This document shows positions 1 through 35,529 of a stretch of 35,529 nucleotides of DNA, in pieces. The stretch is taken from IMG/VR virus record IMGVR_UViG_2529292912_000010; one strand, given 5' to 3'. Numbering within the stretch: position 1 is the stretch's first letter; every line of letters starts with the position of its first letter. The notes under the pieces are model-generated. The model worked only from the letters and a program-made list of their open reading frames with translations. It searched no databases and had not been told where the DNA came from. The position numbers were made by a program, and so were the translations under genes. Source of the DNA: a virus. Its lineage: Duplodnaviria; Heunggongvirae; Uroviricota; Caudoviricetes.

Positions 1-1284
1 TTACAGACTTCTGGAAGGTTGCGCAGCTCTTACAACACGCGGTTGATCTTCCGCAGCGTCTTCCAGCGCACTTAAATCACGGTCTTTCACCTCTGGCATT
101 TTCAGCGCAGAGATTAAACCAATTACTGAATATGCCATGATCATAATGGCGATCGGATACCAGGATTCCGTCATGGTGCAGAAAATACCCGCCAGGATAG
201 GACCAAAACCGGAAGCGATAAGACCACCAATTTCTTTAGAAATAGCCATCCGGGTAAAGCGGTTTTTACAGCCGAACATTTCTGCCATGGTAATGTTTTC
301 CAGAGCAAATAATCCCAGCACCGCACAGTTATGAATCACAATCAGTGCAACCATAATGGTGCTCGGGGCATAGCTTTTATCTACAATGATAGAAAGCATT
401 GGCCATGCCAGCACAATCGCGGAGGTATTCATAATAATATACGGGATCCGGCGACCAATTTTATCGGATAACCAACCAAGGAACGGAATGGTCATAAAGC
501 CGAGAATCGAACTAATCATCAATGCATCTGTTGGAATTGCTTTGTTAAACAATAACGTCTGCACTAAATAGCCTGCAAGGAAAGTCTGAATTAACCCGGA
601 GTTACCCGCCTGACCAAAACGCAGCCCTGTTGCCAGCCAGAAGGATTTGCTCTGGAACATGCTACCAGCAGGTGCAGGTTTTGCTGTGGGTTGGTTGCTG
701 TCATTAACCTTCTCAAAGACCGGGCTTTCTTTCAGATTCATACGTAACCAGATAGCAAAGACCATCACGACAACGCTCGCCAGGAACGGTATACGCCATC
801 CCCACGCCAGCAGTTCCTCTTTACTGAGAATGAAGAACATAAAGGCCCAGATTGCCGTTGCGCTCAAGGTTCCGCAGTTAGTTCCCATAGCCACAAATGA
901 GGAGATAATTCCGCGCTTACCTTTTGGCGCATATTCCGCCAGCATCGTACCGGCACCGGAAATTTCCGCACCTGCACCCAACCCCTGAATAATACGCAAC
1001 GTCACCAGCAAGATGGGTGCAAAAACACCAATCTGTGCATAGGTCGGTAACACACCAATTAAGGTGGTACAGATCCCCATCATGGTGATGGTAATAAAGA
1101 GCACTTTTTTACGCCCTATTCTGTCGCCCATTTTGCCGAAAATAAATGCTCCGACAATACGCGCCACATAACCTGCACCGTAGGTTCCCATTGCCAGAAT
1201 TAACGCCATTGCCGTTGATGATTCAGGAAAAAATATTTCATGAAACACTAACGCTGCGCCGAGCGAATATAACTGGAAATCCAT
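1..1284 (-). CDS. ydfJ: MFS-family transporter (putative metabolite:H+ symporter), 427 aa, complete
   Basis: Full-length ORF with stop at 1-3; multiple hydrophobic helices; MFS loop motif G-x-x-x-D-R-x-G-R-K (GKMGDRIGRKKV) after the second helix. Position relative to ydfK/pin matches my recollection of the E. coli ydfJ-ydfK-pinQ neighbourhood. Confidence 0.85.
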   Translation of the reverse strand: MDFQLYSLGAALVFHEIFFPESSTAMALILAMGTYGAGYVARIVGAFIFGKMGDRIGRKKVLFITITMMGICTTLIGVLPTYAQIGVFAPILLVTLRIIQGLGAGAEISGAGTMLAEYAPKGKRGIISSFVAMGTNCGTLSATAIWAFMFFILSKEELLAWGWRIPFLASVVVMVFAIWLRMNLKESPVFEKVNDSNQPTAKPAPAGSMFQSKSFWLATGLRFGQAGNSGLIQTFLAGYLVQTLLFNKAIPTDALMISSILGFMTIPFLGWLSDKIGRRIPYIIMNTSAIVLAWPMLSIIVDKSYAPSTIMVALIVIHNCAVLGLFALENITMAEMFGCKNRFTRMAISKEIGGLIASGFGPILAGIFCTMTESWYPIAIMIMAYSVIGLISALKMPEVKDRDLSALEDAAEDQPRVVRAAQPSRSL

Positions 1285-2070
1285 AATTCACAGGTGTTTT
1301 TTCCCATCCTGTGGTTTCCTTGGCGTTTTCTAGGTTTTTTCAGATAGTTGCATTTTTTAAAAAGCATCCTAAGTTCGATCTCAGTGTCTATCTGGGGCCT
1401 ATTTCTGTCCCATATATGCCCCAAAAAAAACTCCCCAACAGATAAGTAGTTTTTTCATGGATTTATGCGTAAAATCAAGAACGGCTGGAAATCATTCAAT
1501 ACTCACACTATCGAAAAATTTACCAGCCAACCGCAGCACGTTCTTGCATAAGGCGTGTCTGCGGTTTTTCAACTATTCAGATACATCACTCCCATCACAT
1601 TCATTCCTCCGCATCAAAGGCATATAGGCTATATCACCTTGATATTTTTATTTTTCAGATAAAAACTGTTATCTATGTATACTTTTAAACCCAATCCGTG
1701 TAGAGTCTCTGCATAAGATAGTTTGCAGTTGCCGCTTCAGCTTGCGCCATAAACCGCCTGATTTTTGCTGCCACCTGTTAGCATTCCTGTATACCTGAAA
1801 CGACAATGTTTATCTACGAACTTTAAGAACACCCAAGATAAAAATTGTCAACTATATCATATATAACACATTACTAATTCGAGGCTATATGAACAGCATA
1901 CTGATAATCACATCTCTCCTTATCATATTCAGCATTTTTAGTCATGCCCTAATAAAATTAGGGATTGGCATATCCAATAACCCAGACAAAACCGATGTAT
2001 AAGTCAACATATCCTGAATCAGACATACAATATCGCAATGAAAATCAATAATATTTTAAGGAATATCTTC

Positions 2071-2304
2071 ATGAAATCAAAAGACACCCTAAAGTGGTTC
2101 CCTGCGCAGCTTCCTGAAGTAAGAATTATCCTAGGGGATGCTGTAGTGGAAGTAGCAAAACAGGGAAGACCTATCAATACCAGAACATTGCTTGATTACA
2201 TTGAAGGAAACATAAAGAAAAAATCATGGCTGGATAACAAAGAATTATTACAAACAGCGATATCAGTTCTTAAAGACAACCAAAATTTAAATGGTAAAAT
2301 GTAA
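2071..2304 (+). CDS. ydfK: Small prophage protein of the YdfK/YnaE family (reported cold-shock inducible), 77 aa
   Basis: ORF track gives 88 aa from an upstream ATG; the internal start MKSKDTLKWFPAQ gives the 77-aa form I recall for YdfK. Lies immediately upstream of the pin recombinase, same strand. Confidence 0.6.
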   Translation: MKSKDTLKWFPAQLPEVRIILGDAVVEVAKQGRPINTRTLLDYIEGNIKKKSWLDNKELLQTAISVLKDNQNLNGKM

Positions 2305-2620
2305 TATAATAAACTTACTTTTTTATCATTTTTCCACTTTAACAACATTTTGCTCCACTTTTCCACGACCAAACAACTTGAAATCTGGTTAAAATAACAC
2401 GCAACACTATTCTTCTTCCTTGAGTCCGCCCGGAACTCGAAAAACAAACCGAGTTAAAGCCATTTTTCACAAAATCGATTTTGGGTCTCACCAAAATTAC
2501 GGGGTTGCATACGCATTCGTTTATTTTCGAACGTGTACATACAAATATGCACAAAAATAATCAAAATTATTTTCTGAGATGCATTATGATATGAACACCA
2601 ATTTCGTATAGAGTCTCACT

Positions 2621-3211
2621 ATGTCTCGAATTTTTGCTTACTGTCGGATATCAACGCTGGATCAGACCACCGAAAATCAACGCCGGGAAATCGAAAGTGC
2701 AGGTTTTAAAATCAAACCTCAGCAAATAATCGAAGAACACATTAGCGGCTCAGCAGCAACCAGTGAGCGTCCTGGTTTTAACCGGTTGCTTGCTCGCCTG
2801 AAATGTGGTGATCAATTGATTGTGACAAAACTGGATCGCCTTGGTTGTAATGCAATGGATATCAGGAAAACAGTGGAACAACTGACCGAAACAGGTATCA
2901 GAGTGCATTGCTTAGCATTGGGGGGCATTGACCTGACCAGTCCAACAGGAAAAATGATGATGCAAGTAATTTCAGCAGTCGCTGAATTTGAACGAGACCT
3001 TTTACTTGAACGCACTCATTCCGGGATAGTAAGAGCCCGGGGCGCAGGGAAACGTTTTGGTCGACCACCTGTGTTAAATGAAGAACAGAAACAGGTGGTA
3101 TTCGAACGAATTAAGTCAGGTGTAAGTATAAGTGCCATTGCCCGGGAATTCAAAACCTCGCGGCAAACCATTTTAAGAGCCAAAGCAAAACTTCAGACAC
3201 CTGACATATAA
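2621..3211 (+). CDS. pinQ: Serine recombinase, resolvase/invertase family (putative DNA invertase), 196 aa
   Basis: N-terminal catalytic-serine motif (YCRISTLDQ), resolvase-like core, C-terminal helix-turn-helix ([18 protein letters not shown]). Adjacent to the tail fibre genes, as for Gin/Pin-type invertases. Confidence 0.85.
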
Positions 3212-3308
3212 AAAATAATCTCGGTGTGAGATGCTTTACGTCTTCCAAGCCACCTTCCTTGCCGTAAATGGAAAGATACATCTAATTATAGAATTTATAT
3301 GTTTTACC

Positions 3309-3884
3309 CTACGGCAGTGCTGGCCATTCAATATCCTGTGCAGTTGACGTATCAACACGGTTCAGCAATACCCGATACTTTTTCCATGCTTCCAGCAACG
3401 AGATTTCTTCCTCCGTTGCAATTTCCAGATCTGCAGCATCCTGAAGCGGCGCAATATGCTCACTGGCTACCTGCATCAGGCTGTTTTTTGTTTCTTCCGC
3501 CTCCCGGATCCGGAACAGTTTTTCTGCTTCCGTATCCTTCACCCAGGCTGTGCCGTTCCACTTCTGATATTCCCCTCCCGGCGATAACCAGGTAACATTT
3601 TCCGGTAACGGACCGAGTTCAGAAATAAATAACGCGTCGCCGGAAGCCACGTCATAAACCGTTTTACCCCGATGATCTTCAACGAGATGCCACGATGCCT
3701 CATCACTGTTGAAAACAGCCACGAAGCCTGCCGGAATATCTGGCGGTGCAATATCGATACTGTTTGCTGGCAGACCTGTATGAGGCGGAATATATGCGTC
3801 ACCTTCACCAATAAATTCATTAGTTCCGGCCAGCAGATTATAAATTTTTATGGTCCGTGGTTGTTCACTCATTCTGAATGCCAT
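3309..3884 (-). CDS. tfa: Tail fibre assembly protein (Tfa), 191 aa
   Basis: 191-aa ORF directly downstream of stf with stop/start overlap at 3884; sequence matches the lambda Tfa (orf-194) family as I recall it. Confidence 0.85.
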
Positions 3885-6800
3885 TATGCAAGCCTCACAA
3901 TATAGTTAAATGCGATGTTTTTGACGGTGTTTTCCGCGTTACCAGCAGCGTTAACGGTGATGGTATGTCCATGTGAACCAATCGCAACGGAGTGCGTATG
4001 AGCACCAATACCGACAGTATGTGCGTGTGCACCTGCGCTTGCAGCAGTACCCGATACAGAGTGCGTATGAGCGCCTGCAGAAGAAGTGTTAACACTGTAT
4101 TTAGAGTAATCAGGTGATCCACTTCCCGGAGCACCACTGGAACCACCTGAAACAAATGTCATCGAATGGGTATGTGCACCGGCTGAAGCAGCCGTACCGC
4201 TAACACTATGGGTATGCGCACCAGTGTTATTCGTGGATTTAGTGCCGTAATCAAACGACGATGTGGTTTTCGTCCCCAAATCCGTACTGGATACGCTGGC
4301 GCTGTGGGTGTGTGATTTAATGCCGTCCTGTTCCTGAGACAATACGGCTCGATCACTGGCGGGCTTGCCCTTAATCGTCCAGCCACGCATATCAGGGATC
4401 ACGCCTGACGGATAAGCGGCTGCAAGTTTCGGGTAAGCAGATTTGTCAAAAGTCTGCCCCTGCATCAGGGCATAACCAGACGGAACGGTATCTGATGGCC
4501 ACGGGATTGGTGCACCGACTGGATAAAACTCTGCAGGAGGATGAGCCGAGGTGTAAAGCTGCGCCCACGGCGACCAGTTTGCGTCGGTCGTATCCCGTCG
4601 TGAACGAATAAATGCCGGAGCATGAGCACCGCTTGTACCACTCCAGCCGATGAGTAACTCACCTTCGCCAACGGCTGTCATCCCTTTCAGGTGAATGATA
4701 TTTCCATACGCTGTTGGATATCCGTTGTTATACACCTCGTATAACTCAAGACCTGTTGCCCCCTGCGTATTGTCTGTCAGCGCGGTTACCCGACCTTTTG
4801 AAGACAGATTAACTGATGATACTGCTGTTCCACCTGACGGTAACGCCCCGATCTCTGATGCCGTTGGCTTATTTCTGGAGTTATAGTCCCTTCGCCAGCC
4901 AGGTGAATAATCTGTTCCGTGATTAATATAGGTAAACTGGGCGTTAGTTGTTCCACCACCAGTGGAGGTGGTCGGTGTGGTAATGCGGATCGTCATCGCT
5001 GACTTTATCCCCATTACTTCAATGACAGCTCCGGCGAGATGAATATTACCGCAGCCAGTATCAGTAATGATTTTATTATTGCCATAAGACCAGGAACCCT
5101 TGCACATCCAGTATGGATGGTTAAATGCTCCCTGAGAATCCAGCCACTCGATAAACTGTGCAGTCGTCCAGTTTCCTGTTGTTGTGCTTACTGACCCACC
5201 GAAGGCACGGCAGGCACCAATATTTTTCGTAAAGGTGTCTTTGCCAGGGATATCCGCACCGTTCTGATCTTTCTGCAGACGTTTCTCAGCATTGTCATTG
5301 ACTGCTTTCACTGCTTTCGATGTCGCAGCAAGCGTTTCAGATGCGCTGTTGGTTGCACTACTGAGCTGGACAATTCCTTTTTGTGCTGTCGTAGCGTCCT
5401 GAGCGGTATATTTCCCGTTAGCCAGGTCATACGCGGCCTTAACGGCTTTTGGCGTTGCCGCCAGTGACTCGGAAGTGCTGTTGGTCGCACTGCTGAGCTG
5501 TACTATCCCCTTTTTCGTCGTGCTCGCATCCTCAAGCGCCACGGCGGATGCAATATCCTCTGCCCGTTTTGCTGCTGTCTCGGCGCGCGTTGCCGCGGAT
5601 TCCGCCGTACTTTTGCTCTGAGCTGCCGCCGTCGCACTACCAGCTGCCTCTGTCGCCTTCGTGGATGCCGTCGTGGCGCTGCCTTTCGCTGCTGATGCCT
5701 GTCTGGTCGCCTCATCTTTTGAAGCAGACGCAGATGATGCCGATGACGCCGCCGAACTGGCGGACGATGCGGCAGCCGTTTTTGAGGATTCTGCGCTGGT
5801 TTCCGACGCTTTCGCGTTCGTCTCGGATGTCTTCGCTGCGGAAGCAGACCTCGCTGCTGCGCTGGCCTGTTCAGTGGCTTCGCCAGCCTTCGTTGTGGCT
5901 GTTGAAGCGGACGATGCGGCGCTTTCTGCCGATTTTCCGGCGGCGCTAGCACTGGCTGAGGCCTGCCCGGCACTTGTTGACGCTGCACTGGCAGACGACG
6001 CAGCCGCTGTTTTTGAGCCTGCCGCAGCTGAGGCACTCTGTTCCGCTGCCGTTTCAGAAGACCTGGCGTTTGTCTCAGACGTCTTTGCCGCCTTCGCGGA
6101 ATTGCCTGCCGCCGTTGCCGAGGAAGCGGCACTACTGGCGCTCGAGGATGCGTTCGTTTCTGATGATTTCGCTGCCTCTTTTGAGGCCGCCGCATCCCGG
6201 GCTGAGGTGGCTGCTTCTGACGCCTTCGTGGTCGCGGCGGATGCAGAAGTGGCTGCTGATTGTTGTGACGCTGCCGCATTCGTTTCTGACGTTTTCGCCG
6301 CAGCGGCACTGGTAGCTGCCGCGCTTTTTGAGGACTCTGCAGCAGCAGCACTTTTCGATGCTTCACTGGCCTTTGTTGATGCCGTTCCTGCGCTGGAAGA
6401 TGCTGACTGAGCCGACGACGCGGCCTGTCCGGCTGACGTGCTGGCTGCGCTTGCTGAGCCTGCAGCATCAGTCGCATGGGTTGCCGCCTCACGGGCTGAT
6501 GTGCCGGCATCGCTGGCTGACTTCTTCGCGGCTGCCGTGTTCTGTGCCACCACGGACGCGTTACGCGCCACCTCTTCCACCATCAGCTCAAAACGGCGCA
6601 GTGCCTCCGGACGGGCATCATCCTCCGTCATGGCACCGAGAAAATCATTCAGCGTACCGGGTCGGGAATCTTCATACACTGTGATGGTCCCGGCATGTGA
6701 CGGCGGGAATCCTTCCACCAACAGAATAACGCTGTACTGACCGTACTCAACGTCCATACTGTAACGCCCGGCTTCATCCGGATTTTCAGATGCCAGCGTG

Positions 6801-6907
6801 TTCACCACCACCGTGGTACTGTTACGTTTTGCTTTCAGCTGGATTGTGCAGTTCTGTACCGGTTTTCCTGTGCCGTCTTTCAGTACACCTGAAATTTTTA
6901 CTGCCAT
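3884..6907 (-). CDS. stf: Side tail fibre protein (Stf), about 1007 aa
   Basis: N-terminus [27 protein letters not shown] matches lambda Stf; ORF track starts two codons earlier at a GTG. Long Ala/Ser/Thr-rich repeat region, two phage tail-fibre repeats ([12 protein letters not shown]...LAAT.KAVKA), and a His-rich C-terminal tip with repeated GAHTHS motifs. Confidence 0.9.
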
Positions 6908-6916
6908 ATTCACCCC

Positions 6917-6945
6917 ACAAAAAAGCCCGCCTGAACCGGCGGGCT
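6917..6945 (-). terminator. Intrinsic terminator-like hairpin between lom and stf
   Basis: Minus-strand reading GCCCGCC-GGTTCA-GGCGGGC followed by TTTTTTGTGG; ends a few nt before the stf ribosome-binding site. Confidence 0.6.
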
Positions 6946-6971
6946 GTCATAACACTGTGTTACCTGGCTAA

Positions 6972-7571
6972 TCAGAATTTATAACCAACACCCACGATGA
7001 ACCCGTCAGTGCGCCAGTCACCACTGCCGGAGCCTTCATAAGCGACATCAATGGCCACGGATTCGGTCGGGTTAAACTGCACGCCAGCTCCCCACGCCAG
7101 AGACGTGTTGCTGTGGCGACCGTCATCACTTCCGGTCAGCACATCGTGCTTTTTCCCCTTGTTGTCAGTTACGCGGAGATAATCCCCGGAGAAAGTCGAC
7201 ACACGGCTGTAAGCCACACCCGCCATCGCATACGCGCTGAACCATTCATTCACGCGCACAGACGGCCCCGCCATTACGCTGAACCAGCGGTTACGAACGG
7301 AATCTTCATGCCAGCGGGTATCGCTGTAACGGGTAATCTGGCGATTCTTGTCTCCTGCATAGCTGAACGACGTCACCATCCCCAGTGTGTCCGTAAACTC
7401 ATAACGGTATTTCACGTTAATCCCGTTCAGATCATCACTGCCGGGAACGTTCGTCCGGGCATGAAGATACCCCGCGCTCAGCGTGGACTGATGTTCAGAC
7501 GCCCATGCAGGCGCACCGGATACGGCCAGACAAATGGCTGCGGACAAAATGGCGGCATAAAGTTTACGCAT
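6972..7571 (-). CDS. lom: Outer-membrane beta-barrel protein Lom (Ail/Lom family), 199 aa
   Basis: Signal peptide ([24 protein letters not shown]), alternating beta-strand pattern, C-terminal aromatic residue (ends GVGYKF); sits between J and stf as in lambda. Confidence 0.85.
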
Positions 7572-7593
7572 AATTACCTCTCGCTTTTCTGCA

Positions 7594-7619
7594 ATAAAAA
7601 AGGCGTCATTTCTGACGCC
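7594..7619 (-). terminator. Intrinsic terminator-like hairpin between J and lom
   Basis: Minus-strand GGCGTCA-GAAA-TGACGCC followed by TTTTTTATT, about 26 nt upstream of the lom ATG. Confidence 0.6.
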
Positions 7620-7637
7620 CGTTCTGGGTTATAAAAT

Positions 7638-11039
<3,402 letters not shown>

Positions 11040-11096
11040 TCATGCTCCATAAACGATAAAACCGCCCGGAGGCGGTTTCACATAAAACATTTTGCA

Positions 11097-11768
11097 TCAG
11101 CGACCAATCACCACAACCTGACCACCATCCCCTTCGTCTGCCGTGCTGATCTCCTGAGAAACCACCCGCGACCCCACGCGCATTTCACCGTACAGAACAG
11201 GCAAAACATTGCCCTGGGCAACCATGTTATCCAGTGAGGAGAAATAGGTGTTCTGCTTACCGTTATCCGTTGTCTGTGTACGGGGAGTTCTGGCTTTCGG
11301 TGCCAGCATCTGCGCCACACCACCGAGCACCATACTGGCACCGAGAGAAAACAGGATGCCGGTCATACCACCGGCCCCAATGGCTGCCCCCCATGCTGCA
11401 AGGGTGGCTCCGGCGGTAAAGAATGATCCGGCAATGGCGGCAGCCCCCAGGACAATCTGGAATACGCCACCTGACTTGGCCCCGGCGACTCTGGGAACAA
11501 TATGAATCACAGCGCCATCAGGCAGAGTCTCATGTAACTGCGCCGTTAACCCGGACGTGCTGACGTCCCGCCCGGCAATCCGTACCTGATACCAGCCGTC
11601 GCTCAGTTTCTGACGAAACGCCGGGAGCTGTGTGGCCAGTGCCCGGATGGCTTCAGCCCCCGTTTTCACACGAAGGTCGATGCGGCGACCAAATCGTTGT
11701 AAATCCCCGTAAAGGCAGATGCGCGCCATGCCCGGTGACGCCAGAGGGAGTGTGTGCGTCGCTGCCAT
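11097..11768 (-). CDS. I: Tail assembly protein I, 223 aa
   Basis: 223 aa, same length as lambda I; overlaps the 3' end of K in another frame as in lambda. Confidence 0.9.
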   Translation of the reverse strand: MAATHTLPLASPGMARICLYGDLQRFGRRIDLRVKTGAEAIRALATQLPAFRQKLSDGWYQVRIAGRDVSTSGLTAQLHETLPDGAVIHIVPRVAGAKSGGVFQIVLGAAAIAGSFFTAGATLAAWGAAIGAGGMTGILFSLGASMVLGGVAQMLAPKARTPRTQTTDNGKQNTYFSSLDNMVAQGNVLPVLYGEMRVGSRVVSQEISTADEGDGGQVVVIGR

Positions 11769-12409
11769 TTGTCGGTGTACCTCTCTCGTTTGCTCAGTTG
11801 TTCAGGAATATGGTGCAGCAGCTCGCCGTCGCCGCAGTAAATTGCGGCGTGATTCGGCACCGATGAACCAAAACAGCACAGCAGCACATCGCCCGGCTGT
11901 GCCGCTGACAACGGCACCTGATACAGCCCCGTCGCCTCCAGATTATCCAGATAGAGATTCTGGCCGTTACGCCACCAGTCATCCTCACGATGAAAGTCCG
12001 GCATCTCAATCCCCGCCAGATGATAAGCATCCCGGAACAGTGTGTAACAGTCCGTCACACCGTGCTCAAAGCGCCGCCCGGTGAGATGCGGCACACAGCG
12101 GAACTTATGAATCGTCCCCCGGCAGACCAGCCACCAAGGCAAATCACTCTGCACCTGCAGCCGCCGGTCGGCCTCACTCAGCCAGGGCAGACCACCGGGG
12201 TGGCTGTGGACCAGCGCCACAATCTCACCCTGCATTTCTGCCTGCAGCCAGTCTTCCGGCGACATACGGAAATACGCCTCCGGCTCACCGGAGATATTCA
12301 CGCAGGGGAAATATCTTTCCCCCTCCGGCGTGCTTACCACGAAGCCGCACGACTCCGCTGGCGCACATCGCCGGGCGTGCGCCAGAATCGCTGATTCTGT
12401 CTGTGTCAT
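11666..12409 (-). CDS. K: Tail assembly protein K (Mov34/JAB plus NlpC/P60-like), 247-aa ORF; the start giving the 199-aa form I recall for lambda K is at 12265
   Basis: HSHP metalloprotease-like motif (ALVHSHPGG) and a conserved Cys/His region; ORF begins 6 nt after the L stop. Internal Met 49 (MSPEDW) would give 199 aa. Confidence 0.85.
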   Translation of the reverse strand: MTQTESAILAHARRCAPAESCGFVVSTPEGERYFPCVNISGEPEAYFRMSPEDWLQAEMQGEIVALVHSHPGGLPWLSEADRRLQVQSDLPWWLVCRGTIHKFRCVPHLTGRRFEHGVTDCYTLFRDAYHLAGIEMPDFHREDDWWRNGQNLYLDNLEATGLYQVPLSAAQPGDVLLCCFGSSVPNHAAIYCGDGELLHHIPEQLSKRERYTDKWQRRTHSLWRHRAWRASAFTGIYNDLVAASTFV

Positions 12410-12414
12410 GGGAT

Positions 12415-13113
12415 TTACTGCGAAAGTTTGTTAATGGAAAGGAAGCCGCCAAAGTTGCCGACGTTATTGCGGAACTTACAACCGCTCAGGCATTTGCTGC
12501 ATTTATCCTTCGTGATATCGGACGTTGGCTGGTCATATTCATCCGCGACAGCCGGACCGCTATAACCGCACTCGTCACCGCGATAGGTCCAGGTGCAGGT
12601 GTTGGCCAGCATGATACGTCCCGGAAAAACAGCGCCATCCGTTTCCGTCGGCGTGGACAGTACAAAGGAGGCACTCACCGCGCTCAGTTCGCTGCACTGC
12701 TCAATGCGCCAGCGGCTGATCACCTCCTGCTCCGGATCGGCGCCACTGTTTCCGTTGACGAAGTTCACCGCATCCAGAAAACGGGCGTAAACCTTACGCC
12801 GGACCACCGTTCCACCGACCAGACTCTGCAGATCTTCCGCCATCCCGGTGACCATACCGTACAGGTTAGAAACCGTCAGTGTGGGGCGCGTACTGGTGCC
12901 TTTGCCATTCAGTTCAAAACCACTCCCCTGAATGGGATACGGCTGATACTGTCGCCCCTGCCAGGTGACCGGCTCACCTTTTTCGTTCTGCTCATTACAG
13001 AAAAAATAACGTTCTCCACCGACCTCTGTCAGGTCGATTTCCCAGAGCACCACGCTGGCCGACTGCTCCGCACGGGTGCATTCATTCAGTGTTTCCTGCC
13101 GGATATCCTGCAT
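12415..13113 (-). CDS. L: Tail tip protein L, 232 aa
   Basis: 232 aa, same length and position as lambda L; Cys-rich C-terminus (CSKCLSGC). Confidence 0.9.
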   Translation of the reverse strand: MQDIRQETLNECTRAEQSASVVLWEIDLTEVGGERYFFCNEQNEKGEPVTWQGRQYQPYPIQGSGFELNGKGTSTRPTLTVSNLYGMVTGMAEDLQSLVGGTVVRRKVYARFLDAVNFVNGNSGADPEQEVISRWRIEQCSELSAVSASFVLSTPTETDGAVFPGRIMLANTCTWTYRGDECGYSGPAVADEYDQPTSDITKDKCSKCLSGCKFRNNVGNFGGFLSINKLSQ

Positions 13114-13442
13114 CAGTTCACCACCTGTTCAAACTCTGCGCTGAACTCAACACGCAGCATACTGACCCGCGACGACCATTTTGCGCAGGTCACCTTTATC
13201 TGCCGCCACTCATAAGGCGGCGTCCACAGAAAGGCTTTCCAGCCCCCGTGCTCAGCCAGAAACGACTCCAGCGCCGTGGCCTCCCAACGGGGAACAGAAA
13301 GCGTCACGCTGTACGTTTTCAGGTCGGCATTCAGCCCGGCAGGCGCTCGCTGGGAATAGCCATCACCAAAGCGCACTTTCCTGACGGAAGGGGCCGAAGC
13401 CACATCCATACCGGGTTTCACTTTCCAGCGGAAGGTCTTCAT
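13113..13442 (-). CDS. M: Tail tip protein M, 109 aa
   Basis: 109 aa, same as lambda M; start overlaps the H stop. Confidence 0.9.
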   Translation of the reverse strand: MKTFRWKVKPGMDVASAPSVRKVRFGDGYSQRAPAGLNADLKTYSVTLSVPRWEATALESFLAEHGGWKAFLWTPPYEWRQIKVTCAKWSSRVSMLRVEFSAEFEQVVN

Positions 13443-16018
13443 CGTTCACCTCCGGAGAACAGACCACCATCGCGCATCTGTGCCTGAATTTCATCACGGG
13501 CACCTTTGCGGGCCATGTCATACACTGCCTTCATCATCTGTGGACCTGGCAGACCATTCGTACCGTCGTTCTGAATCACCACGTGATTGTTCTGATTAAA
13601 ATTAATGCCTTCAGCCCGCCGCATCTGCGCCGGACTTCCGGCACCGCCCACATAACCACCTTCCGCATAGCCCCGCATCAGGCGGTACAGGTTGCCGACA
13701 CCAATTCGGCTGGTTGCCTCCTTCGTGAAGACAAATTCACCACGGTGAACAATCCCCGCTGGCTCATATTTGCCGCCGGTTCCCGTAAATCCTCCGGTTG
13801 CAAAATGGAATTTCGCCGCAGCTGCCTGAATGGCTGTACCGCCTGATGCGGATGCGCCGCCACCAACAGCCCCGCCAATGGCGCTACCGATACTCCCGAC
13901 AATCCCCACCATTGCCTGCTTAAGCAGAATTTCTGTCATCATGGACAGCACGGAACGGGTGAAGCTGCGCCAGTTCTGCTCACTGCCGGTCAGCATCGCC
14001 GCCATATTCTGCGCAATACCATCAAAGGTCTGCGTGGCTGCACTTTTAACCTGCGACATACTGTCCGTGGCGCTCTCTTCCCACTCACTCCAGCCGGACC
14101 TGAGGCCTGCCATCCAGCTCCCGCGAAGCTGGTCTTCAGCCGCCCAGGTCTTTTTCTGCTCTGACATGACGTTATTCAGCGCCAGCGAATTATCGCCATA
14201 CTGTTCCTTCAGGCGCTGTTCTGTGGCTTCCCGCGCTGCCTGCCGGTCAGTAAGCCCCCGGTTTTTCGCCTCAATGGCTGCCCGTTTTGCCCGTTGTTGC
14301 TGTGCGAACTTATCCGCCTGCTGCGCCAGCGCGTTCAGGCGCTCCTGATACGTAACCTTGTCGCCAAGTGCAGCCAGCTGGCGTTTGTACTCCAGCGTCT
14401 CATCTTTATGCGCCAGCAGGGATTTCTCCTGTGCGGACAGCTGGCGACGTTGCGCCGCCTCCTCCAGTACCGCGAACTGACTCTCCGCCTTCCACAAATC
14501 CCGGCGCTGCTGGCTGATTTTCTCATTTGCTCCGGCATGCTTCTCCAGCGTCCGGAGTTCAGCCTGAAGCGTCAGCAGGGCAGCATGAGCACTGTCTTCC
14601 TGACGATCGCCCGCAGACACTTTCACGCCGGACTGTTTCGGCTTTTTCAGCGTCGCTTCATAATCCTTTTTCGCCGCCGCCATCAGCGTGTTGTAATCTG
14701 CCTGCAGGATTTTCCCGTCTTTCAGTGCCTTGTTCAGTTCTTCCTGACGGGCGGTATATTTCTCCAGCGGCGTCTGCAGGCGTTCGTAAGCCTTCTGCGC
14801 CTCTTCGGTATATTTCAGCCGTGATGCCTCAGACTCGGCCCAGTCCTTTGCTGCCATCTCTCTGGCCTTTTCAAGATCGGCCTGCAACGTGGCGGCTGAA
14901 AGCCCAAGTTGCGCATTCGCTCTGTCCTCCCATGCTCCCCGGAGATTGGCAAGAAATGCTGAGGTTTTACCGCGCCGGTGGCTCCGGCTCTGATACCACT
15001 GCCATTTTTTGTCCGCCTCATCAAAAGCCTTTTCTGCTTTCTCCAGCATTCCCTGGGCAGTGTCCGGGCGACCAATATCCAGCACCGAATCCCACATGGA
15101 TTTGAATGCCCGTGCTGTCCTGTCTGCCCTGGTCTCCAGCGTGCCCATGTTCTCTTTCAGGCGGCGGGTCTGGTCATCAAACCCTTTCGTTGCGGCCTCG
15201 TTCGCCGCCTGCAATGCCCCGGCTTCATCTCCGGAACGCTGCAACTGAGCAACATACGCAATCTGCTCCGCCGTCACGTTATGGAACTGACGTGCCATCG
15301 CTGTCAGTCCCGACGTCGGGTCTGTGGTCAGCTTCCCGAAGGCTTCAGCGACCTTGTCCACCTCCACGCCGGATGCAGAGGAGAAACGCGCCACACTCTG
15401 GCTGATCGCCTCAAACTGCTCACCACCACGCACACCGGCATTCACCAGCGCCGTCAGTGACTCGCTGGTCTGGTTAAACGTCAGCCCTGCCGCCTGCCCG
15501 GCTCTGGACAGGGCCAGAATACGATCTGCCGTCAGTCCCGCCTGATTGCCGGAAAGGACCAGCGTTTTGTTGAAATCGGACAGGGTTGAGTTGCCCTGAT
15601 ACCAGGCATACGCCAGCGCACCGGTCGCCACCGCCAGCGAGGTGGCCCCCACCATCGGCAGGGTGATCGCACCGGCAAGCCCCCTGAACATGGGGATCAT
15701 CCCGCCGAAGGAGTCCTTAACCTGACCACCCTGTTGCAGCAGGATCAGCCACGGACTTTGCCCGCCTGCAAGCTGCGTGGCCACGTCGGTGAACTGTGCA
15801 GGCAGCATACGCATGGCGGCTTTATACTGCCCGACGGAAATCCCCGCTTTCTGTGCAGCCAGCGCCTGTCGGCTCAGCGACTGTTCAACGACTGCCGCTG
15901 TTTTTTTCGCATCAGTTTCCGTACCGGAAAAATGACGCCTGACTCTGGCCATCTGCTCGTCAAATCTGGCCGCATCCAGACTTAAATCAACGACCAGATC
16001 GCCTACCGGTTCAGCCAT
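13439..16018 (-). CDS. H: Tail tape-measure protein H, 859 aa
   Basis: Long, largely alpha-helical, charged ORF with a Gly-rich hydrophobic segment near the C-terminus; N-terminus MAEPVGDLVVDLSLDAARFDEQ matches lambda H as recalled. Confidence 0.95.
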   Translation of the reverse strand: MAEPVGDLVVDLSLDAARFDEQMARVRRHFSGTETDAKKTAAVVEQSLSRQALAAQKAGISVGQYKAAMRMLPAQFTDVATQLAGGQSPWLILLQQGGQVKDSFGGMIPMFRGLAGAITLPMVGATSLAVATGALAYAWYQGNSTLSDFNKTLVLSGNQAGLTADRILALSRAGQAAGLTFNQTSESLTALVNAGVRGGEQFEAISQSVARFSSASGVEVDKVAEAFGKLTTDPTSGLTAMARQFHNVTAEQIAYVAQLQRSGDEAGALQAANEAATKGFDDQTRRLKENMGTLETRADRTARAFKSMWDSVLDIGRPDTAQGMLEKAEKAFDEADKKWQWYQSRSHRRGKTSAFLANLRGAWEDRANAQLGLSAATLQADLEKAREMAAKDWAESEASRLKYTEEAQKAYERLQTPLEKYTARQEELNKALKDGKILQADYNTLMAAAKKDYEATLKKPKQSGVKVSAGDRQEDSAHAALLTLQAELRTLEKHAGANEKISQQRRDLWKAESQFAVLEEAAQRRQLSAQEKSLLAHKDETLEYKRQLAALGDKVTYQERLNALAQQADKFAQQQRAKRAAIEAKNRGLTDRQAAREATEQRLKEQYGDNSLALNNVMSEQKKTWAAEDQLRGSWMAGLRSGWSEWEESATDSMSQVKSAATQTFDGIAQNMAAMLTGSEQNWRSFTRSVLSMMTEILLKQAMVGIVGSIGSAIGGAVGGGASASGGTAIQAAAAKFHFATGGFTGTGGKYEPAGIVHRGEFVFTKEATSRIGVGNLYRLMRGYAEGGYVGGAGSPAQMRRAEGINFNQNNHVVIQNDGTNGLPGPQMMKAVYDMARKGARDEIQAQMRDGGLFSGGER

Positions 16019-16451
16019 ACCGGACTCCTCCTGCGATCCCTTCTGATACTGTCATCAGCATTACGTCATCCTCCGTCATGTCCGCCACATCCGGGGAAGC
16101 GGGGATAACTTCATTCCCGTCCGGGCCAAAACGAACGCCTCCGGCAAGCCCTGCCGCTTTCTGCATCAGCACATCATCTTCAGGCTCTTCGTCAGCCTCG
16201 CGCCGGTTCAGCAGACTGAAATCCAGCGGATGCATATCCGGATCGCTGAAAAACAGGCTGAGCACGGTGTACGTCAGCCCGGAAAAGTGCATATCCAGCA
16301 GAACATCATGAAAATAATGGGTACTGTAAAAGCGGTGCCAGTCGGCATACTCCGTGGATGACATCCCGGCAAGCATGGCACGCCAGTCGGGTCGCCCCAT
16401 CTCGCGCGCCAGTTTCAGGGCAAAACTCAGCTCACCGTCGAACACTTTCCC
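16011..16451 (-). CDS. T: T portion of the tail assembly chaperone G-T fusion, expressed by -1 frameshift from G
   Basis: The -1 frame stays open from the slippery site to 16011 with no independent ATG or ribosome-binding site (ORF track start is a GTG at 16445); same arrangement as lambda G/G-T. Confidence 0.8.
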   Translation of the reverse strand, partial: GKVFDGELSFALKLAREMGRPDWRAMLAGMSSTEYADWHRFYSTHYFHDVLLDMHFSGLTYTVLSLFFSDPDMHPLDFSLLNRREADEEPEDDVLMQKAAGLAGGVRFGPDGNEVIPASPDVADMTEDDVMLMTVSEGIAGGVRYG

Positions 16452-16849
16452 GCAGAAACAGGCTCTGCAGGCCCGGCGTCCTCTGTCTGTTCAGGAGCAT
16501 CATTCACCACAAACTCATACATACCGGACAGCCGGTACACCACGTTTTCAGCATGAGAAATTGCCTCCGTGGGCCAGGTGGTAAGCACTTCCTGCTCAAT
16601 CTGTTTAACGGCTTCATTCATGGAAGGCATCTGCGTCTTCTGCGGATGGTTATGCCACAGGGACATCGCCACCAGAAACGCGCCGGTTCTGATGGCGTCT
16701 TCCACAGTAAACTTCCGGTTGCTGTCTGACTCCGCCTGTTCTGCCTGCCGTTTCATCAGGGCGAGATGCTCAATACGCTGCAGGGCTGACAGTTCAGAAA
16801 GCGTGACGGTCACACCGTTATGTTCAAATGATTCGGTTTTCAGGAACAT
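16427..16849 (-). CDS. G: Tail assembly chaperone G, 140 aa
   Basis: 140-aa ORF (MFLKTESFEHNGVTVTLSELSALQ) upstream of the tape-measure gene, ending with the slippery site. Confidence 0.9.
   Translation of the reverse strand: MFLKTESFEHNGVTVTLSELSALQRIEHLALMKRQAEQAESDSNRKFTVEDAIRTGAFLVAMSLWHNHPQKTQMPSMNEAVKQIEQEVLTTWPTEAISHAENVVYRLSGMYEFVVNDAPEQTEDAGPAEPVSAGKCSTVS
16445..16451 (-). other. Programmed -1 ribosomal frameshift slippery heptamer G GGA AAG (G to G-T)
   Basis: Minus strand reads GCG GGA AAG TGT in the G frame, six codons before the G stop; the -1 frame continues GGG AAA GTG TTC GAC into T. Confidence 0.8.
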
Positions 16850-16864
16850 CGCTGACTCTCCGGA

Positions 16865-17605
16865 TTAACTGGCGGTGACGTTGATTTCTGCAACCGCAGC
16901 AAGTTCACCATTACCGGATACGACCGGAATGTTGACCTTGCCTGCAGCAACACCTTTCACGGTGATGGTCATACCACTGACCGACACGGTGGCTTTTGTT
17001 TTATCCGCTGACACCGCACGGAAGCTCTTGTCGGTTGCGCCTTCCGGCTGGAATGCCACGGTCAGCGTGGTGCTCTTCCCTTTCACTACGGAAGCGCTGG
17101 CTGGCGTCACGGTCATACCGGTTGCCGCTGTTACCGTGCTGCGATCTTCTGCCATCGACGGACGTCCTACGTTGGTGACTTTCACCGTGCGGGTGATCAC
17201 GTCCTTCGCCGTCACAGCCTTACCGATACTGCTGACCCAGCCGCGGAACACATCGACCGTGCCGTTCGGGAAGCGGATTTTATAGGCACGGGTATCACCT
17301 TCATTAAACCACGCCAGCAGCGCCTGCTGCCCCTGCTCTCCGGGCATCCACGCCAGCGTGAAGCTGGTATCTCCGGCAGATTTCTGCCCCTGTCCGGTCG
17401 CGGTCCAGTCCGCATCTTCATCATCGAGATAACTGTCGTCATAGGACTCAGCGGTCAGTTCGCCGGGCGTCAGGTCTTTAACCTTTGCCAGACGCGACCA
17501 GTCATTGTCTGAAAGCGGGTTTGCATAAGGGTCGCCGCTCCCGTTATAAACCCACAGTGTGGTCCCGGCCCCTTTCACCGGTGCCAGAGGATTTGGTGTT
17601 GGCAT
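16865..17605 (-). CDS. V: Major tail tube protein V, 246 aa, with C-terminal Ig-like domain
   Basis: Start placed at the internal ATG ([14 protein letters not shown]) preceded by a GAGGA Shine-Dalgarno; ORF track extends 10 codons further upstream. Confidence 0.9.
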
Positions 17606-17612
17606 ATCGTCC

Positions 17613-18008
17613 TCACATTTCATAGGTAATGACATAAGTCAGATCGGCTGAACTCCACAGGCCCGCATCATCGTCGCGCCGGTAGTCATAGCCACTGGCC
17701 ACCATACTGGTGATCAAATCTGACAGTGCCGGGATATCGCTCATCACCGGATAAATCCGGGACTCCATCCACGAATCCAGCTCTGAATCCGGCACCTGAG
17801 CAGGCAGGAAAACTTCAATATGCAGCTCCGCCTGCCAGGTATCGCTGTCCAGCTCTTCGCCCGTGTATTCAGCGCCGGTGAGATAAACGGCAATTGCCGG
17901 AAAATCTTCCTCATCAAAAACAGCGGGGCGACCATCAAAAAGCGTCGCCCCGGTGTCATGCTTCTCCAGTGCATCCAGTACGGCTGCACGGAGTTCAGTA
18001 TGTTTCAT
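17613..18008 (-). CDS. U: Tail terminator protein U, 131 aa
   Basis: 131 aa as lambda U; start overlaps the Z stop. Confidence 0.9.
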
Positions 18009-18583
18009 CGCTTTATTACCATCCTCAGTTGATGCTGCAGCGCATAGCCCAGCTCTTTCGGAAGACGTTCACGCCGTATCCGCTCAATATTTTGTTTAAA
18101 CGCCGTGGTCAGCGGCACCGCCATCGGGATTTTCACCACATCAATGGGGTAACGGTTTTTCCCGGCCACACGCTGCATGACATGCCAGCGGCCATTTTTC
18201 AGTTGCTGAATAAACGCGCCGGGAATACGACGGTTTCCCACCACAAGCACGCTGCCGCCACCTTTCAGGACTGAACGCTGCCCCTTTTTACGACGCCTGC
18301 GTCGGGACAGGACAATCCGCGCGTTACCCAGCTTTATTACGGGCAAATCCCCCCGGTTAACCCTGATTCTGGCCTGCGGATTTTTGACCGTGGCCCTTTT
18401 CAGCCTGGCCCTTTCCTTTACCAGTTTCCGGCGTACCTTTGTCTCACGGGCAACCTGTGACTCCGACTGCGATATCGCGGATGAAGCAACGCGGTTAATG
18501 GCCATTGCGGCGGCACCGGGCACCGCCGTTCTGCTGATACGGCTGAGGTTTTCAACGGCCTGCTCAAGACCTTTTATGGCCAT
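18005..18583 (-). CDS. Z: Tail completion protein Z, 192 aa
   Basis: 192 aa as lambda Z; basic Arg-rich central region. Confidence 0.9.
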   Translation of the reverse strand: MAIKGLEQAVENLSRISRTAVPGAAAMAINRVASSAISQSESQVARETKVRRKLVKERARLKRATVKNPQARIRVNRGDLPVIKLGNARIVLSRRRRRKKGQRSVLKGGGSVLVVGNRRIPGAFIQQLKNGRWHVMQRVAGKNRYPIDVVKIPMAVPLTTAFKQNIERIRRERLPKELGYALQHQLRMVIKR

Positions 18584-18594
18584 ACATCCCCCTT

Positions 18595-18948
18595 TCAGCG
18601 GCGACGGTTAACGGCAGGCGGTACGCCCCGCCCAAGCCAGAGATGACAGCTTCCGCCATCATCCGGCGAAATCCGGTCTATCCAGAAGTTTTCCTCACCG
18701 ATGGTCAGCGTGTCGCCGCGCCGCAGCTGCCGCACATCATCAGTCCGGACAAACAGGGACGGGCTGGAGCCTTCAACGCGTACGCCCTGTCCGGCATAGC
18801 TGATATTTTCAGGGTCATCAAAAACACCACGTATTACTGCGCCGGACTGCTCACCGGATGTCATGGTGGCTGACGTTCCCATGTACCCGCGTATCGTTTC
18901 ATCGGCGCAGGCAATGGCAGCATCGAACAGGTTATCGAAATCAGCCAC
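18595..18948 (-). CDS. FII: Head-tail joining protein FII, 117 aa
   Basis: 117 aa, position between FI and Z. Confidence 0.9.
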   Translation of the reverse strand: MADFDNLFDAAIACADETIRGYMGTSATMTSGEQSGAVIRGVFDDPENISYAGQGVRVEGSSPSLFVRTDDVRQLRRGDTLTIGEENFWIDRISPDDGGSCHLWLGRGVPPAVNRRR

Positions 18949-18959
18949 AGCGCCTCCCG

Positions 18960-19355
18960 TTATTGCATTCTGGCCAGGCCGCGCTCTGTCATTTCAGCTG
19001 CCACACCGGCAGAGACACGGAACGCCGTTCCCGGCAGCACAAATGCCACAGCCTCATCCCGCGTGGCGTGAAGTGCATCAGTATGCAGCGTCACCAGTGC
19101 CACAACCGTGACCAGAGCAGCCGTATCAGTCACGGTATCCGTCTGTGCTGATACCACCTCATTTTCATGTCCGGTCAGTGCATTTTCCGGGCTGACAGAC
19201 GTGTCCTGACCGGCTGCGTCATCCGTGTCATCAAGCTCCTCTTCCAGCTCTGCCACACGGAGCGCCAGTTCTTCTTTCGTCCCCGTCAGGCTGACATCAC
19301 GGTTCAGTTGCTCACCCAGCGACCGGAGACGGGCAATCAGTTCATCTTTCGTCAT
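18960..19355 (-). CDS. FI: DNA packaging/head assembly protein FI, about 131 aa
   Basis: Start placed at MTKDELIARL, preceded by a GGAGGAG Shine-Dalgarno; ORF track extends 13 codons upstream. Confidence 0.85.
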   Translation of the reverse strand: MTKDELIARLRSLGEQLNRDVSLTGTKEELALRVAELEEELDDTDDAAGQDTSVSPENALTGHENEVVSAQTDTVTDTAALVTVVALVTLHTDALHATRDEAVAFVLPGTAFRVSAGVAAEMTERGLARMQ

Positions 19356-19396
19356 GAACTCCTCCACAGAGAGAAAATGGCCCCGAAGGGCCACGA

Positions 19397-20422
19397 TTAC
19401 GCCAGTTGTACGGAAACGAACTCATCAGGGTCAGCCAGCAGCATCAGCGGTGCTGACTGAATCATGGTGAACTCACGCGCCGGATCGCCGGTGGTCACCC
19501 AGTTTTTCGGGTAACGGGCAGAGGCGTTAATGCCTTCGCGCTGTGCGTCCGCATCCTGAATGCAGCCATAGGTGCGCAGACCGCGAGCCTGAGTGTTCCC
19601 CAGCACCATCGTGTTGTCCGGCAGGAAGTTCTTTTTGACGCCGTTTTCCACGTACTGTCCGGAATACACGACGATGGCCACATCGCCATACATTCCCTTA
19701 TAGGACACCGCTTTGCCCAGGTCTTTTACCGCTGTCTCCAGCTCGGAATGAGAGCCGCGACGGGTATCCAGCTTCTCCTTGACGGCTTTGAAGGAACGGA
19801 ACAGCGCCCAGCCTTTCGGATCGAACACGATGATATTCACCACGCCGCTGGCGTTCAGCGCGTAGGCTTCGATATCGTCGGTCGGGTCATACGTGGACTT
19901 GTCACGCTTGCTCCACTCCGTGCCGCCGGACTGCGTGATGTTGTTCGCCGCACTGCGGCCCATATCCACCTCAACCGGATCGAAGGCTTCACCGGTCATG
20001 GTGTATTTGCCCTTGAGCACGGCAGAAACGGCCTGCATCTCTTCAACCTGAGCAATGGCCAGCTCTTCGTCTCGCATGTTCTGCATGATGATGCGACGGC
20101 GGCGGTAAGCCGGGTCCGCCAGATTCTGTGGATCTTCATCCGGCAGGCGACGCAGGGTCATCTGCGGATTCACCTCATGCTTCGGCTTGACATATCCCGG
20201 TGTAAATTCAGAGGTGGAGCCGCCACGGGAGCGGATAACCTCACCGGAAACAATCGGCGAAACGTACAGCGCCATGTTTACCAGTCCCGGAATTTGTGAG
20301 AGATAGACTTTCTCCGTGGTGAAGGGATAGCTCTCACGGAAAAAGAGACGCAGAAACAGCGGATCAAACTTAAATTTCTGCTCATTTGCCGCCAGCAGCT
20401 GGGCGGTTGTGTACATCGACAT
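19397..20422 (-). CDS. E: Major capsid protein E (HK97 fold), 341 aa
   Basis: Start at MSMYTTAQLLAANEQ; ORF track extends 9 codons upstream; ends ...DPDEFVSVQLA as recalled for lambda E. Confidence 0.95.
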   Translation of the reverse strand: MSMYTTAQLLAANEQKFKFDPLFLRLFFRESYPFTTEKVYLSQIPGLVNMALYVSPIVSGEVIRSRGGSTSEFTPGYVKPKHEVNPQMTLRRLPDEDPQNLADPAYRRRRIIMQNMRDEELAIAQVEEMQAVSAVLKGKYTMTGEAFDPVEVDMGRSAANNITQSGGTEWSKRDKSTYDPTDDIEAYALNASGVVNIIVFDPKGWALFRSFKAVKEKLDTRRGSHSELETAVKDLGKAVSYKGMYGDVAIVVYSGQYVENGVKKNFLPDNTMVLGNTQARGLRTYGCIQDADAQREGINASARYPKNWVTTGDPAREFTMIQSAPLMLLADPDEFVSVQLA

Positions 20423-20477
20423 AAAAAAATCCCGTAAAAAAAGCCGCACAGGCGGCCTTTAGTGATGAAGGGTCAGG

Positions 20478-20810
20478 TTAAACGATGCTGATTGCCGTTC
20501 CGGCAAACGCGGTCCGTTTTTTCGCCTCGTCGCTGGCAGCCTCCGGCCAGAGCACATCCTCATAACGGAACGTGCCGGACTTGTAGAACGTCAGTGTGGT
20601 GCTGGTCTGGTCAGCAGCAACCGCAAGAATGCCAACGGCAGCACCGTCGGTGGTGCCATCCCACGCAACCAGCTTACGGGTGGAGGTGTCCAGCATCAGC
20701 GGGGTCATTGCAGGCGCTTTCGCACTCAATCCGCCGGGCGCGGTTGCGGTATGAGCCGGGTCACTATTGCCCAGCGGCTGGTAATGGGTAAAGGTTTCTT
20801 TGCTCGTCAT
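20478..20810 (-). CDS. D: Capsid decoration protein D, 110 aa
   Basis: [12 protein letters not shown]... matches lambda gpD as recalled. Confidence 0.9.
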
Positions 20811-20819
20811 AAACATCCC

Positions 20820-21215
20820 TTACACTGGTGTGTTCAGCAAATCGTTAACGGCATCAGATGCCGGGTTACCTGCAGCCAGCGGTGCCGGTGCCCCCTGCAT
20901 CAGACGATCCAGCGCAGTGTCACTGCGCGTCTGTGCACTCTGTGGTGCTGCGGCCAGAATACGGCGGGCCGTTTCCACGGTCATACCGGGGGTTTCGGCC
21001 AGCACGCGTGCCTGTTCTTCGCGTCCGTGAGCCTCCTCACAGTTGAGGATCCCCATAATGCGACTGTTTTCTGCCGCAACCGCTGCGGTGATCTGCGCGT
21101 TCACGTCCGGCTGCGCCGCGCTGGCGTTCTCGCCCTCCGTCGCTTGCACCACGCCAGTAACGTCAGCCTGCGAAGCAGTGGCTGAAACAGTTGTTGATTG
21201 AGTCTCTTTGGTCAT
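20820..21215 (-). CDS. nu3: Scaffolding protein Nu3, nested in-frame in the 3' third of C, 131 aa
   Basis: Internal ATG (MTKETQSTTV) preceded by an AGGAGG Shine-Dalgarno inside the C frame; exactly 131 aa to the shared stop. Confidence 0.8.
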   Translation of the reverse strand: MTKETQSTTVSATASQADVTGVVQATEGENASAAQPDVNAQITAAVAAENSRIMGILNCEEAHGREEQARVLAETPGMTVETARRILAAAPQSAQTRSDTALDRLMQGAPAPLAAGNPASDAVNDLLNTPV

Positions 21216-22119
21216 TCGCCCTCCTGAGAGACGGGATTTACGTGCATCCAGTGCATCACGCATGACGGTGATCGCATCGGTGCTGTTAACAAGTTCATCA
21301 GCCAGTCCGGCATCAATGGCCTCCTGACCGCTGTACACTGCAGCCTCGGTATCCAGCACAGCCTGCACGGACAGGCCGGTATATGCCGACACCATCTGCG
21401 CAAACATCCGGCGGGTTGCGTCCATCCGGGACTGCAGTGTCTCCCGGACGTCATCCGGAAGATGGCTGTAGGGGTTGCCATCCACCTTATGGCTGCCGCT
21501 GTAAATCAGCGTGATTTCCACACCCTGTTTCTCCAGCGCAGCACCGTAATTACTGTGAGCCATCATGACGCCGATGGAGCCTGTCCGGGCGGTCTGCGTG
21601 ACCAGACGCCGGGAGGCGGCACTGGCAAGCAACTGACCTGCACTGCAGTTCATGTCGTTGGCAAGCGCCCATACCGGTTTTATGTCACGCACACGGGCGA
21701 TGATGTCAGCGCAGTCAAATGCCCCCGCCACCATCCCGCCGGGCGTGTCCATATCGAGCAGAATGCCGTCCACCATCGGGTCGCTGGCAGCCTGTTGCAG
21801 ACGGGCGATAATGCCGTTGTAACCGGTCATCCCCGAATACGGCTGCAGCGCTCGCGTCCGGCTGACCAGCGTGCCGGACACCGGCAGCACGGCGATGCTG
21901 TTCATGACCTGATAACTGCGGGCCTGTCGTGGTCCGTCATCATCACCGGATAACGCCAGCGTCGCGGGTGCCTCTCCGGCAGCTAGGCTGTCACCGGACA
22001 CCGCATCCGTCAGGCGGCTGATCCCAAGCTGGCTTGCAAGCGCACAAAAGAAAACCCGCGCATAGGCGGGTTCAAGCATCAGCGGCTCATTAAAGGCCAT
22101 GCTGGCAATATGCGGGAGA

Positions 22120-22139
<20 letters not shown>
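20820..22139 (-). CDS. C: Prohead protease / minor capsid protein C (ClpP/S49-like), 439 aa, GTG start
   Basis: GTG start at 22137-22139 gives the 439-aa lambda C length; start overlaps the 3' end of B by 20 nt. Confidence 0.9.
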
Positions 22140-25820
<3,681 letters not shown>

Positions 25821-25846
<26 letters not shown>

Positions 25847-26366
25847 TCAGCAACCCCGGTATCAGTTCATCCAGCGCGGCTGCTTTGTTCATGGCTTTGA
25901 TGATATCCCGTTTCAGGAAATCAACATGTCGGTTTTCCAGTTCCGGAAAACGCCGCTGCACCGACAGGGGGATCCCGTCGAGAATACTGGCAATTTCACC
26001 TGCGATCCGCGACAGCACGAAAGTACAGAATGCGGTTTCCACCACTTCAGCTGAGTCTCTGGCATTCTTCAGTTCCTGTGCGTCGGCCTGCGCACGCGTA
26101 AGTCGATGGCGTTCGTACTCAATAGTCCCTGGCTGGAGATCTGCCTCGCTGGCCTGGCGCAGTTCTTCAACCTCCCGGCGCAGCTTTTCGTTCTCAATTT
26201 CAGCATCCCTTTCGGCATACCATTTTATAACGGCGGCAGAGTCATAAAGCACCTCATTACCCTTGCCACCGCCTCGCAGAACGGGCATTCCCTGTTCCTG
26301 CCAGTTCTGAATGGTACGGATACTCGCACCGAAAATGTCAGCCAGCTGCTTTTTGTTGACTTCCAT
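25821..26366 (-). CDS. nu1: Terminase small subunit Nu1, 181 aa
   Basis: 181 aa; N-terminal winged helix-turn-helix region (MEVNKKQLADIFGASIRTIQNWQEQGMP); immediately downstream of cos. Confidence 0.95.
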
Positions 26367-26543
26367 TGTTCATTCCACGGCCAAAAACAGAGAAAGGAAA
26401 CGACAAAGGCCCAAAAGCTCGTTTTCAGCACCTGTCGTTTCCTTTCTTTTCAGGGGGTATTTTAAATAAAAACATTAAGTTACAACGAAGAAGAACGGAA
26501 ATGCCTTAAACCGGAAAATTTTCATAAATAGCGAAAACCCGCG

Positions 26544-26555
26544 AGGTCGCCGCCC
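26544..26555. other. cosN cohesive-end site (12-nt GGGCGGCGACCT, read on the minus strand)
   Basis: Forward strand reads aggtcgccgccc. Flanking sequence on the Nu1 side (cosB with the GGAAACGACAG inverted repeat) and on the far side (cgtaacctgtcggatcgccggaaag) matches the lambda cos region from memory. Confidence 0.85.
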
Positions 26556-26754
26556 CGTAACCTGTCGGATCGCCGGAAAGGACCCGCAAAATGATAATAA
26601 TTATCATCTGCATGTCACAACGTGCATCTACGCCATCAAACCACGTCAAATAATCAATTATGACGCAGATATCGTATTAATTGATCTGCATCAACTTAAC
26701 GTAAAAACAACTTCAGACAATACAAATCAGCGACACTGAATACGGGACAACCTC

Positions 26755-26988
26755 ATGTCAACGAAGAACAGAACCCGCAGAACAACAACCCGCAACATCC
26801 GCTTTCCTAACCAAATGATTGAACAAATTAACATCGCTCTTGAGCAAAAAGGGTCCGGGAATTTCTCAGCCTGGGTCATTGAAGCCTGCCGCCGGAGACT
26901 GTGCTCAGAAAAAAGAGTTTCTTCTGAAGCAAACAAAGAAAAGAGTGACATTACTGAATTGCTCAGAAAACAGGTCAGACCAGATTGA
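26755..26988 (+). CDS. ynfO: Small prophage protein, 77 aa
   Basis: Basic, Cys-containing 77-aa ORF just beyond cos, in the position of ynfO in Qin-type prophages (recollection). Confidence 0.55.
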   Translation: MSTKNRTRRTTTRNIRFPNQMIEQINIALEQKGSGNFSAWVIEACRRRLCSEKRVSSEANKEKSDITELLRKQVRPD

Positions 26989-27030
26989 AGCAATTTAGAT
27001 AATCGTGCAGACTACGCCCCCTCATATCAC

Positions 27031-27456
27031 ATGGAAGGTTTATCTATGGATCAGGTAGTCATTTTTAAACAAATATTTGATAAAGTTCGAAACGATTTAA
27101 ACTATCAATGGTTTTATTCTGAGCTAAAACGTCACAATGTCTCACATTACATTTACTATTTAGCCACAGAGAATGTTCATATTGTATTAAAAAATGATAA
27201 TACAGTGTTATTAAAGGGCCTAAAAAACATTGTGTCTGTCAAATTTTCAAAGGATAGGCATCTTATAGAAACGACCTCTAATAAGCTGAAATCCAGAGAG
27301 ATCACATTTCAGGAATACAGAAGAAACCTTGCTAAAGCAGGAGTTTTTCGGTGGGTTACAAATATCCACGAACAAAAAAGATATTACTATACCTTTGATA
27401 ATTCATTACTATTTACTGAAAGCATCCAGAAAACTACACAGATCTTACCACGCTAA
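27031..27456 (+). CDS. ydfO: DUF1398-family prophage protein, 141 aa (alternative start at 27046)
   Basis: [19 protein letters not shown]...; gene order after ynfO matches Qin; function unknown. Confidence 0.6.
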
Positions 27457-27607
27457 ACCATAACGTCCGGCTTCTCTCACTCCTGAGCCGGACTGCATTG
27501 GTTTAATAAAAACCATCAACAATTGTGATTTAGATATTCGGAACCATTCAAATATAACAAAACCCCGTAAAAACGAGGTTTATGGATAAATTTTATTATT
27601 GAATACA

Positions 27608-35529: not shown

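Follow-up and report, generated by a model that had tools for sequence, protein, structure and literature searches.

Why should a gene annotated as a DNA invertase lie beside tail-fibre genes that offer it nothing to flip? This question is raised by pin, an open reading frame at 2621–3211 (+) in a phage sequence of 35,529 nucleotides (35.5 kb; hereafter the window), which encodes a 196-aa serine recombinase with Resolvase (Pfam, E 2.5e-36) and HTH_7 (E 3.8e-11) domains. The protein is identical to PinR of E. coli K-12 and has two differences from PinQ; judged by its translation, the gene is the well-known E. coli prophage gene pinR/pinQ. Prophage 'DNA invertase' is the long-standing annotation of both, and it has been passed on to thousands of genes on plasmids and chromosomes.

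The genes that follow pin are tfa, for a tail fibre assembly protein (3309–3884, −; Caudo_TAP, E 9.8e-43), stf, for the side tail fibre (3884–6913, −; phage_tail_N, Phage_fiber_2 and Collar domains), and lom (6972–7571, −). A first-pass annotation had described a single stf-tfa pair with pin less than 100 bp from the tfa stop, and this was confirmed: the window holds one pair only, and 97 bp separate the stop of pin (3211) from that of tfa (3309). It is the 3' end of pin, not its 5' end, that faces tfa.

Search for invertase sites at the pin locus

The Din invertases (Gin of Mu, Cin of P1, Hin and PinE of e14) have the same small serine recombinase fold as the pin protein. They are further linked to pin by the historical name 'Pin' and a place beside phage tail-fibre genes, by an AAACC core common to the half-site motifs of these invertases and of the pin family, and by a published claim of e14 P-segment inversion. 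Invertase-type inverted repeats were sought at positions 1–14000 and none was found, while long inverted-repeat pairs occurred at chance level only. The core of the Din site, AAACCNNGGTTT, gave two matches in the window with at most one mismatch (24313 and 27570; 1.16 expected by chance), both remote from pin, tfa and stf. The e14 pix palindrome gave zero matches with up to three mismatches allowed, and no crossover-type site was found inside stf. When e14 was used as a control, the expected 21-nt repeat was seen, its copies being 1797 bp apart. A Fis-bound enhancer lies in the 5' part of Din invertase genes; the strict Fis consensus GNNYAWWWWWTRNNC is absent from pin and has a single match in the window, at 27888, a weak test given that Fis sites are degenerate. 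The earlier statement that the locus has neither an invertible partner segment nor a convincing crossover site is borne out by the Din-core, pix and inverted-repeat scans, and a crossover-site search in stf, tfa and their flanks, proposed at the same time, returned no invertase-type site.

Unlike the Din invertases, pin has no flanking inverted 26-bp crossover sites, no invertible segment and no strict Fis consensus, and its catalytic Arg is replaced by Cys, as detailed below. The orientation also differs: in e14, pinE has its 5' end next to the invertible P segment and starts 30 bp from the stfE end of that segment, whereas pin turns its 3' end to the tail-fibre genes. Din invertases are mutually about 60–70% identical, whereas the pin protein shares 38% identity with PinE and 78–84% with transposon resolvases.

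These comparisons bear on the idea that pin is an orphan Gin/Cin/Pin-type invertase of a decayed tail-fibre inversion system, from which a segment with an alternative stf C-terminus and a second tfa was deleted. The gene does adjoin stf-tfa and carries the names pinQ/pinR, and e14 shows that real inversion systems of such a layout exist. In addition, the best solved-structure match of the protein is Gin (E about 3e-29; 2.7e-29), but this exceeds the match to gamma-delta/Tn3 resolvase by a modest margin only (E about 2e-22; 2.4e-22). Its low identity to PinE and high identity to transposon resolvases, the absence of a Din-type core near pin and the orientation of the gene all argue against an orphan invertase, as do the Tn3-type end repeats and 5-bp duplication that flank pin and the recombination of the pin block independently of the tail-fibre genes (both described below), and we consider this explanation highly improbable. 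What stands of the first-pass description is a small serine recombinase annotated pinQ/pinR; its premise of a Gin/Cin/Pin-type invertase, expected to flip tail-fibre ends, does not.

The ends of the pin element and its transposon-borne relatives

Recombinases 78–84% identical to the pin protein occur on plasmids and chromosomes of many Proteobacteria, where they sit head-to-head with Tn3-family transposases inside 38-bp end repeats. In at least 13 of the loci that we fetched, the Tn3-family transposase (Pfam DUF4158) is divergent and starts about 120 bp upstream, and the NCBI plasmid annotation of the pair reads 'Tn3 family transposase' and 'recombinase family protein'. At least 80% of the module is covered in 204 plasmid records. 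At L091, the closest relative is found in the arrangement tnpA←res→tnpR–IRR. End repeats and target duplications were found at L013, L020 and L029; L020 and L029 are complete relatives with 5-bp duplications, and complete elements carry the 38-bp end repeats. A literature search on the end-repeat sequence, made to name the transposon, found no paper, and a search for PinR together with TnpR or Tn3 found annotation mentions only. The relatives appear to form a Tn3 subfamily that is widespread on enterobacterial plasmids and, as far as could be found, undescribed.

The 38-bp end repeat of this family is GGGGTCCGCTTGGAAAACGGAAAATATCCCACGCTAAG. Its best matches in the 35.5-kb window are a degenerate left terminal inverted repeat (IRL) at 2421–2458 (+), with 24/38 positions, and a degenerate right repeat (IRR) at 3220–3254 (−), with 25/38; the background has a mean of 9.5 (sd 2.6), and the next best match scores 21. 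IRL contains AAACCGAG (about 2444–2451) and IRR contains CTCGGTGT (3220–3227). These are the weak half-site-like matches singled out in the first-pass annotation, which are real sequences, although they represent the inner ends of Tn3-family terminal repeats and not crossover sites. The window IRL aligns with that of the pColV copy, which itself scores 30/38, and IRR runs on from an alignment of 82% identity with the pColV copy, in which the right repeat scores 38/38; the tip of the window IRR has a 3-nt deletion. Homology to the pColV copy spans exactly 2541–3250, and the transposase-deletion junction is common to the window element and the pColV copies. Moreover, the 5-bp sequence TTCCT abuts the element at both ends (2416–2420 and 3255–3259), as a target-site duplication does, and the same pentanucleotide directly borders the element on either side in K-12 Qin, K-12 Rac, phage HannyBb and L011.

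In the window, roughly a third of each end repeat is mutated. A promoter and terminator scan of 2250–3350 gave no terminator and promoter matches near chance; a small ATCTC...GAGAT hairpin 3' of the pin stop was rejected as a terminator, since it belongs to the right end repeat.

Taken together, the repeats and the duplication indicate that pin very probably lies in an 834-bp transposase-less Tn3-family derivative (2421–3254) with the layout IRL–res–tnpR–IRR, in which pin is the TnpR-type serine recombinase gene and tfa and stf are neighbours outside the element. No TnpA-like coding remnant was detected at 1300–2620, where a sensitive tblastn search upstream of pin gave chance-level matches (all E >0.1). 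The empty target, rebuilt from the flanks and one TTCCT, was sought in E. coli genomes and among phage records without a spanning match, so that the case for insertion is carried by the repeats and the duplication. At the level of sequence, these features establish a transposon origin of the pin element.

In phage HannyBb and in Escherichia ruysiae, the ydfK-pin block (1273–3420) adjoins other tail-fibre genes, and the homology of the pin block to other phages stops at 3420, within the 3' end of tfa. Among 5426 complete E. coli genomes, ydfK-pin-tfa is collinear in one orientation in 2577 and the pin element is present in 2741; in about 2700 E. coli genomes, as well as in isolated temperate phages, pin has kept an intact reading frame. 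We propose that a transposase-less Tn3-family element inserted at TTCCT just downstream of the tail-fibre operon of an ancestral lambdoid phage, and that it later would have spread inside the ydfK-pin block of Qin/Rac-type prophages. The nearness of pin to the tail-fibre genes then reflects an accident of the insertion site, and if pin is, as it appears to be, the remnant of a small Tn3-family transposon, this explains why no flippable tail-fibre segment is to be found. If pinR and pinQ are indeed such transposase-less remnants, they are mislabelled as invertases, and the absence of an invertible segment is already accounted for.

Pin resembles the TnpR-res systems of Tn3 and gamma-delta (Tn1000) in several respects. 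It encodes a small serine recombinase that combines a Resolvase with an HTH_7 domain, the genes of its close relatives are paired head-to-head with that of a Tn3-family transposase, a multi-part array separating the two, the end repeats are 38 bp long (GGGG...ACGCTAAG) with 5-bp target duplications, and there is one site per element, not two inverted sites. Unlike these systems, the present copy has no transposase, its end repeats and array are decayed and it carries Cys for the R71-equivalent; the Tn3/gamma-delta resolvase itself is only distantly related to the pin protein (E about 2e-22). IS101 of pSC101 is a gene-less non-autonomous derivative of Tn3. Like IS101 and the TIMEs, which are also non-autonomous Tn3 derivatives, the pin element has Tn3-family ends, lacks a transposase and would need mobilisation in trans. 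It differs from TIMEs, described as carrying no genes (PMC4133298), in retaining the resolvase gene and the res array.

The res-like array upstream of pin

The substrate of the recombinase, called unclear in the first-pass annotation, finds its probable answer in a res-like array directly upstream of pin, now decayed. The family half-site is GTMCGAAA, and in most of 72 family loci two copies form site I at −113 (+) and −97 (−) from the start codon; further conserved half-sites lie at −73 (+) and −51 (−) (site II) and at −33 (−) and −20 (−) (site III). At most 8 mismatches in 48 nt were counted in 62 of the 72 loci (median 3), as compared with 13 in the window. The site-I dyad occurs exactly once, at the expected place and with no other within ±6 kb, in 49 of 62 loci, and shuffled controls contained none in 324 kb.

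In the window, the relic of site I (2509–2532, +) consists of the inverted half-sites ATACGCAT and TTTCGAAC with an 8-bp spacer, which score 2.4 and 8.0 bits (family medians 12.5 and 16.3). Site II (2549–2578, +) is represented by GCACAAAA and TTTCTGAG, inverted with a 14-bp spacer and scoring 5.5 and −2.0 bits (medians 14.8 and 16.0). The stretch at 2585–2609 (+) combines a putative −10 box, TATGAT (TATAAT in the family), assigned by alignment, with two direct half-sites of site III, at 1.1 and 12.5 bits (medians 14.1 and 13.8). The summed score is 27.6 bits, whereas the family has a median of 82.7 and a minimum of 53.7 bits. All six half-sites are mutated and no longer have a motif in common, and no site-I dyad, sought with spacers of 4–17 bp, turned up anywhere in the window. 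At the level of the nucleotides, the decay of the res-like sites is demonstrated.

By analogy with Tn3 and gamma-delta, the ancestral protein would have bound the six half-sites (GTMCGAAA), grouped into three sub-sites that span −113 to −12 relative to the start codon of its gene. Acting on two copies of the site in direct repeat, it would have resolved cointegrates, and it would also have repressed its own promoter. We infer from the same analogy that the array serves as res in the pin subfamily, for both binding and crossover, and the ancestral substrate would have been the enzyme's own res site, now eroded. In its present state, with the transposase gone and the ends and array mutated, the element would offer the enzyme no substrate in cis. 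The res sub-sites of Tn3 are 28, 34 and 25 bp long; those of the pin subfamily measure 24, 30 and 21 bp, and its promoter-proximal pair of half-sites is in direct orientation, unlike that of Tn3/gamma-delta. The res-like array is also present beside a relative of 61% identity in Erwinia phage LS-2018a, with a co-varying half-site, GTACTAAA, and no flanking inverted repeats were found there. As a by-product, this comparison yields an end-repeat sequence for this Tn3 subfamily and a model of its binding sites, in which GTMCGAAA half-sites occupy six fixed positions.

It could be supposed that pin still works as a resolvase on its own upstream site, for instance by resolving dimers of a replicating or circularised phage genome, given that the array, the promoter-like −10 box and an intact reading frame are all kept and that isolated temperate phages carry the element. 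However, the array of the window lies far under the family minimum, and the mutual dissimilarity of its six relic half-sites speaks for decay rather than co-evolution with the protein. The protein of L011 differs by only two residues, yet its array is different (48.9 bits), which suggests drift, and the catalytic Arg position is occupied by Cys76. A resolvase that still works on this array therefore seems to us improbable.

Cys76 and the reported action of PinQ on e14

Cys76 (codon TGT, 2846–2848) replaces the catalytic Arg (R71 of Tn3/gamma-delta, R68 of Gin), as seen in the alignment with gamma-delta resolvase, in which C76 stands at R71. The window reads DRLGC where all 72 other family loci read DRLGR; C76 recurs in both K-12 proteins, PinR and PinQ, and in L087, an allele of 85% identity. 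Of the Tn3 catalytic set (Y6, R8, S10, D36, R68 and R71), the residues Y7, R9, S11 and R73 are present in pin and E39 occupies the D36 position, as in the whole family, so that the change at R71 leaves the set incomplete. In Tn3 resolvase, R71A and R71K abolish recombination and slow cleavage at least 1000-fold, although R71 mutants are described as 'not inert' (PMC2794168).

The Cys76 lineage appears to be under relaxed selection: its dN/dS is 0.38, as compared with 0.03–0.06 among transposon-borne copies, and of the 98 columns conserved to at least 95%, the window protein departs from the family at 8 (family median 0, maximum 6). Since a dN/dS of 0.38 is below 1, some constraint, hence some function, may remain. 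We infer that the pin protein is catalytically weak or dead and that the gene persists either by hitch-hiking or because its product binds DNA in some secondary role. Given that R71 is changed to Cys and that R71 mutants are recombination-dead, pin is best filed as a resolvase relic or derivative, not as a working resolvase.

This view has to be set against the report that PinQ over-production inverts the P segment of e14 (Kirigo et al., NAR 2025; PMC12529663). There, T2 survivors over-producing PinQ carry the 1797-bp P inversion, and the inverted fraction measured by qPCR rises from about 30% in the wild type to 88%; deletion of pinQ lowers inversion and survival, and the effect is lost once stfP, stfE or e14 is deleted (PMC12529663). 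PinQ/PinR could thus be an active invertase in trans on the P segment, through its pix sites, and the flip would create a chimeric tail-fibre-like protein that blocks adsorption of phage T2. This concerns the present function of the protein and could hold alongside a transposon origin; the window itself contains no e14. The 11-nt half-site of the PinQ-family site I, TGTCCGAAACC, and the pix half-site, TCTCCCAAACC, agree at 9 of 11 positions, but the two differing positions are among the most informative, and on the family matrix the pix half-sites reach −3.8 bits, a chance-level score. In the shared 11-nt half-site frame, the central gap is 4 bp in the family site I, as against 2 bp in invertase sites.

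Moreover, the PinQ tested has Cys at the essential catalytic Arg position, and deletion of pinE by itself is enough to lock the P segment in a background that still has pinQ and pinR (PMC12529663), so that an indirect effect through PinE is possible. The strain list includes neither PinQ over-production in a pinE-deleted background nor a catalytic-serine mutant (PMC12529663). The distribution of the two elements is also unequal, the pin element occurring in 2741 of the 5426 genomes and a collinear K-12-type P segment with pinE in only 170 (about 280–380 near-identical copies). Direct catalysis of P inversion by PinQ is doubtful on these grounds, and active inversion in trans is possible but, on balance, unlikely.

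Somewhat more tentatively still, PinR/PinQ may be an exapted, catalytically crippled resolvase kept in about half of E. coli genomes as a DNA-binding protein, its effects on e14 and T2 being indirect, for instance by biasing PinE-catalysed inversion or by altering gene expression. If the effect on e14 is direct, PinQ is an active recombinase despite Cys76, and a serine recombinase working without the R71-equivalent arginine would be equally unusual. Our results set a clear experimental test for the 2025 claim of PinQ-catalysed inversion as anti-phage defence. In PinQ, the arginine that Tn3 resolvase cannot do without is missing, and PinE was retained in the published controls. Fin of Fels-2 is, as far as known, a true member of the Din family, which PinQ and PinR are not. 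Like them, it is encoded by a prophage and reported to act outside its own element, on a site of the H segment of Hin (cited in PMC12529663).

Genomic setting of pin

The window belongs to a Qin/Rac-type lambdoid prophage of Escherichia coli. The gene ydfJ (1-1284, minus strand) adjoins the insertion and is followed by ydfK (2038-2304, plus), the serine recombinase gene pin (2621-3211, plus; Resolvase and HTH_7 domains), tfa (3309-3884, minus), stf (3884-6913, minus), lom (6972-7571, minus) and a J-like tail tip gene (7638-11036, minus). The pin protein is identical to K-12 PinR and two residues apart from PinQ; pinR/pinQ is the established name for this gene, whose arrangement is likewise already known. 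The first-pass annotation had rightly described a single stf-tfa pair, with pin less than 100 bp from the tfa stop (the stop-to-stop gap is 97 bp). It had also seen no invertase-type crossover sites, and searches for inverted repeats of this type (in 1-14000) and for Din-type and pix-type sites (pix being the crossover sites of the e14 P segment) found none near the locus.

Its view of pin as a Gin/Cin/Pin-type invertase did not hold. The protein shares 38% identity with PinE, the e14 invertase, and among solved structures it matches Gin (E 2.7e-29) only somewhat better than the gamma-delta/Tn3 resolvases (E about 2e-22). The homologue search returned thousands of proteins (the family), many of them 78-85% identical and encoded on Enterobacterales plasmids and chromosomes, with further homologues in Vibrio, Methylomonas, Burkholderia, Nitrosospira and other genera. 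Many are annotated as 'resolvase', others by a propagated label, 'DNA-invertase from lambdoid prophage Rac'. The copies on ColV plasmids and on Klebsiella IncFIB plasmids lie amid cargo genes, and phage genes are absent nearby. The low identity to PinE, the location of the close relatives and the single res-like site per family element all speak against an invertase.

A res-like array and a Tn3-family transposase in the family

The 170 bp 5' of the start codon were aligned for 80 loci (contigs, one genome per species), revealing a half-site, GTMCGAAA, that recurs at fixed positions. Sub-site I is an inverted pair at -113 (+) and -97 (-) with an 8-bp spacer, sub-site II an inverted pair at -73 (+) and -51 (-) with a 14-bp spacer, and sub-site III a promoter-proximal pair at -33 (-) and -20 (-), 3' of a TATAAT box. 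The six half-sites carry at most 8 mismatches per 48 nt in 62 of 72 loci (median 3), and their matrix scores add up to a median of 82.7 bits per array (minimum 53.7). In Erwinia phage LS-2018a (protein 61% identical), the half-site is GTACTAAA at every position. Moreover, exactly one site-I dyad was found, at the expected place, in 49 of 62 loci, with none elsewhere within +/-6 kb and none in 324 kb of shuffled sequence. A single site per element, directly 5' of the gene, is typical of a resolvase, whereas an invertase has two sites.

It should be noted that the sub-site III half-sites are direct, not inverted, in the upstream regions of loci L013-L086, unlike the textbook site III of Tn3; in some family loci the second of them overlaps a GTAC-centred palindrome.

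In at least 13 of the loci retrieved, a divergently transcribed long ORF begins some 120 bp 5' of the recombinase gene, and its product has the N-terminal domain of Tn3 transposases (DUF4158, E 4e-43). NCBI plasmid annotation names this gene pair 'Tn3 family transposase' and 'recombinase family protein', and 204 plasmid records show at least 80% coverage of the module. A 38-bp repeat, GGGGTCCGCTTGGAAAACGGAAAATATCCCACGCTAAG, bounds complete elements in Leclercia, Scandinavium and Xenorhabdus, with 5-bp target duplications around the Xenorhabdus and Scandinavium copies. The direct repeat flanking the complete Leclercia transposon (L013, 2824-9881) is 6 bp long (TCTGAT), versus 5 bp in those two elements (L020 and L029). 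The closest relative of the window pin is on plasmid pOkiPb01709_1, where the layout is tnpA<-res->tnpR-IRR.

Boundaries, decay and substrate of the window element

Within the whole window, the right-end repeat has its best match at 3220-3257 (25/38), 9 bp past the pin stop, and the left-end repeat at 2421-2458 (24/38), against a background of mean 9.5 (sd 2.6) and a next best of 21. TTCCT directly abuts both ends (2416-2420 and 3255-3259), allowing for a 3-nt deletion at the right tip, and the same TTCCT flanks are present in K-12 Qin, K-12 Rac, phage HannyBb and another E. coli allele. The weak half-site matches that had been noted earlier, AAACCGAG and CTCGGTGT, are real, but they are the inner ends of the two terminal repeats rather than crossover half-sites. 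Homology to the ColV-plasmid copy spans exactly 2541-3250 at 82% identity, and a weaker alignment extends leftward across the left repeat. In the ColV copies the array is intact, position 76 is Arg, and the right repeat (IRR, intact) matches at 38/38 and the left repeat (IRL) at 30/38. They share a junction with the window: the transposase is absent, and the left repeat, with about 50 bp next to it, runs straight into site I. The end repeats, the target duplication and this common junction indicate that the window unit is a transposase-less mini-element, IRL-res-tnpR-IRR.

Far better preserved copies of this mini-element are found on plasmids pColV-PU1 (L004, 5868-6719) and pLH10-b-1-A (L090, 2845-3696), with Arg76, a right repeat of 38/38 and an array of 84.6 bits; these copies may have remained active and open to mobilisation. 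Both adjoin an iron ABC-transporter cluster, and neither showed a target duplication.

The window array has 13 mismatches and sums to 27.6 bits, far below the family minimum. Its six relic half-sites, in order ATACGCAT, GTTCGAAA, GCACAAAA, CTCAGAAA, GTTCATAT and ATACGAAA, have lost their common motif, and this speaks against co-evolution with the protein. Another E. coli allele, with a protein two residues from the window's, carries a different, less eroded array (48.9 bits), as drift would give. Moreover, the family motif DRLGR is DRLGC in pin (codon TGT at 2846-2848); position 76 is Arg in all 72 other family loci, and gamma-delta resolvase has R71 opposite Cys76. Tn3 resolvase carrying R71A or R71K no longer recombines, and its cleavage is slower by ~1000-fold or more (PMC2794168). 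K-12 PinR and PinQ also have Cys76, as does an allele of 85% identity that occupies the same place beside tfa; the residue is thus old within the prophage lineage. The dN/dS ratio is 0.38 between two Cys76 alleles, compared to 0.03-0.06 among transposon-borne copies, and the window protein deviates at 8 of the 98 alignment columns with family-wide conservation of 95% or more (family median 0, maximum 6).

According to Kirigo et al. (2025), T2 adsorption is blocked when K-12 PinQ inverts the 1797-bp e14 P segment (PMC12529663), and PinQ itself is reported to catalyse this inversion in trans. The window holds no e14. Their genetic and qPCR data (PMC12529663) favour such catalysis, as does the likeness of the family site-I half-site TGTCCGAAACC to the pix half-site TCTCCCAAACC (9 of 11 positions). 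Several points speak against direct catalysis. The two mismatches fall at some of the most informative matrix positions, leaving pix at -3.8 bits, a chance-level score; aligned on the 11-nt half-site common to both, family site I has a central gap of 4 bp and invertase sites one of 2 bp; and PinQ carries Cys76. In the same study, pinE deletion alone locks the P segment, and the listed strains include no PinQ over-producer lacking PinE and no catalytic-serine mutant (PMC12529663). The pin element is also present in 2741 of 5426 genomes, whereas only 170 have pinE with a K-12-type P segment in collinear order, a count that is too low for inverted copies (280 records match at >=99%).

We conclude that pin is the relic of a transposase-less Tn3-family element whose ancestral substrate was its own res, a reading that replaces that of an invertase. 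The transposon origin is held with high confidence, and we are moderately confident that the window contains no cis substrate for the recombinase. The transposon origin, terminal repeats, target duplication, family res model and Arg-to-Cys change appear to be undescribed in the searchable literature.

Tail-fibre genes and other prophage features

The block 1273-3420 takes in ydfK, the element and ~110 bp at the 3' end of tfa. Phage HannyBb and Escherichia ruysiae carry it at 96-99% identity, joined to unrelated tail-fibre genes. This tfa occurs without pin in many E. coli prophages, in which homology begins at about 3320. Conversely, the ydfK-pin-tfa order is collinear on one strand in 2577 of 5426 complete genomes; no inverted arrangement was seen among 40 matches sampled across the ranking, and Kirigo et al. 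also report no inversions in Qin or Rac by BLAST (PMC12529663). The neighbourhood of pin and the tail-fibre genes reflects insertion into the non-essential region downstream of the late operon, not a functional coupling.

The mosaic junction at 3420, inside the tfa 3' end, is sharp, the tail-fibre genes of HannyBb and E. ruysiae being unrelated beyond it, which suggests that the conserved tfa C-terminus acts as a recombination joint. A match to Rfam IS009, a family that represents a small-RNA candidate found in E. coli screens, covers 3343-3541 (minus strand; 221 bits), wholly within the tfa 3' half; definition of the family from K-12 tfaQ/tfaR DNA may alone explain this match. Within stf, 5500-6500 (minus strand) encodes Ala/Ser/Thr-rich repeats, with GC up to 0.62 and a strongly negative AT skew, and gives long spurious ORFs in other frames (335 and 249 aa).

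In Qin, Rac and isolated phages, ydfK is always found together with the pin element. The ydfK ORF (RefSeq cold shock protein YdfK), which has no Pfam or NCBIfam match, is 88 aa long in the window versus 77 aa annotated in K-12. Upstream of it, a small hydrophobic ORF (1890-2003, plus strand) appears to be the counterpart of the K-12 small protein YnfT/YnaM. In its low-GC part, the prophage has two 5' leaders of the cspA thermoregulator type, at 28425-28809 (minus; 116 bits) and 31318-31710 (minus; 159 bits), which imply that it carries two cold-shock protein genes.

Follow-up and report, generated by a model that had tools for sequence, protein, structure and literature searches.

The window analyzed here (35,529 nt; IMG/VR record IMGVR_UViG_2529292912_000010, Caudoviricetes) contains a lambda-type prophage of E. 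coli. This prophage occupies the chromosomal position of Qin, with pinQ and tfaQ, and the site is flanked by a truncated ydfJ, by ydfK, and by pinQ. Its late operon is complete and of lambda type, and is recognizable by Pfam from Nu1, A, portal, protease, capsid E, V, and H. The side tail fiber gene, stf, lies in this operon within the gene order J-lom-stf-tfa. A tRNA scan found none. The features of the stf locus are the following:

3884..6907, minus strand: stf, side tail fiber gene, intact, 1007 aa plus stop (single ORF; Pfam PF08400, PF03406, PF07484)
6626..6907, minus strand: N-terminal collar domain, aa 1-94 (PDB 9E7M, lambda tail fiber protein, residues 1-94, E 1.3e-51)
5549..6541, minus strand: Ser/Ala-rich heptad coiled coil, aa 123-453, 993 nt, the predicted proximal fiber rod (autocorrelation, single phase)
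5684..5998, minus strand: 105-aa (15-heptad) segment, aa 304-408, absent from lambda Stf (global alignment)
5261..5524, minus strand: two 44-aa Phage_fiber_2 repeats, aa 462-505 and 506-549, a probable hinge and mosaic junction (PF03406)
4823..5293, minus strand: distal shaft domain like the phage Mu tail fiber S/S', aa 539-695 (PDB 8JU3, Mu S,S', stretch E 4e-69; 5YVQ, 9.7e-16)
4547..4834, minus strand: segment like the variable part (Sv) of the P1/P7 tail fiber S, aa 692-787 (tblastn)
3887..4528, minus strand: T4 gp37-type receptor-binding tip, aa 794-1007, with collar domain and needle (PDB 2XGF; PF07484 Collar, 6.9e-12)
4070..4165, minus strand: variable head cassette between HxH 3 and HxH 4, aa 915-946 (hypervariable among close homologues)
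3309..3884, minus strand: tfa, tail fiber assembly chaperone (PF02413, 9.8e-43)
2621..3211, plus strand: pinQ-like serine DNA invertase (PF00239, PF02796; phrog_125 DNA invertase; annotated pinQ)

The stf coding sequence runs uninterrupted on the minus strand from an ATG at position 6907 to a stop codon at 3884-3886, which overlaps the ATG of tfa (ATG/TAA overlap confirmed). A GTG at 6913, two codons upstream of this ATG, would extend the ORF to 1009 aa. Residue numbers in this work follow the ATG, while the amino acid composition windows and motif counts were taken in the GTG-numbered ORF. The corresponding RefSeq CDS in strain PEC389 has identical bounds (3884-6907) and differs by 1 nt from the sequence studied here; it carries a nonsense codon and is annotated as a pseudogene, and the window copy is free of that codon. 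Given such a near-identical pseudogene, selection on stf in lysogens may be weak. That the gene encodes a side tail fiber, as originally proposed, was borne out by the gene order, by a match to PF08400 (the stf N-terminal domain) that covers the whole profile with an E value of 1.4e-71, and by the similarity of residues 1-94 to the lambda Stf collar, with 87 of these 94 residues identical. In Ur-lambda, the organization of Stf was reported as a collar (residues 1-91), a linker, a proximal coiled coil (residues 102-393), and a hinge, with the N-terminal domain docking the fiber on the tail tube/tip junction and 12 Stf copies making four fibers (PMC12617516).

The central portion of the protein, which is homologous to this proximal coiled coil of lambda Stf (residues 102-393; PMC12617516), had been described as an Ala/Ser/Thr-rich repeat array of low complexity, slippage-prone, and with recurring peptide units. 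The peptide units are indeed there, as AAKTSETNA occurs three times and a second motif of 12 residues twice, and Ala, Ser, and Thr together account for 70-80% of residues in 50-aa windows over aa 151-450 of the 1009-aa ORF. What these units belong to, however, is a phase-perfect SAxxAxx heptad coiled coil, as judged from its sequence, and not a low-complexity tandem array. Forty-seven SAxxAxx heptads follow each other without a break (or 48 if one counts from one conserved anchor, VARNAS, to the other, AEDIASA), a single heptad phase is kept throughout, and protein autocorrelation peaks at every multiple of seven residues, with z scores of 7.7-10.4 compared to shuffled sequences. An AlphaFold2 monomer model predicts one helix over aa 98-476 (mean pLDDT 73.7). 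We considered higher-order units of 70, 84, 105, 112, and 154 aa and rejected them, because the highest z score obtained was 2.8 after shuffling within heptad positions. Global alignment to a rebuilt Ur-lambda Stf showed one clean gap of 105 aa, flanked by segments in which 174/209 and 69/82 residues are identical (83-84%), and it is because of this one insertion that the coil counts 48 heptads here vs. 33 in lambda.

The similarity to lambda stops at the Phage_fiber_2 repeats. There are two of these, as had been noticed in the original prediction (PF03406, two stretches, E 1.3e-35), with 76% identity between the copies at the protein level and 67% at the DNA level. Only a single, fused copy is present in 11 of the 121 sequences that comprise 120 homologues and the query, so that close relatives are polymorphic for one vs. 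two copies. Engineered Stf chimeras were joined at R393 (PMC11338833), the same place as the natural junction seen here. Beyond it, aa 490-695 match the Mu S/S' structures (8JU3, 5YVQ), and aa 692-787 are approximately 70% identical to the S proteins of P7 and P1 encoded inside the invertible C segments. The last 214 aa of Stf align end to end with T4 gp37 (PDB 2XGF, E 4.8e-86), including an identical C-terminal strand of 15 residues. The His-rich nature of this tip was also correctly anticipated, in that it carries seven HxH motifs, four of which are the exact string GAHTHS, and all seven HxH columns (7/7) align with the iron-binding ones of gp37. In gp37, the needle holds seven irons, and residues 933-953 contact the receptor (PMC6957217).

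In the T4/lambda family of receptor-binding tips, conserved flanks surround a specificity segment of 30-70 aa (PMC9659904), and the tip of this Stf is built in the same way. Identity to gp37 and lambda is 77-79% in the flanks (77-78% for gp37), while in the cassette at aa 915-946 it drops to 23% for gp37 and 15% for lambda. When 120 homologues with 90-97% identity were compared, aa 901-950, which align with the receptor-contacting residues 933-953 of gp37 (PMC6957217), were the only hypervariable stretch, with an identity of about 0.5 and at least six cassette types, whereas the coil was 91-98% conserved. The cassette type found in the window is present in 619 of 5426 E. coli genomes. These data argue against the view that the central array sets receptor specificity. 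Instead, host recognition is expected to reside in a small, swappable segment of the His-rich tip, and from its alignment the cassette at aa 915-946 is presumed to be the receptor-contact segment. Structure prediction of the C-terminal 250 aa, which had been recommended as a check, was performed on a monomer with a 12-sequence alignment and returned an unusable model (mean pLDDT 33.6), an outcome to be anticipated for an intertwined trimer that depends on a chaperone.

The original suggestion amounts to a model in which the central array would be a tandem repeat with a high mutation rate, where slippage or unequal recombination would alter copy number and hence tune receptor specificity and host range. 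We consider this very unlikely, even though several observations could be read in its favor, namely the units themselves, the one- vs. two-copy state of the 44-aa fiber repeat, in-frame coil indels of 1-6 aa and also of 28 and 49 aa among close homologues, and a coil length that differs widely across the family. Periodicity at the nucleotide level, on which the original prediction had staked itself, is in fact detectable but weak, with a mean identity of 0.44 at multiples of 21 nt vs. 0.37 at other in-frame lags, and with six of the nine 21-nt-multiple lags up to 189 nt reaching z > 4 (range 4.2-5.8). Tandem Repeats Finder, however, returned only two 9-nt mini-arrays of 2-2.8 copies over positions 3500-7500, and a true tandem array was rejected on these grounds. 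Nowhere in the gene does an exact direct repeat exceed 14 nt, which is no more than codon-shuffled coils produce (mean 12, maximum 17). Where a peptide motif recurs unchanged, its copies agree at only 67-78% of bases, the best 35-aa diagonals agree at 48-59%, and above the heptad no unit reaches significance. The coil is also stable across E. coli, being found at ≥80% coverage in 3602 of 5426 complete genomes, and in a spread sample of full-length matches (n = 10), eight spanned 993 nt and two 990 nt, that is, one codon less. Conservation of the coil where the tip head is only about 50% identical is likewise difficult to reconcile with a hypermutable determinant of specificity. What does stand is that fiber length varies across the family, as the distance between anchors ranges from 83 to 336 aa among diverse representatives, with classes at 112, 224, 231, and 336 aa (16, 32, 33, and 48 heptads) in addition to 83 aa, which is not a multiple of seven. 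Such distance is a multiple of seven in 13 of 16 diverse representatives and in 81 of 117 close homologues, most commonly 336 aa. The remaining 36 of the 117 differ by small indels, which means that stutters are tolerated in the coil or that some of the copies are damaged. Because no 112-aa unit is significant in this coil, the 112/224/336 series among representatives is left without that explanation. A rather improbable reading of the same data is that coil length acts as a selected, quantized ruler, where the 15-heptad insertion might match the reach of the fiber to the thickness of the O-antigen or capsule layer of the host, with host range then depending on rod length and head cassette together.

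The neighborhood of the gene raises two further questions. Because the distal segments resemble Mu S' (8JU3) and P1/P7 Sv, both located within invertible segments, and because a Pin-type serine invertase lies approximately 100 bp beyond tfa, one could propose that the adjoining enzyme actively inverts distal stf together with tfa and in this way switches host range, as in the Mu G, P1 C, and e14 P systems. We regard such an arrangement as extremely improbable. No gix/hix/cix-like site was found within 3 mismatches, nor within 8 mismatches in or near stf, tfa, and pin, and no inverted repeat of at least 18 nt was found in 1200-7700, the latter scan being the stronger test. The search for a second, oppositely oriented fiber C-terminus with its own tfa returned nothing, with a single tfa separated from pin by a gap of only 97 bp. 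An invertible segment was therefore rejected for lack of such sites and inverted repeats, and the pinQ-like invertase is apparently without a substrate here. This lack of a detectable substrate, the location at the Qin site next to a truncated ydfJ, to ydfK, and to pinQ, and the internal stop of the PEC389 pseudogene only 1 nt away could also suggest that stf is the decaying remnant of a cryptic prophage that makes no functional fiber, and that the features described here are of historical value only. That, too, is unlikely in our opinion. The stf of the window reads through 1007 aa without interruption and overlaps tfa at the level of translation. None of the seven HxH motifs has been lost, the heptad phase is undisturbed, Pfam recognizes the whole lambda-type late operon, and the deposited phage genome PhiR26_1 encodes a Stf that is 93% identical. 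We are confident that stf is an ordinary, intact side tail fiber gene of a lambda-like E. coli prophage, assembled as a mosaic of known modules.

For such an intact gene, a working model of the fiber can be outlined from its homologues. From homology with Ur-lambda, three Stf chains would form one fiber, with the N-terminal domains assembled into a collar of 12 subunits where the tail tube meets the tip, yielding four fibers per virion. After a short linker, a trimeric coiled coil of alpha helices is predicted, to which each chain would contribute 48 Ser/Ala-rich heptads with both core positions occupied by Ala, the trimeric state being that of the homologues. The rod would act as a rigid spacer, and we estimate that the 15-heptad insertion would make it approximately 15 nm longer than that of lambda. 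The two Phage_fiber_2 repeats follow as hinge and as the junction for module exchange, and the distal shaft is built, by homology, of Mu S'- and P1 Sv-type segments. The tip would be a needle of the T4 gp37 type, in which each chain brings seven HxH motifs that, if it behaves as its homologues do, would bind seven metal ions, these being iron in gp37; the product of the overlapping tfa is expected to be the chaperone that folds it, and the head cassette, of about 32 aa, would contact the host surface receptor. Host-range variation appears, with part of this directly demonstrated here, to proceed mainly through swaps of the head cassette and of whole distal modules, with slippage of rod repeats not the main route.

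All parts of this picture are already known, and the current understanding of these fibers is unchanged. The closest comparison is with Ur-lambda, whose Stf of 774 aa is represented in lambda PaPa by orf-401 and orf-314. The two systems have in common the locus order, the collar domain, the coil flanks, and Tfa (96% identical), and their fiber proteins also agree in heptad phase, in having a Phage_fiber_2 repeat, and in the conserved flanks of a gp37-type tip. The differences are that two fiber repeats are present here and one in lambda, that seven HxH motifs are found in place of eight, that the lambda distal domain (approximately aa 394-560) is replaced by the Mu S'- and P1 Sv-like segments, and that the head cassettes are unrelated. 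Phage PhiR26_1, whose listed host is MG1655, resembles our sequence over the full length of Stf and has the same anchor distance of 336 aa, but carries a different head cassette, of the RDGRRFNPSVF type. As for StfR (Rac) and StfQ (Qin) of E. coli K-12, this 993-nt coil carries the annotation stfR in many genomes, a likeness at the level of annotation. With T4 gp37, only the tip is shared and the rest of that protein is unrelated; the head segment of Stf is seven residues shorter, and the chaperone is a lambda-type Tfa rather than gp38/gp57A. Mu and P1 likewise have a Pin/Gin/Cin-type invertase gene adjoining the fiber genes, but, compared to their invertible G and C segments, neither crossover sites nor inverted repeats nor an alternative cassette are seen here, and it is a lambda collar domain that links the fiber to its virion, that of a siphovirus.

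Lambda-like side tail fibers speed adsorption. For annotation, our results indicate that stf in the window is intact, unlike the copy in the nearest RefSeq genome, PEC389, and that its rod is a stable coiled coil and not a mutable array. Differences in host range should be looked for in the 32-aa head cassette (4070-4165) and at the fiber-repeat junction. Side tail fibers have also been engineered to retarget phage-derived delivery particles (PMC11338833).

Several long ORFs overlap stf in other frames, one of 335 aa on the minus strand and others of 249, 133, 118, 113, and 100 aa on the plus strand, and had been suspected of being spurious products of the repeats. We agree that they are spurious, in that open frames of similar length arise in codon-shuffled coils. 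Shuffling never closes the +1 sense frame, and in one antisense frame it leaves an average of 232 codons, vs. 262 observed. Overlapping genes were rejected on this basis, and these long alternative-frame ORFs are artifacts of codon composition. In lambda, the annotated orf206b sits at the equivalent antisense position.

Our analysis confirmed what the original prediction had observed in the sequence at 3884-6907, which is a real open reading frame on the minus strand, but did not support its reading of a slippage-prone array that sets receptor specificity. The gene is stf, encoding the side tail fibre, and sits in the following locus:

2621-3211, plus strand, Pin-type (pinQ-like) serine DNA invertase, 97 bp beyond tfa
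3309-3884, minus strand, tfa (tail fibre assembly chaperone), its ATG overlapping the stf stop
3884-6907, minus strand, stf, ATG at 6907, TAA at 3884-3886, 1007 aa
5261-5524, minus strand, two 44-aa Phage_fiber_2 repeats (Pfam)
5549-6541, minus strand, heptad segment (rod) of stf, aa 123-453, 993 nt
6972-7571, minus strand, lom, between J and stf
7638-11036, minus strand, J, first in the order J, lom, stf, tfa

A GTG two codons upstream of the stf ATG yields the 1009-aa version found in the ORF list; ATG numbering is used here unless stated.

The centre of the protein is indeed rich in Ala, Ser and Thr, which make up 70-80% of residues in 50-aa windows over aa 151-450 (GTG numbering), and does contain recurring peptides, with AAKTSETNA present three times and a 12-residue string twice. 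When aa 123-453 are arranged in rows of seven, the pattern S-A-x-x-A-x-x runs through 47 heptads with zero phase shifts, and residue autocorrelation reaches approximately 0.41-0.47 at each multiple of seven versus approximately 0.2 elsewhere (z = 7.7-10.4 against shuffles). No repeat unit longer than the heptad was significant upon shuffling within each heptad position (maximum z 2.8), and the nine- and twelve-residue peptides that recur echo the heptad pattern locally and do not build a tandem array. When aa 90-479 were modelled as a monomer with AlphaFold2, a single helix spanned aa 98-476 (mean pLDDT 73.7). For Ur-lambda Stf, a 2025 cryo-EM/cryo-ET study described a collar domain (residues 1-91), a flexible linker (92-101) and a trimeric proximal coiled coil (102-393) followed by a hinge, with 12 copies making four fibres (PMC12617516). 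The Stf studied here would trimerise as well.

At the DNA level, Tandem Repeats Finder returned just two 9-nt arrays of 2-2.8 copies, and no exact direct repeat anywhere in the gene exceeds 14 nt, compared with 12 nt on average and 17 nt at most in codon-shuffled coils. Base identity is 74-78% among the three AAKTSETNA copies and 67% between the two copies of the 12-residue string, and the best internal 35-aa matches have only 48-59% of bases in common. The nucleotide periodicity anticipated in the original prediction does exist, if narrowly, as a weak 21-nt signal (mean identity 0.44 at such lags versus 0.37 at other in-frame lags; z of 4.2-5.8 at six of nine lags that are multiples of 21 nt), but it mirrors the protein heptad and lends no support to slippage. 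Of 5426 complete E. coli genomes, 3602 carry the 993-nt coil, often annotated as stfR, at a coverage of at least 80%, and full-length matches in a spread sample of ten measured 993 nt in eight cases and 990 nt in two. Both conserved anchors, VARNAS and AEDIASA, are present in 117 close protein homologues; in 81 of these the distance between them is divisible by seven, 336 aa being the commonest value, and the remaining close homologues show small indels (for example, of 3 or 6 aa within a run of (ASS)n) or deletions of 28 or 49 aa. Diverse family representatives have anchor distances of 83, 112, 224, 231 and 336 aa, with multiples of seven in 13 of 16. Such short exact repeats, low base identity and stable length argue against a slippage-prone array; the rod is stable across genomes and, judged by its DNA, mostly not prone to slippage, and its length changes over evolutionary time mostly by whole heptads. 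Fibre length therefore does vary, in line with the original prediction, as shown by anchor distances of 83-336 aa and by fibre repeats in one or two copies, but these data support rare events, not a mutable array.

One such difference separates this Stf from that of lambda. Using orf-401 and orf-314 (NC_001416), we reconstructed Ur-lambda Stf (774 aa), which aligns collinearly with the Stf studied here to approximately aa 490; identical residues number 87/94 in the collar domain, and 174/209 and 69/82 in the two flanks of the coil. The sole difference over this stretch is that lambda lacks aa 304-408, a clean gap of 105 residues. Anchor distances of 336 aa here and 231 aa in lambda, or 48 versus 33 heptads, make the insertion exactly 15 heptads. 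With the textbook coiled-coil rise of approximately 0.148 nm per residue, it would lengthen the rod by roughly 15 nm.

Variation that could bear on receptor specificity resides instead in the predicted GAHTHS-repeat tip, which we confirmed: seven HxH motifs lie in the last 140 residues, and four of these belong to an exact GAHTHS. In an alignment of the 120 best database matches (90-97% identical overall), conservation was 91-100% in all 25-residue blocks bar three; the two blocks at the second fibre repeat (aa 501-550) were 84-87% conserved, and the real outlier was aa 901-950, where identity to our sequence drops to 0.51-0.56 and a 22-aa insertion is present in most sequences. At least six unrelated cassettes occur between HxH motifs three and four; the one found here is present in 619 of 5426 E. 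coli genomes and, counting the query along with its 120 homologues, in 16 of 121 sequences. Over its final 214 residues, the protein matches the crystal-structure sequence of the receptor-binding tip of T4 gp37 (PDB 2XGF, E 4.8e-86) with all seven HxH motifs aligned, and flanks are 77-78% identical whereas the head segment is only 23% identical; for lambda, the respective values are 79% and 15%. The gp37 needle has seven iron ions along its length, coordinated by the HxH motifs, and gp37 contacts LPS and OmpC through residues 933-953, aligned with the variable cassette of this Stf (PMC6957217). Conserved flanks bracketing a specificity segment of 30-70 aa typify the T4/lambda receptor-binding protein family (PMC9659904). 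The gp37 alignment and the conserved-flank pattern point to a known kind of metal-stapled needle, which here too would bind metal, and the head of the tip, not the Ala/Ser rod, is likely the receptor determinant. Monomer structure prediction of the C-terminal 250 aa was uninformative (pLDDT 33.6, unusable), as expected for an intertwined trimer.

The two predicted fibre repeats, also confirmed, are cleanly fused into one in 11 of the 121 sequences, which looks like an unequal-crossover polymorphism at the hinge. Similarity to lambda stops just past the first repeat, the same place where engineered lambda-P2 Stf chimeras were joined (lambda R393; PMC11338833). Residues 490-695 match phage Mu fibre S and S' (PDB 8JU3, E 4e-69 for the stretch; 5YVQ), and aa 692-787 share approximately 70% identity with the variable portion of gpS from P1/P7, located in those phages inside invertible C segments. 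A Mu/P1-type ancestry of the distal Stf, as these matches suggest, would explain the neighbouring invertase. An active invertible switch at stf was ruled out, as neither gix-, hix- or cix-like sites near the locus, nor inverted repeats of at least 18 nt in window 1200-7700, nor a second tfa or alternative fibre end were found. Because no crossover site, inverted repeat or alternative fibre cassette is detectable, the pinQ-like invertase looks like an orphan remnant of a Mu/P1-type invertible host-range module.

The long ORFs overlapping stf (335 aa in another frame of the same strand; 249, 133, 118, 113 and 100 aa on the opposite strand), rightly called spurious beforehand, were rejected as genes, being by-products of GCN/TCN/ACN-rich coding. 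When codon order in the coil was shuffled, in fact, the +1 sense frame stayed open in every shuffle, one antisense frame averaged 232 codons versus 262 observed, and the other frames fell within the shuffled range. NC_001416 carries an annotated orf206b (20147-20767, minus strand) antisense to the lambda Stf coil, and our results suggest that ORFs of this kind arise from composition alone.

The closest public sequence is that of E. coli strain PEC389, where the flanking truncated ydfJ, ynfT, ydfK, pinQ and tfaQ mark the Qin prophage site. Its stf differs by one base, at window 5581 (codon 443), where A replaces the C found here; this single change creates a stop codon, and RefSeq labels the PEC389 copy a pseudogene for this reason. 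The stf in the window lacks that stop and is intact. Its Tfa is 96% identical to lambda Tfa, and the deposited phage genome PhiR26_1 (listed host MG1655) encodes an Stf that is 93% identical, shares the 336-aa coil and differs in its head cassette; stf is thus most likely functional. Public genomes already have this allele annotated, and every module has a characterised homologue. A well-known gene was correctly spotted.

Elsewhere in the window lies a recognisable lambda-type late operon with Nu1, terminase A, portal, protease, capsid E, tail tube V, tape measure, lysozyme and Q; directly upstream of the Q antiterminator gene, 33250-34338 (minus strand) encodes a 362-aa DUF968-domain protein. 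A truncated ydfJ transporter gene (1-1284, minus strand) marks the prophage end, followed by 1.3 kb of AT-rich DNA (1285-2620, 32-37% G+C), where annotation of the near-identical genome places two small genes, ynfT and ydfK. A full-length match to the candidate small RNA IS009 (Rfam RF02111, 221 bits) at 3343-3541 (minus strand) falls wholly within the tfa ORF and on its coding strand. The cspA thermoregulator 5' leader (RF01766) is matched over its full length twice, at 28425-28809 and 31318-31710 (both minus strand; 116 and 159 bits), which implies two cold-shock protein genes in the prophage cargo.

Follow-up and report, generated by a model that had tools for sequence, protein, structure and literature searches.

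At the left end of the window, as we call the whole stretch of 35,529 nucleotides analyzed here, lies an entire ydfJ gene (1-1284, minus strand). The genes that follow, from pinQ through tfa, stf, lom, and J to A and Nu1, are all on the minus strand as well. Beyond the cos site, two genes, ynfO and ydfO, lie on the plus strand, and a further minus-strand series continues to the antiterminator Q gene and beyond. The stretch from 25821 to 27456 comprises Nu1, a lambda-type cos, and then ynfO and ydfO, and it would act as the packaging hinge of the phage. Its features are listed below; cosB was located by homology with lambda 1-200 in a base-by-base alignment, cosN by blastn alignments that abut at 26555/26556, and cosQ by its conservation in the alignment.

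25821-26366 (minus strand), Nu1, terminase small subunit, 181 aa (Pfam PF07471, E value 9e-101)
26391-26503 (minus strand), cosB, three R-type terminase-binding repeats
~26391-26402 (minus strand), cosB repeat R1
~26436-26446 (minus strand), cosB repeat R2
~26490-26503 (minus strand), cosB repeat R3
26544-26555 (minus strand), cosN cohesive end, reverse complement of GGGCGGCGACCT
26579-26585 (minus strand), cosQ heptamer, GGGTCCT in lambda orientation (lambda 48473-48479)
26755-26988 (plus strand), ynfO, 77 aa, DUF3950 (Pfam PF13132, E value 2.7e-21)
27031-27456 (plus strand), ydfO, DUF1398 (Pfam PF07166, E value 1.7e-46; RefSeq start at 27046)
27465-27493 (plus strand), hairpin just 3' of the ydfO stop codon (minimum free energy, -21.9 kcal/mol; z score, -6.3; 0 of 200 shuffles as stable)

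Packaging genes and the cos region

The initial annotation of this DNA had placed Nu1, ynfO, and ydfO within 25821-27456, and the Pfam matches bear out both the coordinates and the descriptions of these genes. The match of Nu1 to PF07471 is full length, the protein aligns with lambda Nu1 at 99.4% identity across 181 aa, and the last 26 nt of the gene overlap the start of gene A, an overlap identical to that of lambda; in near-identical genomes, RefSeq names this gene nohA. A Nu1-family terminase small-subunit gene directly adjoining cos is a mark of lambda-type packaging, and this is the arrangement found here. Lambda, K-12 Qin, and the window all have the same 12-nt cosN sequence, GGGCGGCGACCT, with window base 26555 corresponding to lambda base 1 and window base 26556 to lambda base 48502. 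In cosB, all three CGTTTCC-type repeats are kept at the lambda R3, R2, and R1 positions, with one change beside R3. We take the names and roles of the cosB subsites to be as in lambda, in which the interval between R3 and R2 holds the IHF site, and the heptamer GGGTCCT at lambda 48473-48479 is likewise assumed to be cosQ in both position and role. Near-identity to lambda suggests that this cos is functional: Nu1 would bind the cosB repeats, DNA would be packaged via a terminase cut at cosN, and Q-dependent late transcription would cross the cos region into Nu1 and A. Espion and colleagues are said to have described, in 1983, lambda-qin hybrids whose late region, cos included, was of Qin origin.

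The direction of ynfO opposes that of the late operon. DLP12 ylcI shares the first 54 codons of ynfO, as does an unannotated 64-codon open reading frame (ORF) of lambda that runs from lambda 48303 downwards; translation of the lambda minus strand gives an ORF product that agrees with YnfO at each of its first 50 residues. The homologs of ydfO are lambdap78 and DLP12 ybcV, with DNA identities of 84.4% to lambda 47527-47023 and 85.3% to DLP12. Both ynfO and ydfO are plus-strand genes inside a minus-strand late operon, and the GC fraction of ydfO is 0.317 versus 0.527 for Nu1, the orientation and composition of moron-type genes. A consensus scan of 26300-28000 yielded no convincing promoter for either gene (2 promoter-like sites versus 5.0 expected from shuffled sequences), and a terminator scan of the same interval yielded 3 terminator-like sites versus 1.3 expected. 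The hairpin that follows ydfO is strong but without a T run; its lambda and DLP12 counterparts are no more stable than shuffled sequences (z scores, 0.22 and -0.30), the Qin-type version being the only strong one.

Layout of the window and its two modules

On either side of the cos region lie two large modules, the first defined by tblastn of 24 lambda proteins and by blastn and the second by comparison with K-12 Qin, with gene names of the second taken from the K-12 and RefSeq annotations.

3309-26366 (minus strand), lambda-type morphogenesis module (Nu1, A, W, B, C/Nu3, D, E, FI, FII, Z, U, V, G, T, H, M, L, K, I, J, lom, stf, tfa)
27476-35115 (minus strand), Qin-type accessory, lysis, and Q module (gnsB, ynfN, ynfR, ynfQ, cspI, Rz/Rz1, R, ydfR, S, ynfU, cspB, cspF, Q [ydfT], ydfU, rem), 99.55% identical to K-12 Qin and with no blastn match to lambda

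A one-for-one correspondence with lambda from Nu1 to tfa had been proposed, and it is essentially correct: by tblastn, each of the 24 lambda morphogenesis proteins (Nu1 to Tfa) is matched by a window counterpart, with the order conserved, and gene lengths match across the module, the exceptions being Lom, Stf, H, and the end of J. The 20 proteins from Nu1 to J are 88.6 to 100% identical to their lambda counterparts over their full length (Nu1, 99.4%; A, 99.4%; W, 100%; B, 98.1%; E, 99.1%; T, 100%; K, 100%; H, 88.8%; J, 89.2%). Whole-window alignment to lambda (NC_001416) gave high rather than low identity across the structural genes, at 95.8 to 97.3% over 8080-26555: by blastn, window 15033-26555 corresponds to lambda 11527-1 at 97.25% and window 8080-14830 to lambda 18461-11712 at 95.8%. 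Relative to lambda, the window carries divergent alleles of Lom, Stf, and the J tip. Lom (6972-7571; 199 versus 206 aa) is 45% identical to lambda Lom, and Stf (3884-6913, minus strand) is a single intact ORF of 1009 aa, with a tail-fiber N-terminal domain, fiber repeats, and a collar domain, that is split in sequenced lambda as orf-401 and orf-314. H has six extra residues (859 aa versus 853 aa in lambda). The window loses its DNA similarity to lambda over 7100-8080, an interval that takes in the last ~150 codons of J, and the divergence of the J end and of lom points to another receptor-binding tip and another outer membrane protein allele.

Two further observations concern this module. Within gene H, DNA similarity to both lambda and Escherichia phage PhiR42_1 lapses for ~200 bp (14830-15033), and inside tfa there is a full-length Rfam match to IS009 (3343-3541, minus strand, 221 bits).

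The outer parts of the window follow Qin. The pinQ/ydfK end abuts ydfJ at the ydfJ-proximal Qin integration site, and 1-4107 is 98.8% identical to the K-12 segment ydfJ-ynfT-ydfK-pinQ-tfaQ. Beyond cos, the gene order from ynfO through Q had been described as that of Qin, and 25838-35115 is indeed collinear with K-12 Qin, with 99.55% identity over 9.28 kb and the late and accessory genes in the order ynfO, ydfO, gnsB, ynfN, cspI, rzpQ, rrrQ, ydfR, essQ, cspB, cspF, ydfT, ydfU, and rem. We consider the window very probably to be an Escherichia coli chromosomal segment with a full-length Qin-family lambdoid prophage at the K-12 Qin locus. Two Rfam matches to the cspA thermoregulator above the gathering score (28425-28809 and 31318-31710, both minus strand; 116 and 159 bits) extend over both the leader and the coding sequence of the prophage cold shock genes cspI and cspB.

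Similarity to K-12 Qin and to PhiR42_1 ends at 35115, at the position of hokD, and the ORF at 35158-35529 (minus strand) encodes the C-terminal portion of an IS3-family transposase, with rve domains. For an 830-bp query from the right end of the window, no genome searched gave an end-to-end match at near-100% identity, the best being 98.2% in several joined pieces. The prophage copy in the window is interrupted by this insertion sequence (IS) element. Neither relBE nor the early region falls within the window, which stops inside the IS fragment at 35529; the immunity and integrase end (dicA/dicC, dicF, dicB, and intQ) lies beyond. This immunity and integration end is present in the near-identical relatives in strain 1368KP and in PhiR42_1. 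Because similarity to K-12 Qin and PhiR42_1 stops at 35115 beside the transposase fragment, the prophage in the window may itself be defective.

Where similarity to lambda ends

The initial annotation had joined the two modules at cos and had taken the AT-rich stretch beyond cos as a mark of that junction. The step in composition is real and sharp: the GC fraction is 0.568 for 7600-26555 versus 0.403 for 26556-33000, and it runs at ~0.55 to 0.60 over 5000-26000 and at 0.33 to 0.40 over 26500-29000. A two-segment maximum-likelihood fit puts the change point at 26349 (support interval, 26302-26588), with 0.551 on one side versus 0.366 on the other. The same fit applied to lambda puts its change point at coordinate 207 (support interval, 113-375), which maps to window base 26349, and the GC fraction of lambda is 0.569 in the left arm and 0.400 in the right end (46400-48502, the last 2.1 kb). 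Since the lambda change point falls at the homologous base, the step is not evidence for lambda/Qin recombination at cos. The GC step at the start of Nu1 is inherited lambda-type architecture, a GC-rich left arm against an AT-rich right end.

Similarity to lambda also continues beyond cos. Past cosN, window 26556-26917 corresponds to lambda 48502-48141 at 95% over 362 bp, and similarity is found again at 26972-27475 (lambda 47527-47023, 84.4%), across lambdap78/ydfO. Between these two blastn segments lies the following feature.

26918-26971 (no strand assigned), Qin-type 54-bp segment, seen as an unaligned interval in blastn (window 26917 to 26972 versus lambda 48141 to 47527)

Lambda and DLP12 have ~613 bp in its place, including lambdap79/ybcW, and the 54-bp segment is an internal replacement within a shared block. 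In a five-way alignment, the similarity of lambda and DLP12 to the window ends at 27475/27476, ~20 nt past the ydfO stop codon and inside the hairpin, and blastn finds no lambda match between 27476 and the window end. Relative to lambda there are two breakpoints, the small replacement at 26918-26971 and, at 27475/27476, the point where similarity stops. By these alignments, the lambda/Qin breakpoint on the cos-distal side is 27475/27476, between ydfO and gnsB and ~900 bases past cos. Of the proposed seam, the existence of two modules stands, and its position at cos does not, as lambda identity crosses cos.

DLP12, the third element compared, has breakpoints as in lambda, with identities to the window of 97.6% over 25539-26917 and 85.3% over 26968-27475, and its order in K-12 is borD, ybcV (DUF1398), ybcW, ylcI (DUF3950), cos, nohD, and aaaD. 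It shares with the window the cos-proximal block and the alleles of a short patch around cosQ, and it differs in its lambda-like far side (bor, ybcW, and lambda-type R/Rz at 98%). Lambda resembles the window in the order, lengths, and overlaps of the genes from Nu1 to J, in its near-identical cos, in having ydfO and ynfO homologs by cos, and in the GC step; it differs in having bor and an unrelated Rz/R/S/Q region past its ydfO homolog and an extra 613 bp with lambdap79 between its ynfO and ydfO homologs. Nu1, cos, and the DUF3950 and DUF1398 genes are found in lambda, DLP12, and Qin, suggesting that they travel together in three lambdoid lineages. Nu1, cos, ynfO, and ydfO make up one block common to the three elements at 84 to 98% identity. 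Such a block would serve as a homologous linker for the reassortment of head/tail and lysis modules and is not itself a breakpoint. Experiments by De Paepe et al. showed that lambda recombines with the defective prophages of K-12 via identity blocks, that it has such blocks in common with Qin, Rac, and DLP12, and that lambda-DLP12 recombination junctions cluster next to cos (PMC3945230).

Could the modules nevertheless have been joined at cos itself, by recombination at the terminase-cut end, with the GC step as its mark? The support interval of the GC change point (26302-26588) takes in cosN, cos is a documented hot spot for recombination between lambda and DLP12 (PMC3945230), and a 60-bp patch at 26572-26631 has a different relatedness from its surroundings, so that small cos-bounded exchanges do occur. 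Against this, identity to lambda holds at 95% for the 362 bp past cosN and at 84% across ydfO, lambda and DLP12 have the same genes beyond cos, the homologous base in lambda has the same GC step, and the patch is a microexchange inside a block common to all the elements, not a module boundary. We regard a seam at cos as unlikely and rejected it on the basis of the lambda and DLP12 identity across cos and the equal change point in lambda; a boundary past ydfO is the reading that we retain.

The patch deserves mention in its own right. It lies within 60 bp beyond cosN, includes cosQ, and contains 10 variable sites, at all of which K-12 Qin equals lambda and the window, PhiR42_1, and DLP12 have the other allele. 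Between window positions 26503 and 26891, K-12 Qin and lambda show zero differences. Cos-stimulated recombination has been reported on the side of cosN where the patch lies (PMC3945230). One tentative explanation, which we put forward as possible rather than probable, is that the patch reflects a cos-initiated gene conversion between lambda and Qin within the K-12 lineage. If so, part of the right cohesive-end region of laboratory lambda came from Qin, or went to Qin.

Full-length and deleted forms of Qin

Another question is how the Qin prophage of K-12, a defective lambdoid prophage known to have lost genes (PMC5069750), is related to the full-length element. The initial annotation had noted that K-12 Qin has a Nu1-like fragment directly beside stf and had suggested that K-12 Qin may derive, by deletion, from an element of this kind. 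In K-12, nohA does abut stfQ, and the sequence at the nohA position is related to that of the window. Blastn matches of K-12 Qin to the window cover 1-4107 (98.8%), 4173-4788 (96.1%), and 25838-35115 (99.55%, nohA to hokD), with nothing between 4788 and 25838, and base-by-base alignment of the junction together with a check of the NohA and StfQ proteins defines a single gap.

4789-25839 (no strand assigned), 21,051-bp segment absent from K-12 Qin

The missing segment spans stf codon 709 to Nu1 codon 176. The K-12 junction reads GCGCGGTTA followed directly by TATTCACTC, in which the left side is window stf as far as 4788 and the right side is window Nu1 from 25838 onward. At its core, GGTTA/TATTCAC, the dinucleotide TA is the only sequence common to both ends, and the endpoints are ambiguous by this shared TA. 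NohA consists of Nu1 residues 1 to 176 (174 of 176 identical) followed by 13 out-of-frame residues, and StfQ consists of Stf residues 709 to 1009, with a GTG start codon in Nu1-derived DNA. Two genes cut mid-codon and a microhomology of 2 nt are together the signature of an illegitimate deletion. K-12 Qin (NC_000913.3, 1632277-1652745) resembles the window in its site directly after ydfJ and in the order from nohA, ynfO, and ydfO to rem and hokD; it differs in lacking head and tail genes, in carrying NohA (a shortened Nu1) fused to StfQ (a shortened Stf), and in having hokD-relBE where the window has the IS3-family fragment. As judged from the junction, K-12 Qin would have arisen by one illegitimate deletion of 21,051 bp that reached from the interior of stf to the last codons of Nu1, and its derivation from a full-length element by a single deletion is strongly supported.

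The full-length arrangement recurs in E. coli. With at least 80% of 25000-28500 covered, it was found in 635 of 5,426 complete genomes, and among the matches listed for this interval, the best have at least 99.5% identity. In 800 genomes, stf is intact across the left K-12 breakpoint, and ATCC 8739 matches the window at 100% over stf 4300-5300. The nohA-stfQ junction of K-12 is contiguous in ~370 genomes; the matches listed are laboratory derivatives of K-12, such as C600 and NEB Turbo. Strain 1368KP carries the same prophage with an integrase and an excisionase annotated. Furthermore, Escherichia phage PhiR42_1 (PV340562.1; 48,668 bp) has been deposited as a complete phage genome, its host given as E. 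coli ECOR13. Its order is int, xis, exonuclease, dicA/dicC-type immunity, relBE, hokD, rem, Q, lysis, cos, and Nu1 on to stf, a Qin-type early, lysis, and accessory order joined to the lambda-type Nu1-to-stf genes, and its identity to the window is 98.9% over 25000-28500 and 98.1% over 15033-35115. The two differ at the distal end of J (77.8% over 8080-8453 and no match over 7677-8079) and at 35115, where the similarity ends and the window has the IS fragment. In the literature collection searched, no paper described PhiR42_1 or the ECOR lambdoid phage set.

Two other explanations can be weighed against these distributions. One is that the juxtaposition is an assembly chimera of a lambda-like prophage and Qin residing in one genome, as many E. 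coli genomes hold several lambdoid prophages with these repeats and the matching places per genome have a median of 2 and a maximum of 14. However, the 3.5-kb junction is contiguous at an identity of at least 99.5% in independently assembled complete genomes, among the matches listed, and it is contiguous in the PhiR42_1 genome at 98.9%. With 635 independent complete genomes and a phage genome showing the same junction, an assembly artifact was ruled out and its probability is negligible. The other is that the polarity is reversed, the short K-12-like form being ancestral and the full-length prophages having regained 21 kb of morphogenesis genes when an infecting lambda-like phage recombined with them by double crossover at the Nu1 and stf/tfa homologies. 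Homology is present at both flanks, and recombination between lambda and Qin through stf/tfa homology occurs at about 2e-6 (PMC3945230). Yet the K-12 junction, with two ORFs cut mid-codon and out of frame and 2 nt in common, is that of a deletion product, a rescue by homologous recombination would still need an earlier full-length form, and the full-length form is the commoner one, with diverse hosts and a deposited phage genome among its carriers. An ancestral short form, which we hold to be very improbable, was ruled out by the out-of-frame truncated ORFs and the 2-nt microhomology. The preferred polarity, loss in K-12 and not gain elsewhere, draws on the truncated ORFs and parsimony and is, to judge by these, strongly supported.

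DLP12 offers a parallel. An internal deletion has likewise removed its morphogenesis genes, with different endpoints, joining a terminase A fragment (aaaD) to tfaD; in the K-12 DLP12 comparison sequence this deletion is seen at 6835-8098. DLP12 and Qin, both lambdoid prophages of K-12, decayed in parallel with different endpoints.

The full-length Qin-type architecture is already known from the intact prophages and the deposited phage in public databases, and the arrangement is ordinary lambdoid mosaicism, with nothing in it beyond the textbook. In the literature collection searched, no published statement of the Qin deletion endpoints was found, and the exact positions in K-12 (stf codon 709, Nu1 codon 176, and the TA microhomology) may be unstated in print. 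The base-exact account of the 21,051-bp deletion describes how K-12 Qin became defective and explains the odd gene models of nohA and stfQ. The boundary between the lambda-type and Qin-type modules is corrected to a position past ydfO, not cos. The conserved block that flanks cos is a clean example of the homology used in module swaps among lambdoid phages, a principle already established experimentally (PMC3945230).

Follow-up and report, generated by a model that had tools for sequence, protein, structure and literature searches.

A lambda-type cos site, complete at the sequence level, in a Qin-type lambdoid prophage of Escherichia coli

Does a cos-like locus in a viral DNA record still hold every element that a lambda-type terminase would need, and could the DNA that carries it be packaged? 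The locus lies at positions 26367-26620 of IMG/VR record IMGVR_UViG_2529292912_000010, a stretch of 35,529 nucleotides that we refer to as the window. Judged from its sequence, the locus is very probably the cohesive-end site of a Qin-type lambdoid prophage that is full length and has the packaging specificity of lambda.

Sequence and layout of the cos site

The 12-nt cohesive end of lambda, GGGCGGCGACCT, occurs in the window as a single exact copy (26544-26555, minus strand). A composite pattern that joins it to the upstream packaging-termination signal, GGGTCCT-N21-CG-GGGCGGCGACCT-CG, matched the window once and was found in none of 100 dinucleotide-preserving shuffles. We used this exact pattern to assess chance; a search for the 12-mer with two mismatches had 3.2 expected matches and was uninformative on that point. 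An Rfam scan of the window gave no match at cos.

We aligned the minus strand of the window base by base to lambda (NC_001416, circularised across the cos junction). Lambda bp 1 corresponds to window position 26555 and lambda bp 48502 to window position 26556. One end of the 254-bp interval 26367-26620 is the base that precedes the Nu1 start codon (26366), the other is lambda bp 48438, and all elements from cosQ through R1 lie inside. The interval is 94% identical to lambda, with 15 differences. Six of these are on the cosQ side (lambda positions 48444, 48448, 48459, 48467, 48471 and 48486) and nine on the cosB side (bp 54, 72, 73, 102, 134, a 1-bp deletion at 138, 145, 151 and 176). Only one of the 15, G54A in R3, falls within a defined sub-site. 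Lambda bp 48487-48502 and bp 1-53, which comprise cosN, its flanking CG dinucleotides and I2, are 100% identical in the window. The spacing between cosN and R3 is preserved, since bp 1-137 align to lambda without an indel.

The initial annotation had described an intact lambda-type cos in this interval. The alignment bears this out and adds the orientation, minus strand, which had been left unstated: no base of the cohesive end is substituted and no cosB element is lost. The accompanying statement that cosN and both flanks are essentially identical to lambda holds for cosN, which is exact, but overstates the likeness of the flanks, given 15 differences in 254 bp.

Coordinates of the individual sub-sites (Table 1) were taken from published work (PMC9026076, PMC4669245, PMC4856287) and from curated features in the GenBank records of phages 434 and 21, which place cosQ 30-24 bp from the right end, R3 at bp 50-65, I1 at 74-86, R2 at 108-123 and R1 at 151-166.

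Table 1. Positions of the cos sub-sites, late genes and terminal insertion element in the window
Feature	Window position	Strand	Remarks
cosQ, GGGTCCT, packaging-termination signal	26579-26585	-	Exact to lambda 48473-48479; 30-24 bp upstream of the top-strand nick
cosN, 16 bp (12-nt cohesive end plus flanking CG dinucleotides)	26542-26557	-	Exact
I2 spacer (lambda bp 18-50)	26506-26538	-	0 differences from lambda
cosB R3 (bp 50-65), critical TerS (gpNu1) binding site	26491-26506	-	AGGCATTTCCGTTCTT; one change, G54A, at window 26502
cosB I1, core bound by IHF (bp 74-86; opposite strand AAACATTAAGTTA)	26470-26482	-	Exact
cosB R2 (bp 108-123), TerS site, inverted orientation	26433-26448	-	Exact to lambda and 434
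cosB R1, accessory TerS site (own bp 151-166; lambda 152-167)	26390-26405	-	Exact
Nu1 (181 aa), small subunit of the terminase; nohA homologue	25821-26366	-	180 of 181 residues as in lambda Nu1
A (641 aa), large subunit of the terminase	23921-25846	-	Full length; 637 of 641 residues as in lambda gpA
W, B, C/Nu3, D, E, FI, FII, Z, U, V, G, T, H, M, L, K, I, J, lom, stf, tfa	3309-23924	-	Lambda-order morphogenetic operon
IS3-family element (end sequence TGAACCGCCCCGGG)	35116-35529		Inserted at the stop codon of hokD, just past rem; the minus strand encodes the transposase C-terminus

The 7-bp cosQ element is regarded as invariant, with no apparent natural variation (PMC4669245), and we found the GGGTCCT 7-mer in 113 of 116 viral contigs. 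The 16-bp definition of cosN and its symmetry follow earlier work (PMC9026076); its CG flanks are conserved and its spacing to R3 is critical (PMC4669245). If the lambda cutting pattern applies, the nicks would fall at the 26556/26555 boundary on the minus strand and at the 26544/26543 boundary on the plus strand. I2, at about bp 18-50, is essential, sets the spacing between cosN and cosB and is needed at an early packaging step (PMC4856287). Shifts of more than 1-2 bp in the distance from cosN to R3 are deleterious (PMC4669245, PMC4856287).

R3 occupies bp 50-65, TerS contacts the segment bp 55-63 within it, and bases 56, 58 and 59 are functionally defined (PMC9026076, PMC4669245). This contacted segment (TTTCCGTTC), including the critical bp 56, 58 and 59, is unchanged from lambda in the window. 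The I1 core was recovered independently by an IHF consensus scan and is annotated in the 434 and 21 records; the substitutions at bp 72 and 73 (window 26484 and 26483) lie just outside it. C151T (window 26406), common to 434, lies one base outside R1. The spacer between R2 and R1 is 1 bp shorter than in lambda, as it also is in 434 and in all eight comparison phages. The cosB architecture, R3 - I1 (IHF) - R2 (inverted) - R1, is complete, with lambda-type R sequences at the annotated positions.

Compared with lambda (NC_001416, 48473-48502 plus 1-167), the window has the same sub-site order, orientation, cosN-R3 spacing and late-operon order, and its cosQ, cosN, I2, I1, R2 and R1 are identical. 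G54A in R3 and the shorter R2-R1 spacer are among the 15 differences. The resemblance ends upstream, beyond about lambda bp 48141, where the window is non-lambda and carries a Qin-type ydfO/gnsB/csp/lysis/Q region.

Two small open reading frames adjoin or overlap the site. A 47-aa ORF with a TTG start (26506-26649, minus strand) crosses cosQ and cosN, and its counterpart is annotated as a hypothetical protein in phage PhiR42_1 and other phage records. Cleavage at cos would sever this ORF, and it is therefore most likely a gene-caller artefact. The second, ynfO (DUF3950, YlcI/YnfO family; 26755-26988, plus strand), lies about 170 bp from cosQ and is read in the direction away from cos. Over about 140 bp at its 5' end, it agrees at about 99% with lambda DNA that bears no annotation (bp 48162-48304). 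This conserved cos-adjoining ORF is annotated in 434 and PhiR42_1.

Natural variation at cos

We aligned the site to eight sequenced phages from a phage collection and then to phages 434, 21 and N15. The window's differences from lambda are natural alleles and not lesions, and reference lambda is the outlier at most of the differing positions. Phage 434 has 11 of the 15 differences, and the environmental phages Kati, Turner, Chlobot and 2H10 carry many of them. The changes shared with 434 (OL657226.1) include those of the right flank except 48448, together with A73G, T102C, G134A, the 1-bp deletion, T145G, C151T and T176G. The sub-site coordinates of 434 are the same as the window's, as is its Nu1 start at bp 190. 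It differs in having C53T where the window has G54A, in lacking C72T, and at further single bases (bp 23, 99 and 138).

Two relatives carry the R3 allele of the window. Within 26367-26620, bp 72 and bp 151 are the two positions at which the PhiR42_1 cos differs from the window's, and neither lies in an annotated sub-site. The cos of the cryptic K-12 prophage Qin (NC_000913 1636545-1636556, between nohA and ynfO) likewise has G54A, and this prophage occupies the same integration site. The Qin cos departs from the window's in having lambda bases at six positions of its cosQ-side flank and in lacking both C72T and C151T.

We sampled alleles at bp 53/54/72/73 in 120 IMG/VR contigs among the matches listed for a degenerate R3-I1 pattern. 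These contigs carried CGCA (the lambda allele, 37), TGCG (434, 30), CGCG (26), CACG (22), CATG (the window's, 2), CGTG (2) and TACG (1). G54A was present in 25 of the 120 contigs listed (21%). C72T was rare, in 4 of the 120 listed, and was absent from all eight compared phages as well as from 434 and K-12 Qin. The two changes occurred together in 2 of the 120 contigs listed.

G54A alters a G that is conserved in lambda R1, R2 and R3, and the R-core pattern GTTTCCKTTCT consequently matches only R1 and R2 in the window. A minor-groove contact by the TerS wing (Lys35) is predicted on the 5' side of the major-groove contacts, 5' of bp 55, and bp 54 sits there (PMC9026076). These observations, and the rarity of the G54A and C72T combination, could point to a weakened allele, in which G54A in R3 and C72T beside I1 lower TerS and IHF binding and leave cos poorly used or IHF-dependent, much as in the known R3 bp 58 mutant. 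We consider such weakening quite unlikely. G54A alone is common, both among the contigs listed and in PhiR42_1 and K-12 Qin, and the neighbouring bp 53 varies in 434, 2H10 and Stx1 phages. The contact segment defined by NMR does not include bp 54, nor is this a genetically defined base (PMC9026076), and C72T is outside the annotated I1 core. Phage 21 has G at the equivalent of bp 54 in R3 and A in R2 and R1, so that either purine is tolerated at this position in related R sites.

On the G54A contigs among the matches listed, the Nu1 recognition helix (residues 17-24) and wing (residues 31-39) are unchanged, which gives no sign of altered specificity or compensation. A search for compensatory Nu1 changes tied to G54A found none: only K48R recurs, outside the helix and wing, and it is also present on other R3 alleles. 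K48R is strongly enriched with G54A, at 16 of 20 readable Nu1 sequences versus 8 on other alleles (contigs among the matches listed), and this association is probably lineage linkage. The window itself combines G54A with K48. G54A is, then, a common natural allele found with an unchanged lambda-type Nu1 DNA-binding domain. From its natural occurrence we infer that it is neutral; a quantitative effect, such as greater IHF dependence, is possible.

Sites of this kind are widespread. The 254-bp interval was matched in 4591 of 5426 complete E. coli genomes (about 85%), at a median of two places per genome and a maximum of eight. An intact lambda-type cos is here an ordinary, well-understood and already known feature, with little significance beyond annotation. 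The standing of reference lambda as the outlier at many sites in the cos flanks is a small point of use.

Terminase, packaging specificity and cleavage

The window encodes both terminase subunits (Table 1). The sole change in Nu1 relative to lambda is L132I; residues 1-131, including the DNA-binding domain, are identical, and the protein has the lambda recognition helix (with E24) and wing. Each of the lambda proteins from W to I has a full-length counterpart, recovered as a single HSP with 88-100% identity, and J is matched over residues 1-1131 of 1132. The late genes are also full length relative to the PhiR42_1 proteins, and stf and tfa are present at full length. The integrity of the terminase and structural genes, like the sequence, order, orientation and spacing of every cos sub-site, is observed directly in the DNA.

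The C-terminal, receptor-binding segment of J (7676-8539) has no megablast-level match to lambda or PhiR42_1, and the same is true of a middle segment of stf (about 4036-4201); the flanks of both are 95-99% identical. These unmatched segments suggest host-range module exchange.

By the sequence of its R sites and of Nu1, the cos would have the packaging specificity of lambda and not that of phage 21 or N15. The phage 21 R sites (CGTGTCGG / CATGTCGG) are clearly different from those of the window, whose R sites and Nu1 are of the lambda type, and N15 R3 is clearly different from the window R3. Discrimination by the terminase of phage 21 exceeds 1000-fold (PMC4669245). The earlier suggestion that a superinfecting lambdoid phage could supply terminase is thus to be narrowed: it is supported for a helper of lambda specificity but not for any lambdoid phage.

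E. coli has cos-bearing PICIs with a lambda-like cosN (PMC6092414, PMC9026076), and an element with such a cosN could be a PICI-type satellite, or carry a cos of foreign (21 or N15) specificity, and hijack the terminase of a helper. Either possibility is extremely improbable here. Such satellites lack terminase and structural genes, whereas the element has a complete terminase of its own and the full set of head and tail genes. Its cosB follows the lambda R3-I1-R2-R1 arrangement with lambda-type R sequences and is not a divergent PICI cosB. Nu1, which starts at the element's own bp 190, lies directly downstream of cosB, at the place where PICIs carry rpp (PMC9026076). The dissimilarity of the phage 21 R sites and N15 R3 argues against a foreign specificity.

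The initial annotation proposed that the site should be cleavable by a lambda-type terminase. This is supported at the level of sequence, where all requirements for recognition and cutting are present and correctly spaced. Its proposal that the element's own Nu1 and A could provide the enzyme agrees with the full length and near identity of both proteins to those of lambda, and with PhiR42_1, which has nearly the same cos and the same Q, lysis and late genes.

Direct homology to lambda gives an outline of how the site would be used (PMC4669245, PMC9026076). Once the prophage is induced and its late genes are transcribed under Q, dimers of gpNu1 would occupy R3 and R2, between which IHF bends the DNA at I1; R1 would be an accessory gpNu1 site. 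Bound gpNu1 would anchor gpA, and gpA would nick cosN at points 12 bp apart. The terminase-bound cosB end (Complex I) would then dock on a prohead, and DNA would be translocated in the direction from Nu1 through A to J, which is leftwards in window coordinates. The next cosQ, cosN and I2 on the concatemer would stop packaging and leave 12-nt 5' overhangs. For the source strain, we infer actual cutting and packaging along these lines.

The element had also been called packageable. An intact cos would confer cleavability, and to that extent the description fits the sequence; packaging of the element itself would need more, namely excision and concatemers, or tandem copies. Termination requires a further cosQ-cosN, oriented alike and placed within a lambda-sized interval, and the helper-packaging experiments of Feiss used dilysogens for this reason (PMC4669245). 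An integrated single copy has no second cos downstream and so could be cut but would not yield a complete packaged genome. The expected outcome of such a cut is break-stimulated recombination at cos or abortive packaging from one cos. When lambda infects a cell with a defective prophage that has a lambda-type cos, recombination is the outcome on record: with DLP12, the junctions clustered at cos, and DLP12 nu1 functions in lambda (PMC3945230).

Two further-reaching readings are unlikely. The element could be an inducible, complete 'ancestral Qin' in which G54A (with C72T) shifts the needs for TerS and IHF. Alternatively, cutting at a single cos could drive doc-type packaging or recombination; this might be one-directional, involve the adjacent late genes and the chromosome on the ydfJ side, and use either the element's own terminase or that of an infecting phage of lambda specificity. 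If true, either would be an incremental extension of known lambda biology.

The host prophage

The window holds the attR-side 34 kb of an E. coli prophage of the Qin type, full length and integrated at the ydfJ locus. The junction between phage and host lies at about 1276, at the start of ydfJ, and is identical to that in K-12. K-12 Qin matches window positions 1-4788 and 25838-35115 at 97-99.5%, and the 21 kb between them (4789-25837), flanked on either side by sequence at 99.1-99.5% identity, are missing from it. The flanking genes are the same in both: pinQ, tfa and stf on one side, and ynfO, ydfO, gnsB, csp, lysis, ydfT, ydfU and rem on the other. The segment without a counterpart covers A to J, lom and the N-terminal part of stf, and its loss leaves K-12 Qin without packaging machinery. 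The K-12 deletion fuses the C-terminal part of stf to the Nu1/A overlap, giving the K-12 genes 'nohA' and truncated 'stfQ'. The window thus shows K-12's truncated Qin as it was before the 21-kb loss. Together, cos, Nu1 and A, and the head and tail genes mark the prophage as carrying a complete packaging module of lambda specificity, which bears on phage release by the strain or on exchange of late regions with infecting lambdoid phages.

Phage PhiR42_1 (PV340562.1) is colinear with window positions 1276-35115 at 95-99.7% identity. Its Q, holin, endolysin (R) and Rz proteins are 100% identical to those of the window, H, G and FI are 86-89% identical, and the J C-terminus and stf middle are divergent. 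The record is 48,668 bp long with a 781-bp end overlap at 99.6% identity, corresponding to a unique length of about 47.9 kb. Its Qin gene set comprises int/xis, dicA/dicC, relBE, hokD, rem, ydfU, Q, csp genes, lysis genes, cos, Nu1 to J, stf, tfa, pinQ and ydfK. PhiR42_1 is effectively a 'live Qin', its viability being taken from the GenBank host field and from a published account of the ΦR panel (PMC13190303). The ΦR series is a panel of lambda-related temperate phages that were plaque-assayed (PMC13190303).

The window ends inside the IS3-family element (Table 1), and the early region of the prophage (immunity, replication, int/xis) lies beyond it. The element may be a simple insertion or may mark the edge of a deletion. 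PhiR42_1, unlike the window, is free of an IS3-family element at hokD. Among the complete E. coli genomes of the collection, none carries the same rem/IS3 junction in one piece at high identity. The IS element would be about 1.26 kb long, and the upper limit for lambda packaging is about 51 kb. The distance from cos to the phage/host junction is 25,275 bp. From this distance, the PhiR42_1 map and these sizes, we estimate that the IS-containing genome would be about 49 kb if the insertion is simple, below the lambda ceiling.

The IS element at the right end of the window, at the hokD stop codon, raises the question of whether cos is a relic, intact in a prophage that no longer makes virions owing to the insertion or to decay of the early region. 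Such a cos would act only in trans, for an infecting terminase of lambda specificity, and would serve as a recombination hotspot or in gene donation, in keeping with the clustering of lambda x DLP12 exchanges at cos (PMC3945230). Prophages of the same family at the ydfJ/rspB locus have decayed in various ways. PEC389 has an IS1-associated loss of gnsB to ydfC, with the Q, lysis and immunity genes gone; LC-1302-2020 has an IS3 inside Q and has lost early genes; and 1368KP has a tail-fibre IS and pseudogenes. These sister prophages form a natural decay series that ends in K-12 Qin with its 21-kb loss. A relic is nevertheless a doubtful reading of the window, though a possible one. The visible virion genes (Q, holin, R, Rz, Nu1 to J, stf and tfa) are intact and 95-100% identical to those of a sequenced phage; the IS element lies in the accessory hokD/rem region and hits no essential gene; and a genome with a simple insertion would stay under the packaging ceiling. 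Moreover, the relic question bears on the state of the element and not on the cos site, and is compatible with the explanation that we favour, a lambda-specificity cohesive-end site in a full-length Qin-type prophage.

Two accessory genes differ from K-12 and PhiR42_1 by small deletions: a single-base deletion in ydfR (30053-30360) and two single-base deletions, in runs of A, in gnsB (27611-27782). Real frameshifts of these accessory genes and sequencing errors in homopolymers are both conceivable.

The Rfam scan also identified two cspA-type thermoregulator leaders (28425-28809 and 31318-31710, both minus strand) upstream of cspI and cspB, which lie within the late region between Q and cos. 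A match to the Rfam RNA family 'IS009' falls inside tfa (3343-3541, minus strand).
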